64,000 bases of DNA, from positions 67,527 to 131,526 of the forward strand of contig PQAE01000002.1 of assembly GCA_003104935.1 (NCBI GenBank). The letters are read 5' to 3'. The notes under the pieces were generated by a model, which saw nothing but the letters and a program-made list of their open reading frames with translations, did not search any database and was not told the origin of the DNA. A program made the position numbers and the translations under genes. Numbering within the stretch: the first letter of the stretch is position 1; every line of letters starts with the position of its first letter. Of this stretch, positions 1-64,000 are shown one piece after another. This stretch comes from Parcubacteria group bacterium (GTDB taxonomy: Bacteria > Patescibacteriota > Patescibacteriia > UBA1558 > GWA2-36-10).

Positions 1-813
1 TAATCCAGCTGGCACAAATGGTATTAATGCAGCTCCTGTATCAACGCTTAAATCGACAAATGATCCTAGAAAAGCTTTTGATGCATCTGATGCCTGCTGA
101 AGATTTCCAGAAAATAAGGAACCTACAAATTGCCCTCCTTTATACAATGTATTACCAGCATCATAAGTAACAAAACCGACATCTATAGCCGTATCTACTA
201 TCTGCCCATCGGAATCCGTGTTCTTTACTGGATTATTAGCTACATAGCTATAGCTATTAAGGTTCTGTGGATTTGATAAATAATACTCTGCAGAGTAATC
301 GTACTCTTCTTCAAATTGATCACTATCATGGATTTTTAAAACGGCTGGGTCTACGCTCATAAACCTCCCCGTAGTATTATCTAAATACCTGGCTCCATAG
401 TATTGTAGATTGTTTTCTTGGTCTAATTCTTTACCGGTAAACTTCTTGGTATTATCAATAGTAGAGTTAAGAGTCTTGACTTGGCCATAGGGGTCATAAT
501 CATTGGTTTCCAGTATATTTCCCTGCCTATCGGTAATGATAGTAGGAGAACCAAGGTGGTCAGTTAGATTATACTCTGTACTAGTATTACTGAATGTGGA
601 TATCTTTTGATCGCCTAGATAGATATTAACCTTAAAATTACCGTCTTTATCTATTTCAAAGTATTTATCAATGTACTTTGTCTGATCTGTGGTGATGTTT
701 TCATAATGACCAGAGCTAGTAGCGAGTACCGGGTTGATAAAGGAAAAAAATAATAAGCCTAAGCTTATTATAGCAAATATCTTTCTGTTTGTGACTTTTC
801 TTCTGCCAGTCAT
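1..813 (-). CDS. Rhs-core polymorphic toxin paralog. N-terminal ~270 aa only; the C-terminal toxin region runs past the window start.
   Basis: Start codon at 811-813 (cat on the + strand). Nucleotides 361-900 are near-identical to 6640-7186, the 5' part of CDS 5944..7098. The translation keeps the Rhs core-end motifs (YSY..NNPVKNTDSDG) and then diverges. Confidence 0.6.
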   Translation of the reverse strand, partial: MTGRRKVTNRKIFAIISLGLLFFSFINPVLATSSGHYENITTDQTKYIDKYFEIDKDGNFKVNIYLGDQKISTFSNTSTEYNLTDHLGSPTIITDRQGNILETNDYDPYGQVKTLNSTIDNTKKFTGKELDQENNLQYYGARYLDNTTGRFMSVDPAVLKIHDSDQFEEEYDYSAEYYLSNPQNLNSYSYVANNPVKNTDSDGQIVDTAIDVGFVTYDAGNTLYKGGQFVGSLFSGNLQQASDASKAFLGSFVDLSVDTGAALIPFVPAGL

Positions 814-1130
814 ACGCTATATATTAAAGCCGTCGCTTAATTAATAGCCGTCTAATATTTATAGCTTTAATGTAATCCTCTAGATAAAATTTGTCAAATA
901 ACATTCTGACCCCCTGTTCTCCCCCTTCCACTAGAGGCGGACAAGTGGTACGGGAAGGAAATTTTTAGTAAAGAAAAAATCTTTACTTTCGCATTCCCCG
1001 CGAACGCGGGGATCTAGAAATAAAATAGTTTTCTGGACCCCCGATTCTCGCCTCTGGCGAGATCGAGGGATGCCGACTTTTTCTATCTGTTTCACCCTCT
1101 CTTGCTTTACCAGTAGGAGTTGGGTAAATT

Positions 1131-1928
1131 TTAATGTTTCTGCAAAAACCGTAAAATCTTATGGGACACAAAATCGCGGGACACGACTTCGTCCACCCGA
1201 TGATTGCCGTGATCAATGAGATAGAGACTCTTATCCTTTACTTTCAGATTTTGAAATAAATATTGAGAGCTGACCGGATCAGCCACTCGGTCCGCGCGGG
1301 AGTGTCCGATCAGTATTGGTACCCGCAAATGAGGGATATCTCTCTTGGTACAATGGCTGATAAATCTCCGGAACTGCACTAGCGTCGGCACGGGTATATG
1401 AGTATGTTGTCCCAACTCGGGCAACAGTTTGGCCTTCTCCGCCGTGATCCAGTGTTTTTTATAATTCCTCAAAAAAAATCTGGCCAGCGGCAATAAGGCG
1501 CGAATAGTATTTTCTTTATAGAGCGTGATCGGTATGCCCAGGGAAATAATGCCTTTTATTTGCGGATAACATACGCCCAGGTGGATAGCCAAGCTGGCGC
1601 CAAAAGAATAACCTAAAATATATACTTTTTTATAGCGGGCCAGATTTGCCTGCACAGCCGTATCCGCCGACTCTACCCAATCATGAAAAGTGCTACGCCG
1701 CAAATCTGCCAAAGTCGTGCCGTGTCCGGCTAAGAGGATAGTGTCTACATCATAACCGCTGGTGGCCAAAATGTCGGCTATAAAATGCAGTGAATAAGGA
1801 GTACTGCTTACGCCGTGTATAATAATAACTACCTGATCATTGTCCGGACAACTGGTAATAAAAAACGGCTGGGCTTTGGGCGGCACTCCAGTCAGGGCTT
1901 TATAGGTTTTAATCGGATATTCTGACAC
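1131..1928 (-). CDS. alpha/beta hydrolase (esterase/lipase-like)
   Basis: 265 aa with a GYSFG nucleophile elbow, an HG motif and the His/Asp pattern typical of the alpha/beta-hydrolase fold. Confidence 0.7.
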   Translation of the reverse strand: MSEYPIKTYKALTGVPPKAQPFFITSCPDNDQVVIIIHGVSSTPYSLHFIADILATSGYDVDTILLAGHGTTLADLRRSTFHDWVESADTAVQANLARYKKVYILGYSFGASLAIHLGVCYPQIKGIISLGIPITLYKENTIRALLPLARFFLRNYKKHWITAEKAKLLPELGQHTHIPVPTLVQFRRFISHCTKRDIPHLRVPILIGHSRADRVADPVSSQYLFQNLKVKDKSLYLIDHGNHRVDEVVSRDFVSHKILRFLQKH

Positions 1929-2503
1929 TATTTTTTCACTTTAAATTTATTTTTCAGATATTTCTGATATTCAGCATCCGCTTCCATCAACTCCTTGATA
2001 AAGTCGCGGATCCAATCGGCTTTTTTGGTCTGGCTATGCTCGGCTTTCCAATTTAGATAATCGCTCAGCTTACGCGATACCCGTAAAGTATATTTGATAT
2101 TAAAATACTCGGCTAGGCCGCTGGTATCCAGTTTTTCCAAAAAGTCGGCTAACTTTTGTTCCAAATCAGTAACTAAAAAATGGCTGATAGTCAGACGACC
2201 GGATACATTTTTATCCGGCCCCAGATTTTTTATAGCCGGATCAAGCTCACTGCCCTCCGGCAGTAAATACAAAACCGGTTTATTCTGCGATAGTCCCAGA
2301 GCAATCATATAGCCGGCCTGGGCATCAAGTTTTTTACCCAGGACGATTACGGCCTCTACTTGACCTAAGACATTGTCCGCCTTGGCATCACCATTTACTG
2401 TAACACTTTGATTCCAGACCGTAGCCCCCAGATTACGCAGATACTTTTCCGCATTGCGGGCCTCCAAGACACAATCTTTAGTATTATAAAAAAATATTTT
2501 CAT
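1928..2503 (-). CDS. nucleoside 2-deoxyribosyltransferase-like (flavodoxin-like fold) protein
   Basis: 191 aa. The central segment AVIVLGKKLDAQAGYMIALGLSQNKPVLYLL resembles the NDT core (GxELGYAxxxGKxVLLV). The basic C-terminal tail is unassigned. Confidence 0.35.
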   Translation of the reverse strand: MKIFFYNTKDCVLEARNAEKYLRNLGATVWNQSVTVNGDAKADNVLGQVEAVIVLGKKLDAQAGYMIALGLSQNKPVLYLLPEGSELDPAIKNLGPDKNVSGRLTISHFLVTDLEQKLADFLEKLDTSGLAEYFNIKYTLRVSRKLSDYLNWKAEHSQTKKADWIRDFIKELMEADAEYQKYLKNKFKVKK

Positions 2504-2506
2504 AGC

Positions 2507-3499
2507 TTAGGTGTTATTAAATTCGCCGGCAATATTTTGTTTCATTACTTTTTCAAAAGCCGGCAATTTCTTACGATTAGCCACGGCCCAGAGAGTCTTG
2601 GCTACGGCCGTTTCCCAGGTGCAATCCGCCAGGCAGACCAGAGAACCGCTACCAACACTTAACTCGCGGTGATACAAAATTACTGATCGGCCGCTTTTTT
2701 CCAAAAGCAACTGTTTTTCTTTTTCCAATTGGTAATTGCCGGCCAACTTAACTATAATAGCTTCATATTTTAATAAATCATTTTTGTCCAGATTCCAGTC
2801 CACACCGCGGACATCCTGAAGTGTTAATATTTTGGCCGAAATTTTATCATAGATATTTTCTCTGGGCTTAGACGTCTGCAAACCGGATTTGATACTAATG
2901 CCAAAATCTACTCGACCCCAATAATTATTATCCTGGCTGACAAACATATTGGCCCGGTCATTGCTATTTGCTGGGATCGCCTTAACCGCCGGAATAAGTC
3001 GCGTGCCAAACATAATAGCCGGTCCGGGCAAAGTTTGACTGGCCACCTGAATGGCGTTGATCAGATTGGACTTCAGGCCGGAGCCACTGTGCTTGTCACG
3101 CAATTCCTTGATTAGGGCCTTTTTCTGATTATAGTCCGTGCCGCTGATGCTGGCGCCGGTTAAAATAATAGTTTTAGAAAAATTTTGCAGTAAAAAACCA
3201 AGTATTGCTCCTGTTTGCGCCAATTGCTCTACCGGAGCTACTATGACAAAACCATCAGCCTGGCCAGCTTTAACCTTGATAATCCTAGCCATGTTTTCCC
3301 AATGGCTAAACTGCAATACATCATCCTCTCCGGCTAACAATACTGTTTCCATATCAGCCAAAATATTTAGCTCCGGCATTTGGGCTAGCCATAAAGCAAT
3401 ATCTTCTTTTTTTTGTACGGAATAAAAATGCCCTTGTTTGTCTATCAAAACAGTGCCACCGGCTAAAAGTAGATATATTTTTTTGTTATTTTTAGGCAT
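2507..3499 (-). CDS. L-asparaginase/GatD-fold protein with degenerate catalytic motifs
   Basis: 330 aa, collinear with the type I asparaginase architecture (LAGGTV..., GFVIVAPV...ILTGAS...NLINAIQVAS). The TGGT Thr nucleophile is replaced by AGGT and the HGTDT box by APVEQ. Confidence 0.5.
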   Translation of the reverse strand: MPKNNKKIYLLLAGGTVLIDKQGHFYSVQKKEDIALWLAQMPELNILADMETVLLAGEDDVLQFSHWENMARIIKVKAGQADGFVIVAPVEQLAQTGAILGFLLQNFSKTIILTGASISGTDYNQKKALIKELRDKHSGSGLKSNLINAIQVASQTLPGPAIMFGTRLIPAVKAIPANSNDRANMFVSQDNNYWGRVDFGISIKSGLQTSKPRENIYDKISAKILTLQDVRGVDWNLDKNDLLKYEAIIVKLAGNYQLEKEKQLLLEKSGRSVILYHRELSVGSGSLVCLADCTWETAVAKTLWAVANRKKLPAFEKVMKQNIAGEFNNT

Positions 3500-4184
3500 T
3501 GGTTTTTTCTTTGGGAGAGAAGATGAAATAAAATACTACAAAATTTATCAGTAAGGTAGATAATGGCCCTAAATGAGTATATCTCACATCATATGCATAA
3601 ACCAATAAAAGATTAGCGTAAGAGCTGACTAAAGCTCCGATTATAACTGCCGCTAATATAAATTTTAATTGTGACTTGTAAATTCCATCAGTAGTTCTAT
3701 ATTTTTTGACTAATAAAACAATGGACATGAACACTAAGATAAGAAAATTAAGGGTAAATAAAGTATAAGAATACCACTCAAAAGAGGCAATTACATGATC
3801 TGGCGCTATCTCAATATTAGGGACAGAAAACTGATAAAAAAACAAATAAAATACTATTGTCCATAAAACAGAGCTCGCTAAAAATATTTTTGTTCTCTTT
3901 GAAATATCAAAGGATTTATATGGAAAATTTAAAATAAACATGTACAAACAAACAATTATCAACAGCCCTGTTGGGCAACTAAGGGCTTCGGAAAACCTAA
4001 TCAGTTCATAACTAACTCCTAGGTTCGGAATAATCAACACACAGGTCCATAAAAAAGTAAAAAAAGCAACCAAGCTAAAATACAAATTTATCTTACTATT
4101 CTTTACTCCGCGGGACAAAATTATCAAACACATTAGTAAATTTACTGCCGCCGCGATTAAAAGCCAAATGTTTTGCGTATTCAT
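3492..4184 (-). CDS. stand-alone multi-pass membrane protein, histidine-kinase N-terminal 7TM-like (paralog B)
   Basis: 230 aa with 6-7 predicted TM helices. The N-terminus MNTQNIWLLIAAAVNLLM...SRGV.NSKINLYFSL..F.FLW matches the HisKA_7TM-type sensor pattern and the protein is a paralog of 4188..4859. Confidence 0.5.
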   Translation of the reverse strand: MNTQNIWLLIAAAVNLLMCLIILSRGVKNSKINLYFSLVAFFTFLWTCVLIIPNLGVSYELIRFSEALSCPTGLLIIVCLYMFILNFPYKSFDISKRTKIFLASSVLWTIVFYLFFYQFSVPNIEIAPDHVIASFEWYSYTLFTLNFLILVFMSIVLLVKKYRTTDGIYKSQLKFILAAVIIGALVSSYANLLLVYAYDVRYTHLGPLSTLLINFVVFYFIFSPKEKTNA

Positions 4185-4187
4185 ACT

Positions 4188-4859
4188 TTATTCTTTAAAA
4201 AAAGCAAGGCGAAACACCATAAAATTCATAAATAATGTAAATATAGGTCCAAAACCGACTAATTTAAAGTTAGCAAAATAACAAAGAAATAAATCGAAAT
4301 ATATGCCAAAGACTAACCCTATAGATATGGTTACTAACAGCAGCAAAATTTGTTTTTTTAAAATTCCATCTGCCTGCCGAAATTTCACCAGAAAATTTTT
4401 AATGGCTAATATGACGATTGAAATAAAAACAAATGAATATAAAATGTACAGATCTTTCCTAATAAATAAAGTGTATTCCGTTTTTAATAGATCTTTCTCT
4501 GATCCAGTAATATACATATTTCCAAAAATAAAAAAAACAAACATCAGGAGCAGTAGAACGAATAATTTATTAACAAATTTGTTTTGGACAATTTTATAAG
4601 GATAATGTACGGAAAATAAATATAAACTCATAGCAATGGCTAAAGCCGATATATATGCGGCCTGGGCATTAAAAAACCAAAACGCACTGTCTGATGTTCT
4701 GGCGTAAAATAAATTCATGCACCATAGAAAATCAAAAAACGTCAGTAAACTAAAATACAAATTTATCTTATTATTTATGACGCCGCGCGATAGCACCAAC
4801 ACACTCATAAATAAGTTGATGCTGGCCGCTATCAAAAGAATTATATTTTGGGTATTCAT
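4188..4859 (-). CDS. stand-alone multi-pass membrane protein, histidine-kinase N-terminal 7TM-like (paralog A)
   Basis: 223 aa. Shares the MNTQNIxLLIAAxxNLxM...SRGVxNxKINLYFSL N-terminus with the downstream paralog. A 4-bp intergenic gap suggests one operon. Confidence 0.5.
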   Translation of the reverse strand: MNTQNIILLIAASINLFMSVLVLSRGVINNKINLYFSLLTFFDFLWCMNLFYARTSDSAFWFFNAQAAYISALAIAMSLYLFSVHYPYKIVQNKFVNKLFVLLLLMFVFFIFGNMYITGSEKDLLKTEYTLFIRKDLYILYSFVFISIVILAIKNFLVKFRQADGILKKQILLLLVTISIGLVFGIYFDLFLCYFANFKLVGFGPIFTLFMNFMVFRLAFFKE

Positions 4860-4885
4860 AGCCGTCTTTTTTTATTAGCCGTCTA
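4859..4885 (-). promoter_or_regulatory. direct repeat of AGACGGCTA (18-bp period) in the leader, abutting the start codon of the 7TM gene
   Basis: Read on the minus strand, TAGTTATTATAGACGGCTAATAAAAAAAGACGGCTATG. A TTGACA-16-TATAGT promoter lies just upstream, on the minus strand. The same GACGGCT pair occurs in both Rhs toxin leaders. Confidence 0.3.
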
Positions 4886-5045
4886 TAATAACTATACTAT
4901 GAAAACCGGCTTTGTCAACCCCGTTAGACGCCACATAGGCTAGGGAGATGCTATGATACTTGTTCAATGCGTAAGCCATGTATAATAAAAAAACTGCTGT
5001 GATATGGAACAGCGTGTCGAGTCAATAAGTTGATAAAAGTAACAG

Positions 5046-5369
5046 CTAGCCTCCGATAAAAAAAATTTTATCTCTGTCTTCAGGATGAATAACATAACTT
5101 AATAAATCATGCCTCATCGCTCCAGTCTTTTTAAAGTTTAGTTTAGCTTCACGTAAAGTCATATGATTAGGGCCATCTAAATATTCACTATTGTCAATAT
5201 CCAAGTCATTAGCAAACTCATCTTCCCAAAAACAAACTGGACACACTAAATTTTCACCCCTACTTTCCAATGTAATGTAACCGCAGCAAGGGCATGGCTC
5301 TGTAGGATCATAATAATCAACGGATTTCTTTGAACGATACTTAAGTAATAATTCTTTGTCTTTTATCAC
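5046..5369 (-). CDS. CPCC-family cysteine-rich small protein
   Basis: 107 aa with CPCCGY...CPVCFWEDE, the signature of the CPCC cysteine-rich domain family. Confidence 0.6.
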   Translation of the reverse strand: MIKDKELLLKYRSKKSVDYYDPTEPCPCCGYITLESRGENLVCPVCFWEDEFANDLDIDNSEYLDGPNHMTLREAKLNFKKTGAMRHDLLSYVIHPEDRDKIFFIGG

Positions 5370-5385
5370 ACAATCCGATTAAATT

Positions 5386-5616
5386 TTAGTGATCAAATCC
5401 GGATAATTCAATATGTACTAATTTACCGCCTTCAGAAAAGGATAAAATTATGTCAGCCCCCAAGGAATCTAAATATTGGCACCCTTCGTCAGATAATGAA
5501 ACCGTTTTTTTTACTTTATTTTCTGAAAGCGGTATCGCAGTTAAACCGTCTTCATAATCATAGGTCACGTTGATTTTTTTTCTCTCATATATTTCATTAT
5601 TAATTACTCCGGCCAC
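5386..5616 (-). CDS. DUF2283-like small protein
   Basis: 76 aa. The pattern INVTYDYEDGLTAI...ADIILSFSEGGKLVHIELSG resembles DUF2283 (YDxExDxLYI ... IVGIEIL). It overlaps the upstream gene by 13 bp. Confidence 0.45.
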   Translation of the reverse strand: MAGVINNEIYERKKINVTYDYEDGLTAIPLSENKVKKTVSLSDEGCQYLDSLGADIILSFSEGGKLVHIELSGFDH

Positions 5617-5933
5617 CCAGTAATAAATTTTTTTAACTTATCGCGTAGTGCATTTACATCGTCCTTGGTAATATCGTCATAAAGAGCAACAAAGTCCCCG
5701 TTATCATAATATAGCATGTCCAAGGAATTTATTATTATTGACAAATCTTCAAATTTTAAAACATAATCCATTTTCTGCAATCTTTCATTAACCCTCTTGT
5801 ACACTTCACGATCAAATAAAAATTTCACTTTCTTTAATATATATGGATATCCCCACGAATCAATTAAGCTCTTGCCTATAATATATTTTTCCTGTTTACT
5901 TAAAATTAAAAAATGTTGTATTTGCTCTGTCAT
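5604..5933 (-). CDS. hypothetical protein, candidate cognate immunity protein for the upstream Rhs-CT toxin
   Basis: 109 aa with no recognisable motif. It lies immediately downstream (10 bp) of the Rhs toxin on the same strand. Confidence 0.4.
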   Translation of the reverse strand: MTEQIQHFLILSKQEKYIIGKSLIDSWGYPYILKKVKFLFDREVYKRVNERLQKMDYVLKFEDLSIIINSLDMLYYDNGDFVALYDDITKDDVNALRDKLKKFITGWPE

Positions 5934-5943
5934 TTTATAGTTA

Positions 5944-7098
5944 TTATTTTTTAAAAAAATCCCCTAATATATTTTCTTTGACGTATTTATATGCCTTATC
6001 TGGTTGGAATACTGTAGGTTGTTTTGGATTGTCAATAAATAGAATATTATCTTTAATGTTATAAAAATATTTTTTAACTCCCTTAATAGTTGCCTTGATA
6101 TCAAAATTCTTGAATGTATCCTTGGTTATATCTGTCACCTCTTCGATTGTCTTTCCTTTAAAATGACCCTGCTCTAATGCGTGCCTCGCCGCTGAAATGA
6201 ATGTTTTGTCTGCTGTTTCTAAACTTTTCCCAATAACTTTCTCCTCTCCACCCACACTAGTATCAAGAGTCGTTAACAACAAGGAAAATAATCTTGTGTT
6301 TGTCTTTTGTTCAGGGTCATAAAGATTGGCCACGTTATCAACAAAATCACCCAAGCTATTTGTAACAAACCCTGAAGCTTTACTGACGGTGCCACCCTGA
6401 TTACAAGTATAATTAGCCGCATTATGTAGGAATGAAGAAATATCTCTCTGACCACTAGCCATATCTACACCAAACTGACCATAAAATTTTCCATCAGGAT
6501 CCGTATATTTTACCGGATTATCCCCAGCATAACTATAACTATTCAGGTTTTGTGGATTAGCCAGTTGTTCTTGGACACTTCTACCATAGGCCTTGGTAAA
6601 ATCCTGGTCATCATTAAGTATAAAAAGTGCCGGATCTATAGAATAAAATCTCCCTGTAGTATTATCTAAATACCTGGCTCCATAGTATTGTAGATTGTTT
6701 TCTTTATCTAATTCTTTACCGGTAAACTTCTTGGTATTATCAATAGTGGAGTTAAGAGTCTTGGCTTGACCATAGGGGTCATAATCATTGGTTTCAAGTA
6801 TATTTCCTTGACTGTCGGTAATAATGGTGGGAGAACCGAGGTGATCGTTTATGTCATACTGTGTGCTAGTATTACTGACTGTGGATATCTTTTGATCACC
6901 AATATAGATATTGACCTTAAAATTACCGTCTTTATCTATTTCAAAGTACTTATCAATATATTTAGTCTGATCGGTAGTGACATTTTCATAGTGACCAGAC
7001 TCGGTCGCAAAGATTGGTTGTACAAATAAAAAAAATAACAGGAATAATACTATTATAGCAAAAATCCTGTTGTTTGTGACTTTTCTTCTGCCAGTCAT
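5944..7098 (-). CDS. secreted short Rhs-core polymorphic toxin (signal peptide, Rhs repeat-associated core, variable C-terminal toxin domain)
   Basis: 384 aa with an N-terminal hydrophobic signal/TM segment. DINDHLGSP...YDPYGQ...FTGKELDKENNLQYYGARYLDNTTGRFYSIDP...NLNSYSYAGDNPVKYTDPDG is the Rhs/YD core with the terminal DPxG site. About 185 aa of unassigned C-terminal domain follow it. Confidence 0.7.
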   Translation of the reverse strand: MTGRRKVTNNRIFAIIVLFLLFFLFVQPIFATESGHYENVTTDQTKYIDKYFEIDKDGNFKVNIYIGDQKISTVSNTSTQYDINDHLGSPTIITDSQGNILETNDYDPYGQAKTLNSTIDNTKKFTGKELDKENNLQYYGARYLDNTTGRFYSIDPALFILNDDQDFTKAYGRSVQEQLANPQNLNSYSYAGDNPVKYTDPDGKFYGQFGVDMASGQRDISSFLHNAANYTCNQGGTVSKASGFVTNSLGDFVDNVANLYDPEQKTNTRLFSLLLTTLDTSVGGEEKVIGKSLETADKTFISAARHALEQGHFKGKTIEEVTDITKDTFKNFDIKATIKGVKKYFYNIKDNILFIDNPKQPTVFQPDKAYKYVKENILGDFFKK

Positions 7099-7112
7099 AC
7101 GCTATATATTAA

Positions 7113-7143
7113 AGCCGTCGCTTAATTAATAGCCGTCTAATAT
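7113..7143 (-). promoter_or_regulatory. GACGGCT direct-repeat pair in the Rhs toxin leader
   Basis: Read on the minus strand, TTAGACGGCTATTAATTAAGCGACGGCTTTAATATATAGCGTATG. An identical copy lies at 828-853 upstream of the other Rhs paralog. Confidence 0.3.
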
Positions 7144-7240
7144 TTATAGCTTTAATGTAATCCTCTAGATAAAATTTGTCAAGAAAAAATGCCCCTTCAA
7201 CAAGGCCACTTTTGGGTCAACCCTAGTCGCTAAAATGAAA

Positions 7241-7268
7241 CTCCCCCGCGGCAATGCCTACGGGGGAG
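7241..7268 (-). terminator. rho-independent terminator downstream of the tRNA
   Basis: Stem CTCCCCCG/CGGGGGAG with a 12-nt loop, followed on the minus strand by TTTCATTTTA. Confidence 0.5.
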
Positions 7269-7272
7269 AAAT

Positions 7273-7370
7273 TGGAGCCGGTGAGAGGACTTGAACCTCC
7301 AACATATGGTTTAAAACGAAACCAGGGCTTCGTCATCCACCACTGCTCTACCAATTGAGCTACACCGGCC
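7273..7370 (-). tRNA. tRNA-like gene with a ~21-nt insertion in the anticodon loop; anticodon unassigned (possible intron-containing tRNA or pseudogene)
   Basis: Read on the minus strand, G+GCCGGTG TA GCTC-AATTGGTA-GAGC A GTGGT[28 nt]ACCAT ATGTT GGAGG-TTCAAGT-CCTCT CACCGGC T CCA. The acceptor, D and T arms are canonical and CCA is encoded. The anticodon stem GTGGT/ACCAT encloses 28 nt instead of 7. Confidence 0.55.
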
Positions 7371-7493
7371 AGTCTTAGGTATATGTACTCACAGTTGGAT
7401 ATATTAGCAGAAAAGGATTTATTGTCAAGAAAACAAAAATACCCCTAGGCCAAGCACTGTGGTTTTTAGAAAACTTTTTTATAGAAATTAAAA

Positions 7494-8876
7494 CTATAAC
7501 TTTACCTGCACCGCATTTTGTCCCAGCTCGGTATCGCGGATTTCCACTCCCAACTCCGATAATTTATCCCGCAACTTATCGGATTGGGTCCAGTCTTTGG
7601 CTTGCCGGACTAATTTTCTTTGCTCTAATAATTCTTGAGCTCCGGGTGGTAGATTTAAGGCCCGCTCCCTGAGCTCCTTTAAGCCGAGACCTAAGACTTC
7701 ATCCATTTTTAACACCGCACATAATTTGGCATGCGTAGGATTTTCCGATTCAATGGTTTGTTGTAGTACTGCCAGTCCCTTAGCACTATTGATATCGTCA
7801 GCCATCTGCAGATAAAAATCCGCCTCTAGGTCCGGACAGCCCAAAGCCGGCTTATCAAAAAATGCAATTTCTTTTATTATATTGACCAATCCTCTTTGTG
7901 CGGCCTCCAAAGATTCCCAGGTAAAGTTTAAAGTCTTGCGATAATGATTTTGCAATACTAATAATCGGAAAGCCGCCGGTGAAAATCCTTTAGCTTTGAT
8001 ATCTTGTAATGTGATGCCGGTGCCGAGTGACTTTGACATCTTGCCACTGTCAACACGCATAAAGGCATTGTGTAGCCAGTAATTGGCTTGTCGCTTGCCG
8101 GTCACGGCTTGGGACTGGGCCATCTCATTAGGGTGGTGCACGGTCAGGTGGTCTAAGCCGCCGGTATGGATATCAAAAGTATCGCCGAGCGTCATCCGGC
8201 TCATCACCGAGCACTCCAGGTGCCAGCCCGGAAAGCCCTTGCCCCAGGGCGATTCCCACTCCATATCCCTTTTTTCATCCGCCGGAGAAAACTTCCACAC
8301 GGCAAAATCGCTGGGATGTTTTTTGTCCGGATTGACGTCCACCCGACTGCCAGCGCGCTGATCTACGTTTTTCAGATTGCCCAGCTGGCCGTAATTTTTT
8401 GCTTTGGAGGTATCAAAATACATGCCATCGGAAATCCGGTACAAATATCCCTTCTTATCCAAAACCTGGGCAAACTCAATCTGTTCTCTGATCGTATCGG
8501 TAGCGCGCAGATACTTAATCGACGGCAAAATATTTAGCTCATTCATGTTTTCAAAAAATACTGCACTGTATTTTTTGGCCAGATCCCAGGCTGATTCACC
8601 GGTTTTTTGGCTCGCCTTGACCAGTTTGTCCTGGCCGGCATCGGCATCCGAGGTCAGATGCCCCACATCCGTGATATTCATGACATGTTCCACCTGATAC
8701 TTTTGGGAAAGCAGATAACGCTTGAGTACATCCCAAATGATATAGGGCAACATATTCCCTAAGTGGGGATTATCATAGACCGTGGGACCACAGCTATAAA
8801 TACCGACCTTATCTTTAGAAATAGGCTTAAACTCCTCTTTTTTACGAGTCAGGCTGTTATACAAAAGTATGGTCAT
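7494..8876 (-). CDS. cysS: cysteinyl-tRNA synthetase
   Basis: 460 aa with the class I HLGN (HIGH-type) and KMSKS motifs and a CysRS-like overall sequence. Confidence 0.9.
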   Translation of the reverse strand: MTILLYNSLTRKKEEFKPISKDKVGIYSCGPTVYDNPHLGNMLPYIIWDVLKRYLLSQKYQVEHVMNITDVGHLTSDADAGQDKLVKASQKTGESAWDLAKKYSAVFFENMNELNILPSIKYLRATDTIREQIEFAQVLDKKGYLYRISDGMYFDTSKAKNYGQLGNLKNVDQRAGSRVDVNPDKKHPSDFAVWKFSPADEKRDMEWESPWGKGFPGWHLECSVMSRMTLGDTFDIHTGGLDHLTVHHPNEMAQSQAVTGKRQANYWLHNAFMRVDSGKMSKSLGTGITLQDIKAKGFSPAAFRLLVLQNHYRKTLNFTWESLEAAQRGLVNIIKEIAFFDKPALGCPDLEADFYLQMADDINSAKGLAVLQQTIESENPTHAKLCAVLKMDEVLGLGLKELRERALNLPPGAQELLEQRKLVRQAKDWTQSDKLRDKLSELGVEIRDTELGQNAVQVKL

Positions 8877-8969
8877 AGCTATTTTATTTTAACATATCAC
8901 AGACTTTTGTCTAATATAAAAACAATTCCTGATTTAGGAATTGTTTTTATATTTTTTATCCTGACTGAA

Positions 8970-10892
8970 TTAGTCGACCTGATTATCGCCGCCACTCGGA
9001 GTGCTGGTAGCATTGCCACTCACGATGATTGATTGATAGGCCCAATTATTATCTTCGTTGCTTTCCGCTAATTCATTGGCATTGTCAATCTTAATAGATA
9101 AATTCTTAGTGCCGGCAGTGGGCCAATATCCCATAAAAGAAATCTCAAAGGTCTGGCCAGGTAATAACGGACTGCCAGTAGTAATCGTAGGCAAAGATAA
9201 ATTGGTCTGTACAAAATCCCCAAAACCACGGTAATAATTTAGAATTCCCTTGGTATCCGACAAGACGGAATCCCCGCTATTTTTCCCTATAAATCTGACG
9301 ACTGTATTTGCCGTCGTGGTCGCCTGGGGTTGAGCAGGCTCACTGGACAGAGACAGGGCGCTGATATCAATATTATGAGTCGTGGGGCCTAAAACTAGGA
9401 TATCCATACTCATTTCGTTATTTTTTTCGTCCAATTCATCAATAAGACTACCCGGATCGGCCTGAATCGTAATTTTCTTCATTCCACCATTGCCAGTAAA
9501 CGATCCTTTTGCCCGAAAAATCACTGACTCATTCTGGTATAAGGGTCGAGTTTCCGATATTAGGCGGTCAGGAATAAAGTCTGTTTGCCAGACAAATCCG
9601 CTGGGTGTCGCGCTAGATTCTTTGAGAACTGGGCTCGCTTTCAGTGCTTTGCCTAAATTTTTTACGGTCGCGACGATGGTGATGGTGTCGCCGACACTAA
9701 CAGTTTTCGGGGGTAAAAGATATAAATTGTTAATAGTCAAATCCTCCTTAGTCGGTCCAGAACTATTTTTGTCACAGGTTAGGATGCGGTGTGTGTGGTC
9801 GTCAAATAAGGCCCAGACGCGACGAGTGGGGTTATTCCAATCGACATCATCCACGCCCGGTGTAAACCACGGCGACCAATGTCCAGCAAACCACTGAATT
9901 TGGTACTTTTGGATATCGCTATGTTGAGTCATGTCTAATCCTATATCAGTCCAGTGGGTAGTGCGGAAGGGTCCGCGAGTAACTTCTGTCGGATTTTCGC
10001 ACGGCAGTATTTGTGGCGGTTGTGGACCGATCGGAGTGCTGACCGAACACGCTCCCTGCTTATCGCCATGCGCTAGATGAGCCGCTAAAGCTCGGCTTGA
10101 GATCTCAATAGTGTGTTCAGACTCATTACTGGTTTGGGGCTTATGACACACCAGTACTTTCTGATTATCATTTACCGGATCAAACTGCGAAATATGTTTT
10201 TCTTCAATTTCCAAGTCATCCCCAGACTTATAAATAACCGGTATCTTTGACATCTGGACGACGATCTTTTTCTCCAGACCATTGATGCCATAGGCGCTCA
10301 CGTCCACTTTTCTTTTTTGCTGATTATCAATTAGATAGAAATTGCCGCTCTGCCCTTCTTCCACTAGAGTGCCGTCGGGCAATTTATCGCTACTGATGTT
10401 TTGGCCCCGAATATTATAGGCGCTGGCAAAAATACCCGGATCAATATCATCCACTTGCTTTGCCCAATCTTTACCAAAAAGCTCCGCCGCCGTAGTTTCA
10501 TCAGGAATATAAAATAATTCTCCGTCCTTTCCTACGGCATAGACTTTGGCGGTGTTTTGATTGGTTATTAACCTGGCCCCCGGTTGAAAAGTAACTGCCC
10601 CGCCCACGGGAATTTTATCAATTTCAGCTAAAGAGACTTCTTTAACCTGACTAAAATTATTGTACCAGGTGTTATAGGTTTTTTGGTCGGGAAAGACATA
10701 TTTTTTGCCGTCCGGCCCGACCTCATAAACCGGTGCTCCTTTAATCCCCTTGACTTTGAGCAAAGCGCCGTCTTCCACAACGGCGTTAGAGTTATTAACA
10801 GCCTGTGATCTGGCTGTAGTCATAAATATTCCCGCTACTGCCAAAAATACGGCCAAACCTCCAAATTTTAGTAAGTTTTTTGTTCTGAACAT
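8970..10892 (-). CDS. large secreted protein with C-terminal CARDB-like domains
   Basis: 640 aa with an N-terminal signal peptide. The C-terminal segments VSVGDTITIVATVKNLGKA and ...NANELAESNEDNNWAY match the CARDB pattern. Confidence 0.55.
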   Translation of the reverse strand: MFRTKNLLKFGGLAVFLAVAGIFMTTARSQAVNNSNAVVEDGALLKVKGIKGAPVYEVGPDGKKYVFPDQKTYNTWYNNFSQVKEVSLAEIDKIPVGGAVTFQPGARLITNQNTAKVYAVGKDGELFYIPDETTAAELFGKDWAKQVDDIDPGIFASAYNIRGQNISSDKLPDGTLVEEGQSGNFYLIDNQQKRKVDVSAYGINGLEKKIVVQMSKIPVIYKSGDDLEIEEKHISQFDPVNDNQKVLVCHKPQTSNESEHTIEISSRALAAHLAHGDKQGACSVSTPIGPQPPQILPCENPTEVTRGPFRTTHWTDIGLDMTQHSDIQKYQIQWFAGHWSPWFTPGVDDVDWNNPTRRVWALFDDHTHRILTCDKNSSGPTKEDLTINNLYLLPPKTVSVGDTITIVATVKNLGKALKASPVLKESSATPSGFVWQTDFIPDRLISETRPLYQNESVIFRAKGSFTGNGGMKKITIQADPGSLIDELDEKNNEMSMDILVLGPTTHNIDISALSLSSEPAQPQATTTANTVVRFIGKNSGDSVLSDTKGILNYYRGFGDFVQTNLSLPTITTGSPLLPGQTFEISFMGYWPTAGTKNLSIKIDNANELAESNEDNNWAYQSIIVSGNATSTPSGGDNQVD

Positions 10893-11004
10893 ATCAATTT
10901 GTTAATTAATAATTATATAAAAATCACAATATTAATATTTGCCATATTCGCGACAGTAGTTTCTTGAATTATTAATCATAGTGGAGACTTTTTGCTCTTG
11001 ATAT

Positions 11005-12009
11005 TTAATCAAATTCTCTGATCATTTCCACTAGCCGATTGGCATAGCCCCATTCATTGTCATACCAGGCAATGATCTTGACCAGATTGCCGCCGACTAC
11101 ATTGGTCAGACTTAAATCAACTATCGATGACCGCGCATCACCGATAAAATCCGAGGAAACGACCGCATCATTAGTCACACCCAAAATGCCTTTCATCGCC
11201 TGGGAATTACTGGCACTTATTAAGGCATTATTCACTTGCCGGACGGTTACTTTTTTCTTTAGTAAAAAAGTAAAATCAGCCAGGGAAACCACGGCCGTCG
11301 GCACGCGAAGCGATAGGCCGTCAAACAACCCCTGCAGTTCCGGAATCACCGCGCCCAGAGCAGACGCCGCGCCCGTGGTCGTAGGCACTATATTTTGGGC
11401 GGCACTGCGTCCGCGGCGGGCGTCTTTGTGCGGCGCATCGACCAGACGTTGATCGGCGGTATAGCTATGGATGGTGGTCATCATGGCCTTGTCCACGCCA
11501 AATTTATCTACCATTACTTTGGCTACCGGCGCAATACAGTTGGTTGTGCAGGAAGCATTGGAAATTACTTTGTCATTTTTTAGTTTTCTTTCGTTGACAC
11601 CCAGGAGGTAAGTAGCAATATCGCCGCCCTTGACCGGAGCGGATACAATCACGTGTTTAGCGCCGGCCTTAATATGCGCAGCGGCTTTATTGTCTTTGAC
11701 AAAGAGGCCGGTACACTCCAACACTACATCTATCCGCATCTTTTTCCAGGGTAATTTCAAGGGATCAGGCACGGCGGTCACGGCATATTTACGACCACTC
11801 ACCACGATGTTTGACCCGGCACTGCCGACTTTCTTATCATAGCGGCCATAGACCGTGTCATATTTCAATAAATAAGCCAGATTTTCCGCCGGGGCCAGAT
11901 CATTGATGGCCACTACCTGATAACGGGCCGGAGACTCCAGCATTATTTTAAAAGCCGACCGCCCGATACGACCAAAACCGTTGATAGCTACTCTCGTTTT
12001 TTTTGCCAT
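11005..12009 (-). CDS. gap: glyceraldehyde-3-phosphate dehydrogenase
   Basis: 334 aa with the INGFGRIGR NAD-binding motif and the SCTTNCIAP active-site Cys motif. Confidence 0.9.
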   Translation of the reverse strand: MAKKTRVAINGFGRIGRSAFKIMLESPARYQVVAINDLAPAENLAYLLKYDTVYGRYDKKVGSAGSNIVVSGRKYAVTAVPDPLKLPWKKMRIDVVLECTGLFVKDNKAAAHIKAGAKHVIVSAPVKGGDIATYLLGVNERKLKNDKVISNASCTTNCIAPVAKVMVDKFGVDKAMMTTIHSYTADQRLVDAPHKDARRGRSAAQNIVPTTTGAASALGAVIPELQGLFDGLSLRVPTAVVSLADFTFLLKKKVTVRQVNNALISASNSQAMKGILGVTNDAVVSSDFIGDARSSIVDLSLTNVVGGNLVKIIAWYDNEWGYANRLVEMIREFD

Positions 12010-12052
12010 ATTTTTTGATTTATTTGCAAGCTTATTATAGCAAAATATAGGA

Positions 12053-12604
12053 TTATTTCCTATCTTGGCTAATTTTATAAAAATACAAAGGCATTTTGTG
12101 GATGCGCAAGACTTTGTAGGGTTCCACGGTCGGCAGGGGAAAATTATAGCTGACTACCAGCAAGCCGTCTTTGGCTTCGGCTAAAAATTTTTTTTCCAGT
12201 TTCGCCATGCTATCGATATTGAGATAACAATAAATCAGGTCTGCTTGGCTCAAGTCTATTTTATAGAAATTTTTCTTGGTAATTTCTATTCTTTTGTTAA
12301 ATAAAGTAACCAGCTTAGCCAAAACATAAGGCACCAGCGAGTGTTCTACACCCATTGCTCTAGCCTGCGGAAACTTTTTGACTAGCCGGCGTAAAAAAGG
12401 CGCGTCGCCACTGCCTAATTCATAGGCCAATATCGACTCCTGCACCAGATCCAATTCAGCCACGGCCCGCCGGACCGCTTCCGGCTGGGACATGATATAG
12501 GGTGCCTGCCCTTTCAAGACTATGCTGAGAAAATGGAAAATAAAAGAAAGTAAAAAAATAACCAACGCCAGTAATAATGCTATGTTGATAATTAAAAAAA
12601 ACAT
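12053..12604 (-). CDS. class I SAM-dependent methyltransferase with an N-terminal TM helix
   Basis: Contains the motif I-like sequence YELGSGDAPF. The start is moved to the internal Met (MFFLIINIA) to avoid a 61-bp overlap with the upstream gene. Confidence 0.5.
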   Translation of the reverse strand: MFFLIINIALLLALVIFLLSFIFHFLSIVLKGQAPYIMSQPEAVRRAVAELDLVQESILAYELGSGDAPFLRRLVKKFPQARAMGVEHSLVPYVLAKLVTLFNKRIEITKKNFYKIDLSQADLIYCYLNIDSMAKLEKKFLAEAKDGLLVVSYNFPLPTVEPYKVLRIHKMPLYFYKISQDRK

Positions 12605-12609
12605 CGGGC

Positions 12610-13527
12610 TTATTTTTCTTTTTTTGAAGGGTGACAAGACTGGCATTCGCCATGACAATGCCCGTGACAAAGATTACCTTCCAAATAGGGATAACGTACG
12701 ATCACTCCGTCAATATCCAAATCCACCAGGTGATTGAGAGCGTGCACGGCCCGCACCCGGCCTTCCCCGGCCTTGGTGCGAATGATATCGCCTTCTTTGG
12801 GTAGATTGTCTAGATTATATTTATAATTTTCTTCTTCAAAACGCAGGCAACACTTTAGCCGGCCGCAGACGCCGGAGAGTCGGTCCGCCCCGCGATGCAT
12901 CAACTCCTGATCTTTGATAAAATCCGGGCTGACATTGCCGATAGCGGCCAGCCAAGAGTGGCAACAAAGAGGCAAACCGCAGGAGCCGACGTCGCCGGTG
13001 ATCTTGGCCGCGTCGCGCACCCCGATTTGCTGCAATCTTATTTTCTGTCGGTAATTTTTTGCCAGCTCCTTGACTAATTCCCGGAAATCAATGCGGCTAC
13101 TGGCGATAAAGTAAAACGTGAGGTGGTTGCCGTCCAGAGACTGATTAATATCAACCAGTTTCATATCCGACAAATTATATTTATCGACCAAAAACTTAAA
13201 TTCTTTTTTATAGTGCGGATATTTCTTGAGCTGAGCTTGACGCTGCGCCAAATCTTCTTTAGTGGCTTTTCGCAACATCGGCTTGACATCGGACAGTTTG
13301 CTCTGCTGACCCGACTCTTCGCTATTTTTTTTGGTTTTAACTGAAGGCGCCGTTTCCCGGGCCTGCCAATCGTCCCAGCCTGTGACCTGTCCCAAATCCT
13401 GACCCAATGTCGTCTCGACAATCACTCGATCCCCCACTTCCAAGCGACTGTCCGGCTTTTCGCTGAACTCCGGTAAAAAGAAATATTCTTTGTCCGCTTC
13501 GTGAAATTTAACTTTGACGACGCGCAT
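12610..13527 (-). CDS. PSP1 domain protein (RicT/YaaT-like)
   Basis: 305 aa. The N-terminus MRVVKVKFHEADKEYFF..VGDRVIVETTLG is typical of PSP1/YaaT. A C-terminal Cys cluster (CGLPLCC...CGRLKCC) and a Cys/His-rich tail are present. Confidence 0.7.
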   Translation of the reverse strand: MRVVKVKFHEADKEYFFLPEFSEKPDSRLEVGDRVIVETTLGQDLGQVTGWDDWQARETAPSVKTKKNSEESGQQSKLSDVKPMLRKATKEDLAQRQAQLKKYPHYKKEFKFLVDKYNLSDMKLVDINQSLDGNHLTFYFIASSRIDFRELVKELAKNYRQKIRLQQIGVRDAAKITGDVGSCGLPLCCHSWLAAIGNVSPDFIKDQELMHRGADRLSGVCGRLKCCLRFEEENYKYNLDNLPKEGDIIRTKAGEGRVRAVHALNHLVDLDIDGVIVRYPYLEGNLCHGHCHGECQSCHPSKKEK

Positions 13528-14230
13528 TGGATACTTGAGTGCCCAAATTTAGACCACGAACGGCTTTGGCCAGATTCGACGGACTATATTTAAAGACAGT
13601 TAAAGATAAATTATTTTTGGCGGCCATTTTAAAAGCACTGGCATCCATCACCTTTAAATGCTTCTTCATAGCCTGCTGATATGTCAGATTTTTATAAAAC
13701 TTAGCTTTTTTATTTTTCTGCGGATCGCTGGAATATACTCCGGCGACATTGGTAGCTTTAAAAATTTGCTGGGCGCCGATCTGCATCGCCCGCAAAACTA
13801 AGGCGGTGTCCGTGGTAAAGTGAGGTTTTCCCGTACCGCCGGAAAATATCAAAATATTCTTGTAGTCCAATAATTTCTTAGCGTGAGCGGCAGAATATGG
13901 TTCCCAAACGGATGTGCAACCAAAGGGCGACATCACTACGGCTCTTTGCCCTAACTTTTCCAAAACTCCTTTCAGAGCCAAGGCATTCATCATCGTAGCC
14001 AGCATACCCATAAAATCAGCGGTTACCGCAGCGATCTCCATATTTTTTATCATTCGGCCACGAAAAATATTGCCGCCACCGATAACAACTCCGATCTGAT
14101 AATCAGATTCGACTAGTTTTTTTAAAGCTTGCGCCAGAGCCTTTATCTGCTGAAAATCAAAATTAGTCTGGGTCCTGGCTTGGCCCATGACTTCTCCGGA
14201 AAATTTTATAACTATTCTTTTGTTAGGCAT
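13508..14230 (-). CDS. pyrH: UMP kinase
   Basis: 240 aa with RIVIKFSGEV and GGGNIFRG, characteristic of the amino-acid kinase family UMP kinase. Confidence 0.9.
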   Translation of the reverse strand: MPNKRIVIKFSGEVMGQARTQTNFDFQQIKALAQALKKLVESDYQIGVVIGGGNIFRGRMIKNMEIAAVTADFMGMLATMMNALALKGVLEKLGQRAVVMSPFGCTSVWEPYSAAHAKKLLDYKNILIFSGGTGKPHFTTDTALVLRAMQIGAQQIFKATNVAGVYSSDPQKNKKAKFYKNLTYQQAMKKHLKVMDASAFKMAAKNNLSLTVFKYSPSNLAKAVRGLNLGTQVSNARRQS

Positions 14231-14237
14231 GGATAAA

Positions 14238-14804
14238 CTAAACTTTTACCCGTCCCTTGGCGGACGGAAGAAAAATTTTTCCCCTTTTGTGTTTCAGACG
14301 GCTATGATACTCCAGTTTGGAACGCATACCGCTGATATAAAAATGCTGATTGGCAAAATCCCTGAGCAGGATGGAATAATTTATTCTGTTCGGTATGCCG
14401 ATCTTGAGCAACTTATTTTTTCGCTTCAAATATTTGGCCAAGGAATAAAAGTCGCCGTCACCGCTAATAATAATAGCTTTGTCATAATTATTATACTCAA
14501 TCATGCAGTGCAGGACTAACTCGGCATCGACATTGCCCTTAGTTTTCTCAACCGTACCCTGAGTATAGCTGACCGTCGGTTTGAACACTACTGTATAGCC
14601 AATATTTTGCAGATGCGCATAGAGCTCGTCCTGACCGCTCATCTGTCCGATAAAAATAAAAGCCTTACTGACTTTATATTCGTCGTGCAGATAGCGCTGT
14701 AATTTATAAAAATCGAGCTTCCAACCCAAATTTTTTATGGACAGGTGCAGGTTCTGGCTGTCGATAAAAGCATATACCACCTTTCTTCTGGAATTTCTCG
14801 GCAT
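14238..14804 (-). CDS. NYN-domain (LabA-like) predicted ribonuclease
   Basis: 188 aa with AFIDSQNL...DAELVLHCM...IIISGDGDF, matching the NYN/LabA PIN-like pattern. Confidence 0.7.
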   Translation of the reverse strand: MPRNSRRKVVYAFIDSQNLHLSIKNLGWKLDFYKLQRYLHDEYKVSKAFIFIGQMSGQDELYAHLQNIGYTVVFKPTVSYTQGTVEKTKGNVDAELVLHCMIEYNNYDKAIIISGDGDFYSLAKYLKRKNKLLKIGIPNRINYSILLRDFANQHFYISGMRSKLEYHSRLKHKRGKIFLPSAKGRVKV

Positions 14805-14862
14805 ATTTTTTATATATTAATGACCTTATTATGGCAAATAACGCTGATATTAGCAAGGTATT

Positions 14863-14891
14863 TTGACATTACACCAGTCCCGCGATATAAT
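14863..14891 (+). promoter_or_regulatory. consensus sigma70 promoter (TTGACA-17-TATAAT) driving candidate sRNA 1
   Basis: Exact TTGACA at 14863-14868 and TATAAT at 14886-14891. There is no + strand ORF downstream. Confidence 0.5.
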
Positions 14892-14897
14892 ATCGAT

Positions 14898-15046
14898 GAT
14901 AAAAGTTCTTCGACTCTGGTGGGCGTGCTTAGGGGCAGCACTGCTGCGGTTGCCCGCGCTCTTTAGCGCGAATCCTGCGGCCGTTAGCAAACGTCCACCA
15001 GACTTTTTCCCTGAAGCGGCTACTCTCGGAGTAGTCGCTTTTCTTA
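14898..15046 (+). ncRNA. candidate small RNA 1 (unclassified)
   Basis: The promoter above, an 11-bp closing helix (TCTGGTGGGCG/CGTCCACCAGA), internal hairpins, and an intrinsic terminator at 15015-15045 (AGCGGCTACTC/GAGTAGTCGCT + TTTTC). Confidence 0.4.
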
Positions 15047-15081
15047 TTGACCCCATTAGATGCCCGCGGGATTTAACAGGG

Positions 15082-15110
15082 TTGACACAAAATAAATATC
15101 GCTATAGTAT
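15082..15110 (+). promoter_or_regulatory. sigma70-like promoter (TTGACA-17-TAGTAT) with a conserved upstream 20-mer GGATTTAACAGGGTTGACA
   Basis: The 20-mer recurs almost identically at 15307-15327. Confidence 0.45.
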
Positions 15111-15116
15111 ATATCA

Positions 15117-15290
15117 ATTCAGTTCCTTCTTAATCAGGTGGGTGGCCAGCTACCGCTGTTTGCACAAACGAGCTTGAGAGGTTGCGTAATAGTACTTAAA
15201 TCGTAGCTTGCTTGCTCGACGCCTTTGGTGGCCCCACCCATCTGACCATTTCGAAAAGCGGCGACTACCCGGTCCCCGCTTTTTTCTTTT
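15117..15290 (+). ncRNA. candidate small RNA 2 (unclassified)
   Basis: A long closing helix (CAGGTGGGTGGCCA / TGGCCCCACCCATCTG), internal hairpins, and a terminator at 15254-15290 (AAAAGCGG...CCGCTTTTTTC). Confidence 0.4.
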
Positions 15291-15321
15291 CCCTGTGAAA
15301 TATCCATAGGATCTAACAGGG

Positions 15322-15350
15322 TTGACAAAAAAATAACCGGGCGATATTAT
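15322..15350 (+). promoter_or_regulatory. sigma70-like promoter (TTGACA-17-TATTAT), second copy of the GGATYTAACAGGGTTGACA element
   Basis: Duplicate of the promoter at 15082. Confidence 0.45.
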
Positions 15351-15356
15351 TTTTCT

Positions 15357-15526
15357 GTTATGGTTCTTAATGTTGGGCGGCAAGCTGCGGCTTGGTGAGA
15401 TGGTTGACTGAGGAGTCTCCATTTTTGGAGCGCAGGCATTCGCTCCAAAAACCTGGCCTGCGGCCTCTGCCGCCCATTTCTAAAGAAGCACCCTAGGATT
15501 TTCCCGGGGTGCTCTTCTTTTATTTA
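15357..15526 (+). ncRNA. candidate small RNA 3 (unclassified)
   Basis: Closing helix GGGCGGCA...TGCCGCCC, an internal hairpin TTTTTGGAGCG-loop-CGCTCCAAAAA, and a terminator at 15487-15526 (AGCACCC...GGGTGCT + CTTCTTTTATTT). The terminator may also serve the convergent tsf gene. Confidence 0.4.
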
Positions 15527-15536
15527 GATTTAAATT

Positions 15537-16310
15537 TTAGAGAGAATAATAGTAAAATTCTTTGATCTCGGCGCCGGATTCTTTTAGTAAGGTTTCGATG
15601 GTTTTTTTATCATCCTTGATATAAACCTGTTTAAGCAGGCAGACCTCGCTGTAAAATTTTTGCAACTTTCCAGGCAGAATTTTATCCCACATATTTTCCG
15701 GCTTACCTTCGTTCTTTAATTGCTCTCGGTAAATTTCCTGTTCCTTTGTAACGACATCTTGAGGAACATCTCCAGGCCCCAGATATTTGGGAGCGGCCGC
15801 GGCTATCTGCATAGCGATATCTTTGGCTAACTCCACCGAGCCTTTGGCCAGCACTGCTACACCGGCTACTTTTTTATTGGAATGCAAATAAGCGCCGATG
15901 ATATCACCGCTGATTAAATTAAACTTTCCCAAGCGCAGATTTTCGCCGATTTTAACAATCAGATCATTTTTGATCTGGTCGTTGGCCCAGGATTCAAAAT
16001 CACCCTGACCATCCGCCAATAATTTTTGAGCGAGGCTATCCACGGTAGCTATAAAATCTTCGTTGCGGGCCACAAAATCAGTTTCACAGGCCAGCTCTAC
16101 TACGGCCAATTTATCGGCACCGCGCGCTAAAGCAATCACGCCTTCTTTGACTTGGCGTTCGGATTTTTTGGCGGCAATTTTCGAGCCGGACTTGCGCAGT
16201 ATTTCTACAGCCTTGTCTTTGTCACCGCCGGCTTCGTCTAAAGCCTGCTTGACATCCACCATGCCCGCGCCGGTAATTTGCCGAATTTCTTTGATCAATT
16301 CTAAAGACAT
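15537..16310 (-). CDS. tsf: elongation factor Ts
   Basis: 257 aa with the EF-Ts N-terminal UBA-like region IKEIRQITGAGMVDVKQALDEAGGD. Confidence 0.9.
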   Translation of the reverse strand: MSLELIKEIRQITGAGMVDVKQALDEAGGDKDKAVEILRKSGSKIAAKKSERQVKEGVIALARGADKLAVVELACETDFVARNEDFIATVDSLAQKLLADGQGDFESWANDQIKNDLIVKIGENLRLGKFNLISGDIIGAYLHSNKKVAGVAVLAKGSVELAKDIAMQIAAAAPKYLGPGDVPQDVVTKEQEIYREQLKNEGKPENMWDKILPGKLQKFYSEVCLLKQVYIKDDKKTIETLLKESGAEIKEFYYYSL

Positions 16311-16338
16311 ATTTCTTGCACTTTATTTTATTTTTTAT

Positions 16339-17043
16339 TTAAGACTTGACAGTCGCCTGCTTGGCGGCATTGATACAGTCGGCGATCAGATTAACCATTA
16401 GATCGATGGATTTGATAGCATCATCATTGGCCGGAATGGGATAGTTGACCTGTTCCGGATTGACATTTGTATCTACCATAGCGATTACCGGCAAACCGAT
16501 TTTATTTGCCTCGCTAACCGAGGTCTTTTCTTTTTTGATATCAACCACAAAGATGGCTTGCGGCAAACGCTTCATCGTCTTGATGCCGCCCACAGTGTCA
16601 TTGAGCTTGGCCATTTCTTTTTTAAAAGTGACCTGTTCTTTTTTGGTATAAACTTCCCAGGCACCGTCAGCTTGGTCTTTTTCCAATTTTTCCAATTTTT
16701 TGGTCAGTTTGACGATATTTTCAAAATTGGTAAAAGTTCCGCCCAACCAACGTCCGATGATGTATGGCATACCGCATTTGTCGGCCGCCGCCTTGACGAT
16801 TACCTTGGCTTGTTTCTTTGAGCCGATAAATAAAATAACGCCTCCGGCCTTCACGATCTTTTCAATAAACTCCAGGGCTTGTTCCAGTCCTTGGATAGTC
16901 TTTTCTAAATCTATAATGTGAATACCGTTTTTTTCGGCGTAAATGTAAGATGAAGCTTTGGGGTAACGCTTGGCTGTCTGATGGCCAAAGTGTACGCCAT
17001 TCTTCATCAGCTCCTCTAAAGAGGGCAAATTAATGTTGCTCAT
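16339..17043 (-). CDS. rpsB: 30S ribosomal protein S2
   Basis: 234 aa with GVHFGHQTAKRYPK, IIDLEKT and an S2 C-terminus. Conserved rpsB-tsf operon order. Confidence 0.9.
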   Translation of the reverse strand: MSNINLPSLEELMKNGVHFGHQTAKRYPKASSYIYAEKNGIHIIDLEKTIQGLEQALEFIEKIVKAGGVILFIGSKKQAKVIVKAAADKCGMPYIIGRWLGGTFTNFENIVKLTKKLEKLEKDQADGAWEVYTKKEQVTFKKEMAKLNDTVGGIKTMKRLPQAIFVVDIKKEKTSVSEANKIGLPVIAMVDTNVNPEQVNYPIPANDDAIKSIDLMVNLIADCINAAKQATVKS

Positions 17044-17238
17044 ATTTTTCCTTTCTAACCACCGCAGAGTGGTAACCTGCGTCCTGGCCCCAGACCGCCC
17101 ACGTCAGATGCGGGAAGGATGGTTTAGGCCGAAAAGGGACGCTTGTGATTGATTAAAAATAGGTTATAAAACCTAAGTAGCAAGAGTATAGCAGAAAACT
17201 TTGAATAAATCAAGGCCTTTTCTAGCCTAGCAAATAGT

Positions 17239-17268
17239 ATCATTGACAAATAGCCATAAATACTATAT
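17239..17268 (+). promoter_or_regulatory. sigma70-like promoter (TTGACA-17-TATAAA) for the P-loop kinase gene
   Basis: Followed by the AAAAGGAG RBS and a TTG start at 17311. Confidence 0.4.
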
Positions 17269-17310
17269 AAATAGCTGTTCATTCGTACCCTGCCAAAAGG
17301 AGAAATTACC

Positions 17311-17802
17311 TTGACCATCGCTCCCCAGGTCTTTATTTTGCGCGGTTTGTCCGGCTCGGGTAAGAGCACCTTGGCTCGACAGCTCAAGGGTAGTTTGCAC
17401 GGCCGCACGGTGATCATCAGCGCCGATGACTACTTTCAGCAGTCAGGAGAATATTGTTTTGACCCGGAAAAACTGGCCGTTGCTCACCGTCAGTGTTATG
17501 AGCGCTTTGTTGAGCTTGTCGACAGCCACCAGTATTCCGTGATCGTGGACAATACCAATAGTAAGCTCTGGCATTATGCAAAGTTTTACTATCTGGCCCG
17601 AGCCGGTAATCTGCCTGTAACCACTCTGGAAATCCCCTGTTTGGATATGGCCACGGTCTACTTCTATCACAGCCGTAGTCGGCACCAGGTGCCTTTGTAT
17701 GTGATGCGGCGGATGTATTTTAGCTGGGAGCATGATTCACGCGCCACTTTGGTGCTCAACCCCTTTAGCTACATCAAAAAGATGAAGCAAATGACCGCCT
17801 AG
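17311..17802 (+). CDS. P-loop NTPase/kinase (AAA_33-like); GC-rich islet gene
   Basis: 163 aa with Walker A (LRGLSGSGKST), a TTG start and a good RBS. About 54% GC against a ~42% background. Confidence 0.55.
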   Translation: MTIAPQVFILRGLSGSGKSTLARQLKGSLHGRTVIISADDYFQQSGEYCFDPEKLAVAHRQCYERFVELVDSHQYSVIVDNTNSKLWHYAKFYYLARAGNLPVTTLEIPCLDMATVYFYHSRSRHQVPLYVMRRMYFSWEHDSRATLVLNPFSYIKKMKQMTA

Positions 17803-17959
17803 AAATTTCTGGGCGGTTTTCGTTTAAAAAAATAGTGTCGTTTTTAAAACAACAAGAAACGTGCCGGCGGAGTCTGTCCTTTAAATACGATAACCTGGTA
17901 AGGGGTTGACGATAACAATATTTTATGTTATCCTCTGGAGGCATTTATTTGCTATAACT

Positions 17960-18325
17960 ATGAAGAAAAATATCCACCCTACCTATTATCCGGATGCCAA
18001 GATTACTTGCGCCTGCGGACACGTCATGACAGTGGGCTCTACGGTCAAGGAAATTCACGTAGAAATTTGTTCCCACTGCCATCCTTTTTATACTGGCAAA
18101 GAAAAATTAGTGGACACGGCCGGCCGAGTAGACAGATTTAAGAAAATGAAAGAACTGCAAAAACACGCTTCGGCCACCAGAAAAGGTAAGGCAGTAAAAA
18201 AACTAAAATCCGCCGAGCGCAAACTAGCCAAAGAAAGAGCTAAAGTCAAAGCGGAAATTTCCGACAATAGTGTTTCCCTGCGGCATCCCGCCAAAAAAAT
18301 TATCAAAAAACCAGGTAAAAAATAG
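17960..18325 (+). CDS. rpmE: 50S ribosomal protein L31 with a Lys-rich C-terminal extension
   Basis: [11 protein letters not shown]...CACGH...[10 protein letters not shown]. The start is set at the internal Met of the track ORF. Confidence 0.85.
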
Positions 18326-18345
18326 CTGGCCTATTTCTATTTAAA

Positions 18346-18378
18346 AAAGCTCTGATAGTGGTCTAACCCGGAGCTTTT
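18346..18378 (+). terminator. rho-independent terminator after rpmE
   Basis: AAAGCTC..GAGCTTTTTTG hairpin followed by a T-run. Confidence 0.45.
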
Positions 18379-18435
18379 TTGTTATAATGACTTTGCCAGC
18401 GGAGCGGGCAAAGTCACCCCGAGCGCAGTCGAGGG

Positions 18436-19506
18436 GTGTCAAGCAAAAAAAATATGAATCAAATAAACCTGGAACAACTAAAAAATAAAGTCAGCGAACT
18501 GGAATCCGCCATGCAAAATCCGGCCAATGTTTCCGACAATCAGACTATGTCTAGACTGGGCAAGGAGTATAACCTGGCCCGGCAGACTTTTGATTTGGCC
18601 AGCGACTTAGAAAAAACCAAAGCCGAGGTGGCGCACCTCAAGGAATCGATGAGCAGCGAAAGAGATGATGAAATGCTGGCTCTGACCATGGAAGAAATAA
18701 ATATGCTGGAAAGTAAAATCCATGATGATAGTGAAAAATTACAGGAGCTGGTCAGTCCCCAAGATCCCGCTGACGAAAAAGATATTATCCTGGAAATCCG
18801 AGCCGGCACCGGCGGTGACGAATCCTCTCTTTTTGCGGCCGACCTCTTCCGGATGTATAGCCGCTTTGCTGAGAAAAATGGATTTAAACTGAAAATTCTT
18901 TCGGTCAGCAAAACCGAGATGGGTGGCTTTAAAGAAATCATCGCCGAGGTGCATGGTGAAAAAGTCTACAAACATTTCAAGTTTGAAAGCGGCGTGCACC
19001 GGGTCCAGAGAGTGCCGGAAACGGAAAAAGCCGGACGTATTCACACCTCAGCCGCTACGGTGGCGGTCATGCCCGAAGCCGAGGAAATCGATTTGAAAAT
19101 CGATCCCAAAGACATCCGCATCGATACTTTTTGTGCTTCCGGACACGGCGGCCAGTCGGTCAATACTACTTACTCCGCTGTCCGCGTCACTCACCTGCCG
19201 ACCGGCACTATAGTCTCCTGTCAGGATGAAAAACAACAGGGTCAAAACAAGGAAAAAGCTCTGGCTATCTTGCGTTCCCGGCTTTTAGCCAAAGCTCAGG
19301 AAGAAAAGGATGCTAAAGAAGCGGCCAACCGCAAAAACCAAGTCGGTACCGGTGACCGCAGTGAAAAAATCCGTACCTATAACTGGCCTCAGGACCGCGT
19401 CACCGACCACCGCATCAAGCTCACTCTGCATAATATCAACACTGTGATGGACGGCGATCTGATGCCGCTCATCAGCGCCCTGTGGAAAGCTCAGCAAGGT
19501 CAATGA
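18436..19506 (+). CDS. prfA: peptide chain release factor 1
   Basis: 356 aa with the GGQ motif and the RF1-type [23 protein letters not shown] region. Confidence 0.9.
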
Positions 19507-20339
19507 CCATCAAAAAATTAATTCAAAAATACTCGCCGCAACTTGACCCCAACGAAGTGGATGCGGTCTTGGCTTTGGCTTTGCATAAAAACAAAGAATA
19601 TCTTTACAGAAATCCGGAAAAAAAAATGAGTCGTTCCCAGATCAACGCTTTCAAAAAATATCTGCGCTTGCGACGGGAAAATTATCCCTTGGCTTACTTA
19701 AAAAACTCCAAGGATTTTTATAGTTTAGAATTTAGAGTCAGTCCTCAGACTCTGGTACCACGGCCGGAAACCGAGCTGTTGGTTGACCAGGCTTTACTGT
19801 ATCTGAAAGGTAAAAAAGAACAAAAAGTGCTCGATATCGGGACCGGCTCGGGCTGTATCATCATCGCTATCGCTAAAAATGCTCCGGACAATATATTTGT
19901 CGCCGGTGATATCTCGGCCGCGGCTCTGCGCGTGGCCAAGACCAATACCCGCAAAAACGGTCTTAAAAATAATATAAAATTTATCAAATCGGATTTACTG
20001 CAAAACATCCCGACCGAAAAATTTAACGTAGTCGTGGCCAACCTCCCCTATCTGATTCCTCAGCAAGTCCATAAACCCACGCTAATCCAAGAAGAATTAA
20101 GTATCAAAAAAGAGCCGATTTTAGCTCTGGTGGGTGGTGCTGACGGATTAAAACACTATGTCAATTTTTTTGCTGATATAAAAAAATATTTGGCTACTCA
20201 ATATCTGATACTGATTGAGATAGACCCTGATCAAAGCCAAAAAATAAAGGAGATTATAAAAAATAACCTCCCCAAAAGTAAAATAGAAATTATCAAAGAC
20301 TTGGCGGGCTGGGATCGAGTGGTAAAAATATATAATTAA
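19503..20339 (+). CDS. prmC: release factor glutamine N5-methyltransferase
   Basis: Follows prfA with an ATGA overlap. Has the SAM motif LDIGTGSGC and an NLPY (NPPY-type) motif. Confidence 0.8.
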
Positions 20340-20396
20340 AATTGAAGAGCCCTGTACCGTATGGTGCAGGGCTCTTTTTGATTGTGGCCGATGGTT

Positions 20397-20795
20397 CTAC
20401 CACGACCACAATTTTTTGAGGGCGATCCGACCCTTGCGTCTGTAAGTGCGGTAAAGTGCATAGACCGGGACGTCACTGCGAGACGAAAAATCCTCGTACG
20501 CTTCGTCACTAGAGAAGAAATCGCCGAAAACATCAAACTGATCGTTGATGGTGAAGCCCAAGTGCCAAGTAATTGTCGCTTGAAAGTCAAGGGTGCTGAC
20601 ACCATTAGCGGGATGAAAGGCCATCATAAACAACCAGGCGTCAAGCTGGACCTTATTACCGCGAACAAGCACCGTGAGCTTAATATCCCGTGACTGTCCG
20701 AGTGGCACTGGATCAGTCAACGCCAATTCCAAATCGCGCAGCGAAGGCCCATCAACGATGGGAAGATACTTCAAAACCTTATTGGGCTTAGCCAT
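20397..20795 (-). CDS. hypothetical protein (GC-rich islet)
   Basis: 132-aa ORF with no motif. Local GC is ~52%. Confidence 0.35.
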   Translation of the reverse strand: MAKPNKVLKYLPIVDGPSLRDLELALTDPVPLGQSRDIKLTVLVRGNKVQLDAWLFMMAFHPANGVSTLDFQATITWHLGFTINDQFDVFGDFFSSDEAYEDFSSRSDVPVYALYRTYRRKGRIALKKLWSW

Positions 20796-20944
20796 ACGGC
20801 TAGCTCCTTTTTGATGAACACATGTGCCTGATTAGACGCCGGCACCGCGTCCTTATCCGCCATAGCCCAAGGGACCACGGTGGACGATCCTTCTCATCCG
20901 AGAAGGAACAAAGAATGATAAAACTAAATTGGATTTATGTCAAT

Positions 20945-20974
20945 AAAGCGGCCGCACTGAGTGCGGCCGCTTTT
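20945..20974 (-). terminator. rho-independent terminator downstream of the DUF3048 gene
   Basis: Perfect 13-bp stem AAAGCGGCCGCAC/GTGCGGCCGCTTT with loop TGA. Confidence 0.5.
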
Positions 20975-20997
20975 AAATAACTTATTCCGTAAAAAAA

Positions 20998-22017
20998 TTA
21001 ATATTTAACTTCGTCTAAACTATCCACCACCTGCACCCAAGTTTTTCCAGGCACTAATTTTAATTCCTCTTTTTTATCATTATAGAATAAAGTGCGGCCG
21101 TTATTTTCCCAGCTTCCGCTCTGCACGCCAAATTTATTAAAGATGAGGACAGCCCCGCCTTTTTTCACATTCATCTCCCGCCGGCCGAGATTATCTACAA
21201 TTTTTGAGGGTACAATTTGCACAATGATATTATCCGCTCCGGCCTGGTCGCCGCTATCATAGACAAACGGTTGGTCGCCTTGAAAACGCTGATAAACTCC
21301 TATTTTATCATTGTATTTCCAGTCCACTTTATAGATATCGTTATAGTTTATAGTAACATCTTTGATATTTGCTCGCCCTGTAGTAGTTGCTTCTTCAAAA
21401 AGCCAGGAAATTATCATCTGATCTTTTTTTGATAGTCCACGAACCTCTCCTAGGCGTAGCCAACTGGTCTGGGAAGTAAGGACATTATGCGGCGCCTTGA
21501 GTTTTTTTTCTCGCCAAAAATATATTTCACTGACACCAATCTGATCCACATTTTCCAGATTCATCTTCGGTAAGAGCGCCAAAATATCCGGACTGCCGCC
21601 GACATGCAGATAGGCACCGTGATATTCCTCAGCCCAGGAAGCAAAATAGGGACGAGCCGAACGTACCGGACCGACTTTATCTACCTTGGTGTTACTGGAA
21701 TAAATGGCCATCAAACGAGTGATGTTACTTTCGGCCAAAGCTTCGTAGATAATGTCCGCTTGGGACAAACCATATTGCGGACGCACATCCCAACCATTAT
21801 CTACCATTACTGCCACCGGGAAAAAACCAAATTCATTTTCCACGGCTTGGCCGCTGAACGGATTTTTTTTCTCCTCCGGCACCGGACTCGGCAGATGATT
21901 GATTACCGGCTGTGCCGCCGGTTTTTTATTAAAGCCAAAAACCGCTACGCCAATCAAAATAACTGCCGCGAGTACGACAGTTATAGCGACATAGATTTTG
22001 GATCTATGCGATAGCAT
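20998..22017 (-). CDS. DUF3048 domain protein (YerB-like, membrane-anchored/secreted)
   Basis: PVAVMVDNGWDVRPQYGLSQADIIYE... matches the DUF3048 N-terminal signature. The start is moved to MLSHRS, because the track's N-terminal extension overlaps rplY. Confidence 0.7.
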   Translation of the reverse strand: MLSHRSKIYVAITVVLAAVILIGVAVFGFNKKPAAQPVINHLPSPVPEEKKNPFSGQAVENEFGFFPVAVMVDNGWDVRPQYGLSQADIIYEALAESNITRLMAIYSSNTKVDKVGPVRSARPYFASWAEEYHGAYLHVGGSPDILALLPKMNLENVDQIGVSEIYFWREKKLKAPHNVLTSQTSWLRLGEVRGLSKKDQMIISWLFEEATTTGRANIKDVTINYNDIYKVDWKYNDKIGVYQRFQGDQPFVYDSGDQAGADNIIVQIVPSKIVDNLGRREMNVKKGGAVLIFNKFGVQSGSWENNGRTLFYNDKKEELKLVPGKTWVQVVDSLDEVKY

Positions 22018-22027
22018 GAAATAATAT

Positions 22028-22735
22028 TTATTTTTTCTTAGTGTCGGCTGGAGCCGCTTCAGCTTTGCTGTCTTTAGGAGCTTCCGCACCTTCGGCTGGA
22101 GCCGCTTCCGTGCCGGCGTCCGCACCCGGTACGACTTCCGTAGTAGCCGCCGCGGCCGTGGGTTCCTCAATCTTAAATTCTTTGGGCACAACCACGCTGA
22201 CTACCGGATCTCTCGGGTCATTCAAAACCTGCACTCCCAGTTTGGTTTCAATGTCGCCGATCAATACCCCCTGGCCGATCTCGGCTAAGGATGATAAATC
22301 AATCACATATTTACTGGGTAGATTTTCCGGCAGACATTTTACTTTGACCCATTGATTTTTTATGCTTAGCTTAGCGCCTTGTTCTTTGACGGCTTTGGAT
22401 ACGCCAACCAGTTCGATCGGCACCATAGTGGTAAAAGGCTTATCTTTGGATACCGCTAAAAAATCCACATGGCGCAATTTATCAGACACCGGATCCTGTT
22501 GATAACCACGCACAATGGTCATAAAATTATGTCCGTCAACTTTGAGATCAATGATATGGCTGGTACCGGCGCCTTTCATCACTTTTAATAGCTGATTATA
22601 ATCAACATCAATAGTAATCGGTTCGGTGTCCAAACCATAAACCACCGCCGCCACACGGTTATTCTTTATTATATTGGTGAGCAGACTATGTTTACCGATC
22701 TCACGTTTTTTGGCTTCTAATGTAAAATGAGACAT
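22028..22735 (-). CDS. rplY: 50S ribosomal protein L25/general stress protein Ctc with an Ala/Glu/Pro-rich tail
   Basis: N-terminus MSHFTLEAKKREIGKHSLLTNIIKNNRVAAVVYG. Confidence 0.85.
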   Translation of the reverse strand: MSHFTLEAKKREIGKHSLLTNIIKNNRVAAVVYGLDTEPITIDVDYNQLLKVMKGAGTSHIIDLKVDGHNFMTIVRGYQQDPVSDKLRHVDFLAVSKDKPFTTMVPIELVGVSKAVKEQGAKLSIKNQWVKVKCLPENLPSKYVIDLSSLAEIGQGVLIGDIETKLGVQVLNDPRDPVVSVVVPKEFKIEEPTAAAATTEVVPGADAGTEAAPAEGAEAPKDSKAEAAPADTKKK

Positions 22736-22878
22736 ATGCCGTTAGTAATTAACGATTTTTTATATGGTTATTGCTTTATGTCGGCGCTAGTGGTGTAAAT
22801 TTCTAACGGGACATATCTTTTATTGAAAATACAGTGGCTCTATTTAATCATAAAAAAACCATCCCGTCAAGACTGAAA

Positions 22879-23973
22879 CTAGCTATTTCTGATCTGAACG
22901 CTCTGGGCCATGCCTAGGCCCATCAAAACTGCCCATAATGATGAGCCGCCGGCCGAAACTAGAGGTAATGGTATGCCGGTCACCGGCGAAATACCCATAT
23001 TCATGCCCACGTTGATAAATAACTGAACCAACAACATACTAGTCAGACCCAGAACCAGGTAAGAGCCAAAGTCATCCTGGCTTTTTCTAATAATTAGAAA
23101 CAGACGATAAAAAATAAAAACAAAAAGTAGTAAGAAAATAGCGGAGCCTAAAAACCCCAAATCCTCGGCAATAACGGCATAAATAAAATCTGTGCCTGGC
23201 TCAGGCAGAAAACGCAAACTGCTTTGCGAGCCCAAAGCCAATCCCCGGCCCAATACTTGACCGGAACCTACCGCCACCATGGATTGGATGACATTGTAGC
23301 CGCTATGTTTAGGATCGGAACCGGGATTAAAAAAAGTAGTGATGCGGGCCTTTTGATAAGGAGCCAGCAGAAAAAACCAACTTAGCACCGCCACTAGACA
23401 AAAGACTGTCAACATCCACCACAGATACTTTCTCTTCACTCCTGTAAATAGAATCAAAATCACCCAGGTGCCGAACATCACCATGGCCGAGCCTAAATCC
23501 GGCTGAAGTAAGACTAAAAAAATAAAGATAAATGAAAAAAAGGCGGACATAAACAGATAACGAAAAAGCTGAAACTCCCGGGCATGATCGGAAAAAAATT
23601 TAGCCAACCAGATGATCAAAGCCAGCTTGGCGAACTCTACCGGCTGGATATTAAAACCGGCCACAGTCAACCAGCCGGTGGTGCCGCGAAAAGTAGTGCC
23701 GATGATCAGTACGGACGCCAACACTAGGCACGAGACGATAAAAATTAATTTGCTGTAGGTCGACCAGACATTGTAATTTATGCCGGCTACGGCGAAGTAC
23801 AAAACTAAACCGGTCACGGCGAAAAATAATTGTTTTTTAAAAACCAAAAAATCTGAACTGCCGATATTCAGATTTAAGCTATAAAGAATGCTACAACTAA
23901 AAACCAATAAAATAACAACCGCGAAAAATAACAGCCAATCCATTTTTTGCCATCTGGCTAAAAACTTCTTCAT
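22879..23973 (-). CDS. SEDS family cell-wall polymerase (FtsW/RodA)
   Basis: 364 aa with about 10 TM helices and VAVGSGQVLGRGLALGSQ, typical of FtsW/RodA. Confidence 0.85.
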   Translation of the reverse strand: MKKFLARWQKMDWLLFFAVVILLVFSCSILYSLNLNIGSSDFLVFKKQLFFAVTGLVLYFAVAGINYNVWSTYSKLIFIVSCLVLASVLIIGTTFRGTTGWLTVAGFNIQPVEFAKLALIIWLAKFFSDHAREFQLFRYLFMSAFFSFIFIFLVLLQPDLGSAMVMFGTWVILILFTGVKRKYLWWMLTVFCLVAVLSWFFLLAPYQKARITTFFNPGSDPKHSGYNVIQSMVAVGSGQVLGRGLALGSQSSLRFLPEPGTDFIYAVIAEDLGFLGSAIFLLLFVFIFYRLFLIIRKSQDDFGSYLVLGLTSMLLVQLFINVGMNMGISPVTGIPLPLVSAGGSSLWAVLMGLGMAQSVQIRNS

Positions 23974-23997
23974 AAATTAACTCTTTAGCACTGTCAC

Positions 23998-24846
23998 CTA
24001 CTGGCCGGCGGTTTTAAAATTTGACTTATCCAGGCAATTGAGCGCCGGATAAACCAATGCCTTGGAAACGCGTGGCAGGTCACCTAGCCACACTACCTCC
24101 ATGGACCGGCTTTGTAAAGAGTTAAAATTTGGAGTTTGATACTCTTTGACGCCTACAACTTTATCACCGCTCAGTATCACCACCTGCCAACTGACATTCC
24201 AAAAATCATAGAGGGAAATATTTTTGGCTTCCCAACTCACCCGCGGCGAAACCACAAAACTCTTTTTATCAACAGTCTCCCGGGTAACCGGCACATAGAT
24301 AATATTGTTCAGCTCCCAATCAATCACCGGCGCATCATTATCATAATGCCGCCAGCGGACATCGCCTAAAACGACCTTGAGGTCACCCAACGTTTCGCTG
24401 GGGCTATAAGCCGTATGTATCACCACCCGGTCTTCTCCGGGATTAAGAAAACTCTTTTCCTCCGGTAATTCCTGACCATTGGCCACAAATTTGTAGCTAA
24501 ATTCCGGAACCGCCCAGTCAGGGTTCGGATTATTGACGAAAGCGACCAGATCATAACGCCGGTTTCCCAAACTGACAAACTGCGGCGCCGACAAAACAAT
24601 CTCTTGCGGTGCCATTTTTTTATGGTAAGCCGACCAATCAAAGGAACTCTGATTTAGACTACGGGCTAATTGGTTAAAACCGGGACTCTGCAAAAGTTTA
24701 ATCAGGTTAAAAACTACCAGGCCATAGATAACCACGATTACAACCGCAAATAAAACCAGGCCTGCCCGCCGGAAGGTTTCCTTATGGCTGAGAAAAAAAT
24801 AACCACGCTCTAATTCTTTTGGGGTCAAAGGTTGGTAATCATTCAT
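23998..24846 (-). CDS. hypothetical membrane-anchored protein
   Basis: 282 aa with a single N-terminal TM helix and no motifs. Confidence 0.4.
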   Translation of the reverse strand: MNDYQPLTPKELERGYFFLSHKETFRRAGLVLFAVVIVVIYGLVVFNLIKLLQSPGFNQLARSLNQSSFDWSAYHKKMAPQEIVLSAPQFVSLGNRRYDLVAFVNNPNPDWAVPEFSYKFVANGQELPEEKSFLNPGEDRVVIHTAYSPSETLGDLKVVLGDVRWRHYDNDAPVIDWELNNIIYVPVTRETVDKKSFVVSPRVSWEAKNISLYDFWNVSWQVVILSGDKVVGVKEYQTPNFNSLQSRSMEVVWLGDLPRVSKALVYPALNCLDKSNFKTAGQ

Positions 24847-24976
24847 ACATATAAAAAACGGCTAAATATAAAGGGGTCACTTTTATTATACAATAAATAA
24901 CCCAATTAACCAAGATGGCATTTCTCTCCCGGCTATGTTATAATAAGGATGATTTAAAAAAAACTAAAATAAAAAT

Positions 24977-25270
24977 ATGTTAGAAACTTCCAAAGATTTA
25001 TTGTGGCTACTTCTCGGCATATCTATATTCATGATTGCTTGTTTTAGTTCTTGGGTGATCTACCAGATCGGACGCTCGATCAAAGGCATAAATAACATTA
25101 TCCAGAAAGGCCAGAGTATCGCCAACTCGGTCGACCAGGGTGTCAAGGAACTTAAAGATAAAAGCGGTCATGCCGCCGCCTATATCAGTTTGTTTATAAA
25201 GGGCGGTCTGGAAATATTGAAATCGCTGCAAAACCGCCGGGAAAAAAATAAATCCCGTTCCAAAAAATAA
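24977..25270 (+). CDS. hypothetical small membrane protein
   Basis: 97 aa with one TM helix. Confidence 0.3.
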   Translation: MLETSKDLLWLLLGISIFMIACFSSWVIYQIGRSIKGINNIIQKGQSIANSVDQGVKELKDKSGHAAAYISLFIKGGLEILKSLQNRREKNKSRSKK

Positions 25271-25365
25271 AAACAAAAAATCCTCTGCCGGGGAAAATCC
25301 CGATAAATCTATCCTATCATAAACCATAAGATAAAGGTTATCGGGTTTTATTATCTGTTAAATCC

Positions 25366-28300
25366 ATGCTGGTTCACCTCCATACCCACTCCCACTACTC
25401 TTTACTGGACGGACTGGGCACCATCGACCAACTGGTCAACAAAGCCAAGGCCGACGGAGCCACCGCCCTAGCGCTGACCGATCATGGCGTCATGTACGGC
25501 GCTATTGAGTTTTATAAAAAATGCCGCGAGGCCGGGATCAAGCCCATCATCGGCATGGAAGCCTATATCGCTCCCGGTTCCTTGCACGATAAGAGCTCCC
25601 GGGAAAAACCTTATCACCTGATACTACTAGCCAAAGACAACCAGGGCTACAAAAATCTGATGAAGCTGACCAGCCTGGCCCATTTGGAAGGTTTTTATTA
25701 TAAACCGCGGTTGGACTGGGAAACATTGCGCCAATATTGCCAAGGTCTGATCGCCTCTACCGCCTGCCTAAGCGGACCGCTAGACCGCCATATTATATCC
25801 GGCCAGGAAAAGTCGGCCGAACAAAACTTGGAATTGCTCATAGACATTTTTGGCCGCGATAATCTCTGTTTGGAGTTGCATGTCCGCAATATGCCCGAAC
25901 AAACGATCATTAATCCGGGGCTAAAAAAATTATCGGACAAATACCAAGTGCCGTTAATTGTTACTAATGATATCCATTATGTCCACCAGGACGACGATAA
26001 GGCACAGGATGTTTTACTCTGTATTCAGACAAAAAGTAAACAGTCCGACAAGGACCGCCTGACCTACTTGGGCGAAAATTATTCTATGATGACTGACGCT
26101 AAACTGCGTTCTCTACTTCCGGACTATTCTCAGGCTATAGATAATACCCAAAAAATAGCCGACCGCTGTAATTTGGAAATAGAGCTGGGTAAAATTCAAC
26201 TGCCAAAATACGATTTGCCCGAAGGCGTAACCGCCGAAGCCGAAATGCGCCGCCTGGCTATGGAAGGTCTGCAAAAAAGATTTGGTCTGACCGAAAAAGA
26301 AATACCGGCCAACATCTCCGAACGTCTGGAGTATGAATTATCAATCATAGAAAAGACCGGCTTTGCCGCTTACTTTTTAATCGTGCAGGATTTTGTCAAC
26401 TGGGCCAAACAGCAAAAAATAATTGTCGGACCGGGCCGGGGTTCGGCCGCCGGCAGTTTGGTTTCTTATCTGATCGGCATCACCAATATCGATCCACTCA
26501 AATATAATCTGATCTTTGAAAGATTTTTAAATCCGGACCGTATTTCCATGCCCGATATTGATTTAGACTTTGCCGACAACCGCCGCAATGAAGTGATCGA
26601 ATATGTGGAACAAAAATATGGCAAAGATCACGTCGCCCAGATTATCACTTTTGGAACTATGGCCGCCCGGGCCTCGGTACGCGATGTCGGACGGGTACTG
26701 GGCTACAGCTATGCTTACTGCGACCAGATCGCCAAGATGATTCCGATGTTCAGCTCCCTGGAAGAAGCACTAAAAAATGTTAAAGAATTAAAACAGCTTT
26801 GCGAGGAAGACGCGGAGGCCCAACGCCTGGTTGATATGGCTAGAAAACTGGAGGGCCTGGCCCGGCACAGCTCCACCCATGCCTGTGGCGTACTGATCAC
26901 CAGAGATCCGCTGACTGATTACGTGCCGGTGCAATACGCCAGCTCGGACGATAAAACTGTCATCTCTCAATATTCTCTGCATCCTATCGAGGATCTGGGA
27001 CTGTTAAAAATGGATTTTTTGGGCTTAAAAAATCTGACCATCCTGGAACAGGCCATTGAAATCATCGAAGCCACTAAAAAAATTAAAATTGATATTGATC
27101 TCATACCGCTGGACGATAAAAAAACATTTGAACTCTTGCAAAGAGCCGAGACTACCGGCGTCTTTCAGCTGGAATCGGGCGGTATGAAGCGTTATCTCAA
27201 ACAACTCAAACCCACGGAGCTGGAAGACATCATCGCTATGGTTTCACTTTACCGCCCCGGACCTATAGAGTTTATCCCCGAATACATCGCCGGCAAACAA
27301 GGCACTAAAACTATCGCCTACTTGCATCCCAAACTAGAGCCGATACTCAGCCATACATACGGTATTGCTATTTATCAGGAGCAGATCATGACCATTGCCC
27401 GGGACCTGGCCGGCTTTAGTTACGGTCAGGCCGATGTCTTGCGCAAAGCCGTGGGTAAAAAAATCAAAAAATTATTGGACGAGCAAGAAGAAGCGATGGT
27501 AGCCGGTATGGTCCAAAACGGCATTGACCGCAAAACCGCCAACAAAATCTGGGAGTTTATCATCCCTTTTGCCCGCTATGGTTTCAACCGCTCCCACGCT
27601 ACCTGTTATGCTCTGATCGCCTACCAGACTGCTTATCTGAAGAGTAATTATCCCGAGGCTTTTATGGCCGCCTTACTCACTTCCGACCAGGACAACATCG
27701 ACCGCGTTACTATCGAAATCAACGAGTGCCGCAAGATGGGATTGGAAGTGTTGGCGCCGGATGTCAATGAGAGCTTTAGTAACTTTGCCGTAGTGGAAAG
27801 CCGCGATCCCAAACAAAAAAGTAAAATCCGTTTTGGACTCTGCGCCATTAAAAATGTCGGCAAAAATATCGCCAAAGTAATTATCCGCGAACGCAAAGCC
27901 AACGGACCATACCGATCTATGGAAGATTTTTTGCTACGCATCAAGGATAAAGATCTGAATAAAAAATCCCTGGAAAGTCTGATCAAGGCCGGCGCTTTTG
28001 ATAAGTTTATCAGCCGCGGCGCCGCCCTGGGTAACCTCAATACCATCCTGGAGTATCACAAAAAAATCCAAACTGACCATAAGAGCGGACAAAATAATCT
28101 TTTCTCCGATCTGCCTCTGACCAGTACAGTGATGTCCCTCAAACTGGACGAATATGCCGATGCCAGCGCCGAAAAAAAACTATCCTGGGAAAAAGAACTG
28201 CTCGGCCTCTATATCAGCGACCATCCTTTTAAAAAATACGCCAAACTATTGCCTGACAGCGTTGTCAGTTTAAACGCCTTGCGCCAAAAAAACAATCAGA

Positions 28301-28806
28301 CCGTCAAGGTGGCCGGCGTCATAACCAATGTCCATAAAATTATCACTCATCAGGGACAAAATATGCTCTTTGTCACTATTGAAGACTCGCTAAGCAGTAT
28401 TGAGGTAATCGTTTTTCCCCGAACTCTGGAAAAAACCTTTGGCCTTTGGCGCGACGAAAATATGGTTCTGGTCCAAGGCCGAGCCTCGGATAAAGACGGC
28501 CAGATGAAAGTGTTGGTAGAAAGCGCCGAGCTTATCACCGCGGAAACTATCACGGCTCTAGAGAATAAGAAACTGGCTTCCAATAAACTCTGGCTGTCTC
28601 TGCCGGCCGATTTTGATAAGGAGCGTATGAATGAACTCAAGAGTCTGTTGGAAAAATTTCCCGGCCTGACACCGGTTTTTCTGGAGTTGCACAACGGCCA
28701 TGCCCGCAAAATAAAAACTAATCTCAAAGTACTGCCGACTGACGAGCTACAAGGACAACTCGATAAATTTCTCGGGCGGCAGGCCTGGCGGTTGGAGAGC
28801 TATTAA
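25366..28806 (+). CDS. dnaE: DNA polymerase III alpha subunit
   Basis: 1146 aa with an N-terminal PHP domain (HLHTHSHYSLLDG) and a polymerase core (GPGRGSAAGSLVSYLIGIT, PDIDLDF). Confidence 0.9.
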   Translation: MLVHLHTHSHYSLLDGLGTIDQLVNKAKADGATALALTDHGVMYGAIEFYKKCREAGIKPIIGMEAYIAPGSLHDKSSREKPYHLILLAKDNQGYKNLMKLTSLAHLEGFYYKPRLDWETLRQYCQGLIASTACLSGPLDRHIISGQEKSAEQNLELLIDIFGRDNLCLELHVRNMPEQTIINPGLKKLSDKYQVPLIVTNDIHYVHQDDDKAQDVLLCIQTKSKQSDKDRLTYLGENYSMMTDAKLRSLLPDYSQAIDNTQKIADRCNLEIELGKIQLPKYDLPEGVTAEAEMRRLAMEGLQKRFGLTEKEIPANISERLEYELSIIEKTGFAAYFLIVQDFVNWAKQQKIIVGPGRGSAAGSLVSYLIGITNIDPLKYNLIFERFLNPDRISMPDIDLDFADNRRNEVIEYVEQKYGKDHVAQIITFGTMAARASVRDVGRVLGYSYAYCDQIAKMIPMFSSLEEALKNVKELKQLCEEDAEAQRLVDMARKLEGLARHSSTHACGVLITRDPLTDYVPVQYASSDDKTVISQYSLHPIEDLGLLKMDFLGLKNLTILEQAIEIIEATKKIKIDIDLIPLDDKKTFELLQRAETTGVFQLESGGMKRYLKQLKPTELEDIIAMVSLYRPGPIEFIPEYIAGKQGTKTIAYLHPKLEPILSHTYGIAIYQEQIMTIARDLAGFSYGQADVLRKAVGKKIKKLLDEQEEAMVAGMVQNGIDRKTANKIWEFIIPFARYGFNRSHATCYALIAYQTAYLKSNYPEAFMAALLTSDQDNIDRVTIEINECRKMGLEVLAPDVNESFSNFAVVESRDPKQKSKIRFGLCAIKNVGKNIAKVIIRERKANGPYRSMEDFLLRIKDKDLNKKSLESLIKAGAFDKFISRGAALGNLNTILEYHKKIQTDHKSGQNNLFSDLPLTSTVMSLKLDEYADASAEKKLSWEKELLGLYISDHPFKKYAKLLPDSVVSLNALRQKNNQTVKVAGVITNVHKIITHQGQNMLFVTIEDSLSSIEVIVFPRTLEKTFGLWRDENMVLVQGRASDKDGQMKVLVESAELITAETITALENKKLASNKLWLSLPADFDKERMNELKSLLEKFPGLTPVFLELHNGHARKIKTNLKVLPTDELQGQLDKFLGRQAWRLESY

Positions 28807-28913
28807 AGAATACCTGACTTTTTGTCGTTATTTTGTTATAATTAACAAGCTCTTAGCCCGTGGCCCTAACGCCATCAACTATAAGCTATTTGCATTAAGC
28901 ATTAAATAAGTTT

Positions 28914-30044
28914 ATGTCCCCTAATAACCATAATCGTGCCAGCAAAATCTACAGTCGCATTGTCTTTTTTTTCCTAATCCTGACTATTGTCGCCATCGGC
29001 GTAGTATTAAACTTTGCTTTGGCAAAAGCCACTATTAAAATTAAAGGTTATACAGTTGACCAGGAAGCCGATGTCTTGGTAGAAGTGCTTCCCGAGGGTA
29101 GCGAAGCATCTTCCGACCAGGTGCTGGGCAAAATCCTCAACACCTCTTTTGATGCTGAGGTTAGCCAAGAAGTCAGCCAGACCAAGATTGTAGGACAAAA
29201 AGCCGCCGGCTATGTGACGATCTATAATAACTATTCCCAAAACCAGTCCCTGGTAAAAACCACCCGCCTGCTGACCCCGGATAATAAACTTTATCGTCTT
29301 AGTGAATCGATCATGGTGCCGGCCGGCGGAAAAGTAAAGGTTTGGGCCGAGGCCGACCAGGCCGGTGAACAGTTTTTAACTGAGGCGACCAAATTTACTA
29401 TCCCCGGACTCTGGGAAGGACTACAGGATAAAATCTATGGCCAAAGCGATGAGGCTATGCAGATGCAAAGCATACCAAAATATGTGATTACGGAAAATGA
29501 TCTAGCCGAGGCCCAGAAAAAAATAACGGCGACCGCCGGACCGCAAGCTTTACAGACATTTAACGACCTGGTATCGGATAATCTGAAATTAGATCTTACT
29601 AACCTCTCTCTGAAATATGAGGACTTGGCCGGCAACCCGACCATCGGCCAGGAAACAAAAGAGTTTAAGTTTAAACAGACGGTCAAGGCCTACGGTGTAG
29701 TTTTTAACAAAGATGATCTGAATAAAGCCACCCAGGTAAAATTTAAAAATAGCCTGCCGGCCAATGAATCCCTAGTAAGCGCCGATCTGACTAATCTGAA
29801 ATATGCCATTGTCGAGCTGGATGTTGATAAAGGCCGGGCCGTCATCAATGTCAAATTTAACGTCAAAGTAAACGGCAATAACGGCCTGGCTGACATTGAT
29901 AAAAATCGCTTGGCCGGACAGTCTATTGGTGAAGCCCAAAATTATCTGAAAGATGAATTAAAAATTGAGGGTGCAGAAATCAATCTCTGGCCCTTTTGGG
30001 TAAATAAAATCCCCAGCTTCAAAGACCATATTATTATTGAATAA
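28914..30044 (+). CDS. hypothetical secreted/membrane-anchored protein
   Basis: 376 aa with an N-terminal TM helix. Confidence 0.4.
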   Translation: MSPNNHNRASKIYSRIVFFFLILTIVAIGVVLNFALAKATIKIKGYTVDQEADVLVEVLPEGSEASSDQVLGKILNTSFDAEVSQEVSQTKIVGQKAAGYVTIYNNYSQNQSLVKTTRLLTPDNKLYRLSESIMVPAGGKVKVWAEADQAGEQFLTEATKFTIPGLWEGLQDKIYGQSDEAMQMQSIPKYVITENDLAEAQKKITATAGPQALQTFNDLVSDNLKLDLTNLSLKYEDLAGNPTIGQETKEFKFKQTVKAYGVVFNKDDLNKATQVKFKNSLPANESLVSADLTNLKYAIVELDVDKGRAVINVKFNVKVNGNNGLADIDKNRLAGQSIGEAQNYLKDELKIEGAEINLWPFWVNKIPSFKDHIIIE

Positions 30045-30069
30045 ATTTTGTGTTCAGTTTTACTAAATT

Positions 30070-30993
30070 ATGAATCTGCTTTCAGGAATCATTGTCATTG
30101 CCGGGCTCTGTCTATTTGAGATCATCAGTAGCATTGATAATGCCATCATCAACGCCGAGGTCTTAACCACCATGCGGCCCAAAGCGCGCCGCTGGTTTTT
30201 AATCTGGGGACTATTATTTGCTGTTTTCCTGGTACGTGGCCTCCTACCCTGGTTGATCGTCTGGGCCACTACCCCCCAACTAAATGCTTGGCAAGCCCTG
30301 ACCGCCACCTTTACCAGTGATCCCAGAGTGCTGGAGGCGGTAGAACTATCCTCACCTATGTTGCTCATCGGCGGTGGTACCTTCTTAATATTCTTGTTTT
30401 TTCACTGGTTATTTATCGAACCAAAAAACTACGGCTTCCGTGGAGAAAAATTTTTTCACGCCCAATCAGTCTGGTTTTTCGCGATAGTGGCTGTACTACT
30501 GACCCTGATCGTCTGGTTTGCCCTGCAAATTAACCCACTGATGGCTTTTGGCGCCGTTGTCGGTTCTACAGCCTTCTTTATCACTCACGGCTTTAAGCAA
30601 AACGCCGAAGTAGGAGAAAAAAATTTACTGCGCAAAAACATGTCTGATGTCAGTAAAATCCTTTACCTAGAGGTCTTGGATGCCACTTTTTCTATTGACG
30701 GCGTGCTGGGCGCCTTTGCCTTTACTTTGTCGGTGCCCTTAATATTTTTAGGCAACGGCGTCGGAGCTATAGTGGTTCGGCAAATGACCGTCGGTAATCT
30801 AGATAAAATAAAAAAATATATCTACCTCAAAAACGGGGCCATGTATTCTATTCTTTGCCTGGGAATAATTATGCTTTTAGACAGTTTTGGCTTTAACCTG
30901 CCTAGCTGGGCCTCGCCGCTAATAACCTTTGCCTCGGTCGGTTATTTTTTCTATAAATCGAAGCTGCATATTAAACAAAAAGCTGCGGCTTAA
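30070..30993 (+). CDS. TerC/DUF475-family integral membrane protein
   Basis: 307 aa, multi-TM, with EIISSIDNAIINAEVL (the TerC-type SxDN motif). Confidence 0.5.
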   Translation: MNLLSGIIVIAGLCLFEIISSIDNAIINAEVLTTMRPKARRWFLIWGLLFAVFLVRGLLPWLIVWATTPQLNAWQALTATFTSDPRVLEAVELSSPMLLIGGGTFLIFLFFHWLFIEPKNYGFRGEKFFHAQSVWFFAIVAVLLTLIVWFALQINPLMAFGAVVGSTAFFITHGFKQNAEVGEKNLLRKNMSDVSKILYLEVLDATFSIDGVLGAFAFTLSVPLIFLGNGVGAIVVRQMTVGNLDKIKKYIYLKNGAMYSILCLGIIMLLDSFGFNLPSWASPLITFASVGYFFYKSKLHIKQKAAA

Positions 30994-31005
30994 ATGTACC
31001 TTCGT

Positions 31006-31096
31006 TTTTCTGGAACGAAGTCGCGCTCAGCGTGACGAGCGATAGAAACTGGATTCTATCGCCCTGAACCTTACGGTTCATGGCTCCAGAATAGCC
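31006..31096. repeat. MITE-like element with nested inverted repeats, copy A
   Basis: Outer inverted repeat TTCTGGAAC...GGCTCCAGAA and inner inverted repeat CGATAGAA...TTCTATCG. Copy B at 38491-38576 shares both repeats. Confidence 0.5.
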
Positions 31097-31104
31097 AAAA
31101 ATTT

Positions 31105-31133
31105 TGACTTTCCCCTGTTTTTAGAGCTATAAT
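31105..31133 (+). promoter_or_regulatory. sigma70-like promoter (TTGACT-17-TATAAT)
   Basis: TTGACT at 31105-31110 and TATAAT at 31128-31133. Confidence 0.45.
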
Positions 31134-31139
31134 TATTGC

Positions 31140-31400
31140 TGTCCGGTGACTGCTGTTAGCTACCAACTAACTCCGATAATTTGCCGAAAAATTGGCTAAA
31201 TGAGTGCTCTACTTTTCTTCGAGCGAAATCGCGCTGGGCGCGATGAGTCGAGAAGCTGAGTAAAGAATTTGGGTGGAACCACCGAAAGGTGCCCTGTACC
31301 CGAACAACCCTAAAAACCCGAACGAAGTGAGCGGTTTACGGGAAGTGAGTGGTACAGGGCGAACCAATTGGTCCCAAAGCAATCTAGCTTTGGGTTATTT
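31140..31400 (+). ncRNA. structured leader/sRNA with a 3' intrinsic terminator immediately upstream of ORF 31413..31796
   Basis: Long-range helix GCCCTGTACC/GGTACAGGGC, hairpin GGTGGAACCACC, the palindrome CTTCGAGCG..CGAGAAG, and a terminator CCCAAAGC-loop-GCTTTGGG + T-run at 31373-31412. The ORF's ATG follows 12 nt after the T-run. Confidence 0.4.
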
Positions 31401-31412
31401 TAATTTAAAAAT

Positions 31413-31796
31413 ATGTGCACAATTACAAGCTTTTTGGAATTATTAAATAAATACTCTGGTTTAATAACTGCCGTGACATTGATATTTGGCAGTTTATGGG
31501 GAATTGTAAAATTTAGAGAACATATAAAAGACAAACGTTTTAATACATACCATAAATTAATTGATGAATTAGTAAACGAACAAATACAACCCGACAGAAA
31601 AATTAAGCTTGATCGTCAAATAGCGATAATTTATGAATTAAGAAGCTTCACAAATTATTTTGGTGTTTCAGCTAGAATACTAGATGGTTTAAAAAAAGAG
31701 TGGTCAAACGGAAACGAAAGAGTAATGGTTGAGATTGATCTGTCACTTGCTTACATGAGAAAAAATTGGTTGTGTAGACTAATAAAAAATAAATAA
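31413..31796 (+). CDS. hypothetical protein, AT-rich orphan ORF with an N-terminal TM helix
   Basis: 127 aa, ~32% GC, between repeat elements and thrS. No recognised motif. Confidence 0.4.
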   Translation: MCTITSFLELLNKYSGLITAVTLIFGSLWGIVKFREHIKDKRFNTYHKLIDELVNEQIQPDRKIKLDRQIAIIYELRSFTNYFGVSARILDGLKKEWSNGNERVMVEIDLSLAYMRKNWLCRLIKNK

Positions 31797-31839
31797 ACGA
31801 ACTGCGCACAAAACGCTATTATCTTAATCAATTAAAATT

Positions 31840-33597
31840 ATGAATAACTCAAAATTGGACCACATTCGCCACTCGCTCTCCCATATCTTGGCCATGGCCG
31901 TGCTAAAAAAATTTCCCGATGCTAAATTAGGCATTGGGCCGACTATAGATAACGGCTTTTATTATGATTTTCTCTTGCCCGATAAACTGTCCGAGGAAGA
32001 TTTGCCGGAATTGGAAAAATCCATGCGCCAGATCATCGGCCAAAAAATAGACTTTAAGAAATCCGTTTTGTCCCGCGCTGAAGCCCTGAAAAAAGTGTCG
32101 GCGAACAAACAGAACTTCAAAGAGGAATTAATCAATGATTTGCCCGAAAATGAGGAAATAAGCTTTTATGAGTCCGACGATTTTACCGACCTTTGTGCCG
32201 GCCCGCATGTTGAAAACAGCTCGGAAATAAATACGGAGAGTTTTAAACTGACGCATCTGGCCGGAGCTTATTGGCGCGGCGATGACACCAGAGACATGCT
32301 GACCAGAATTTATGGTGTGGCTTTTAACAATAAAAATGAACTGGCTGAACACCTGAAAATGCTGGAGGAAGCCAAGCTACGCGATCACCGCAAACTGGGT
32401 AAAGAATTGGATTTATTTACTTTTTCCGATATGATCGGCGGCGGTCTACCGGTCTGGCTACCCCACGGCACAGTCCTGCGCGATGAGCTGGAAAAACTGG
32501 CCAAAGAAACCGAATTTCAATGCGGCTATGAGCGCGTTTCCACCCCCGTTATTAGCAAAGAAGCCTTGTTTCTGAAAAGTGGCCATCTGCCTCATTATAA
32601 AGAAAGTATGTATGCGCCGATGGATATTGACGGCGAGGATTACTATATCAAGCCGATGAACTGCCCCTTTCACCATGTCGTTTTCCAGAGCAAGATGCGC
32701 AGTTATCGTGAATTGCCTCTGCGTCTAGCCGAATACGGCCTCTGCCACCGCTACGAAAAATCCGGCGAGCTGCAGGGACTGATGCGCGTGCGTAGTATGT
32801 GTATGAATGACGCTCACATCTATGTCCGACCGGATCAGGTCAAAGAGGAAATCAAACAGGTCATCCAGATGCACCAGTATTATTATAATTTGTTTGGCAT
32901 TGATAAGGTCAGTTTCCGCTTGTCCAAGCATGATCCGGCTGATTTGGGCGGCAAATATGTTAATATGCCCCAAGAATGGGCGGACAATGAACAGATCCTG
33001 CGCGAAGTACTGACCGAAATGAAAGTAGACTTTTTTGAAGCGGAAAACGAAGCCTCTTTTTACGGACCAAAGATCGACGTGCAGATTTTCTCCGCCATCG
33101 GCAAAGAATACACTATCGGCACGGTCCAGCTGGACTTTGCTCAGCCGCAAAAATTTGAGCTAAAATATACTGATGAGACTGGTAAAGAAGTAATGCCCTA
33201 TTGTATCCACCGCGCTCCTCTATCAGTACATGAACGGTTTATTGCTTTTCTGATCGAACATTTTGGTGCCAACTTTCCGCTATGGTTATCGCCGGTGCAA
33301 GTCAGAATAAACTCGGTGGCGGACAAACACAGCGAGTTTTGCCAAAATTTAGGCCAAGAATTGAAGAAACATTTTATCCGGGTCCAAGTCGATCTCAGTG
33401 CCGAGACTGTCGGCAACAAAATCCGTAAGAGTGCCAAAGAAAAAATTCCCTATACGCTGGTAATCGGCGACAAAGAAATGGCTTCAGACAAACTAGCCGT
33501 GCGCGTGCGTGGGCAAGAAAAGCTCTGGGAAGTGAGTAAAGATGATTTTATTAGAAACATAAGCGAAAACATCAAACAACGTAAATTAGAATTATGA
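31840..33597 (+). CDS. thrS: threonyl-tRNA synthetase
   Basis: 585 aa with DHRKLGKELDLF and the class II motifs. The N-terminal region is short. Confidence 0.9.
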   Translation: MNNSKLDHIRHSLSHILAMAVLKKFPDAKLGIGPTIDNGFYYDFLLPDKLSEEDLPELEKSMRQIIGQKIDFKKSVLSRAEALKKVSANKQNFKEELINDLPENEEISFYESDDFTDLCAGPHVENSSEINTESFKLTHLAGAYWRGDDTRDMLTRIYGVAFNNKNELAEHLKMLEEAKLRDHRKLGKELDLFTFSDMIGGGLPVWLPHGTVLRDELEKLAKETEFQCGYERVSTPVISKEALFLKSGHLPHYKESMYAPMDIDGEDYYIKPMNCPFHHVVFQSKMRSYRELPLRLAEYGLCHRYEKSGELQGLMRVRSMCMNDAHIYVRPDQVKEEIKQVIQMHQYYYNLFGIDKVSFRLSKHDPADLGGKYVNMPQEWADNEQILREVLTEMKVDFFEAENEASFYGPKIDVQIFSAIGKEYTIGTVQLDFAQPQKFELKYTDETGKEVMPYCIHRAPLSVHERFIAFLIEHFGANFPLWLSPVQVRINSVADKHSEFCQNLGQELKKHFIRVQVDLSAETVGNKIRKSAKEKIPYTLVIGDKEMASDKLAVRVRGQEKLWEVSKDDFIRNISENIKQRKLEL

Positions 33598-35015
33598 TAA
33601 ATATTCCTCAGGCCTTGACCTATGACGACGTGCTTTTGGTCCCGAAAAAATCCACGATCAGCTCACGCAGTCAGGTCAATACCACTACTAAAATATCTCG
33701 AAATCTGGGGCTAAAGATTCCCTTGGTCAGTGCCAACATGGACACCGTTACCGAAAGCCAAATGGCTATAGCCATGGCTCTGTCCGGGGGCCTCGGTGTA
33801 ATTCACCGCTTTTGCGATGTCACCAGGCAGGCGCGAGAAGTAGCTCGGGTTAAACGTAAACAAAATATTGTTATTGATCATCCTTTTACCGTGTCCCCGG
33901 AAGAAAATCTAGCCGCGGTCAAGGCTAAGATTATTGAGCATAATTGCAAAAGTTTTTTGGTCAGCGACCGGGAAAATAATCTCTTGGGAATACTCACCAA
34001 CCGCGACATAAAATTTGTCAAAGACGAACAGACTTTGGTCCGAGATATGATGACAGCAAAAGAAAAGCTGATTACCGCCCGCGATGGTATCAGTCCGGAA
34101 GCGGCCAAGGAACTTTTAACCAAACATAAAATTGAAAAACTGCCATTAGTAGATGAAAATTTTAAAATTAAAGGACTGATTACGGCGGCGGATTTTCTCA
34201 ATCATTTTAATAACAATCAAGCGGCCAAAGATAATAAAGGACGGCTCTTGGTCGGAGCGGCCATCGGCGTACGCGGTGATTATATGGAACGGGTAGATGC
34301 TCTGGTCAAGGCCGAGGTTGATTTATTAGTCTTGGACATTGCTCACGGACATTCCGAAATCGCTATCAAGGCGATCAAAGAAATCAAAACTAAATATCCT
34401 CAAATGGAGCTAGTCGGCGGCAATGTGGCTACTCGCGAAGGCGCGGAAGATTTAATTCAGGCCGGAGTGGATGCCATCAAAGTTGGCATTGGGTCGGGTT
34501 CAATCTGCACCACGCGGACAACTACCGGCTTTGGTGTGCCGCAGCTTACAGCCATTATGAACGCCTCCCAGTCCTGCCGCAAACATAATATTCCTCTGAT
34601 TGCCGACAGCGGCATTCGTAAGCCGGCCGATATTGTAAAGGCCTTAGCCGCCGGCGCGGACACGGTCATGATTGGCGGACAATTTGCCGGCACCGATGAA
34701 GCTCCCGGACCGATTATCACTTACCAGGGAAGACGCTACAAGATATCACGCGGCATGGCTTCTCTGACCGCCGCTCTCTCCCGCCCTGATGCCAAAGAAA
34801 ATCTCAGCCAGATTACTCCCGAGGGTATAGAAGCCCGCGTGCCCTATCGCGGACCGGTACAAAACATTATTGACCTATTTATGGGGGGACTGCGCTCCGG
34901 TATGAGTTATGGCAATGCTCAGACTATCGCCGAACTGCGCGAACACGCCGAGTTTATCCAGATCACGGCCGCGGGATCAATAGAATCCGGTTCGCATGAT
35001 AATGAATTGTTATAA
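33594..35015 (+). CDS. guaB: IMP dehydrogenase
   Basis: 473 aa with SANMDTVTE, the catalytic loop [11 protein letters not shown] and an inserted CBS pair. Confidence 0.9.
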
Positions 35016-35078
35016 TATCCAATAAATATAAAAATTAATCTTCGCCAAAAGCGGAGATTTTTTTATAATATTATACTA

Positions 35079-35107
35079 TTGACAATTCTACTAAAATATG
35101 TTAGTAT
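35079..35107 (+). promoter_or_regulatory. sigma70-like promoter (TTGACA-17-TAGTAT)
   Basis: Upstream of a hairpin-rich leader (CCCTTAGG..CCTAAGAG and CTCTCCCGGCTGGGAGA) and the RBS GGAGGTG. Confidence 0.4.
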
Positions 35108-35187
35108 ATAAAGTCCCTTAGGAAATCCTAAGAGACTCTCCCGGCTGGGAGAATTCACATCCTACGTGGCGTTTGGAGGTGAATAAA

Positions 35188-35397
35188 ATGACACTGACTT
35201 CTCAGCGCAAGGGTGAGATCGCTCTCGCTGCCATCAAGTTGCAGGTGCAACGCGAAGGCATCCGGAACTTCAAACCCCGGGCCATGAGGCGTCGGATGGG
35301 CGAGTTTGCCAAGCTCACCGGATTCTCGGTGGACGAGCTCGAACAGTTCTTTCGGGAAATGTTCCAGGAGGTCCTGGACGAAACTCTCGCGAAGTAA
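35188..35397 (+). CDS. hypothetical small protein (GC-rich islet)
   Basis: 69 aa, ~58% GC, with a strong RBS. Followed by GC-rich hairpins. Confidence 0.4.
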   Translation: MTLTSQRKGEIALAAIKLQVQREGIRNFKPRAMRRRMGEFAKLTGFSVDELEQFFREMFQEVLDETLAK

Positions 35398-35547
35398 GTA
35401 GCGAGATGTAAAGAGGGAGAGGGGTTGAGACCGCCCGGGTCTCGTGAAAGGGTAATTGTGTTCTCCGGCTCACAGGCCGATGGAACCAGAATAAGAACCC
35501 TACCTCCTCCCTCTTTTATGTTTGCTAAAATAGATTTATTAACATAA

Positions 35548-35582
35548 AAACGCTCCCGAGTCTATGACCCGGGAGCGTTTTG
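35548..35582. terminator. bidirectional intrinsic terminator between convergent genes
   Basis: AAACGCTCCCG-loop-CGGGAGCGTTT. Confidence 0.5.
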
Positions 35583-35596
35583 AAAACAGCGCACAG

Positions 35597-36739
35597 CTAG
35601 TTGTTCCGACGGGGAACTTCAGCCGACCGCTTTTTCTCCGCAGCGTAAAGGAACATGATGGCAACTAACAGCAAACCGACGCCTACCCACTCTTCACTCT
35701 TTGGCCAAGGCAGCCCCAAGAGCCAATGAGCCCCCAGCGTAGCTATCACCCCGGCCAACAGCGAGGAGGTCCGATTAGCCACACCGGCGAAAGTCGCCGT
35801 ACGCCCCCGATACATGAAGATGAACACCGAAGTGAAGGCAATACAGCCGTAGAAAACACCGGAGGCGTTTGCCAATAGATTGGCATGGTGAGCCGCTTGC
35901 TGCAAATCAAGCAAGCGCGGGTCCGTCCAGTGGAAAACGCTGGTCGCCCACAAGAGTAGCGGCACGGTCACTATCAGAGTGGCCCAGGCCGCGAACTGCT
36001 CATAGGAGAAGTAACCCTTGTTGTCCTGCTCGCGACCGTGCCGCGTGTTCTTGTAATAGTTCATGCAGTACAGTCGGATCGCATAGGCGATCACATAGGC
36101 AGCCAGCACGATGTAATGGAAGGTGTCTAACCCGGAGGTCGTCAGAGCGACCCCGTTTTTCGGAGTAGCGACCGCTGCTACTGTCGGGAAAAGCCTCGCT
36201 TTTAAAGGCCCGTACAGCATCATCACGGCCACCGCCAGCAAGGCCAGAATCACGGCCCAGCTTTCTTCCGCATAGACGCGCTTGCGCATCAGTCCCTGTC
36301 TGATTTGGATCCAATCCACCAGGCGACTGATAACAATAACACAGCCGCGCATGATGGCCATGGCCACCATCACCGACAAACCGGTGCGCGTGTACATCAA
36401 TGTAGTGCCGGGAATGATGACCGCGGCGCAGATCCCAGACAATACAATGTAAGGAGTCTCCACCGGTGTGCTGAACAGACCGAACCGGCGTCGATCACTG
36501 CCGGGCATGCGGTACCAGCGCCAGACGAGCACCACGGCCAGCGCGACGATCACGCTACCGGTAGTGTTGTAATAGGTGTAGGTCAGCTCCGGCAGGCCGA
36601 GGTTATGGGTGAAGTACTTAGCCGAAATGCCATTAGCGACATAGAGAATACAGTACAACCCACATAACTTGACCAGCGGGCGGATGTCAGGCAAGCCAGA
36701 TGTTTTCATATTATCCCTCGCATTTTTTGCTGCAATCAA
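35597..36739 (-). CDS. multi-pass integral membrane protein (transporter-like), GC-rich islet
   Basis: 380 aa with about 10 TM helices and ~55% GC. No family assigned. Confidence 0.5.
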   Translation of the reverse strand: MIAAKNARDNMKTSGLPDIRPLVKLCGLYCILYVANGISAKYFTHNLGLPELTYTYYNTTGSVIVALAVVLVWRWYRMPGSDRRRFGLFSTPVETPYIVLSGICAAVIIPGTTLMYTRTGLSVMVAMAIMRGCVIVISRLVDWIQIRQGLMRKRVYAEESWAVILALLAVAVMMLYGPLKARLFPTVAAVATPKNGVALTTSGLDTFHYIVLAAYVIAYAIRLYCMNYYKNTRHGREQDNKGYFSYEQFAAWATLIVTVPLLLWATSVFHWTDPRLLDLQQAAHHANLLANASGVFYGCIAFTSVFIFMYRGRTATFAGVANRTSSLLAGVIATLGAHWLLGLPWPKSEEWVGVGLLLVAIMFLYAAEKKRSAEVPRRNN

Positions 36740-36789
36740 GATTGTGACGAACCAAAACTAACCCTTAAAGTTACTCTTCGCCATAAGTC

Positions 36790-36818
36790 TTGTCAAATGT
36801 CCTAAAAAAAGTTAGTAT
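36790..36818 (+). promoter_or_regulatory. sigma70-like promoter (TTGTCA-17-TAGTAT) for miaB
   Basis: It overlaps the first ATG of the track ORF, which is why the miaB start is moved downstream. Confidence 0.4.
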
Positions 36819-36837
36819 AAATCATAAAAGAATTTTT

Positions 36838-38166
36838 ATGTCGTCAAGCAAACCGCTAAAAACTAGACAATTACCGAAAAAAAAATTTCATCTGCTGATA
36901 TTCGGCTGTCAGATGAATATTTCGGATGCCGAACGATTGGCCAAGATATTGACCCAGATCGGTTATGAGCAAACTAAAAATGAATCTGAGGCCGACCTGA
37001 TCGCCGTGGTGGCCTGTGCAGTCCGCCAAAAAGCGGTCGATCGAATACATGGCAAAGTGCGCAACTGGCAGCTGGTTAAGGAAAAACGTCCGCTGGTCAC
37101 CCTGCTTTCCGGCTGTGTCTTGGCCGCTGACCGCAAAAAGCTGGCCGACAAATTTGATTTGTTTATTGATATTAAAAAACTAGACACTCTGCCGGAGCAG
37201 ATTCAGGCTTTGGCGCCCGAGGAAAAACTGGCCCTACCGGATTTTTTTGATATTGAACCGAGCTACTACTCGGCTTACCGGGCCTACGTGCCGATCATGA
37301 CCGGCTGTAATAAATATTGTACTTATTGCGCCGTACCCTACACCCGCGGCAAGGAAATTTCCCGGCCTTCGGCCAATATCTTGGAAGAAATTCAGCATTT
37401 GCTGGAGCACGGCTACAAAGAAATAGTTTTGCTCGGCCAAAATGTAAATAGTTACGGCCTGGATAAAATGGAGGGAATAAAATTTCCCGAATTGTTGCAA
37501 AAAATTGACAAGCTTGGTGATAATTTTTGGCTGAAATTCTTAACCAGCCATCCCTACGACATGTCCGATAAACTGATAAAAGTAATGACCAAAACCAAAA
37601 ACTTGAACGACTATTTGCATTTACCGATGCAGTCCGGTTCTGATGCCCTGCTAAAAAGAATGAACCGTCATTACTCTATCGCCCAATACAAAAAATTAAT
37701 TAGAAAAATAAAAAAATCTTTACCCCAAACCGCTATATCTACAGATACTATTGTCGGATTTTGCGGAGAAACTGAGAAAGAATTTCAGGCCACTGCAAGT
37801 CTGTTAAAAACATTAAAATTTAATATGGCCTACTTGTCCCAATATTCTCAAAGGGCCGGCACCGCCGCCGCTAAGCTTTACAAAGATGATGTGCCTAAGG
37901 CGGTGAAAAAGGAACGCTGGAACAAACTCAATAAAATACTGACAAAAAATTCCCTAGATTTTAATAAAACCATGCTCGGCCAAACCAGAGATGCGCTAAT
38001 CGATTACGTTGACAAAACTGGTAATATTTATAATAATATTGGGAAATTATCAAATTATATTTCAGTGCACATAGCCACAACAAAACCCTTACCTATCGGC
38101 GAATTTACCCAAGTAAAAATTGTTGAGGCCAAAGCCTGGGGCGTCAAGGCGGAAGTGGTAAAGTAA
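36838..38166 (+). CDS. miaB: tRNA-i6A37 methylthiotransferase (radical SAM MTTase)
   Basis: N-terminal MTTase domain (HLLIFGCQMN), a radical-SAM CNKYCTYC motif and a TRAM C-terminus. Confidence 0.85.
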   Translation: MSSSKPLKTRQLPKKKFHLLIFGCQMNISDAERLAKILTQIGYEQTKNESEADLIAVVACAVRQKAVDRIHGKVRNWQLVKEKRPLVTLLSGCVLAADRKKLADKFDLFIDIKKLDTLPEQIQALAPEEKLALPDFFDIEPSYYSAYRAYVPIMTGCNKYCTYCAVPYTRGKEISRPSANILEEIQHLLEHGYKEIVLLGQNVNSYGLDKMEGIKFPELLQKIDKLGDNFWLKFLTSHPYDMSDKLIKVMTKTKNLNDYLHLPMQSGSDALLKRMNRHYSIAQYKKLIRKIKKSLPQTAISTDTIVGFCGETEKEFQATASLLKTLKFNMAYLSQYSQRAGTAAAKLYKDDVPKAVKKERWNKLNKILTKNSLDFNKTMLGQTRDALIDYVDKTGNIYNNIGKLSNYISVHIATTKPLPIGEFTQVKIVEAKAWGVKAEVVK

Positions 38167-38192
38167 AAAATAACAATTTAGGAAGAAAAGCG

Positions 38193-38477
38193 ATGTCACA
38201 AGGATTTGTTTATATTTTGACGAATAAGAATAATGCCGTATTATATACGGGAGCTACTAATGATCTGATTCGGCGCACTTATGAACACAAAAACCGCTTG
38301 GTGGAAGGATTTACCAAAAGGTATAATATAGATAAACTGGTATACCACGAGGTGCTGGAAGATATTTTTCAGGCCTACCAGAGGGAAAAACAAATAAAAA
38401 ATTTACTTCGGACCAAGAAAATCAAATTAATTAACAATTTTAATCCCGAATGGAAAGACTTGTATAATACCTTGTAG
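38193..38477 (+). CDS. GIY-YIG nuclease family protein (stand-alone)
   Basis: 94 aa with GFVYILTNKNNAVLYTGATNDLIRRTYEH, matching the GIY-YIG motifs. Confidence 0.75.
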   Translation: MSQGFVYILTNKNNAVLYTGATNDLIRRTYEHKNRLVEGFTKRYNIDKLVYHEVLEDIFQAYQREKQIKNLLRTKKIKLINNFNPEWKDLYNTL

Positions 38478-38490
38478 TTAATCGAACCGC

Positions 38491-38576
38491 TTTTCTGGAG
38501 CGAAGCGATAGAAACTCCTTACGAATCAACTTGAGATTCTATCGCCCCTCGTCTGCGCTCGGGGCTCCAGAATGGC
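38491..38576. repeat. MITE-like element with nested inverted repeats, copy B
   Basis: TTCTGGAGC...GCTCCAGAA and CGATAGAAACT...ATTCTATCG. Same architecture as copy A. Confidence 0.5.
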
Positions 38577-38584
38577 AAACTATT

Positions 38585-39310
38585 ATGCCTAAAATAAAAC
38601 CAAAACTAATCGTCGTCATCGGTCCCACTGCTTCCGGCAAGTCGGCTTTGGCTGTTAAAATTGCCAAAAAATTTAACGGAGAAATAATTTCCGCCGACTC
38701 CCGGCAAATATATAAAGACCTAGATATCGGCGCCAATAAAACTACACAAAAAGAAATGGCCGGTATCCCCCACCACCTACTCGACATCGCCCGGCCCAAT
38801 CAAAAAATAACCCTCTTCAACTGGCAAAGAAAGGCTTTCGTCACGATAAATAAAATAATTACAAACAAAAAAATTCCGATTCTCTGCGGGGGCACCGGGC
38901 TCTATCTCTGTTCCGTATTGCAAAATTACAAAATGCCCCAGCAGAGCCGTCCCTGTCCTTATGATTTTATTATTTTCGGACTTAGCCCGAATCGCCCCGA
39001 TCTGTACAAAAAAATTGATCAGCGTGTCTTAGCCATGTTGCAGGACGGCCTGATCAAAGAAGTCGACAAAATCTACCGCCAGTATCCGGACAAAAAGCTC
39101 AATGCACTGACCGGCATCGGCTACAAAGAAATTATCGCCTGGTTGGATAATAAAATTAGTTTTCCGGAAGCTGTCCGTCAAATCCAACAAAATACACGCC
39201 ACTATGCCAAACGGCAGATGACCTGGTTCCGGCGCATGGAAAAACAAGGTTTTAAAATTCACTGGAATTTGTCTTGGCCGAAAATACAAAGCGAAATAAA
39301 AAAATTCTAA
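38585..39310 (+). CDS. miaA: tRNA dimethylallyltransferase
   Basis: P-loop VVIGPTASGKSALA followed by ISADSRQIYKDLDIG. The start is set at the internal Met MPKIKPK. Confidence 0.85.
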   Translation: MPKIKPKLIVVIGPTASGKSALAVKIAKKFNGEIISADSRQIYKDLDIGANKTTQKEMAGIPHHLLDIARPNQKITLFNWQRKAFVTINKIITNKKIPILCGGTGLYLCSVLQNYKMPQQSRPCPYDFIIFGLSPNRPDLYKKIDQRVLAMLQDGLIKEVDKIYRQYPDKKLNALTGIGYKEIIAWLDNKISFPEAVRQIQQNTRHYAKRQMTWFRRMEKQGFKIHWNLSWPKIQSEIKKF

Positions 39311-39325
39311 TTTGAAAAGGTAACT

Positions 39326-39356
39326 AAAACGCGCCGCGTCTGACGCGGCGCGTTTT
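39326..39356. terminator. bidirectional intrinsic terminator between miaA and gatB
   Basis: AAAACGCGCCGCG-TCTGA-CGCGGCGCGTTTT. Confidence 0.55.
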
Positions 39357-39363
39357 CAAATGT

Positions 39364-40872
39364 CTATTTCTTCAATTTTTCTTTAAGCAATCTTTCCACT
39401 ATCTGCGGATTAGCTTGGCCACGGCTTTCGGCCATGACTTTACCGATAAAAAATTTTAGCAGGGCCTCTTTGCCGGACTGATAAGCCCGTACTTGTTCTG
39501 GATACGACATGATGATTTTTATGACAAAGTCGCTCAAGGTAGCCTGATCGTCCTCCTGTAATAATTTTAAATCCTCGGCTATATGGCTAGGATCGTCGTC
39601 CACACCCTTGAACATCTCTCTAACGATAGTCCGCCCGGCTGAACTGTTTATTTTTTTTAGATAAATCAAGGATAAAAATTCGGCCATATTTTCGGCACTG
39701 ATTTTAAAATTTTTGTAGTCAAAATCTCCTTTGATCAGGGCAAAAATCTCGGTGCTGATCCAATTATAGGCCAATTTAGCCAGCTTTTCCCGGTGTTCGG
39801 CCCAGAGCTTGTCGGCGGCCGGACTATCCTGGGCTACTTTACGCTCGGCCAGAAGCCAGGCCTGTAGTTCAGACATCACTTCTTCAAAATATCCGGCCCA
39901 TTCTTTTTGGTTAATTAAAACCCGGGCGTCTTTATAATTTAACTGATACTCTCTGACAAAGCGCTCAGCTTTGGCCTGTGGTAATTCAGTCTGTTTGGCT
40001 TTGATCTCGGTCAATAATTCTTTGCTAATAATTAGCGGCGGTAAATCCGGCTCCGGAAAATAACGGTAATCGGAAGAACCCTCTTTAGTCCGCTGTAAAA
40101 CTGTCACGCCTTTATTTTCATCCCAACCTCTGGTCTCCGTGATCTTTGGTGCTTTTTTCTGATCCCAGAGTTTGCTTTGACGATCAATCTCAAATATCAA
40201 AGCCCGCTCTACGGAACGGAAAGAATTTAGATTTTTTATCTCTATCTTGGGATAAAGTTTAGCTTGACCTTGCGGTCGCAGAGAGATATTGGCATCGCAA
40301 CGTAATTGTCCTTTTTCCATGTCCGCATCACTCACTCCCAGATAACGCGCTATTAATCTTAATTCCTGTAAAAATTCTTTGGCTTCGGACGGTGTCCGGA
40401 AATCCGGCCTGGTTACTATCTCCGCTAAGGGCGCTCCCCCGCGATTAAAATCAGTCAGAGTATTTCCGCCTCGGTGGATATTTTTAGCGGCATCTTCTTC
40501 CAGATGCAAGCGCTCAATACCAAAACGTTTTCTTCTACTGTCAATATTTAAAATCAAATGCCCTTCACCGGCCAATGGCTCATCAAATTGGGAGATTTGA
40601 TAACCCTTGGCTAAGTCCGGATAAAAATAATTTTTCCGGTCAAATTTTGACCGCTGATTTATCTTACAGTTTAGTGCCAAAGCCATGGCCAGACCCTGAT
40701 GCACCGCGGCTTGATTAACCGTCGGCAGAGTGCCGGGATGACCCAGACAAATCGGACAAACCAAAGAATTAGGTGCCTGATTATCCCGATTCGCGCAAGC
40801 ACAAAACATCTTGCTCTTAGTCTTGAGCTGTAGGTGGATTTCCAAACCAATAATTGTTTCGTATTTACCCAT
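39364..40872 (-). CDS. gatB: Asp/Glu-tRNA amidotransferase subunit B
   Basis: 502 aa with a GatB N-terminus (YETIIGLEIHLQL) and a GatB/YqeY C-terminal domain. Confidence 0.9.
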   Translation of the reverse strand: MGKYETIIGLEIHLQLKTKSKMFCACANRDNQAPNSLVCPICLGHPGTLPTVNQAAVHQGLAMALALNCKINQRSKFDRKNYFYPDLAKGYQISQFDEPLAGEGHLILNIDSRRKRFGIERLHLEEDAAKNIHRGGNTLTDFNRGGAPLAEIVTRPDFRTPSEAKEFLQELRLIARYLGVSDADMEKGQLRCDANISLRPQGQAKLYPKIEIKNLNSFRSVERALIFEIDRQSKLWDQKKAPKITETRGWDENKGVTVLQRTKEGSSDYRYFPEPDLPPLIISKELLTEIKAKQTELPQAKAERFVREYQLNYKDARVLINQKEWAGYFEEVMSELQAWLLAERKVAQDSPAADKLWAEHREKLAKLAYNWISTEIFALIKGDFDYKNFKISAENMAEFLSLIYLKKINSSAGRTIVREMFKGVDDDPSHIAEDLKLLQEDDQATLSDFVIKIIMSYPEQVRAYQSGKEALLKFFIGKVMAESRGQANPQIVERLLKEKLKK

Positions 40873-41492
40873 TATAATATTTTATCTATGGCTGTTTTGA
40901 TTTCGGCGGCAATATTTTCCACACTACCCACAGCCTTAATCACTGACCAATTTTTATTTTCCTTTGCTTGCCGCAGATAACCCTCGCGCACGGCCAGATG
41001 AAACTCTTTAGCTTCGTTATCTAGCCGGTCTTGTTTGGACTCCCGCCGACGCTCGTCGGCCTGCTCCGGAGTGATGTCTAAATATATGACCAGATCGGGC
41101 TCCAGGTCGTATTTGGCCCACTGATTCATTTCTCTTATTACTGCTAAATCTAACTGCCGCGCCGCACCTTGATAAGCAAAAGTGGACCCATCAAAACGAT
41201 CACATAGTACAATTTTATTCTGGGATAAAGCCGGTTCCACTACTTCCTTGACGTGCTGAGCGCGGGAGGCTAAAAAAAGCAATAATTCAGTGCGGCTGTC
41301 CATAGCCCCGTGTTCTTTATCCAGGATGATTGATCTTATTTTTTCGGCGATAACTGACCCGCTCCCTCCCGGCTCTCTGGTCAGCAGTATATCTTTCCCC
41401 TGGGAAATTAAATACTGCTTGGCCAGTTCAATCTGGGTGCTCTTACCGGACTTATCCCCACCTTCAAAAACTATAAATTTTCCACTGGCCAT
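40872..41492 (-). CDS. tmk: thymidylate kinase
   Basis: FIVFEGGDKSGKST P-loop and a DRF/lid region. Confidence 0.85.
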   Translation of the reverse strand: MASGKFIVFEGGDKSGKSTQIELAKQYLISQGKDILLTREPGGSGSVIAEKIRSIILDKEHGAMDSRTELLLFLASRAQHVKEVVEPALSQNKIVLCDRFDGSTFAYQGAARQLDLAVIREMNQWAKYDLEPDLVIYLDITPEQADERRRESKQDRLDNEAKEFHLAVREGYLRQAKENKNWSVIKAVGSVENIAAEIKTAIDKIL

Positions 41493-41523
41493 GTCTTATT
41501 ATAATAACACAAAAAATGACATT

Positions 41524-42135
41524 TTACTGCTTATTTTTTTCTATGTGACAGTGACGGCAAAGAGGAATATAAGCCTCTGATCCGCCGACCAAGATCTTTT
41601 CCGTTGACTTGACGATGCGATGACTGCGCGAAGCCAGTTTGCCGCAACCACGGCAGACCGGATGTAATTTTTCTACAAACTCGGCTTCGGCCAGGAGCTC
41701 AGGGACTCCGGCAAAAGGCTTACCGGCGTAATCCTGATCTAAGAAAGTAACAATCACTACTTTGCCGCTGTCGGCTAATTTGCGGATATCTCTGGTTAAA
41801 TCGTCTGTTTTTAGAAATTGAGCTTCATCAATAGCTACGATATCTACCTCATTATTTTCCAGCCATCGAAATATGTCCGCCATACTACTGACATTTTGGG
41901 CATTGAAAGAAGAGCCTTTGTGGGTCACTACCTTTTCGTCATCATAGCGGTCGTCCAACTTACTTTTAAAAAGAGCAATTTTTTTTGCCGCGTCTTTTCT
42001 GACTTCATTGGTAATCTCAATACGGTTAAGCTGTTTTAAGAGCTCTTCGCTTTTGCCGGCAAACATGGCTCCGGTAATCACCCAGATAAATCCGCCCCGG
42101 CACATGACCATAGCATTGTCTAAAAAAATTTCCAT
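41524..42135 (-). CDS. tdk: thymidine kinase
   Basis: P-loop GAMFAGKSEEL and a C-terminal zinc ribbon (CxxCG...CRHC). Confidence 0.85.
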   Translation of the reverse strand: MEIFLDNAMVMCRGGFIWVITGAMFAGKSEELLKQLNRIEITNEVRKDAAKKIALFKSKLDDRYDDEKVVTHKGSSFNAQNVSSMADIFRWLENNEVDIVAIDEAQFLKTDDLTRDIRKLADSGKVVIVTFLDQDYAGKPFAGVPELLAEAEFVEKLHPVCRGCGKLASRSHRIVKSTEKILVGGSEAYIPLCRHCHIEKNKQ

Positions 42136-42163
42136 GACCGAAAAATTTAATTATTTAAAATTA

Positions 42164-42586
42164 TTAGTAACCCGAGGAGCCTTCCCGCCCGGCACCACGG
42201 ACGGTCTGGTCCAGCTCTTTTGTTTCCGCAAAAACCGGACTTTCGTGTTTTTCTATAATCAGCTGGGCGATACGGTCGCCGGCTTTGATTTGATAATCTT
42301 CGTCGGACAAATTAATCATCGCCACTACTAATTCACCGCGATAATTGGAATCGACCACGCCGGCCAAAGTATGTAAGCCATGCTTTACCGCCAAGCCGCT
42401 CCGGTCGCGCACATTGCCCCAGTAACCTTCGGGAATGGCTATAGCCACGCCCGTTTTTAGCACTGTCCTCTGCCCGGCAGGCAATAAGACATCGTCTAAA
42501 GAGCTAACATCAAAACCGGCGTCGCCCGGATGCATAGCTTGCGGCATAGTCGCCCGATTGTCTAATTTTTTAATTTTTATCTCCAT
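42164..42586 (-). CDS. dut: dUTP diphosphatase
   Basis: dUTPase motifs AGFDV and GVVDSNYRGEL. Confidence 0.85.
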   Translation of the reverse strand: MEIKIKKLDNRATMPQAMHPGDAGFDVSSLDDVLLPAGQRTVLKTGVAIAIPEGYWGNVRDRSGLAVKHGLHTLAGVVDSNYRGELVVAMINLSDEDYQIKAGDRIAQLIIEKHESPVFAETKELDQTVRGAGREGSSGY

Positions 42587-43076
42587 CTTTTACCAGTTCT
42601 ACAAACTTAAATCTGATTCCATTATACTCCTGTTTTTCTTCTTTTAATACTTGGTTAAACTCTCCGTATTCGGGAAAAAAAGTGTCGGCTGGATACACGG
42701 CATCAATCATCGTCAGATATAATTTGTCGGCATATTTTATAGCCTGACGATAGATGGATGCGCCACCGATAAAAAATATTTCGCTGTCTCCTGATTTTTT
42801 AGACCAGTTCAAGGCCTCTTCGATGGAATGAAAAACCGGACAATCCACCGGTGCAACAAAATTTTTATCCAAAGACAAGATTACATTAATGCGTTTGGGT
42901 AAGGGTTTAGAACCCAGAGACTCAAAAGTAGTCTGCCCCATAATTACTATGTGCCCGCTGGTTATTGCTTTAAAATGCTTCAGGTCATCAGGCAAGTGTA
43001 CTAAAAGCTTATTTTTGTAGCCGATGCCCCGGTCTTTGGCAATGGCGGCGATGATGCTGATAGTTGGTATGTTCAT
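42570..43076 (-). CDS. folA: dihydrofolate reductase
   Basis: ISIIAAIAKDRGIG...LP and a DHFR fold pattern. Overlaps dut by 17 bp. Confidence 0.85.
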   Translation of the reverse strand: MNIPTISIIAAIAKDRGIGYKNKLLVHLPDDLKHFKAITSGHIVIMGQTTFESLGSKPLPKRINVILSLDKNFVAPVDCPVFHSIEEALNWSKKSGDSEIFFIGGASIYRQAIKYADKLYLTMIDAVYPADTFFPEYGEFNQVLKEEKQEYNGIRFKFVELVKDGDKN

Positions 43077-43143
43077 ATTATTTATTTAAACCTTTCTACC
43101 CCCCCCCACCATCTCCACCTTACCAAGGGGGAGGGAGAGGGGG

Positions 43144-44040
43144 TTAAACCGCTATCGGCGCTTTAATACTGGGATAAGGATCATAATTTTCCAAGGTAAA
43201 ATCTTCGTACATAAAATCTTCAATATTTTTAATATCCGGATTTATTTTCATGGTCGGCAAACCGCGCGGTGTCCGGGATAACTGTTCTTTGACCTGATCA
43301 AAATGATTAAGATAAATATGAGTGTCTCCGTAGGTATGGACAAAAGTACCCGGTTGCAGACCGGTCACCTGCGCCACCATCATCAGTAGTAACGAATAGG
43401 AAGCGATATTAAAAGGTACGCCCAAAAAAGTATCACAAGAGCGCTGATACATTTGGACCGATAACTTGCCCTTGGCGACATAAAACTGGAAAAAGCAATG
43501 ACAGGGCGGCAAAGCCGTCAGTGGTACCTCCGGCGGATTCCAGGCGCTCACAATCAGTCGCCGGTCATTAGGTTTAGTTTTTATACGTTCAATAACTTCT
43601 TTGAGTTGATCCACACCGCCAAAATCTCGCCACTGTTTGCCGTAGCCCGGTCCGATGCTCCCCCACTTTTTAGCAAACTCCTCGTCCGCCTTAATATTAT
43701 TTATATATTCCTCCAACTTTTTATCCCAGGCCTCACTGTATTTAGGAAACTCCGTGGTCAAATTATTGAGCTCCAAATATTTTTGAAAAGGCCACTCATT
43801 CCAAATACTGACCCCGTTATCTACTAAATATCTAATATTAGTGTCGCCGTGGATAAACCAAATCAGTTCGTGAATAATTGCTTTAAGAAACATTTTTTTG
43901 GTGGTCAGTAGTGGAAAACCATCAGCCAGATCAAATCTAAGCTGGGCGCCAAAAATACTGCGCGTACCCACGCCGGTGCGGTCGTCTTTATCAACCCCTT
44001 CTTCTATAATCTTTCTTAATAGATCTAGATACTGTTTCAT
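43144..44040 (-). CDS. thyA: thymidylate synthase (ThyA)
   Basis: MKQYLDLL...DRTGVGT and the active-site Cys motif PCH. The start is moved to MKQYL. Confidence 0.9.
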
Positions 44041-44123
44041 AAATTTAATCCTGCACCATCCATAGCCTTGGCGAAGGATGGTCATCCATTATTTTCTTTA
44101 GTAACCGCAAATATTGCCGCATA

Positions 44124-44603
44124 TTATTTCAGACGCTCACAAAATTCACTAAGCTTATTATTCTCAATAAAATTATTAAAATCATGAGCCTTCAAAGTGG
44201 CGGCATTTTTAGTACAATAATAAAATTCACTATAGGTATCTTTTAAAATCAAATCATTTTTATTTTGACTCAGACTATCCCAATCTTCACTAGCCACATT
44301 AGCTAGCACATTTGTTTTATAAAAATCCTTCCGGCAATCATAGTGCGGCATAAAATAATAACCTTGTTCTAATTTTTGTATTGGGCCAAGTTTTCTGGAC
44401 CAACCGTCTATGTTGCCCTGCGCATTTAGCAGAAAAACCGCTTTATCGGAAAAATCATAAGGTCCCTTGAAAACATAATTACAGATTGTGCCCGGACCAG
44501 CCTTAGTATCGTCTACTACCGCCAGCCTGTGAAAACGATTATACAAAAGCCACGCCGTAGCGCTAAGCAGTATAATTATTAATAAAATTTTTAATATTTT
44601 CAT
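44124..44603 (-). CDS. hypothetical secreted/membrane-anchored protein
   Basis: 159 aa with an N-terminal signal/TM helix and several Cys. Confidence 0.4.
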   Translation of the reverse strand: MKILKILLIIILLSATAWLLYNRFHRLAVVDDTKAGPGTICNYVFKGPYDFSDKAVFLLNAQGNIDGWSRKLGPIQKLEQGYYFMPHYDCRKDFYKTNVLANVASEDWDSLSQNKNDLILKDTYSEFYYCTKNAATLKAHDFNNFIENNKLSEFCERLK

Positions 44604-45142
44604 TTCAGTAAATTATCTAATTGCCGATATAACTCTTCCGCTGAACCGTTGTTATCCACGACCACATCGGCTAACTTCATCAGAGGCGGAATATTCACTT
44701 CTGTTTCTAATTGGTGGTCGGCCAAAAACTGTTCCCAGGTCTTATTTTTGTCATCCGGATTTTCCGCACGTCTGGTCAATCTTTCATATCTAATTTTGGG
44801 ATCCGCTTCAATAGATACCAGCTTGAAACCTGCTATTTTTTTTAAATGTTCTACGTCAGCCTGACGCCGCGCGCCGTCTACGACCACGATTTTAGCATCT
44901 GATTTGGCTACATCCGCGGCCATGACCTTGGCAAAAAGGTCTTCGCCAAATCTTTCTCTGAGTAAAGTAGAAAGATTAGACATATTTTCCCGCGAATGTT
45001 CCAGATACAAACGATCCAAGACATCGCGCATAATAGTGGAGAAGCGAAAGGATTGGGCTCCGTATTTTTCTACAAAATATTTAGCCACCGTGCCTTTGCC
45101 GCTGGAAAGTAATCCTACTAATACTATTATTTTTTTAGTCAT
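44600..45142 (-). CDS. P-loop nucleoside/nucleotide kinase (adenylate/dNMP kinase-like)
   Basis: 180 aa with the Walker [10 protein letters not shown]. Its position inside the dNTP-metabolism cluster suggests the substrate class. Confidence 0.45.
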
Positions 45143-45575
45143 TACTAATTATGTTTAAAGCATAAAGACACATCTGGCGGACGGCCTCCGGCATATTGGC
45201 CAAATTTTCAATCTCCTCTTTATCAAACCATTTGATATCCAGGCTCTCGTTGCTTTTTTTTACTTGATCAGTGCTGGCGGTCATTAAATAATACTGACAA
45301 TAGTGGTTATGGTCTCCGACGCTATGGACATCAGCGTGAAAGGGCAAAGGATTACTTTTGATTTCATCAGCTGTCTGCGGCAAAGAACTATAATTTACAT
45401 ATTCCGCACTTATCCCCGCTTCTTCCTGTAATTCGCGAAGCACGGCCTCATCCGGCGTCTCATCTGCTTCGATATGACCACCGGGACACAGCCATTTATT
45501 TAACTTGGTATGCAAAACTAATAATACTTTCTGATTAAAAACTACAACCGCGCCAATGGTTAAATCAGTTTTCAT
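45135..45575 (-). CDS. NUDIX hydrolase
   Basis: Nudix box [24 protein letters not shown]. Confidence 0.75.
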
Positions 45576-45577
45576 AT

Positions 45578-46153
45578 TTATTGAATAGTAAGTTTCTTAG
45601 CCGGCACAAACTGCCTATATTTTATTCCTGCGGCCTCTAACAGTTTTTTGGACGCTACCCACAAGTCAACATCCTTATATTTGTCATCCTGATACACTAC
45701 TTCCGTGATTCTGTTTTGAATTATAGCCTTGGCACAATCATTGCAGGGAAACAAATGACAATAAAGCACACTGCCCTTCACTGACTTATTGGCATTAAAA
45801 ATGGCATTTACCTCGGCATGCACGATGTAGGGATATTTGGTGTTTAGAAATTCTTTCTTTTCATAGCCGCCTTCACGATCCCAGGGAAAAGCATCTTGAT
45901 CCACGCCGCGCGGCCAGCCATTATACCCCATGCCCAAAACGATATGATTTTGATCCACGATCACGGCTCCGGTCTGGGTGCTCGGGTCTTTGGACCTCTG
46001 GGCGATCAGATCCGCCATAAACATAAAAGTTTCATCCCATGATAAGTAATCTTTTCTGGCTTCGGCCTTAGACATATTTTTATAATTTAACTCTCTAATT
46101 TTAGCAAAATAGACTGCTTTAATCAAACTTAAAAATTGGCTTACATTAGCCAA
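45578..46153 (-). CDS. dCMP deaminase
   Basis: Cytidine/deoxycytidylate deaminase zinc motifs HAEVNAI and PCNDCAK. Confidence 0.85.
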
Positions 46154-46234
46154 AAAAACTTAATAATTTTTCCCGACATAGCGCCCAATCACTTTTTATG
46201 GCTTAACCCGCGAGCCCGGAGGGCTTTTACGGGT

Positions 46235-46801
46235 TTAGCCAATATTTTTGAGTATTTTAACCTTATTTTTGTAGTCCGGCACAGTCCGGGCTACGAGCTT
46301 CCAAAAACGCTGGGAATGATTCATCTCACCCAGATGACAAAGCTCATGCACAATGATGTAGTCCGCCAAATCTGCGGGTAATAAACAGAGACGATAATTA
46401 AAATTAAGATTTTTTCTGGTAGAACAAGAGCCCCAGCGTGTACTCTGATTGCGCACTGACACCCGCCGAAAAGTAAAATTATAAGTCCGATTAAAAAGCG
46501 CCAAACGCTGTTCGACCAGTTCCGTTGTTCTTTTTTTATAGATTATAATCTGTTCCGGACTATGGTGTAAACTCATCAGACCAGCGTGCTGTTTTTGTCT
46601 GGTTACATTTTCCAAAATCCACTGCCACTTCTGTTGCAAATAGCGTTGGATCAAAAAAAGTGGATACAACTTTGGCACGGTTATCTGCACCGAGGCATCA
46701 GCGCGCACAGCCAGACGGATATAGCGTAAACGGCGAACCCGCTTGATCCGATAATGAATATTTTGCCCGCCCAGACTGATTTCTTTAATTTCCGGCCCCA
46801 T
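46235..46801 (-). CDS. DUF45/YgjP-like metal-dependent hydrolase
   Basis: HELCHLGEMNHSQRFW matches the HExxH...NHS motif of the family. Confidence 0.7.
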   Translation of the reverse strand: MGPEIKEISLGGQNIHYRIKRVRRLRYIRLAVRADASVQITVPKLYPLFLIQRYLQQKWQWILENVTRQKQHAGLMSLHHSPEQIIIYKKRTTELVEQRLALFNRTYNFTFRRVSVRNQSTRWGSCSTRKNLNFNYRLCLLPADLADYIIVHELCHLGEMNHSQRFWKLVARTVPDYKNKVKILKNIG

Positions 46802-47183
46802 GGTTTTCCAGATTATCCTGTAAAACTAATTGTCCGGCCTGAGTGTAAGCCCGGATCAGCCCCCCTACTCCCAGTTTAGTGCCGCCAAAATAGCGCACTA
46901 CCACTAACAGACAATCCATAATATCTTTTTTCTGCAATAAATATAATAATGGCTGGCCGGCCGAACCGCCGGGTTCGCGGTCATTATGAAATTTTTCCCG
47001 AATGTATCCATCTTCGTCAATACGGTAGGCATAAACAAGATGAGATGCATCACTGTATTTTTTTTCCAATTCAGCCAATTGCGCTTTTGCCTGTTCAATT
47101 GAAGTAATATAAAAAACCAAGCTCAAAAACTTGGACTTTTTTACTATTATTTGTCCTTGGCCCAAACCGATTATTTTCAACAT
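46785..47183 (-). CDS. IMPACT/YigZ family protein
   Basis: KSKF...YAYR...EPGGSAGQP...RYFGGTKLGVGGLIRAY matches the UPF0029 signature. Confidence 0.75.
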   Translation of the reverse strand: MLKIIGLGQGQIIVKKSKFLSLVFYITSIEQAKAQLAELEKKYSDASHLVYAYRIDEDGYIREKFHNDREPGGSAGQPLLYLLQKKDIMDCLLVVVRYFGGTKLGVGGLIRAYTQAGQLVLQDNLENHGAGN

Positions 47184-47196
47184 CCGGTCTGCTGTT

Positions 47197-47343
47197 CTAA
47201 ATCCTATTTTTCCGACGCAACAAGCTAATACCGACTAAAATCAGAAGCACTCCCCAGGAATAACCCCAAAAACTGCCGCTGATCCAACCGGCTTGCTGGG
47301 CAATGGAAAAGGCCCCGAGGACAATAAGCAATACACCAAACAT
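47197..47343 (-). CDS. small hydrophobic peptide (48 aa; below the ORF-track cutoff)
   Basis: MFGVLLIVLGAFSIAQQAGWISGSFWGYSWGVLLILVGISLLRRKNRI. A TTGGAT-18-TATAAT promoter precedes it on the minus strand at 47366-47395. Confidence 0.3.
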   Translation of the reverse strand: MFGVLLIVLGAFSIAQQAGWISGSFWGYSWGVLLILVGISLLRRKNRI

Positions 47344-47740
47344 AGAAAAAAATTAATACTTATAGCTCCATTATACAATATCGGGCTGATAAAATCCAAT
47401 AAAAAATAGTAGCTCTGAGGCTAACGATAAGCACCACGGAATCTGATCAGAAGATCAGAGACTGAGGTTTTGCACTCTGCCCGGCAAAAAGGAGGGGCAT
47501 CGCCGGCCAAAGACTTAACGTTAGCATCAGAGCTACCATTGACTAGGCACTTTATCACCGGATTTTTACTTTGTCAAGAAAATAAGTATACCCTAGTGCT
47601 CCCGCGCTACGGGATTCATTATCTATAGTGGTCAATAGAACCACGTCCCCGCCTGCCATGCCAAGACACTGGCGGGCAGGTCGCCCCGTAGCGACCCCGT
47701 TAGACGCACTGGCGTCTAACAAGGTTAATATAAACAAAAA

Positions 47741-47765
47741 GGGACCCGCCCGAAAGCGAGTCCCC
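47741..47765 (-). terminator. intrinsic terminator downstream of the acidic small ORF
   Basis: On the minus strand, GGGGACTCGC-TTTC-GGGCGGGTCCC followed by TTTTTG. Confidence 0.45.
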
Positions 47766-47789
47766 TAAAAAAGCAGCGATTGACCGCTG

Positions 47790-47978
47790 TTAATCGTCCC
47801 AGTCCTCAGGATAGTCGTCATCTTGTTCCGGCCAACCAAGGTTCAAACCATGTAGCTCGTGGTCTTCGTCGACAGGATCTTCATCGCCGTCAACCGAAGG
47901 AATCTCTAGAGGGATCAACTCGCTGTCTTCCTCATCATCGCCGGGGAAAAAATAGATCCCAAACACAGGGATACACAA
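47790..47978 (-). CDS. hypothetical highly acidic small protein (GC-rich islet)
   Basis: 62 aa with a TTG start preceded by GGAGGTG. About 45% of the residues are Asp/Glu. A terminator follows. Confidence 0.35.
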   Translation of the reverse strand: MCIPVFGIYFFPGDDEEDSELIPLEIPSVDGDEDPVDEDHELHGLNLGWPEQDDDYPEDWDD

Positions 47979-48157
47979 GTGAGCACCTCCATCAGGTTTT
48001 GAAGCCAGTCTGAATCAGGACTTAAGAAAATAACAAACAACACTAATTATTGCTCAAAATGAATACCCTGTCAATTAAAACCGATAATAAAAAACGACAT
48101 TTTTTGCCAAAAAAAACAAATAATGGTATATTCAAAATGGGTTTTTACCCGAAATAT

Positions 48158-48616
48158 ATGCCTATTTTAGCCAAAAACAAAGACCTCGGCTTTAGCTTCA
48201 AGATTCTGGACGAACTTGAAGCCGGTTTGGTTTTAAGCGGCCAGGAAGTCCGCTCGGCTAAACAGGGAAACATCAGTCTCAAAGGCGCCTTTGTTTCCAT
48301 AAAAAACGGCCGGGCCTGGCTGAAAAATATGCATATTACCGCCTATGATAAGGCTAGTCATGATCTGAAAAATTATAACCCCGACCGCGATCGGGAATTA
48401 CTTTTGCACCAGAAGGAACTGCAATATTTAGGGGCTAAAACCCAGGCTGAGGGCTTGACAATCATGCCCATTTCCGTGTATACTACGCGCAGACTTGTTA
48501 AGGTCAAAGTGGCCTTAGTCAAGGGAAAAAAGAAATTTGACAAGCGAGCGGACATCAAAAAACGAGAAATTGATCGTCGCATCGCCCAAAAGTTAAAAGG
48601 TAACTACCGAAGATAA
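48158..48616 (+). CDS. smpB: SsrA-binding protein
   Basis: LAKNK...ILDELEAGLVLSGQEVRS...GRAWLKNMHITAY...RELLLHQKE matches the SmpB signature. A TTGCCA-17-TATATT promoter at 48100-48128 argues for an internal start. Confidence 0.85.
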   Translation: MPILAKNKDLGFSFKILDELEAGLVLSGQEVRSAKQGNISLKGAFVSIKNGRAWLKNMHITAYDKASHDLKNYNPDRDRELLLHQKELQYLGAKTQAEGLTIMPISVYTTRRLVKVKVALVKGKKKFDKRADIKKREIDRRIAQKLKGNYRR

Positions 48617-48656
48617 TGCTTTATACTTGTTACTTTTTACTTTATACTTAGCTTAC

Positions 48657-49040
48657 GGGGATGTCTTTATTCGATGTCAGATGAAGTGATTTGTGGCAAG
48701 CGGAGTCTGCTATCTCCTTAAAAAGGCTAACAAAATAAGTGCCAAAAACTTATTTGCCAAAGTCCAGGGACTGTTCGCAGTTCCGAGACTGGCCCCAGTT
48801 TTAGCATAAATTTGCTGAAACCATCTCTAGCCAGGTTCGCCTGAGACGGGCTACGGGGTGTCATTTATCGGGATAGAAATAATTCGCGCCGACCGGATTA
48901 TTTCGAAACTAAGATCGGCTGGATGATCAGTGTTTTGCTAATTTTTAAGCTGATGATCGAGAACCAAAAAATTAACTAAGCTTGTAGAAATAAATCAGGA
49001 CATTTGTCAGACAGGGGTGTAATACCCCTCATCTCCACCA
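48657..49040 (+). ncRNA. ssrA: tmRNA (transfer-messenger RNA)
   Basis: 5' GGGGATG..TTCGATG and 3' AGGGG-TGTAATA-CCCCT CATCTCC A CCA. The acceptor stem has the G3-U70 Ala identity pair and a discriminator A. A candidate tag reading frame ends ...GCAGTTCCGAGACTGGCCCCAGTTTTAGCATAA (AVPRLAPVLA*). It is adjacent to smpB. The T-loop is atypical. Confidence 0.65.
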
Positions 49041-49140
49041 TCCTTCGCTCGGCGTAGCCGAGCTTCGGATGGCTGAGCCATCCGAACGAGCCGCAGGCTC
49101 GAAGAAGGATGGTGTCGTCCGAAGCCTCTGGCGAAGGACG
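49041..49140. repeat. palindromic multi-hairpin element abutting the tmRNA 3' end
   Basis: Three perfect hairpins: GCTCGGC-GTA-GCCGAGC; TTCGGATGGCT-G-AGCCATCCGAA; CGAGCC-GCA-GGCTCG. They are followed by GAAGGATGGTG, which is inverted relative to the tmRNA 3' end CACCATCCTTC. Related CACCATCC/GGATGG motifs occur at 43097-43140 and 44048-44085. Confidence 0.4.
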
Positions 49141-49218
49141 ATAAATGAATTAACATTTATATTCTCCCACTCCCTACAAGGACAGGGAGAACGCCAAAAA
49201 ATAAATTAATAAAAAACT

Positions 49219-49743
49219 ATACTGAACAAAAAACCAAATTGGCAATCTGCCGGACGCCAATATCGCGTCAACGAGCAGATCCGCAGTGCTCAGGTCGATG
49301 TCATCGACGAAGACGGCACCCGGCTCGGTATCTTGCCCACCAGGCAAGCTATTGATCTGGCTTATGAAAAAAATATCGACCTGGTCGAGGTCTCTCCCCT
49401 GTCCGATACTCCCGTCTGCAAGATTATGGACTACGGTAAATTCCTTTACCAACAGCGCCGTAGCCAGCAAAAAAATAAGGTCCTGGATACCAAGGGAGTG
49501 CGTTTGACCTTTAAGATGGGCCAGCATGACCTGGATATCAGAAAAGCTCAGGCCGAAAAATTTTTATCCAAGGGCCATAAGGTGCGGGTGGAGCTCCGCC
49601 TGCGCGGTCGGGAAAAAGCTTTCCGCAATCAGGCCAAAGAGCTTATAACTAACTTTATCAATCAACTTAGTACTGGCTACAAAGCCGACAAGAGCATCGA
49701 AATTATGGGACCGACCCTGAGCATCCTGATTTATAAAAAGTAA
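49219..49743 (+). CDS. infC: translation initiation factor IF-3, probable non-AUG start
   Basis: The track ORF (49333..) is preceded in frame by RVNEQIRSAQVDVIDEDGTRLGI, the IF-3 N-terminal domain. There is no in-frame ATG after the upstream stops. The candidate start is ATA at 49219 (CTG is an alternative). The C-terminal domain has KGVRLTFKMGQHDLDIRK. Confidence 0.75.
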   Translation: MLNKKPNWQSAGRQYRVNEQIRSAQVDVIDEDGTRLGILPTRQAIDLAYEKNIDLVEVSPLSDTPVCKIMDYGKFLYQQRRSQQKNKVLDTKGVRLTFKMGQHDLDIRKAQAEKFLSKGHKVRVELRLRGREKAFRNQAKELITNFINQLSTGYKADKSIEIMGPTLSILIYKK

Positions 49744-49749
49744 ACTTTT

Positions 49750-49944
49750 ATGAAATTAAAGACCAAGAAATTAGTTGCCAAGAGAGTGCGCATCACCCGC
49801 CGCAAAAAAATTATGATCCGCCCCGGTGGACAGGATCATTTTAATTCCCGCGAAAGCGGCAAGGTCACCCGCAATAAACGGACTGACAAAACTATTGCCG
49901 TGGTCAATGCCCGCAATATCCGTCGGCTTTTGCCTTATTCCTAA
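49750..49944 (+). CDS. rpmI: 50S ribosomal protein L35
   Basis: MKLKTKKLVAKRVRITRRKKIMIRP... Conserved infC-rpmI-rplT order. Confidence 0.85.
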   Translation: MKLKTKKLVAKRVRITRRKKIMIRPGGQDHFNSRESGKVTRNKRTDKTIAVVNARNIRRLLPYS

Positions 49945-49962
49945 TATTAACAATACCAAATT

Positions 49963-50307
49963 ATGCCTAGAGTAAAACGCGGTACCACTCATGTTAAACA
50001 CCGCAAAAACATATTAAAAAAAACCAAGGGCTTTAAATGGGGACGGAAAAATAAAATCCGCGCCGCTAAGGAAGCCATTCTTCATGCCGGGGTCAATGCC
50101 CAGCGCGACCGCCACCGCAAAAAGAGGGTACACCGCGCTCTCTGGCAAACCAAACTTAATGCCGCTCTGCGGCCATTGGGATCCAAATACTCTACTTTTA
50201 TTGATCAGCTTAAGAAAAATAAAATAGCGTTGGACCGCAAAGTGCTTGCCCAACTAGCCGAGCATAACCCCAAAGTGTTTGCGGCTATAGTAAAAGAATT
50301 AAAGTAG
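49963..50307 (+). CDS. rplT: 50S ribosomal protein L20
   Basis: MPRVKRGTTHVKHRKNILKKTKGF... Confidence 0.9.
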   Translation: MPRVKRGTTHVKHRKNILKKTKGFKWGRKNKIRAAKEAILHAGVNAQRDRHRKKRVHRALWQTKLNAALRPLGSKYSTFIDQLKKNKIALDRKVLAQLAEHNPKVFAAIVKELK

Positions 50308-50315
50308 TAAATTAT

Positions 50316-50759
50316 TTAAAAAATCTGTCCTGAGCGAAGTCGATGGGCAGTTTTTTTTATTTTACTTTTTAAACTTAATGGCGCCTGTTTCAAAAAAATA
50401 ACCATACCCAGGTAGACGCCGATAGCATCGATAAAGATATCAATCGGACTGCCCTTCCGGCCGGGTACATAGACCTGATGTTGCTCGTCCGATAGAGAAT
50501 AAGCAATAGCCAGCACTACTGCTCCGGCCACAGCCTCATTTTTGCGGCTGTTTAAACCGCGGGCAATTAAGTAGCTTAAAACAGCATACTCGCTGATATG
50601 GGCCAGTTTGCGGGAAATCAGGTCATAGAGACTGGGTAGGCTACTTTTTAGATCCGGTATTGACGATAAATAAAATATCAAAACCGCCCAGATGATGGCG
50701 CAAATAAAGTATCTATATTTTAACTTGATACTAGGCATAATTGATATAAAGTATAGCAA
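50316..50759 (-). CDS. VanZ-like family membrane protein
   Basis: 147 aa with 4 TM helices and SDEQHQVYVPGRKGSPIDIFIDAIG, matching the VanZ family motif. Confidence 0.65.
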   Translation of the reverse strand: MLYFISIMPSIKLKYRYFICAIIWAVLIFYLSSIPDLKSSLPSLYDLISRKLAHISEYAVLSYLIARGLNSRKNEAVAGAVVLAIAYSLSDEQHQVYVPGRKGSPIDIFIDAIGVYLGMVIFLKQAPLSLKSKIKKTAHRLRSGQIF

Positions 50760-50829
50760 AAAATGACTGATTTTAAAACCCTGTCGCGTCAGACGCGACA
50801 GGGTTTTGTGGGCCGTTGTAAGCCCCTAG

Positions 50830-52161
50830 TTAGAGGACCTCTTGACCCAGAGAGGCCAGAGGAGAACGTACGGTGTCGTGAAAGGTAACAATCCCCACGA
50901 TGCGATTGCCGACCATCTTCTTGATGGCATAGGCCAGACCGCTGGATCGCCGGTCTACGCGAGACCGATCAATCTGGTCCAAATCGCCCGTGAAGACAAT
51001 CTTAGTATCCCTCCCCGCCCTAGTGATGATCGTTTTGATCATGTGGGGCGTCAAGTTTTGAGCCTCGTCGATAATCAAATAGACATGATGATAAGTCATG
51101 CCCCGAATGTAATCCAGGGGTTCCAGGATCAGACCGCCCCGGTTACGCATCTGATCGATCGTCTTTTGGTTGGACCGGCCGTCAACCTGCCCTAAGAAAA
51201 CTAGAGCTTGTTCGATCGGCCGAGCCCAGGGGCTCATCTTTGCTTCTTCATCACCCGGCAGAAAACCCATCCGATCGACATCTTCCAGATGAATCATAGG
51301 CCGCGTGATAACGATGCGTTTGTAGTGTTGCTTCTGCTCCAATCCGGCGGCCAAAGCCAGCAGAGTTTTACCGGTCCCGGCCACCCCTTCCAGGAAGACT
51401 AGTTGGACGTCACGATCCTTGAGTAGCCCCATGGCCGCGTGTTGGGTCCAGTTGGCCCCATTGCCGTTCATGGAAGCCGGCCGCAAACCGACCAGGTCAA
51501 TATCCGGGGGCACGATGTGGAAATTCCTTTCCTTACGGATAGCCACAAAGCGCTGGCCCCAGACACTGCTTTCCTGAACTTCCGGATCGTAGTCACTCTC
51601 GCAGATCACTGCTTCGTTGAGCGCGACACCCTCATGTTCCGCCGAAACAAAGGGGAATGTCTCGCCGTCTTCAGAAATCTGGTCGATCGAGACCCTGACT
51701 ACTTTCATCGGCTCATGGAAAAGAGGCCCTACCTGGTTATGGCGATAGTCGCCTACCTCCATATTATAGCCCAAATCCCTGGCCAACAGACGGAGAGCTG
51801 GGTCGCGAGAAACCAACTTGACGTTGTCGTATCTATGTTTTTCGCTGTTCAGAGATCGGGCGGCCGCTAGGACCTGGTGAGCTGGATCATTTCGGTTGAG
51901 ATATTCCAGACCGGAAAAGTCCGGATTCTTCACCATTTGCAGGCTACTGTCGTTTTTGGTTCGGAGAGCCTCCAATTTTTCGATGGCGGTCAGAGCATCC
52001 AGACTAAAGTCCGGCTTATTTCTGAGCTTACCCAGCTCAATGACGACTGACCAGGGTACGATCAGAGTATTCCGACCGTCTTCCAGCAAAACCTCGATGG
52101 CATCGGGGTCGTGGATCAGCACACTGCTATCCACGATGATCGCGTTTCTGGGCATCCACAC
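50830..52161 (-). CDS. PhoH-family ATPase with an N-terminal PIN domain (YlaK-like); GC-rich
   Basis: 443 aa with an N-terminal PIN-like region and the Walker A GVAGTGKTLLALAAG. About 55% GC. Confidence 0.8.
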   Translation of the reverse strand: MWMPRNAIIVDSSVLIHDPDAIEVLLEDGRNTLIVPWSVVIELGKLRNKPDFSLDALTAIEKLEALRTKNDSSLQMVKNPDFSGLEYLNRNDPAHQVLAAARSLNSEKHRYDNVKLVSRDPALRLLARDLGYNMEVGDYRHNQVGPLFHEPMKVVRVSIDQISEDGETFPFVSAEHEGVALNEAVICESDYDPEVQESSVWGQRFVAIRKERNFHIVPPDIDLVGLRPASMNGNGANWTQHAAMGLLKDRDVQLVFLEGVAGTGKTLLALAAGLEQKQHYKRIVITRPMIHLEDVDRMGFLPGDEEAKMSPWARPIEQALVFLGQVDGRSNQKTIDQMRNRGGLILEPLDYIRGMTYHHVYLIIDEAQNLTPHMIKTIITRAGRDTKIVFTGDLDQIDRSRVDRRSSGLAYAIKKMVGNRIVGIVTFHDTVRSPLASLGQEVL

Positions 52162-52324
52162 ACCTTCCCTTCGTCAGCAGACGGAAAACTGAAAAAACAC
52201 CTGACGTTTTCCTCAAAAATCATTTAAAGGTACCAAAAAGTCTCTATACTTTACTGGCAAACTAATCTTTTGTCAAAAAAAATAAAGGACTTAAAAAATC
52301 CTTTTTCCCGGCTTTTTTCGGATA

Positions 52325-52699
52325 CTACTTTAAGGATCTTTTCACTTTTTGCACTACCTGTTCTAGTGTCCAATCCGTCTTAACCAGATAATCCAAAGTT
52401 TTGTCCTGGCTCAAAGTGGACTCCCGGGGCACGTTGGAGAGATTGGTTAAAATAATGACCTTAGCTTCTTGACCCCAGGAATCTTCCCGGAGCTTGGCCA
52501 GCATGGTCAGACCGTCCATCCGGGGCATGATGATATCCAGCAGAATTATATCCGGATGTTCGGCCAAAGCAATGTTTAGACCGTCTAAGCCATCGTGTGC
52601 CGTCAGTACCTTAAAGTCTTGAGAAAACTTATGCTTTAAAGCCATGAGTTGAGGAGCCTCGTCTTCCACAATTAAAATTTTATTCTTGGTCTTGGCCAT
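52325..52699 (-). CDS. single-domain response regulator (CheY-like receiver)
   Basis: 124 aa with ILIVEDE...DIILLDIIMPRMDG...KVIILT and no output domain. Confidence 0.8.
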   Translation of the reverse strand: MAKTKNKILIVEDEAPQLMALKHKFSQDFKVLTAHDGLDGLNIALAEHPDIILLDIIMPRMDGLTMLAKLREDSWGQEAKVIILTNLSNVPRESTLSQDKTLDYLVKTDWTLEQVVQKVKRSLK

Positions 52700-52706
52700 A
52701 TGAATA

Positions 52707-53090
52707 TTATAAAATACCCTTTATTTCGGAAATAATATCGTCTAACTTATAATTTGCTTTAGTAAAATATTTATTGACACCAAGATTTAAATAGGCCGAA
52801 ACTTTTTGCTCGCTGGCCGTATTGGATACTACAAAAATCGGAATATTTCTAAAGGAGCTGTTTTCTTCCTTGACTTTTACGACAAAATCCAAACCACTTT
52901 CCTTTCCCAGAAGATAGTGATCTACCCACAAACAAGCGATGTCTTTTATAGTTTCAAGGTATTGCCAAGCTTGACCTGCTGAGCGAGCAGTAACGGTATT
53001 AAAACCTTCGTGTTCAAATTTATCTTTGATGATGCGCTGTAGCGCCATCTCGTCTTCTAAAATCAAGATGCTTTTTTTGATATCGGACAT
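52707..53090 (-). CDS. single-domain response regulator (CheY-like receiver, divergent)
   Basis: 127 aa with ILILEDE...LWVDHYLLG...IFVVSN and no output domain. Confidence 0.7.
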   Translation of the reverse strand: MSDIKKSILILEDEMALQRIIKDKFEHEGFNTVTARSAGQAWQYLETIKDIACLWVDHYLLGKESGLDFVVKVKEENSSFRNIPIFVVSNTASEQKVSAYLNLGVNKYFTKANYKLDDIISEIKGIL

Positions 53091-53111
53091 AAAATAATAT
53101 AAATTAATTAT

Positions 53112-55835
53112 CTATTCTCCTTTATATTCTAAAGTCTTACTCCCCTCTTTTTTGGCCACCCCCTTGAGCGGTACGGTCACATAAAAAATACTGCCTTTGT
53201 TTTCGGCGGATTCAAACCAGACTTTGCCGCCAAACTGATCGATGATCGCCTTGACTATATAGAGACCCAGTCCGGTACCGTCTGTCTCTTTGACCCGGGC
53301 ATTATCCGCCCGAAACAATTTTTGAAATATCCGGGCCTGGTCGCTCTTGGGGATACCCATACCATTGTCCGAAACCGCGATCTGCGCCTCGCTACCGGTA
53401 TTTTTTATTTCAACTGTTATCTTTCCTTTTTCCGGGGTGTATTTGACGGCATTGCTGATATAATTTTGCAAAACTATGCGGGCCAGCTTGGGATCGAGAC
53501 TAATCAGGGGCAATTTCGGATCATATTTTTCCGTAATATTTAATTTTTTCTCCACGACCTTGGGCTTCATTTCATTGACCACACTTTTTGCCAAATCAGA
53601 AAGCTTGGTGGGTTCGGGATCAATGGCTAAGGTACCTAGTTCTATACGGGAAACATTGAGCAAGGCATTGACCAAAGCCACCATACGCTGGTTACCCTTA
53701 TAGATTTCTTCCATGTATTCTTTTTGGTTTTTATTGATTTTGCCGGCATCACCGGCCAACAACATCTCGGCATACCAATTAATGGCCGACAAAGGCGTCC
53801 GCAGTTGATGTGATGCCAAAGAAACAAACTCGGTTTTGGCTTTATCAATTGCTTTAAGCACGGTCACATCGCGGGCAATTACCGAGATAAACATTGGTTT
53901 TCCGCCCTTATCGTGAACCGGTGAAACTGTTAGAGTAACGTCAATAACGGTACCATCTTTTTTTAGACGTCTGGTATCAAAATTATCCAAACGAATATTC
54001 CGCTTAGCTTTAGCCAATATTTCATCTAGTTCCTTAAAAAGTTCTTTGGGTATGATAATGTCTTTGATGTCTCTGCCGATTGCCTCTTTAGCGCTATAGC
54101 CATAGATATTTTCCGCTCCTTTGTTCCAAGTAAGTATTTTTCCATTAAAATCTTTGGTAATAATAGCCTCACTGGTATCCCGCACAATACTAGCCAATCG
54201 CTCATTTACTTCGGCGATCTTTTTTTCACTAGTAATATCCTGCTCTATACCCACAAAAAATTTTACCCGTTTTTTTTCATCTAAAACTGGCGAAATACTG
54301 GCTAAGGCAATATAATGTTCTCCATTTTTTCGACGGTTGTTAATCTCCCCACTAAAAGTCCTCTTCTGAGACTTGATCGTCTGCCATAATTTTTTATAAA
54401 AGTCCTGTGACATTAATCCGCCCCACAAATCTTTGGCTCCGGCTTTTTTGCCAATTACGTCATTTGGTTTAAAACCGGTGATTCTCTCCACTGCTTTGTT
54501 AGCATAAAGAATCAGGCCGTCTTCATCTGTAATAACAATATGATCCGAAGCGTCTGCTACCGCTAATTTAAACTTTTCCAAATCTTTGGCCACTTCCACG
54601 TATTTAGCGGTACGCTCGCGCACTTTTTTCTCCAAGCCACGGTACAAGGTTTCCAATTTTTCGGTCATATCGGCGAAGGTCTGCACTAATATTCCGGTCT
54701 CCCCCTCCGAAGCTAATATTTTTTTATCAAAACTTACCCTTAAATTTCCTTTGGAAATATCCGCCGCAATTTTGGTCAGAGCGGTAATCGGGCGAGCTAT
54801 GTTACTGGCAAAAAATATCGCTACTAAAATCAAAAAAATAACAGCAATAAAAGTAATTATGATATCGATACGAGCCAGAGCAACCAACGGCGACATGGCC
54901 TCACTAAGATCAATTTTAGCCACCAAACCCCAATTACGCGAAGGTATAAACCTCCAGGCGGCTAAAACCTCGTGACCGGCATAATCAGTACTCAAACCTG
55001 CTCCCGACCGACCCTGCACCGCTTCCATAGCCGGCTTAGCCGCATTGTTTTCCGCTCCGGAGCTAAAGCTTAGAGCGGCGTTTGGATTATTACGCAAGGG
55101 GCTCAAAAACAGAACCCGGTTACTAAATCCTTCTTTAGCCAAACCATGGGGAGTATCCGTGGCACTATTAAATTTCCGCACTATAAATATTTCTCCGGTT
55201 TGCCCCAACTCGGAAAAAACTTGAATCTTTCTGTAGAGCTCTTTGGCGTTTATCTCAATCACCACGATGCCTATAAAATCACCGTTAAAGTCCTTGACCG
55301 GGGCCCCGACCAGAAAAACGACAGAGTGGTCATATTCCTCGTCGGCAAAAAGGTCAGAAATATAGATATTATCTCGAGCATTTTGAAAAGTCAGGTTTCC
55401 CGGATCAGGCAGGACGCCGTCTAAGAGCTCACTGCTATTCTTTTCGTCGGTGGTATAGACGATGCGGCCTTTAGGGTCAGTCAAAATAATTTCCATGACA
55501 TCGCTACGATTTTTATGCCAGGCAGATAGCTGTTGGTTGAGGATATCCTTGGCCTGCAAATATTCGGCACCGGACCGATCACCAGCTAAGCGGGTGATAA
55601 TGGGTAAATTAACCTTGATATTATAATAATCCTGCACGATAGCTATCTGCGACTGCAAATCTTGTAAATATTCCTTGGTAATATTTACTTTGGTGTCGGC
55701 GATAGTTTCCAGAGTGGCGGTGACCTTATTGGTCAAAACCTGGCGGGAATTAGAATAATTTATATACACTAAAAATATCAGCGGCACTATAGCCACTAAC
55801 AGATAGGATAAAATCAACCGGGTTCTGATTTTCAT
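53112..55835 (-). CDS. sensor histidine kinase (TM-Cache-like periplasmic domain-TM-HAMP-PAS/PAC repeats-HisKA-HATPase_c)
   Basis: 907 aa with two TM helices flanking a ~290-aa extracytoplasmic domain. H-box SHQLRTPLSAI, N-box NYISNAVKYT, G-boxes DNGMGIP and GTGLGLYIV. Confidence 0.85.
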   Translation of the reverse strand: MKIRTRLILSYLLVAIVPLIFLVYINYSNSRQVLTNKVTATLETIADTKVNITKEYLQDLQSQIAIVQDYYNIKVNLPIITRLAGDRSGAEYLQAKDILNQQLSAWHKNRSDVMEIILTDPKGRIVYTTDEKNSSELLDGVLPDPGNLTFQNARDNIYISDLFADEEYDHSVVFLVGAPVKDFNGDFIGIVVIEINAKELYRKIQVFSELGQTGEIFIVRKFNSATDTPHGLAKEGFSNRVLFLSPLRNNPNAALSFSSGAENNAAKPAMEAVQGRSGAGLSTDYAGHEVLAAWRFIPSRNWGLVAKIDLSEAMSPLVALARIDIIITFIAVIFLILVAIFFASNIARPITALTKIAADISKGNLRVSFDKKILASEGETGILVQTFADMTEKLETLYRGLEKKVRERTAKYVEVAKDLEKFKLAVADASDHIVITDEDGLILYANKAVERITGFKPNDVIGKKAGAKDLWGGLMSQDFYKKLWQTIKSQKRTFSGEINNRRKNGEHYIALASISPVLDEKKRVKFFVGIEQDITSEKKIAEVNERLASIVRDTSEAIITKDFNGKILTWNKGAENIYGYSAKEAIGRDIKDIIIPKELFKELDEILAKAKRNIRLDNFDTRRLKKDGTVIDVTLTVSPVHDKGGKPMFISVIARDVTVLKAIDKAKTEFVSLASHQLRTPLSAINWYAEMLLAGDAGKINKNQKEYMEEIYKGNQRMVALVNALLNVSRIELGTLAIDPEPTKLSDLAKSVVNEMKPKVVEKKLNITEKYDPKLPLISLDPKLARIVLQNYISNAVKYTPEKGKITVEIKNTGSEAQIAVSDNGMGIPKSDQARIFQKLFRADNARVKETDGTGLGLYIVKAIIDQFGGKVWFESAENKGSIFYVTVPLKGVAKKEGSKTLEYKGE

Positions 55836-55883
55836 AAAAAATATTTAGCTGAAATATTTTTGACGTTTACCACTATTAACTTC

Positions 55884-56927
55884 TTACGGAGTAACTACGC
55901 CCGGATTATTCTGATCAACTAAATAATTAATAAACGTGGGATCTACCATAGTGTCAGTATTAATCACTTCTACCTTATTACGTTCCTCGGCTACAAAGCG
56001 GCCAATCTTGTCCAGCTGGAGATAGAGCGATTGCGGATCATTTCCCGGAGCAAAGATCGTGGCGTTATCGGTGAGATCCAATAATTTTAATCCCTGAAGC
56101 TGACGCTCTATGTCGCTGGCGCTAATTTTAAATTCTTTGGCTAAGATAACGGCCGCCTGGTCAGGATTATTTTTAACAAAATTAAGGGCTTGAAAATAAG
56201 CCGTCACTATAGCCTGGACAGTTTGCGGGTTGTTTTCAACAAAATCTTGCCGGAAAGTCAAAATGTCGGTGATTAAACCAGGCGCATCTTTTGAAGAGGT
56301 TAAGATGTGCAGATCAGGATCGCTAGCTAATTCGGAAAGAAAAGGCTCGTGGGAAACAGCCACGTCGACCTCACCTCGCTTCAGCATCTGGGCGGCTTCA
56401 TCGGGATTGGCCTCGACCGCGGTGATGTCGGACAGGGTCAGATCAGCTTGTTGCAGAGCCCAACTAATAAAAAACTCTTCCAGCGTCCCTTTTTCGAAAG
56501 CTACTAGTTTGCCGGACAGATCTGTCAAAGCAACGATTTTTTTACTGGCAACTATAGCATCAGCGCCGGCTGAATAATCGATGGCCAGCACGATATTTTG
56601 CTTAAACCCGTCTAGCGATTCATTTACCGCCTCCAGACTGATATTAGCCCGACCCTGCATCTTACCGGCTTGATAATCACCGGATAACTGACTGAGGTCT
56701 TTGTAGAGTTTAACGTCTACATTGAGCCCCTGGTCACGGAAAAACCCCTGGCTCTCTGCCACGTAAAGAGCGACGTAGCCCGGCCAGGTTTCGGTACCGA
56801 TAGTAATAGGTCCTTCAAATAGCCGACTTTTAGTGGCGTTTTTATTTTGTCTAAAATAAACAAATCCGCCCGTTATCAGCGCTATGGCGATAATTATTAT
56901 AATTACTGGTAATAATTTATCACGCAT
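55884..56927 (-). CDS. membrane-anchored periplasmic substrate-binding protein (NMT1/SsuA-like ABC-type SBP fold)
   Basis: 347 aa with an N-terminal TM helix. The size and composition fit the type 2 periplasmic binding fold. It sits immediately upstream of the kinase on the same strand. Confidence 0.5.
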   Translation of the reverse strand: MRDKLLPVIIIIIAIALITGGFVYFRQNKNATKSRLFEGPITIGTETWPGYVALYVAESQGFFRDQGLNVDVKLYKDLSQLSGDYQAGKMQGRANISLEAVNESLDGFKQNIVLAIDYSAGADAIVASKKIVALTDLSGKLVAFEKGTLEEFFISWALQQADLTLSDITAVEANPDEAAQMLKRGEVDVAVSHEPFLSELASDPDLHILTSSKDAPGLITDILTFRQDFVENNPQTVQAIVTAYFQALNFVKNNPDQAAVILAKEFKISASDIERQLQGLKLLDLTDNATIFAPGNDPQSLYLQLDKIGRFVAEERNKVEVINTDTMVDPTFINYLVDQNNPGVVTP

Positions 56928-56929
56928 AG

Positions 56930-57373
56930 TTATCTAGTAGCGCTGATGGTCGCTCCTTGTTCGGCGCTGGGTGCCAGGACCGTTACCCGGTTATTGGCTG
57001 ATTTTTGTATCTTATAGCCGGTACCGTTGGTGGAAGAGCCGGTCGGATCCAACGGAATAGAAGTAATATATTTTTCATTGAGTGTCAGCACCGACAAGTC
57101 AATCAAACCCACACAAGAAGCACTGGTTTTACAAACCTCTACCTGGGCATTTGTAATCGATGCCGGTATTGAGCCGTTATCTATAGAATATTGATAAACG
57201 GCATTGAGAATAGTATTGACATCGGCCCGGCGCTGAGCATTACGCGTCTCCCCTAATTGCTTGGTGGGGTTAATAGCTAAGATAACGATACCGGCCAAAA
57301 TAGAAATGGCCGCTACTACTAAGAGGATCTCAATCAAAGTGAAACCCTTTTTTCCCTGAAGTAATTTTCTCAT
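56930..57373 (-). CDS. type IV pilin (prepilin with class III signal)
   Basis: MRKLLQGKKG|FTLIEILLVVAAISILAGIV... has the canonical G/FTLIE cleavage and methylation site. Confidence 0.8.
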   Translation of the reverse strand: MRKLLQGKKGFTLIEILLVVAAISILAGIVILAINPTKQLGETRNAQRRADVNTILNAVYQYSIDNGSIPASITNAQVEVCKTSASCVGLIDLSVLTLNEKYITSIPLDPTGSSTNGTGYKIQKSANNRVTVLAPSAEQGATISATR

Positions 57374-57411
57374 AAAATAATGTTAAAAATTATTTAAGTA
57401 TTTGTTAAATT

Positions 57412-57852
57412 TTATCTAGTGACGCTGATAGTGATCCCTAGTTCGGCCATGACCGCAGCCACCATCACCCGGCCGCCGGCGGTCTTCATGACCACATAAC
57501 AGGTGCCATTAGGGTTACAGGTAGCACCGGGATCATGGGGGATAGCGGTTAGATATTTTTCATTTGTAGTCAGCACCGAGAGGTCGGCCAGCCCAGCACA
57601 AGTGCCGCCGGTCTTACATATTTCCAACAGCCCGGTAGTGATAGAGCTCGGTAGCGCACCATTGTTATCAATAGCATATTGATAAACCGCGTTGAGGATC
57701 GTATTAACATCGGCCCGGCGCTGAGCATTACGCGTTTCTCCCAGTTGTTTACTGGGATTAATAGCCAAAATAACGATACCGGCTAAAATAGCGATAGTAG
57801 CCACGACTAGTAGGACTTCGATCAAAGTAAACCCCTTTTTATTACAAATAAA
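57412..57852 (-). CDS. type IV pilin paralog (start uncertain)
   Basis: ...NKFICNKKG|FTLIEVLLVVATIAILAGIV... The track ORF extends to 57924 and overlaps the upstream pilin by 47 bp. A 10-aa leader would need an ATA start at 57850-57852. Confidence 0.65.
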   Translation of the reverse strand, partial: FICNKKGFTLIEVLLVVATIAILAGIVILAINPSKQLGETRNAQRRADVNTILNAVYQYAIDNNGALPSSITTGLLEICKTGGTCAGLADLSVLTTNEKYLTAIPHDPGATCNPNGTCYVVMKTAGGRVMVAAVMAELGITISVTR

Positions 57853-57877
57853 TTTATTTATTAAAAATATTAAAATT

Positions 57878-58345
57878 TTACCTGGTAACGCTGATAGTGG
57901 CTCCTTGCTCGGCTGAGGGAGCACAAACTGTTACTCGGCCATTGGCGCTCTTGGACACATAATAACCAGTGCCGTCAGTTGATGAAACTGTAGGATCAAT
58001 CGGCAGAGAAGTTAAGTATTTTTCGTTAGTCGTTAAAACAGTCATCGCCACCCCGGCCGAACAGGTGCCGGAAGCCGCGCCTTTACAAACCTGATTAGCC
58101 GCTACCAAAGCACAGGAACCAGTCGGTATAGTGGGCAAAGTACCGTTATTATCTATAGAGTACTGATAGATGGCGTTTAAAATAGTATTGACATCGGCGC
58201 GGCGCTGAGCATTTCGCGTTTCTCCCAGCTGTTTACTGGGATTGATAGCAATAATGACAATGCCGGCCAAAATACCAATCGCCGCTACGACCAATAGGAT
58301 TTCCAAAAGAGTGAATCCGGATCGTTTTTTAAAAAATTTAGGCAT
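57878..58345 (-). CDS. type IV pilin paralog
   Basis: MPKFFKKRSG|FTLLEILLVVAAIGILAGIV... The N-terminal half is about 80% identical to the two paralogs and the C-terminal half is variable. Confidence 0.8.
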   Translation of the reverse strand: MPKFFKKRSGFTLLEILLVVAAIGILAGIVIIAINPSKQLGETRNAQRRADVNTILNAIYQYSIDNNGTLPTIPTGSCALVAANQVCKGAASGTCSAGVAMTVLTTNEKYLTSLPIDPTVSSTDGTGYYVSKSANGRVTVCAPSAEQGATISVTR

Positions 58346-58374
58346 AATTTTTTTAATTAATTATTTATGTAAAT

Positions 58375-58797
58375 TTATAACTCCCCCGCTTCCTGCCAGG
58401 AAACCACCTGGATCAAGGGGGTGATTTGGTTAATAATAACTTTAGACTTACGGATTATCAGTCCGACCGTGCTGGAAGCTACGATGGTGCGATTAGATCC
58501 ACCCTGGCTAGTCACGGTATAAGTGCAAGTTCCCTGGCCAAGCGACAGATTACCGCTACCGGTATACGCGGTGCTACTGCGAATCTGTTGCAGACCTTCC
58601 TCGGCGCAAGCATTGACCAGAGCCTTGGCCTGATTTGACTGTTCATCGGCAAAACTAGTGCGGGAAGATCCTAAACCCAATAATATCATCGAAGTGACTA
58701 TGGCTATGCCCACGGCGCTCACTACCAAGACACTTAGTAAAGTCACATAGCCGTTACGATTAATATTATACCATATTTTGTACCTATAACGTAGCAT
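58375..58797 (-). CDS. minor pilin-like protein (PilX-like?)
   Basis: 140 aa with a hydrophobic N-terminal helix (NGYVTLLSVLVVSAVGIAIV) and no clean GFTLIE site. Confidence 0.4.
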   Translation of the reverse strand: MLRYRYKIWYNINRNGYVTLLSVLVVSAVGIAIVTSMILLGLGSSRTSFADEQSNQAKALVNACAEEGLQQIRSSTAYTGSGNLSLGQGTCTYTVTSQGGSNRTIVASSTVGLIIRKSKVIINQITPLIQVVSWQEAGEL

Positions 58798-58800
58798 TTT

Positions 58801-59316
58801 TTAAGGTTGCCTCAAGGTTGCTGAGGTTTTAAAAGTTTTCTGATAATTATATTCCTGGCGTCCACTGGTATTAACATAAGTTAGGGTAAAAGTTACGGCA
58901 ATAACTCCGGGCGTGCCAGCTCGCGACAGGTTCTGAAAGCTCAGTCCGCTGATCTGCACTCTAGAATTGGTCAAAAATATTGCAACGGCGGATCCCTCCT
59001 TGATACGCAAAGCAGTGCCACTAAGATCAAATACTGTCGGGTTATTAACTACGACATAAGTGTTTAGTGACAAAGAGGCGGTACTAGCCCCCAGAGTCGG
59101 GGAATTTATGATCGCACTATTTCGTATCGTTTGGGTAATTGTCTGCATCGCTTGCAGGCCCTGTTGCTCCACTTCGGCGATAACCTGGTTTTTTACCCGC
59201 GCCTCCAAGAGAAAAGAAAGAAATATGGAAATAAAAAATAAAAATAGAGCGCTGATACTCACGTAAAGGAGTAGTTCTAGCAAAGTAAATCCTGATTGTT
59301 TGTTTTTATATATCAT
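58801..59316 (-). CDS. pseudopilin/minor pilin (prepilin-type N-terminal domain)
   Basis: MIYKNKQSG|FTLLELLLYVSI... Confidence 0.7.
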   Translation of the reverse strand: MIYKNKQSGFTLLELLLYVSISALFLFFISIFLSFLLEARVKNQVIAEVEQQGLQAMQTITQTIRNSAIINSPTLGASTASLSLNTYVVVNNPTVFDLSGTALRIKEGSAVAIFLTNSRVQISGLSFQNLSRAGTPGVIAVTFTLTYVNTSGRQEYNYQKTFKTSATLRQP

Positions 59317-60704
59317 TGGGGTGCCAAAACTATAAATTCCGCGGCATTGGCATCTCCCACGGCAAATACGCGATCACTTACCGAATCATAAACCACGCCT
59401 TCTAAAGTATCAGCCGCATCATAAAAACCAATTAGTGCCGGGGTAGCCGGCGTAGAAATATCAATCGCCACAAACTCACTTGCCGCGTCGCTGTTAACCA
59501 TGAACACCGAAGAATTGGAACTACCTAAAGACAAGTCATTGGCGGCGCCGGCAACCGGAGAAATCAAGCCGGTCAAACTGGGAATGGCCGGAGCCGTAAC
59601 ATCTATCACATTGACGCTACCGCTGGCCCGCCCAGCTATTATAGTTTGGTTAAAACCGGTAATAGATATGATGTCGCTAGTGCCAGCCAGATTTAGACTG
59701 CCGCTTAGAACCAATGCCGCCGGATTAGAAATATTTACCACCTGTAAATCCTGAGTGTCGTCCGATGAGCCGATAAAAGCATAATTGCCCAGAACCATTA
59801 GCTCGTATGCCCCGCCATTTAACACCAGGCCGCCGGCCAAGACTGGCGCCGCCGGATTAGCCACATTAACTACCGCCAAATCATTGCCGCCGTTTAGACC
59901 CAGATAGGCATAATTACCGACGACATACACCCCCCGAGCATCCTCATTACCGGCATCATTGTAGGCGCTCACCTGACTGGGTGTAGCTGGATTGGATATA
60001 TTAATAATTTGCAGTTCTTCAGTATTACTTGTATTGGTAATATAGGCATAATTTCCGGAAACAAATATATTGGTCGGTGTGCCGGTTAAAATCAACGATC
60101 CCACTATCGTGGGGCTAGCGGGCACGCTAATATCAACTACAATAAAACTGGGACTGGCATTATTTCTCACAATATAAGCATAATTACCCTGTACTTGGAT
60201 TTTGACGGCATTTTGAGCACCGGTAAGATCCAAGCTGGCGGCCAAAACAGGTGTAGCCCAATTATTGCCGGCACTGGCTATCCAATTTGTCAGGCGGCTA
60301 ACCAGAGTGACTGAGCCGGTACGCTGGGGATTTTGTTGCCAAGTAACCTGGGAGATAACGGATTTTCTCTTGCTATCCGCGGAAGCGATGTTTACTTGCC
60401 TGGTAAAAATATCACTCACATCCTGAATACCGGAAAAAGTCCATTGATTACCCGTCACGGCTAGGCCATAATTACCATCGGCCAGATTAGCATAACCGGC
60501 GTCACGGATACTGCGCACGGCTTCCAGACCCTCCTCGGCCAGTAATAATGCCCGCGCTCGATTACCGGCCAACGCGGTCGCTTCCTGACCATAGAGAAAA
60601 GCCCCGACCAGCGCCGTAATCAAAAGACCAAAAATCGCGCCGGCTAAAAGTACTTCTACCAGCGAAAATCCTAGTTTATTAATAGTCAACCATGCCTTTA
60701 GCAT
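59313..60704 (-). CDS. pilin-like N-terminus fused to an LVIVD-repeat beta-propeller domain
   Basis: N-terminus KLG|FSLVEVLLAGAIFGLLITAL. Downstream there are at least five GNYAY(I/V/L)... repeats with (V/I)(V/I)(D/N)(I/V)S(N/V)P, the LVIVD-repeat consensus. The start is set at the internal Met. Confidence 0.6.
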   Translation of the reverse strand: MLKAWLTINKLGFSLVEVLLAGAIFGLLITALVGAFLYGQEATALAGNRARALLLAEEGLEAVRSIRDAGYANLADGNYGLAVTGNQWTFSGIQDVSDIFTRQVNIASADSKRKSVISQVTWQQNPQRTGSVTLVSRLTNWIASAGNNWATPVLAASLDLTGAQNAVKIQVQGNYAYIVRNNASPSFIVVDISVPASPTIVGSLILTGTPTNIFVSGNYAYITNTSNTEELQIINISNPATPSQVSAYNDAGNEDARGVYVVGNYAYLGLNGGNDLAVVNVANPAAPVLAGGLVLNGGAYELMVLGNYAFIGSSDDTQDLQVVNISNPAALVLSGSLNLAGTSDIISITGFNQTIIAGRASGSVNVIDVTAPAIPSLTGLISPVAGAANDLSLGSSNSSVFMVNSDAASEFVAIDISTPATPALIGFYDAADTLEGVVYDSVSDRVFAVGDANAAEFIVLAPQ

Positions 60705-61113
60705 TGATAACAATATTACGCGTTTCATTAATATTGGAGGTAAAAATAATAGCCCCAGTAGTCTGAGGCAAGCCACTAAACTTGGCAAAAACTACTTCCC
60801 CTACTCCCGAGGGCGTGATGCTGGTAGGAACAGCGAAAAATTCATCATAAGTCGCGTCGCGTCCGGCATAACTCAAACCTTTGAAGAGGGTGATGCTACC
60901 CGACTGAACGACCACGCCCCAAGAGGCGTCGTTGTCTCCGGCCTGGGCCAAAAACTGCGCTCGGCGCAAAGACTGCACCGCCGTCACACCGGCGATATCC
61001 AAATCATTGCGTACCTGAAAAGACTGTAAAACAGGGAGAGAAATAGCGGCGATAATAGCTATGGCCGCTAGTGATAACAAAATTTCGATAAAAGTAAAGC
61101 CCCTCTGCTCCAT
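60679..61113 (-). CDS. pseudopilin/minor pilin (prepilin-type N-terminal domain)
   Basis: MEQRG|FTFIEILLSLAAIAIIAAI... Confidence 0.7.
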   Translation of the reverse strand: MEQRGFTFIEILLSLAAIAIIAAISLPVLQSFQVRNDLDIAGVTAVQSLRRAQFLAQAGDNDASWGVVVQSGSITLFKGLSYAGRDATYDEFFAVPTSITPSGVGEVVFAKFSGLPQTTGAIIFTSNINETRNIVINAKGMVDY

Positions 61114-61119
61114 ATTTTT

Positions 61120-62229
61120 TTACGAAGTTTGCAAACCGCCGATCAGACTGTAAATGGGAAGAATAACCGCCAAAGCTACCGTTACTACTCCCAACCAGAC
61201 TATGACCAGTAAAATCGGCTCCAGTATTACCGCCAAATTTTTTGTGGTTAGCTCGGTCTTACCTTCATAGACCCGGCTGATAGATAGCAGGGTGTCCGGC
61301 AGAGTGCCTGATTTTTCTCCGGTGATGACCAACTGCTGGATCGGTGTCGGCAAAAGGCGTTTTATATTTTTATAATTGGCGAAACTTTTTTGAAAAGAAT
61401 TTCCGTCTTCGATATTGCGCACCAAAAATTCATAAAACCTGCGATAAGGCGGAAAAGAAGTGGCCTGAGACAAAGAGCTGATCGCCTGGGTGACGGGCAG
61501 ACCGGCCTGTAGCAGAGTACCCAGTAGAAAACCAAAACGGGAAATTTCTACTTCCTGAACCAGCCGCCCGACTCCGGGTACGATAAAAAGAAAACCCTGG
61601 CCCAATGCCTTGGTTCGGGGAAAATAAAAAATAAAATATATCAGCAGGGCTAAGACAACGATGGTGATAGGCACCACCACGGTTCCGTGTTGCCCCAGAT
61701 ATTTACCCAGGCCGATGATTATCTGGGTAATAAGAGGCAGTTTGACCCGCAACTGGGAAAAAACTACCGCTAGTTTTGGCAAAATAAACCAGGCAATACC
61801 AATACCTATAATGACGGTCAGCGCCAGCACAAAAACCGGATACATCATGGCCGAACGGATCTTGGCCTGAAAATTACGGGATTTTTCCTGCTCCAGACTG
61901 ACCACCCGCAGATTTTCCGCCAGATTACCAGAGTCTTCCCCTACTCTGATGATGGAAATGGTATACTCGGGGAAAAGGCGGGCCGCTTCCAGAGAGCTCC
62001 ACAGCGAGGAACCGGCCTCGATATTTTCTCTAATCTCACCGAGTACTAGGTGCATACGCTGGGAACGCATATCGGTCTGCAAAGCTTCTAGGGCATCTAA
62101 AATATTCATGCCCGATCCCACCAGCAAGCTGAGATTTTCTACAAAGTATTGCTTTTCTTCGCCCACTCTCCAATTTGATAACGTCGACCAAAAAGAAGAA
62201 CGAACTATTTGTTTATTTGGTTTTGGCAT
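61120..62229 (-). CDS. pilC: type IV pilus assembly platform protein (GspF/PilC family)
   Basis: 369 aa with three TM helices and duplicated GspF-like cytoplasmic domains. Confidence 0.85.
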   Translation of the reverse strand: MPKPNKQIVRSSFWSTLSNWRVGEEKQYFVENLSLLVGSGMNILDALEALQTDMRSQRMHLVLGEIRENIEAGSSLWSSLEAARLFPEYTISIIRVGEDSGNLAENLRVVSLEQEKSRNFQAKIRSAMMYPVFVLALTVIIGIGIAWFILPKLAVVFSQLRVKLPLITQIIIGLGKYLGQHGTVVVPITIVVLALLIYFIFYFPRTKALGQGFLFIVPGVGRLVQEVEISRFGFLLGTLLQAGLPVTQAISSLSQATSFPPYRRFYEFLVRNIEDGNSFQKSFANYKNIKRLLPTPIQQLVITGEKSGTLPDTLLSISRVYEGKTELTTKNLAVILEPILLVIVWLGVVTVALAVILPIYSLIGGLQTS

Positions 62230-63940
62230 AAGTATTGGCTCTGACCGGGGGCATGGCGACGCGCAACAGCTCTTCCAAAGTAGTTACTCCTGTCTTGACC
62301 TTGTCGATGCCGTCCTCAAAAAGAGACCGCGAACCCTGACTGCTGGCCAACTGCCATATTTCCTGAGCCGATGGATTTTTCAAAATCAGGTCTTTAAGCT
62401 CCTTGCTAAAATAAATCATTTCAAAGATGGCGGTCCGCCCCTTAAAGCCGGTGTGATTACAGTTATCGCAACCCTTTCCCCGATATAAAGTCATAACTCC
62501 TTTAGGTAAAAAATCATCGGCGGTGGGTAATATATTCTTGGTTTGAACACGGATTTCCTGATAACTATAACGGCATTTTTCACAAATTACCCTGACCAGA
62601 CGCTGAGCCACTACCAGTTCCAAAGTGGATGATAAGAGAAATGGCTCCACACCCATATCTAGGAGCCGCGGCGTGACCGTGGCGGCATCATTGGCGTGAA
62701 AAGTAGAAAGCAATAGGTGGCCGGTCAAAGCGGCGTTAACGGATATTTCCGCAGTTTCATGATCCCGGATTTCCCCCACTAGGATGATGTCCGGATCCTG
62801 TCGAACGATAGAACGCAATCCTTTGGCAAAAGTGAGATTGGTTTGGGAATTAACCTGAATCTGATTGATGCCCTGGATTTTGAACTCGACCGGATCTTCA
62901 ATAGTGGTCACATTTATCTCCGGATGGTTTAATACTTTTAATAAAGTATAGAGTGTGGTGGTCTTGCCGGAGCCGGTCGGTCCGGCAACGATGATCATAC
63001 CAAAAGGTTTTTTGCCGGCCTTGAGAAAACGATCCTGATCGCCGACCGATAAACCGATGTCGCTTAAACTATAATTGCGCACATACTGGGAAAGGATGCG
63101 GATCACCGCTTTTTCGCCGTCAACTACCGGAGTGATGGAAACGCGCATATCAACTGTGCGCCCTTCTTTCAAATAACGAATAGCACCATCCTGGGCGGAG
63201 AAATGCTCATCGATGCGCAGTCGGGATTTGACCTTGATCAAATTTAAAATATTCTGATAATTATCTTTAGGAATCCGGCCGACTTCATTCATCAGTCCGT
63301 CTACCCGGAAACGAATGACCACTTCTTTTTCCTGCGGCTCGAAGTGCACGTCCGAGGCATGGTTAATTAGAGCATCGTCAAAAATCTCGTCGATTATCTC
63401 CGGAGCAATGCGGGTGCTTTTTTGTATGATCTTGATAAAACGAGTCTCCAGGTTTTTTCGGTAATGAACAAAGTTGGCCTGGATATCTTCCGGCAAAGAA
63501 TAGCTGATTTGAACTTTTTTGTTTCTGAAAATTTCGCCTAAAACTGCGGCTAAACCGGCTTGGCTGGGATCATCGGTCGCGACCGTGATCAAATTTTTAT
63601 CCTCGGAAAATAGAATCACCCGGCATTTTTTGGCTAGTTCCTCGGGTATTTTTAAAACCTGTTCTCTGCTGGGCAGATAAGTATTAAGATCAGCATAGGG
63701 AACTTTATAATACTCGGCTAAAGCTTGTCCTAATAGATCATCGCTGATCAGTCCGGCTGAAATCAAATAATCTTTCAGGGGAGAATTATTTTTTTTAGCA
63801 TAATCCAAAGCCTGAGTCATGTCCACCGGACTGACATAGTTGGCTTCGACTAATAATCGGGAGAGGTCGGGTTTATTTTTTGTGGGACCGGTAGGAAGTG
63901 ATGAATTTTGTTTTTTTTGTGTTTTTGTTTGCGCAGACAT
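62213..63940 (-). CDS. pilB: type IV pilus assembly ATPase (GspE/PilB family)
   Basis: 575 aa with an N-terminal GspE_N-like domain, Walker A VAGPTGSGKTTTLYT, Asp/His boxes and a tetracysteine motif (CEKC...CDNC). Confidence 0.9.
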   Translation of the reverse strand: MSAQTKTQKKQNSSLPTGPTKNKPDLSRLLVEANYVSPVDMTQALDYAKKNNSPLKDYLISAGLISDDLLGQALAEYYKVPYADLNTYLPSREQVLKIPEELAKKCRVILFSEDKNLITVATDDPSQAGLAAVLGEIFRNKKVQISYSLPEDIQANFVHYRKNLETRFIKIIQKSTRIAPEIIDEIFDDALINHASDVHFEPQEKEVVIRFRVDGLMNEVGRIPKDNYQNILNLIKVKSRLRIDEHFSAQDGAIRYLKEGRTVDMRVSITPVVDGEKAVIRILSQYVRNYSLSDIGLSVGDQDRFLKAGKKPFGMIIVAGPTGSGKTTTLYTLLKVLNHPEINVTTIEDPVEFKIQGINQIQVNSQTNLTFAKGLRSIVRQDPDIILVGEIRDHETAEISVNAALTGHLLLSTFHANDAATVTPRLLDMGVEPFLLSSTLELVVAQRLVRVICEKCRYSYQEIRVQTKNILPTADDFLPKGVMTLYRGKGCDNCNHTGFKGRTAIFEMIYFSKELKDLILKNPSAQEIWQLASSQGSRSLFEDGIDKVKTGVTTLEELLRVAMPPVRANTYAKTK

Positions 63941-64000
63941 TGCTGATCACATTTTTAGATGTTTTTTGACTGTTTCTACTATTTGATTTATTGGCGTGTC

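What the first reader, a model, noticed from the sequence alone, without database searches (positions are those of the whole stretch)
48657..49140. smpB-adjacent tmRNA with a non-canonical T-loop and a possible atypical tag, followed by a triple-hairpin palindromic element
The G3-U70 acceptor stem, the discriminator A with CCA, the 5' TTCGA motif and the position next to smpB all support a tmRNA of ~384 nt. The T-loop is TGTAATA rather than TTCRANT. The only in-frame Ala-initiated tag I can read ends in AVPRLAPVLA-stop, which is unlike the common ...ALAA ending. Directly after the CCA comes a 100-bp array of three perfect hairpins, plus an inverted partial copy of the tmRNA 3' end (GAAGGATGGTG against CACCATCCTTC). 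That resembles an att-site scar from integrase-mediated insertion at ssrA, or a REP-like terminator array. Copies of the CACCATCC/GGATGG motif at 43097 and 44048 suggest a dispersed family.
Basis: partly seen in the sequence, partly recalled or inferred. Interest (0 to 1): 0.55.

Follow-up and report, generated by a model that had tools for sequence, protein, structure and literature searches.

The report
CPR tmRNA followed by palindromic repeats
This is a genuine tmRNA (ribosome-rescue RNA) gene of a Patescibacteria/CPR bacterium whose odd T-loop and tag are normal for its lineage, followed by a small cluster of GC-rich palindromic repeat units that pairs with the tmRNA's own CCA end; it is not a scar of an integrated element.

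Summary
The tmRNA call is correct to the base: Rfam tmRNA covers 48657-49040 (124.6 bits). ARAGORN misses it only because of the T-loop; with a canonical loop substituted it returns the same ends and the tag AKNLFAKVQGLFAVPRLAPVLA. Neither oddity is peculiar to this gene. Among 123 distinct Patescibacteria tmRNAs, 59 have G at the U55-equivalent position, and none of those keeps the D-loop GG. "...PVLA" is the commonest tag ending.

The "triple hairpin" is three copies of one unit: stem, GAA, GC hairpin, GAA, stem. One copy is inverted, so the copies can also pair as a four-way junction (-71 kcal/mol, z -8.3) that takes in the tmRNA's CACCA.

The unit occurs 29 times in 0.93 Mb of related DNA (about 1 expected), 16 of them just 3' of ssrA. 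It also occurs elsewhere, in tandem, and in both orientations, and it is absent or truncated in close relatives. That pattern is REP/BIME-like.

There is no second ssrA 3' end, no integrase, and synteny is intact, so the att-scar reading is not supported. The element's RNA-level role (3' barrier or processing helix) is inferred. Modest interest.

The parts
48158..48616 (+). smpB (SsrA-binding protein), 152 aa from the ATG at 48158
   Evidence: 602 homologues, best 91% identical, all carrying PF01668; named hits are Patescibacteria/Parcubacteria/Komeilibacteria SmpB
48617..48656 (+). smpB-ssrA spacer with TACT-containing heptamer-like repeats and a weak promoter-like site (TTTATA 48620-48625, TATACT 48643-48648)
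   Evidence: direct repeat CTTTATACTT x2; promoter scan 9 of 12 matches; period-7 array, 6.6 copies, in L165. Promoter function is inferred, not shown
48657..49040 (+). ssrA / tmRNA gene, 384 nt, CCA encoded
   Evidence: Rfam RF00023 124.6 bits, full length; ARAGORN gives the same ends once the T-loop is made canonical
48741..48809 (+). tag reading frame AKNLFAKVQGLFAVPRLAPVLA plus TAA stop; resume codon GCC 48741 after the conserved AUAAGU
49013..49029 (+). T-arm: 5-bp stem AGGGG/CCCCT with the non-canonical 7-nt loop TGTAATA (49018-49024)
   Evidence: sequence; the same loop type in 59 of 123 distinct Patescibacteria tmRNAs
49038..49072 (-). repeat unit 1, inverted orientation. On the minus strand it reads CCATCC-GAA-GCTCGGC-TAC-GCCGAGC-GAA-GGATGG. 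Its basal stem uses the tmRNA's CCA
   Evidence: structural scan; this basal stem is 92.9% paired across 7 homologues, with 3 pairs changed on both sides
49078..49112 (+). repeat unit 3: CCATCC-GAA-CGAGCC-GCA-GGCTCG-AAGAA-GGATGG
   Evidence: read from the sequence; the inner hairpin is 100% paired in homologues. The scan misses it because its 3' loop is AAGAA
49036..49114 (+). alternative and lowest-energy pairing of units 1 and 3: a four-way junction with an 11-bp outer stem CACCATCCTTC/GAAGGATGGTG enclosing hairpins 49047-49063, 49064-49086 and 49087-49101
   Evidence: inverted repeats I5 and I7; MFE -71.1 kcal/mol, z -8.3; junction -71.1 against side-by-side units -56.0 kcal/mol
49115..49141 (+). 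repeat unit 2 ('module B'): TCGTCC-GAA-GCC-TCT-GGC-GAA-GGACGA, a hairpin with a symmetric GAA/GAA internal loop
   Evidence: the stem is 100% paired in homologues with 4 pairs changed on both sides
49162..49191 (+). hairpin upstream of infC (not part of the repeat cluster). Relatives have a conserved YCCCTAAAGGR-type loop at this position
   Evidence: inverted repeat I11; conserved in trailers of L002, L003, L005, L009, L014, L017, L081, L161. A leader function is inferred

Best explanation
Positions 48657-49040 are the functional ssrA (tmRNA) gene of a Patescibacteria (CPR) bacterium, next to its partner gene smpB. It belongs to a large sub-lineage in which the tRNA-like elbow is altered. The T-loop reads UGYRAYN (G where tRNAs and most tmRNAs have U55/psi55) and the D-loop has lost its GG doublet, so the usual D-loop/T-loop contact must be made differently. 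The tag (22 residues ending APVLA) is the lineage's normal degradation tag. Immediately after the CCA sits a cluster of three copies of one short GC-rich palindromic unit: basal stem, GAA, GC hairpin with a 3-nt loop, GAA, basal stem. The first copy is inverted. Because the copies share arms (CCATCC/GGATGG), they can fold either side by side or as a four-way junction whose outer helix takes in the tmRNA's CACCA. I read this as a REP/BIME-like repeat cluster, a duplicating and dispensable element family of Patescibacteria with a strong preference for the 3' flank of ssrA. It is carried on the ssrA precursor transcript. There it most likely acts as a very stable 3' structure that stalls or ends transcription and blocks 3'-to-5' exonucleases, and that presents the CCA end in a duplex for endonucleolytic 3' maturation. 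Shown: gene identity, ends, tag, lineage-wide T-loop/D-loop pattern, unit architecture, its statistical excess, its clustering at ssrA, its presence/absence polymorphism, and compensatory changes. Inferred: that it is transcribed, how it spreads, and any role in termination or processing.
For: tmRNA identity. Lineage: SmpB hits name Patescibacteria. T-loop/D-loop: of 123 distinct tmRNAs, 59 have G at T-loop position 2 and none of these has GG in the D-loop; 45 of the 62 with U there keep GG. The window's own tRNA keeps a canonical T-loop (TTCAAGT) and D-loop GG, so the change is specific to the tmRNA. Tag: AKN..FAKV..LF.VP..APVLA in close relatives; PVLA is the commonest ending, 25 of 119. Unit family: 29 units in 0.93 Mb against 0-3 in ten shuffles that keep local composition; 16 of 29 lie within 450 nt 3' of ssrA, which is about 6% of the sequence. 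Repeat-element behaviour: (1) two full tandem copies in L043 plus a third upstream of smpB; (2) a 3-copy tandem array in L054; (3) a copy after an unrelated gene in L007; (4) both orientations occur; (5) absent from close relatives L002, L003, L005, L009, L010, L169; (6) in L161-163 (91% SmpB identity) the distal ~58 nt are missing between homologous flanks GCCATC...ATGAATTAA. Structure is maintained: compensatory changes in the basal stem, hairpin 1 and module B. GC-containing perfect helices anchored on the last ssrA nucleotide: >=8 bp in 15.8% of loci against 2.0% at other CCA sites, p = 3e-10. Background on 3' maturation of E. coli pre-tmRNA (RNase III or E, then RNase T/PH): PMC3968760.
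Against: (1) Only one cluster is found in this 64-kb window, so in this genome the element is not demonstrably repetitive. (2) No RAYT/Y1 transposase or other mobilising gene was seen among the 20 ORFs scanned with Pfam, which span 39.4-46.2 kb and most of 50.3-63.9 kb; the rest of the window and genome was not examined. (3) Several unrelated sequence types (TCCTTCGC..., YTCGAYTC..., TGAAGT..., and a plain terminator in L023) all pair with the tmRNA 3' end. That looks like selection for a function at ssrA rather than pure selfish spread. (4) With G.U pairs allowed and random anchors, fold-back helices of >=8 bp are not enriched, so the signal rests on the GC-rich subset. (5) The covariation alignment has only about 5 independent sequences, and MAFFT misaligns the right arm. 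(6) No expression data exist.
Confidence: 0.6

Rival explanations
1. The structure is a dedicated, selected part of the ssrA precursor. A 3' trailer has evolved to base-pair with the CCA end and give a long duplex for an endonuclease (an RNase III-type enzyme, or whatever replaces RNase E in these reduced genomes) and/or to terminate transcription before infC. Its repeat-like look would be secondary.
For: At least four sequence-unrelated trailer types pair with the last 2-9 nt of the tmRNA: L023 20 bp, L099 17 bp, L089 15 bp, window 11 bp. Enrichment is 8-15 fold over other CCA sites. Compensatory changes maintain the helices. The order is always junction first, GAA hairpin second, in the direction of transcription. 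E. coli pre-tmRNA is cut at its 3' end by RNase III or E (PMC3968760).
Against: It is absent from most relatives (>=8-bp helix in only 15.8% of loci). These include very close ones, where the CCA is followed directly by the AT-rich infC leader. It is half-deleted in L161-163 with no change to the tmRNA. The same units occur away from ssrA, in both orientations and in tandem. Unit 1 presents UUC/UUC rather than GAA/GAA on the transcribed strand, so the conserved loop cannot be an RNA motif in all copies.
Confidence: 0.25
2. The hairpins and the inverted copy of the ssrA 3' end are the scar (att site) of an integrase-mediated insertion or excision at ssrA, marking a genomic-island boundary.
For: ssrA 3' ends are classic integration targets (established knowledge). 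An 11-nt inverted copy of the 3' end is present.
Against: The repeat is inverted, not direct. There is no second copy of the last 15-27 nt of ssrA in 64 kb, even with 2-3 mismatches. No integrase, recombinase or phage gene lies nearby. The downstream genes are infC-rpmI-rplT-vanZ, in the same order as in relatives that lack the element.
Confidence: 0.02
3. The 79-nt four-way junction is an independent structured RNA: a riboswitch-like or ribozyme-like element, for example a self-cleaver that makes the CCA end, a relative of the sucA motif, or a leader regulating infC-rpmI-rplT.
For: Very stable fold, z -8.3. Sub-threshold, full-length Rfam match to the sucA motif RF01070: 28.5 bits, E about 1e-3. 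It lies upstream of infC.
Against: The sucA score is below the gathering score of 40, with non-standard pairs in the alignment, and that family belongs to Burkholderiales sucA leaders. No known ribozyme or riboswitch family matches even at E <= 10, and type II elements match nothing either. All loops are 3-nt and the junctions are nearly flush, which leaves almost no unpaired conserved nucleotides for a ligand or catalytic core. The element is dispensable in close relatives, whereas the separate infC-proximal hairpin is the conserved one.
Confidence: 0.06
4. The hairpin cluster is a small TIGR-type (Tas-associated) guide-RNA array, a system known from parasitic bacteria and their phages.
For: TIGR systems occur in such organisms, and some have stem-loop arrays (PMC12045711).
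Against: TIGR arrays have alternating 8-12-nt repeats with 9-nt spacers, or stem-loops carrying dual spacers in their loops. They usually have 5-15 units and sit next to a Nop-domain Tas gene. Here the loops are 3 nt, there is no periodic spacer pattern, and the neighbours are smpB and infC.
Confidence: 0.01

Closest known systems
tmRNA / ssrA (Rfam RF00023) with SmpB
   Same: Full-length covariance-model match. Acceptor stem with G3.U70, discriminator A and CCA. 5-bp T-stem with a 7-nt loop. Alanine resume codon, short tag ORF with a stop, hydrophobic ...LA C-terminus. Gene adjacent to smpB.
   Different: The T-loop is UGUAAUA instead of T-psi-C-R-A-N-N, so no U is available for psi55. The D-loop has no GG. 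The tag is 22 residues rather than about 10. ARAGORN does not find it. All of these are shared by a large Patescibacteria sub-lineage.
REP elements and their BIME clusters (enterobacteria, pseudomonads)
   Same: Short (25-45 nt) GC-rich imperfect palindromes with a conserved mismatch. Extragenic. They occur singly, in tandem and in alternating orientation, so neighbouring copies can pair. Presence/absence varies between close relatives. They often lie at 3' ends of transcription units, where they can stabilise RNA.
   Different: No sequence similarity. The copy number seen here is low (one cluster in 64 kb). No RAYT-type transposase has been identified. There is a strong preference for one locus (3' of ssrA), with the first unit built onto the tmRNA's CCA.
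Rho-independent (intrinsic) terminators
   Same: GC-rich hairpins directly after a highly expressed RNA gene. Other RNA genes in these genomes (tRNAs) are followed by plain hairpin + T-run terminators.
   Different: No T-run follows any of the hairpins in the window. There are multiple hairpins with conserved GAA/GAA internal loops, and copies occur in divergent promoter regions (L043, L054, L125).
tRNA/tmRNA-targeting integrative elements (att sites at ssrA)
   Same: Location at the 3' end of ssrA, and a repeat of its terminal nucleotides.
   Different: The repeat is inverted and only 5 nt of it is tmRNA sequence. There is no integrase, no island and no direct repeat.

Membership tests
tmRNA (RF00023) | Covariance-model score at or above the curated gathering score, full length | tested here: met
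   124.6 bits against 47, model positions 1-374 of 374
tmRNA (RF00023) | tRNA-Ala-like acceptor stem: 7 bp with G3.U70, discriminator A, 3' CCA | tested here: met
   48657-48663 pairs with 49030-49036; G48659.T49034; A49037; CCA 49038-49040
tmRNA (RF00023) | Canonical T-loop sequence (T-psi-C-R-A) and a D-loop GG that contacts it | tested here: not met
   The T-loop is TGTAATA and the D-loop is TCTTTAT with no GG. This is a lineage-wide variant (59 of 123 tmRNAs), not a defect. ARAGORN finds the gene only after the loop is changed to TTCGAAT
tmRNA (RF00023) | Internal tag ORF starting at an Ala codon and ending in a stop, with a protease-type hydrophobic C-terminus | tested here: met
   AKNLFAKVQGLFAVPRLAPVLA*, 48741-48809; conserved in relatives
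tmRNA (RF00023) | Aminoacylation with alanine and trans-translation activity with SmpB | not testable with these tools
   Needs biochemistry or proteomics. smpB is adjacent and intact
REP/BIME-like palindromic repeats | Short imperfect palindromic unit, statistically over-represented and extragenic | tested here: met
   29 units against 0-3 in shuffles across 0.93 Mb of Patescibacteria DNA; the sites inspected are intergenic
REP/BIME-like palindromic repeats | Many dispersed copies within one genome | tested here: inconclusive
   One cluster in the 64-kb window. At least 4 units at 3 sites within 6.4 kb of L043, and tandem arrays at two sites in L054. Whole genomes were not available
REP/BIME-like palindromic repeats | Clusters with units in alternating orientation | tested here: met
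   Unit 1 is inverted and units 2 and 3 are direct in the window. The first unit is likewise inverted in L165, L043, L114 and L123
REP/BIME-like palindromic repeats | A cognate RAYT (Y1 transposase) in the genome and a conserved 5' GTAG-type cleavage motif | not tested
   No transposase among the 20 ORFs scanned with Pfam (39.4-46.2 kb and most of 50.3-63.9 kb). The rest of the window and genome was not scanned. GTAG occurs inside some units (CC-GTA-GC) but its meaning is unknown
Intrinsic terminator | GC-rich hairpin followed at once by a run of T | tested here: not met
   After 49141 the sequence is TAAATGAATTAACATTTATA. No terminator-like site is reported at 49040-49160 on the + strand
att site / genomic island at ssrA | Direct repeat of the ssrA 3' end bounding a segment that carries an integrase | tested here: not met
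   No second copy; no integrase; synteny conserved
sucA RNA motif (RF01070) | Score at or above the gathering score, in the 5' UTR of sucA in Burkholderiales | tested here: not met
   28.5 bits against 40; wrong gene context and wrong phylum
TIGR-Tas array | Regular array of alternating short repeats with 9-nt dual spacers, next to a Nop-domain Tas gene | tested here: not met
   No such periodicity and no Tas gene

The most novel reading that the evidence does not exclude
The GAA/GAA-loop hairpin units (with the related YTCGAYTC and TGAAGT types) may be an undescribed Patescibacteria-wide element class. It would dock specifically onto the 3' end of ssrA and be used as the 3'-maturation and termination signal of tmRNA in organisms that lack the E. 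coli-type machinery. In the same lineage the tmRNA elbow has been rebuilt (G55, no psi55, no D-loop GG), which implies a different SmpB-tmRNA elbow contact. Together these would mean that trans-translation RNA biogenesis and architecture in a major part of the CPR differ from the textbook model.
Probability: 0.15. Interest if true: 0.6.

Novelty: new variant of a known kind. Interest (0 to 1): 0.35.

Why it matters
Practical: ARAGORN-based annotation will miss ssrA in a large part of the Patescibacteria. All 59 G-type tmRNAs here are of the kind it failed on, so such genomes may be wrongly scored as lacking trans-translation. The T-loop/D-loop pattern given here explains the misses and how to correct for them.

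Biological: the universal U55 (psi55) and D-loop GG are lost together in tmRNA but not in the tRNA of the same genome. This is a natural experiment on how the SmpB-bound elbow is held together.

The repeat units add a REP/BIME-like element family to a phylum known for tiny, streamlined genomes. They have an unusual hot spot at ssrA and a helix that buries the CCA end. If that helix is used for 3' maturation, it would show how stable-RNA processing works in these organisms. None of this is dramatic, and the core object is an ordinary, essential gene.

Tried and rejected
1. att-scar / island: searched for a second copy of the ssrA 3' end, scanned flanking ORFs with Pfam and compared synteny. Rejected.

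2. Dispersed family inside the window: 8-mer, 23-mer and whole-window repeat searches and the structural unit scan found no other copy.

3. Known RNA families: Rfam at gathering threshold and at E <= 10. Only a sub-threshold sucA-motif match, rejected on score, pairing and context. No ribozyme or riboswitch match.

4. TIGR-Tas arrays: read PMC12045711. The anatomy does not fit.

5. K-turn / box C/D-like reading of the GA-rich internal loops: considered from the sequence. The loops are symmetric 3x3 (GAA/GAA or GUA/GAA) without the 3-nt bulge, and they occur in both orientations relative to transcription. Not pursued.

6. First version of the fold-back statistic: the shuffled control looked strong, but a real-sequence null with G.U allowed showed no enrichment at >=8 bp. 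I replaced it with a Watson-Crick-only, GC-containing statistic tested against other CCA sites.

7. First unit scan was too strict and picked up AT-rich noise; it was replaced.

8. Scans of the viral collection for the unit and for GAGCTTCGGATGGC: hits are chance matches in high-GC contigs. Uninformative.

9. tRNA genes as a second hot spot: tRNA trailers mostly carry ordinary terminators. Only L054 has unit-like repeats after a tRNA.

10. Literature searches for CPR tmRNA peculiarities or CPR palindromic repeats found nothing specific. The library is limited to open-access papers, so absence there is weak evidence.
Full report
**1. What is at 48657-49040**

The Rfam tmRNA model (RF00023) matches window 48657-49040 on the + strand over its whole length (positions 1-374). 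The score is 124.6 bits against a gathering score of 47, E = 3e-48.

The following features are read directly from the sequence:
- The acceptor stem pairs 48657-48663 with 49030-49036 and contains the G.U pair at position 3 (G48659.T49034).
- The discriminator is A49037 and CCA is encoded at 49038-49040.
- The T-arm is AGGGG-TGTAATA-CCCCT (49013-49029).

The gene upstream (48158-48616) is smpB. It has 602 homologues, all carrying PF01668. The best is 91% identical, and the named hits come from Patescibacteria, Parcubacteria and Komeilibacteria. The organism is therefore a member of the Candidate Phyla Radiation.

**2. Why ARAGORN is silent, and the tag**

ARAGORN reports no tmRNA in the window. 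I replaced the T-loop in silico. Changing positions 2 and/or 3 alone did not help. A fully canonical loop (TTCGAAT) made ARAGORN report a tmRNA at 48657-49040 with the tag AKNLFAKVQGLFAVPRLAPVLA*. The miss is therefore caused by the T-loop, and the ends and the tag are confirmed independently.

The resume codon is GCC 48741, preceded by AUAAGU, and the stop is TAA 48807-48809.

**3. The T-loop and the tag are lineage traits, not oddities of this gene**

I fetched 160 SmpB-anchored loci from genome and metagenome collections, plus 13 loci for closer relatives. I located ssrA with a scan that uses only the acceptor and T-stem pairing.

Results for 123 distinct tmRNAs:
- 59 have G at T-loop position 2 (the U55 equivalent; consensus UGYRAYN). 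None of these 59 has a GG doublet in the D-loop.
- 62 have U at that position, and 45 of these keep GG.
- The G-type usually encodes CCA (49 of 59 against 17 of 62).
- ARAGORN found none of the 22 closest relatives but did find many U-type tmRNAs in more distant Patescibacteria.

The one tRNA gene in the window has a normal TTCAAGT T-loop and a D-loop GG, so the change is specific to tmRNA.

According to the review PMC3968760, the tmRNA T-loop normally carries m5U and pseudouridine. The same review states that D-loop/T-loop interactions are needed for SmpB binding. With G at this position there is no uridine to convert, and the usual loop-loop contact must be replaced. That last step is inference. 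These counts involve related sequences and are not independent events.

For the tag, close relatives encode AKN(L/T)FAKV(K/Q)ELF.VP.(L/F)(A/S)PVLA after the same AUAAGU context. L165 has AKNLFAKVQELFKVPRLAPVLA. Across the set the median tag length is 22 residues, and PVLA is the commonest ending (25 of 119), followed by PALA (20). The tag is therefore unusual only by E. coli standards.

**4. Anatomy of the region after the CCA**

The three perfect hairpins and the 11-nt inverted repeat CACCATCCTTC/GAAGGATGGTG are real. As RNA, 49030-49150 folds into a four-way junction plus a fourth hairpin at -71.1 kcal/mol. The z-score is -8.3, and none of 200 shuffles folds as well.

Reading both strands shows that the region is built from one unit used three times: [basal stem ending ...TCC] - GAA - [GC hairpin with a 3-nt loop] - GAA - [GGA... 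basal stem].
- Unit 2 (49115-49141) is TCGTCC-GAA-GCC-TCT-GGC-GAA-GGACGA.
- Unit 3 (49078-49112) is CCATCC-GAA-CGAGCC-GCA-GGCTCG-AAGAA-GGATGG.
- Unit 1 (49038-49072) is the same unit inverted. On the minus strand it reads CCATCC-GAA-GCTCGGC-TAC-GCCGAGC-GAA-GGATGG.

Units 1 and 3 share the arms CCATCC and GGATGG. They can therefore fold side by side (-56.0 kcal/mol) or cross-pair into the four-way junction (-71.1 kcal/mol). In both folds the left arm includes the tmRNA's own terminal nucleotides: CCA in the side-by-side fold, CACCA in the junction.

**5. The unit is a family**

A structural scan for the unit found 29 instances in 0.93 Mb of Patescibacteria DNA, on both strands. Ten shuffles that keep local composition gave 0-3 instances.

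Sixteen of the 29 lie within 450 nt 3' of ssrA, which is about 6% of the sequence searched. In the window, L165, L043, L114 and L123 the first unit is inverted and starts on the last nucleotides of the tmRNA.

Other copies are clearly elsewhere:
- after an unrelated 789-codon ORF in L007;
- between divergent genes upstream of smpB in L043 and L125;
- as a 3-copy tandem array upstream of smpB in L054, with related repeats after a tRNA-Asp gene in the same locus.

L043 carries two complete tandem copies of the whole module (junction plus GAA hairpin) after ssrA.

A second, commoner sequence type occupies the same place with the same layout in L001, L004, L006-L008, L012, L015, L082, L089, L099, L104, L111, L170 and L172. 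It reads CCA|YTCGAYTC...GARTCGAA|TG|YCCTGAG...CCGAAGGRCACGAGA. It also has no Rfam match. A third type (TGAAGT...ACTTCA|TG) occurs in L020, L054, L077 and L143.

**6. Presence and absence**

Many close relatives have no such element. In L002, L003, L005, L009, L010, L013, L014, L016-L018 and L169 the CCA is followed by AT-rich sequence that runs straight into a conserved hairpin upstream of infC.

L007, L008 and L009 have nearly identical tmRNA 5' ends, yet two carry an element and one does not.

In L161-L163 (SmpB 91% identical to the window) only unit 1 and half of the next hairpin remain. The sequence then rejoins the window's at ...ATGAATTAA. This is a clean indel of about 58 nt. The element is therefore dispensable and turns over quickly.

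**7. Is the structure maintained?**

I aligned seven homologues of the window's type. About five of them are independent, and MAFFT misaligns the right arm. Both folds nevertheless exceed the shuffled and slid controls:
- Junction fold: 78.8% of cells paired, covariation score 0.141 against 0.075 in shuffles.
- Side-by-side fold: 83.3% of cells paired, covariation score 0.182 against 0.066.

The helix formed with the tmRNA end is 92.9% paired, with three pairs changed on both sides. The unit 2 stem is 100% paired, with four such pairs.

By eye, the outer stem covaries: TCCTTC/GAAGGA (window), TCCTAC/GTAGGA (L165), TCCTG/CAGGA (L167), GCCTTC/GAAGGC (L043).

Such compensation fits selection on a hairpin in RNA or in single-stranded DNA. 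It also fits palindrome correction by template switching. The data do not separate these possibilities.

**8. Does the trailer really fold back on the tmRNA end more than expected?**

My first control, which shuffled the trailers, suggested a strong effect. A stricter null used random anchors in the same loci and allowed G.U pairs. It showed no enrichment at >=8 bp (26.5% against 29.3%) and only a 2-fold excess at >=10 bp.

I then restricted the test to perfect Watson-Crick helices with at least four G-C pairs and compared them with other CCA trinucleotides in the same loci. The effect is then clear:
- >=8 bp in 15.8% of 114 loci against 2.0% (p = 3e-10);
- >=10 bp in 10.5% against 0.7%.

The cases include sequence-unrelated ones. 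One example is L023, where an ordinary A-tract/T-tract terminator is extended by 9 bp of complementarity to TCTCCACCA. The feature is real but is found in a minority of lineages.

**9. What it is not**

- **Not an att scar.** There is no second copy of the last 15-27 nt of ssrA in the window. The flanking genes are GatB, Tmk, TK, dUTPase, DHFR, ThyA, NUDIX and dCMP deaminase on one side. On the other side are infC, rpmI, rplT, VanZ, PIN-PhoH, two response regulators, a histidine kinase and type IV pilus genes. None is an integrase or transposase. The order smpB-ssrA-infC-rpmI-rplT-vanZ is the same in relatives.
- **Not a classical intrinsic terminator.** No T-run follows the hairpins.
- **Not a known RNA family.** The only Rfam signal is a sub-threshold match to the sucA motif (28.5 bits against 40), from another phylum and another gene context.
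- **Not a TIGR array**.
- **Not a dispersed family within this window**.

**10. Most likely mechanism**

I rank first a REP/BIME-like reading (confidence about 0.6 for the whole statement). On this reading the element is a short palindromic unit family that duplicates, inverts, decays and moves between intergenic sites in Patescibacteria, with a hot spot directly 3' of ssrA.

The element lies between ssrA and infC on the same strand with no terminator before it, so it is very probably part of the ssrA precursor. There a structure of -71 kcal/mol that buries the CCA would be expected to do three things. It would impede RNA polymerase, block 3'-to-5' exonucleases, and offer a duplex next to the mature end for an endonuclease. 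In E. coli that first cut is made by RNase III or RNase E (PMC3968760). These RNA-level steps are inferred.

The main rival (about 0.25) is that pairing with the CCA is the selected function and the repeat-like behaviour is secondary. The recurrence of the fold-back in unrelated sequence types argues for this rival. Four points argue against it: the element is absent or truncated in close relatives, it occurs in both orientations, copies occur away from ssrA, and UUC/UUC replaces GAA/GAA on the transcribed strand of unit 1. The two readings can be combined as a selfish palindrome that is tolerated or retained at ssrA because it is useful there.

**11. Novelty and score**

The tmRNA is a new member of a known family. 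Its elbow variant and the repeat family are variants of known kinds (tmRNA; REP/BIME-like repeats). I found neither described in the searchable literature, which is weak evidence of novelty.

A specialist would find the T-loop/D-loop co-loss and the docking of a palindrome on the CCA end mildly surprising and of practical use for annotation. It is not a major surprise. Interest 0.35.

Noticed in passing
window 7273-7369 (-): A tRNA-like gene (Rfam tRNA 54.9 bits; ARAGORN 'tRNA-???') with normal acceptor, D and T arms and an encoded CCA. Its anticodon arm continues through a 4x4 internal loop into an extra 8-bp helix (GACGAAGC-CCUG-GUUUCGUU), so there is no ordinary 7-nt anticodon loop. It could be a short intron or a tRNA-like RNA. 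A plain hairpin + T-run terminator follows it.
   Followed up: partly
window 361-660 vs 6646-6945, and 877-898 vs 7162-7183: A direct repeat 6285 nt apart: 300 nt at 91% identity, plus a 22-nt stretch in the same register. The second copy ends about 90 nt from the odd tRNA gene.
   Followed up: no
window 48617-48656; L165 586-631; also L167 and L161: In the window's closest relatives, the spacer between smpB and ssrA is a heptamer-like tandem repeat containing TACT (period 7, 6.6 copies in L165). In L169, L172, L001 and L007, ssrA starts within 0-15 nt of the smpB stop.
   Followed up: partly
window 49162-49260: infC has no ATG/GTG/TTG upstream of its conserved RVNEQIR motif. In-frame ATA (49219) or CTG (49222) are the likely starts, which recalls the unusual AUU start of E. 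coli infC. A hairpin at 49162-49191 precedes it. Its counterpart in relatives carries a conserved YCCCTAAAGGR loop, so this may be a leader of the infC-rpmI-rplT operon.
   Followed up: partly
window about 47200-48050: An ORF-poor stretch of about 800 nt between the Impact_N/LiaF-like genes and smpB. It has a strong minus-strand terminator-like hairpin (47739-47766) and an 11/12 promoter-like site on the minus strand (48046-48074). There is no Rfam match at E <= 1 apart from two weak sRNA hits. Relatives annotate only small genes of 45-72 codons with no Pfam family here. It may hold an unannotated small RNA or small protein.
   Followed up: partly
window 39323-39360 and 50772-50809; L008 about 3510: Two bidirectional terminator-like palindromes (A-run, GC stem, T-run) share the core GCGTCWGACGC. 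The same core forms the first hairpin of the ssrA 3' element in L008.
   Followed up: no
window 57176-58364: Three tandem copies of a unit of about 485 nt (71-76% identity over 217 nt) lie in a run of small genes. The one scanned (56930-57373) has a type IV pilin N-terminal methylation motif, so these are probably paralogous pilin-like genes next to T2SSF/T2SSE genes.
   Followed up: no
L043 3852-4092 and 2790-2900; L054 2190-2328 and after the tRNA-Asp at 5315-5391: Some Patescibacteria genomes carry the palindromic units in tandem arrays and at several sites within a few kb. There are two identical 119-nt modules after ssrA in L043, and 3-copy and multi-copy arrays in L054. Copy number therefore differs greatly between genomes.
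   Followed up: partly
L011, L026, L067, L085, L097, L167 (100-250 nt 3' of ssrA): A conserved motif GAGCTTCG(G/A)ATGGCA(G/A)GCC recurs some distance downstream of the first units, in genomes whose SmpB is only about 50-65% identical to the window's. The same words (GAGCTTCGGATGGC) lie inside the window's element. Its meaning is unknown.
   Followed up: no
all loci (catalogue of 123 tmRNAs): Encoding of the 3' CCA in ssrA tracks the T-loop type: 49 of 59 G-type against 17 of 62 U-type tmRNA genes encode CCA. This may simply reflect phylogeny.
   Followed up: no

Follow-up and report, generated by a model that had tools for sequence, protein, structure and literature searches.

A type IV filament gene cluster of Patescibacteria with a propeller-bearing minor pilin and a kinase-receiver system that probably controls pilus building

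Type IV pilus genes and two-component genes lie side by side in a genome of the Patescibacteria (Parcubacteria/CPR), which raises the question of what filament this locus builds, what the filament displays, and whether the signalling genes control it. The window, i.e., the whole stretch of 64,000 nucleotides that was analysed, contains 13 genes at this place, all on the minus strand, and two further genes were located just beyond its edge.

Gene content of the locus

62213..63940, minus strand: PilB-type assembly ATPase, 575 aa, with an N-terminal MshEN domain (Pfam T2SSE 8e-119, MshEN 1.4e-9)
61120..62229, minus strand: PilC/GspF platform protein (Pfam T2SSF 5e-47, in two stretches; gene call on contig L001)
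60679..61113, minus strand: minor pilin 1, 144 aa, GFTFIE prepilin motif (Pfam N_methyl 4e-5)
59313..60704, minus strand: second minor pilin, modular, 463 aa, GFSLVE prepilin leader (LVIVD 3.6e-33)
58801..59316, minus strand: minor pilin 3, 171 aa, GFTLLE motif (N_methyl 1e-5)
58375..58797, minus strand: minor pilin 4, 140 aa, atypical NG|YVTLL motif without Glu5 (sequence read directly)
57878..58345, minus strand: major-pilin paralog 1, 155 aa (N_methyl; GspG-like at 1.4e-10, below cut-off; paralog alignment)
57412..57924 (about 57412-57846 without the long leader), minus strand: major-pilin paralog 2, start uncertain (sequence, paralog alignment)
56930..57373, minus strand: major-pilin paralog 3, 147 aa (N_methyl; paralog alignment)
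55884..56927, minus strand: SsuA/TauA-type substrate-binding protein (SBP) with an N-terminal transmembrane (TM) anchor (NMT1 1e-18)
53112..55835, minus strand: sensor histidine kinase, 907 aa, composed of TM, Cache-like extracytoplasmic domain, TM, HAMP, two PAS, HisKA, and HATPase_c (Pfam)
52707..53090, minus strand: stand-alone receiver, 127 aa (Response_reg 4e-12, sole domain)
52325..52699, minus strand: stand-alone receiver, 124 aa, last gene of the array (Response_reg 4e-18, sole domain)
Outside the window, on contig L001 directly upstream of pilB, same direction as the array: two stand-alone receivers, 118 and 123 aa (gaps 5-6 nt)

As judged from the encoded proteins, this locus is a type IV filament gene cluster. 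A sequence-only reading of the same DNA had proposed a type IV pilus locus with PilB and PilC, which the T2SSE and T2SSF matches confirmed, together with six or seven prepilin-type genes, of which seven are present. Contig L001, from an independent assembly, showed 0 mismatches to the window over 11,788 nt and continued past the window edge, 60 nt upstream of pilB, into the two additional receiver genes. The co-directional array hence comprises 15 genes on this contig, 13 of them inside the window, with intergenic gaps of at most 52 nt that suggest a single operon; promoter and terminator scans of the array gave results at chance level. The earlier remark that PilT, PilM/N/O, and a prepilin peptidase are missing from the window agreed with a Pfam search, which detected no PilT, PilM/N/O, or PilD among the ORFs of at least 110 aa elsewhere in it. 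A phmmer search likewise gave no further T2SSE, receiver, kinase, or pilin ORF in the window, with no other receiver or kinase across its remaining 52 kb.

The PilB protein scored 486 bits against the NCBIfam PilB model and 469 bits against the GspE model, both under the curated cut-offs, and far lower against the ComGA model. An alternative start of PilC at 62166 would give a protein of 348 aa. Minor pilin 1, with weak matches to GspH, ComGE, and ComGF, corresponds by operon position to GspH/FimT, and minor pilin 3, with weak matches to a prepilin-peptidase-dependent protein, ComGD, and ComGF, corresponds by the same measure to GspJ/PilW. Minor pilin 4 has no Pfam match and a sole faint match to ComGG (E 0.059); its position is kept in relatives, and it resembles GspK/PilX/ComGG in position and motif. 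The H/I/J/K assignment of the four is thus a putative one, drawn from gene order and sub-threshold matches.

Identity among the three major-pilin paralogs is 87-88% in the 60 residues at the mature N-terminus and 51-63% in the remainder, in line with the approximately 80% identical N-terminal halves and variable C-terminal halves described earlier. No ATG, GTG, or TTG was found near the GFTLIE motif of paralog 2, for which the only canonical start is a GTG at 57924 that creates a 30-aa leader and a 47-nt overlap with paralog 1; an ATT or ATA near 57846 is the alternative. Its N-terminal part carries 25 synonymous versus 8 non-synonymous codon differences, indicating purifying selection.

The second minor pilin and its propeller

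The second minor pilin consists of a GspI/PilV-like pilin module (approximately residues 1-140) followed by a seven-bladed LVIVD β-propeller (approximately 150-463), and residues 11-128 gave weak GspI/XpsI/PilV matches. The 1,434 homologues are of about the same length and have the prepilin motif in common, of which G-1, F+1, and E+5 show little or no variation; 311 relatives were counted in species-representative genomes. An assembly artefact was ruled out by the identical independent assembly together with the more than 1,400 same-length homologues. The pilin-LVIVD fusion proposed from the sequence is accordingly a single genuine gene, and its resolution into two genes upon resequencing, raised at the time as a possible outcome, was not seen.

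An AlphaFold2 model exhibited the predicted architecture, namely a pilin helix (residues 15-68) and sheet (80-139) followed by 28 strands with pLDDT >90, which form the confident seven-bladed propeller, while the pilin module was of low confidence (pLDDT 40-63). Foldseek returned generic WD40-like propellers only, giving no clue to a ligand. Neither a PilY1-type Pfam match nor a PilY1 structure among the top Foldseek matches was obtained. Among relatives, the module attached to the second minor pilin is swapped at the same operon position between LVIVD, fn3, LVIVD plus LamG, and none, and reaches up to 1,700 aa, which fits a displayed effector module. The earlier idea of a tip or minor pilin with a bulky module is compatible with the operon position and the weak GspI/PilV similarity, and by analogy with known systems the fusion is probably a minor pilin carrying an adhesin.

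This architecture was already catalogued in 2021. The repeat concerned is listed under IPR013211, which we take to be the LVIVD repeat. Raynaud et al. (2021 PNAS; PMC8179133) introduced the concept of modular type IV pilins with PilB-vWA and PilC-lectin of S. sanguinis, and their Dataset S1 contains IPR012902 combined with IPR013211 repeats in several copy-number variants of 7-8 proteins each; an 860-aa Falkowbacteria protein with 12 copies of IPR013211 is also mentioned. The study labels the LVIVD motif "of unknown function" and provides no genomic context for it, whereas here it belongs to a family of more than 1,400 clusters in which it is predicted to form a seven-bladed propeller on the second of four minor pilins of a conserved operon, and can be replaced by fn3 or LamG modules at the same position.

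A close parallel is PilX2 of TM7x (Nanosynbacter lyticus), a propeller-bearing minor pilin of the thin T4P-2 pilus that is needed for host binding (ISME J 2025; PMC12206443). Like the present protein, it comes from Patescibacteria and ends in a seven-bladed β-propeller, and its gene set has the order FimT-like, PilV, PilW, PilX, and PilA. By its description, however, PilX2 has RCC1 repeats, lacks a PilD-type signal peptide, and occupies the fourth (PilX) position. The present propeller, by contrast, is of the LVIVD type and belongs to the second pilin (PilV/GspI-like), where the G/F/E5 motif is clear. The pilB2 and pilC2 genes of TM7x lie at a separate locus with pilM/N/O, and the paper makes no mention of response regulators or two-component systems. 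Another β-propeller protein, the PilY1/PilC adhesin, is presented at the pilus tip by the four core minor pilins FimU-PilVWX (PMC8179133). PilY1 is not a pilin and its propeller is of a different family (IPR008707), whereas the propeller here is covalently fused to a minor pilin.

Signalling genes and their conservation

The SBP, Cache-HAMP-PAS-HisKA kinase, and two CheY-like receivers recognized in the sequence-only reading were all found on the same strand as the pilins, and every gene described earlier is present with its stated domains. The SBP gene begins 2 nt past the stop codon of the last pilin. Its product scored 118 bits for SsuA_fam (below cut-off) and matched SsuA and TauA in PDB; since no gene for an ABC permease or ATPase lies nearby, it is an orphan, and probably a co-sensor of the kinase. 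The two PAS, HisKA, and HATPase_c domains of the kinase gave strong Pfam matches, and HAMP (24.7 bits) and dCache_1 (39.6 bits, E 5.6e-10) fell just under the curated cut-offs. Homologous kinases that adjoin orthologous SBPs show strong dCache_1 matches, and a PDB search with the sensor domain gave no sequence match. The 127-aa receiver retains the acidic pocket, phospho-acceptor Asp, Ser, and Lys; a 163-nt gap separates the 124-aa receiver from a PIN-PhoH gene. As had been noted, DNA-binding output is lacking: the receivers consist of Response_reg only, with no DNA-binding or other output domain in any of them.

For comparison, related loci were collected via homology to the fusion; they are phylogenetically related, so that the shared order may partly reflect inheritance. 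The typical order across Patescibacteria is receiver, PilB, PilC, four minor pilins, major pilin(s), kinase, and receiver. PilB, PilC, and the four minor pilins (144-aa, fusion, 171-aa, and 140-aa types) keep their order in 50 of 52 evaluable loci, with differing genes on the flanks in different genomes. In 41/58 loci, the gene that immediately precedes pilB on its strand encodes a receiver, at a median gap of approximately 11 nt. These pilB-adjacent receivers form a separate orthogroup, with a mean identity of 49% between genomes versus approximately 33% to all other receivers, including those of the same locus; their phosphorylation residues are conserved, and group-specific residues occur at positions 87-108. 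In a reverse look-up, all five of five orthologues, picked solely on how long their contigs were, sat before an MshEN-T2SSE PilB.

The kinase is found beside the cluster, on either side, in 24 of 31 well-flanked loci, and follows the pilin genes in 16 of those 24; its position and sensor architecture vary widely. The order SBP, kinase, and receiver recurred in 4/4 relatives with no transporter genes nearby, and in L090 such a cassette lies apart from pilus genes. By the criteria used, the upstream receiver is absent in 17/58 loci, and the kinase is missing from the flanks in 7/31, indicating that the relay is common and not obligatory; the loci labelled as Saccharibacteria/Saccharimonadales, L063 and L070, are among those that lack one or the other. 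For two relatives the flanking genes had Pfam labels, and neither showed PilT at a distance of up to 10 kb from the cluster; no conserved partner gene for the receivers was found in the cluster. The proposed tie of kinase and receivers to the pilus held, being kept across Patescibacteria, whereas the downstream pair of receivers, the one described earlier, is less conserved, and the tightest link to pilB belongs to the upstream receiver that had not been seen. We found no published description of this phylum-wide link between a pilus cluster and a two-component system.

Proposed control of the pilus and rival explanations

With moderate confidence, we favor a tip-displayed modular adhesin combined with a ligand-gated phosphorelay that acts on the pilus motor via single-domain receivers, in a cluster conserved across Patescibacteria. 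PilB and PilC would assemble a filament of the GspG-like major pilin, here as three diverged paralogs, primed by four minor pilins that match the GspH/I/J/K (FimU/PilV/PilW/PilX) tip set in order and motifs. Since the LVIVD propeller is grafted on the pilin module of the second minor pilin, it would be displayed at the tip, where it would serve as an integral adhesin or bind a ligand, in the place held by PilY1 in other systems. Both the neighbouring orphan SsuA-like binding protein and the cytoplasmic PAS domains probably gate the membrane kinase, which has a Cache-like extracytoplasmic domain and would phosphorylate the single-domain receivers. Among them, the pilB-adjacent receiver most likely binds PilB (or PilC) and changes motor activity, while the remaining receivers may be antagonists or phosphate sinks. 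The kinase and receivers thereby probably control when the pilus is built.

The product of the same genes might instead be a short pseudopilus that serves DNA uptake (Com-like) or protein export (T2SS-like), and not an adhesive or motile pilus, with the two-component system controlling competence or secretion, which we consider unlikely. In its arrangement of an ATPase, a platform protein, and four minor pilins the cluster resembles ComG and Gsp operons, GspG is the best match of the major pilins, the minor pilins weakly match ComGD/E/F/G and GspH/I, and PilT and PilM/N/O are found neither in the window nor near the cluster in relatives. The NCBIfam scores are, however, all sub-cut-off, with the type IVa PilB model slightly above GspE and ComGA far lower, and a minor pilin that carries a propeller of 320 residues, or an added module as large as 1,700 aa, is better suited to surface display than to a periplasm-like pseudopilus; the propeller-bearing minor pilin of TM7x serves host binding (PMC12206443). 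A pseudopilus would also be compatible with the signalling part of the explanation we favor. PilS-PilR systems adjoin pilA in proteobacteria, and this lends some weight to a different role of the kinase and receivers, which would act on the abundance of pilus components (through expression or stability) and not on motor activity, via a further partner such as a transcription factor, anti-sigma-type protein, or protease adaptor, or else the kinase would monitor membrane pilin levels like PilS. The frequent location of the kinase gene after the pilin genes and the sub-threshold matches of one downstream receiver to RssB-type adaptors point the same way, but no receiver of the locus has an output domain, the best-conserved one is fixed at pilB and not at the pilin genes, and the cluster contains no conserved partner gene, so that this role appears rather improbable.

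It is very improbable that the proximity has no functional meaning, as for a mobile signalling cassette with another target that was carried along with the cluster. The cassette of L090 and the variable position and sensor architecture of the kinase would agree with this, but the receiver before pilB is a distinct orthogroup with the same short gap across very divergent lineages and a uniform reverse look-up, the kinase stays adjacent though its side changes, and conservation does not extend to the genes on the flanks of the cluster.

The favored phosphorelay has partial counterparts. LuxP-LuxQ and TorT-TorS likewise comprise an orphan periplasmic-type binding protein adjoining a sensor kinase without transporter genes, while the present binding protein is membrane-anchored and of the SsuA/TauA (NMT1) class, the pairing being known from gene neighbourhood. 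PilS-PilR also lies beside pilin and pilB-pilC genes, but PilR is an NtrC-type sigma-54-dependent DNA-binding activator, unlike the receivers here. The PilG/PilH-type control suggested earlier did not hold as a family assignment, since the kinase is a classical HisKA sensor and CheA/CheW/MCP are absent; the relay may be analogous to PilG/PilH or EmvR without being a Chp system. PilG/PilH (Pil-Chp), EmvR, and cyanobacterial PixG/PixH are output-less CheY-like proteins that control the type IV pilus by protein-protein contact, and EmvR of Xanthomonas oryzae reduces the ATPase activity of PilB upon binding to it. In these cases a CheA-type kinase (Chp, Tax1) feeds the receiver, or the receiver is an orphan whose gene lies apart from pilB, whereas here a classical transmembrane HisKA sensor is encoded in the pilus cluster and a receiver gene keeps a fixed place just upstream of pilB.

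The pilus gene array and its conservation

Thirteen genes, all in the same direction, occupy 52325-63940 (-) of the window with a spacing of -26 to +52 nt throughout, and the start codon of the binding-protein (SBP) gene lies 2 nt past the stop of the last pilin. Pfam matches and gene positions bear out the locus described in the sequence-only reading, namely PilB, PilC, prepilin genes, the SBP, a histidine kinase, and two receivers. PilB was assigned to the PilB/GspE-family ATPases by its T2SSE match (8e-119; 397 bits against a cut-off of 24.9), and PilC to the polytopic PilC/GspF platform proteins by two T2SSF repeats (5e-47). The score of PilB stayed below the type IVa equivalog cut-off (TIGR02538, 486 vs. 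675.65 bits), as it did for the NCBIfam models of GspE (469 vs. 630.25) and ComGA (254 vs. 300). An MshEN domain was present in every related PilB looked up, and the NCBIfam c-di-GMP-binding motif scored 29.3 bits on the window PilB, below its cut-off of 38. In some related loci PilC is approximately 480-490 aa long and ends in an SH3_3 domain (L083 8174-9613, L085 7067-8548, and L086 7046-8527); the window PilC carries no SH3_3 domain. Prepilin-type sequences with a class III signal peptide (Gly-1, hydrophobic +1, Glu+5, and a hydrophobic helix) follow, for which N_methyl exceeded the Pfam cut-off in five of the seven genes. The seventh product (140 aa) has a pilin-like N-terminus without Glu5, a residue that GspK/PilX-type subunits also lack. 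Features in and next to this array are as follows.

62213-63940 (-), residues ~28-160 of the product: MshEN-type N-terminal domain of PilB (Pfam 1.4e-9)
50830-52161 (-): PIN-PhoH fusion gene, directly downstream of the cluster after a 163-nt gap from the last receiver
L001 883-1616, immediately past window position 64000: a pair of additional stand-alone receivers (118 and 123 aa) that directly precede pilB, with spacings of 5 and 6 nt

The last of these was recovered from L001, an independently assembled contig (run SRR5381729) that is identical to the window over all 11,788 shared bases and reaches 1.6 kb further; the window itself stops 60 nt upstream of pilB. The extension shows that the full array reads RR-RR-PilB-PilC-four minor pilins-three major pilins-SBP-HK-RR-RR, where RR is a stand-alone receiver and HK the histidine kinase. 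A small DUF378 membrane protein gene precedes the two upstream receivers on L001, and DUF378 was also found near the cluster in L020, L041, and L058. A sigma-70-like site (TTGACA-17-TAAAGT) was located at 52276-52248, between the last receiver and the PIN-PhoH gene. Since terminator-like sites occurred at chance level and promoter-like sites just marginally above it, the operon structure is deduced from gene spacing alone. The remainder of the window consists of housekeeping genes, and no PilT, PilM/N/O, PilD, or additional receiver or kinase was detected elsewhere in it. The absence from the window of PilT, PilM/N/O, and a prepilin peptidase, which the sequence-only reading had pointed out, was confirmed by searches of the window ORFs: phmmer gave no second T2SSE-family ORF, and Pfam gave no PilM/N/O match. 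No prepilin peptidase (PilD, peptidase A24) was found among window ORFs of at least 110 aa or less than 10 kb from the cluster in two relatives; this describes the locus and does not speak for the organism as a whole. Only in one relative, L056, is the cluster accompanied by another, shorter T2SSE-family ORF.

Conservation was examined by scanning one genome per species, which gave 311 relatives of the pilin-LVIVD fusion (the second minor pilin); the best 80 of these 311 were fetched with flanks, and their ORFs were searched with the window proteins by phmmer. The records among these 80 are labeled Pacei-, Moranii-, Uhr-, Falkow-, Magasanik-, Woese-, Dojka-, WWE3, Gracili-, and Saccharibacteria, and Gammaproteobacteria or Bdellovibrionales labels on some co-assembly bins were taken to be wrong. 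The order PilB-PilC-mp144-fusion-mp171-p140, in which mp144, mp171, and p140 are the first, third, and fourth minor pilins (144, 171, and 140 aa), was kept in 50 of the 52 evaluable loci among the 80. Genes outside the cluster vary from genome to genome, so that the conservation belongs to the cluster and not to the chromosomal neighborhood. The locus can be regarded with high confidence as a type IV filament cluster that is conserved and includes a modular minor pilin.

The pilB-adjacent receiver, the kinase, and the binding protein

The pilus locus and the fusion are of known kinds; a new variation lies in the signaling module that recurs next to the cluster throughout the phylum, together with the orthogroup formed by the receiver adjoining pilB. 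In 41 of the 58 loci with enough upstream sequence, pilB is immediately preceded on its own strand by a single-domain receiver, at a median gap of approximately 11 nt. These receivers share a mean identity of 49% between genomes vs. approximately 33% to every other receiver class, including those of the same locus, and hence form a separate orthogroup. Their conserved motifs are EDE, LLDLxMP, SNLsQxED, and KSdTp, and the group-specific residues Q87, D90, S106, and T108 fall within positions 87-108, which we infer to be the alpha4-beta5-alpha5 face, the target contact in CheY-like proteins. In the reverse direction, five orthologues (56-61% identity) were picked solely for their long contigs, and all five directly precede an MshEN-T2SSE PilB, PilC, and a minor pilin. 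All four receivers of the present array are Response_reg-only proteins of 118-127 aa with an intact acidic pocket, phospho-acceptor Asp, Ser/Thr, and Lys. The interpretation offered in the sequence-only reading pointed in broadly the right direction; the key receiver lies outside the window, directly upstream of pilB.

A histidine kinase adjoins the cluster in 24 of the 31 loci with long flanks, following the pilins in 16 and preceding the receiver in 8. The kinase of the window (907 aa) contains two PAS domains, HisKA, and HATPase_c, together with HAMP and dCache_1 matches just under the curated Pfam cut-offs. Its sensor domain gave no match to PDB sequences up to E = 1; the probable Cache assignment is based on the sub-threshold Pfam match and on strong dCache_1 matches in homologous kinases. 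The SBP is a membrane-anchored NMT1/SsuA-type binding protein with approximately 110 close homologues (40-55% identity). The closest relative of the cluster carries two SBP copies immediately ahead of a HAMP-PAS-HisKA kinase and a receiver, on the opposite side of the pilus genes. Three further SBP homologues are followed by a dCache/HAMP(/PAS)-HisKA kinase and then a single-domain receiver; no ABC permease or ATPase was found in these three neighborhoods, and a pilin or T2SSE ATPase gene is present in two of them and absent from one. An orphan SBP adjoining a sensor kinase without transporter genes was hence observed in the window and in all four relatives examined. This recurring order points to the SBP as a co-sensor of the kinase, which is how it is best read from sequence. 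The three-gene SBP-kinase-receiver cassette is a movable signaling unit, often but not always attached to pilus genes. In a related organism (L091 1-3621), the cassette adjoins a prepilin gene and a set of chemotaxis type, made up of CheB, a CheA-like Hpt-HATPase-CheW protein, CheD, and a receiver.

Modular minor pilin and major pilin paralogs

The fusion (463 aa) is encoded as a single ORF at 59313-60704 (-) and combines a GFSLVE prepilin motif with LVIVD repeats (3.6e-33) in one polypeptide. A database search returned 1,434 homologues. Almost all of the best 120 measure 442-503 aa and share 44-55% identity with the query, and a few members are longer (e.g., P0002, 792 aa; P0004, 762 aa). Those homologues that carry a taxon label are assigned to named Patescibacteria lineages or simply to "bacterium". 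The sequence-only reading had allowed that the fusion might resolve into two genes on resequencing, and this was excluded by the uninterrupted ORF in two independent assemblies and by more than 1,400 homologues; an origin as an artefact was rejected on the same grounds, the independent assembly being identical and the family large. In a 20-sequence alignment Glu+5 is invariant, Gly-1 and Phe+1 are nearly so, and residues 1-140 are conserved to the same degree as the propeller; identity across candidate phyla is 34-55%. AlphaFold2 with the family alignment (mean pLDDT 79) predicted two modules joined by a short low-confidence linker: an N-terminal helix (15-68) with a small low-confidence sheet (80-139), and 28 strands (153-461, pLDDT above 90) constructing seven four-stranded blades. 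Residues 11-128 gave weak, sub-threshold NCBIfam matches to GspI/XpsI/PilV.

Raynaud et al. (2021, PMC8179133) defined modular pilins, and their Dataset S1 contains a prepilin motif combined with IPR013211 repeats, which we take to be LVIVD, in several copy-number variants. This indicates that the prepilin-LVIVD architecture is not new; an 860-aa Falkowbacteria protein is cited in their text as being "of unknown function". At the five loci found through the receiver orthologues, the second minor pilin position holds LVIVD (735 aa), fn3 (623 aa), LVIVD with laminin-G (1,732 aa), or no module (197 or 140 aa). Such swapping at one position is the pattern predicted for an effector module that is displayed and exchangeable. 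The sites at the operon position of the LVIVD pilin (L086 8989-10372, L089 7727-8372, L085 8978-10378, and L087 7751-8344) comprise an fn3 pilin, an LVIVD+Laminin_G_3 pilin, a doubled LVIVD pilin, and a plain small pilin.

Among the three tandem major pilins, identity reaches 87-88% in the first 60 mature residues and drops to 51-63% thereafter. Recent gene conversion among them was rejected, as approximately 25 synonymous codons differ per paralog pair in the conserved N-terminal part; the paralogs are instead old duplicates under purifying selection. The middle paralog (57412-57924 (-)) lacks ATG, GTG, and TTG codons in the stretch from the upstream stop to its GFTLIE motif, and its start would be either a GTG giving a 30-aa leader and a 47-nt overlap with the upstream gene, or ATT/ATA. 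Its substitution pattern is that of purifying selection and does not support a decaying pseudogene. Three copies were found in this organism only; the 52 evaluable loci have one copy (36 loci), two copies (11), or none detected (5).

Comparison with known systems and further features of the window

Patescibacteria account for much of bacterial diversity, and their pili are required for attachment and motility; to our knowledge, all cultivated members are attached to a host cell. The signaling genes were compared with the established modes of pilus control. The single-domain CheY-like receivers correspond to the output of a Pil-Chp system, as in the PilG/PilH likeness drawn in the sequence-only reading. 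The kinase is, however, of the HisKA class with HAMP and PAS instead of the CheA type, and no Hpt, CheW, or MCP domain was detected in the locus or the window; without CheA, CheW, and MCP the signaling part is not a Chp system, and the likeness is one of analogy, not membership. PilS-PilR control involves an NtrC-type regulator with AAA+ and HTH domains. The receivers here have no further domain, and since they have no DNA-binding output this system was also rejected. The propeller likewise differs from the PilY1-type C-terminal propeller (Pfam Neisseria_PilC, IPR008707), for LVIVD is the sole Pfam match and the Foldseek top 50 against the PDB are generic WD40-type propellers only. A parallel is found in Saccharibacteria TM7x (ISME J 2025, PMC12206443), whose thin T4P-2 pilus requires PilX2, a minor pilin bearing a propeller, to bind the host. 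The TM7x locus has a similar order (FimT-like, PilV, PilW, PilX, and PilA), but there the fourth pilin bears the propeller, which is described as RCC1-like and has no PilD-type signal. The same paper described pilins as poorly conserved across Patescibacteria, which is the opposite of the one minor-pilin set conserved here, and regarded pilus regulation as an open question. No paper linking two-component systems to pili in Patescibacteria/CPR was found in the literature searched, which covers a part of the journals.

The four minor pilins may represent a GspH/I/J/K or FimU/PilV/W/X priming complex, judging from gene order, Glu5 in three and its absence in the fourth, and weak matches. If so, the propeller on the second subunit would be displayed at the filament tip. 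By precedent, the receiver adjoining pilB would act on the motor, external and internal inputs would enter through the Cache-like domain of the kinase with the SBP plus the two PAS domains, and the extra receivers might be antagonists or phosphate sinks. That the relay controls the pilus in some way is reasonably probable, whereas a direct contact between receiver and PilB is a tentative proposal that we rate as somewhat improbable. Still more doubtful is the broadest reading, in which the pilB-adjacent receiver is a dedicated PilB regulator across Patescibacteria and, with the Cache/SBP-gated kinase, couples extension of an exchangeable-adhesin-tipped pilus to host-released small molecules, acting as a host-sensing attachment switch of episymbionts. 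Motor control by this relay, if real, would amount to a compact alternative to chemotaxis-like regulation of pili, independent of a CheA-type kinase. The conserved pilB-adjacent receiver, the kinase with variable input domains, and the putative tip subunit with swappable modules are candidates for study in newly tractable members of the group.

Further features of the window are listed below.

3492-4859 (-): two tandem 7-TM membrane proteins, with sub-threshold likeness to the N-terminal region of 7TM histidine kinases and no kinase domain
5944-7098 (-): 384-aa ORF with faint RHS-repeat matches
7273-7369 (-): tRNA of 97 nt (Rfam 54.9 bits), anticodon not named by ARAGORN
8970-10892 (-): CARDB-domain protein of 640 aa
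48050-49040 (+): tmRNA gene (Rfam 124.6 bits), which immediately follows a 188-aa ORF

The 97-nt tRNA may be a long-arm or interrupted species, and the 188-aa ORF was read as SmpB-like from its residues alone. The CARDB protein and the 384-aa ORF may be surface proteins with no relation to the pilus cluster. The tandem 7-TM genes extend in part into the stretch of lowest GC in the window (4001-6000, GC 0.315).
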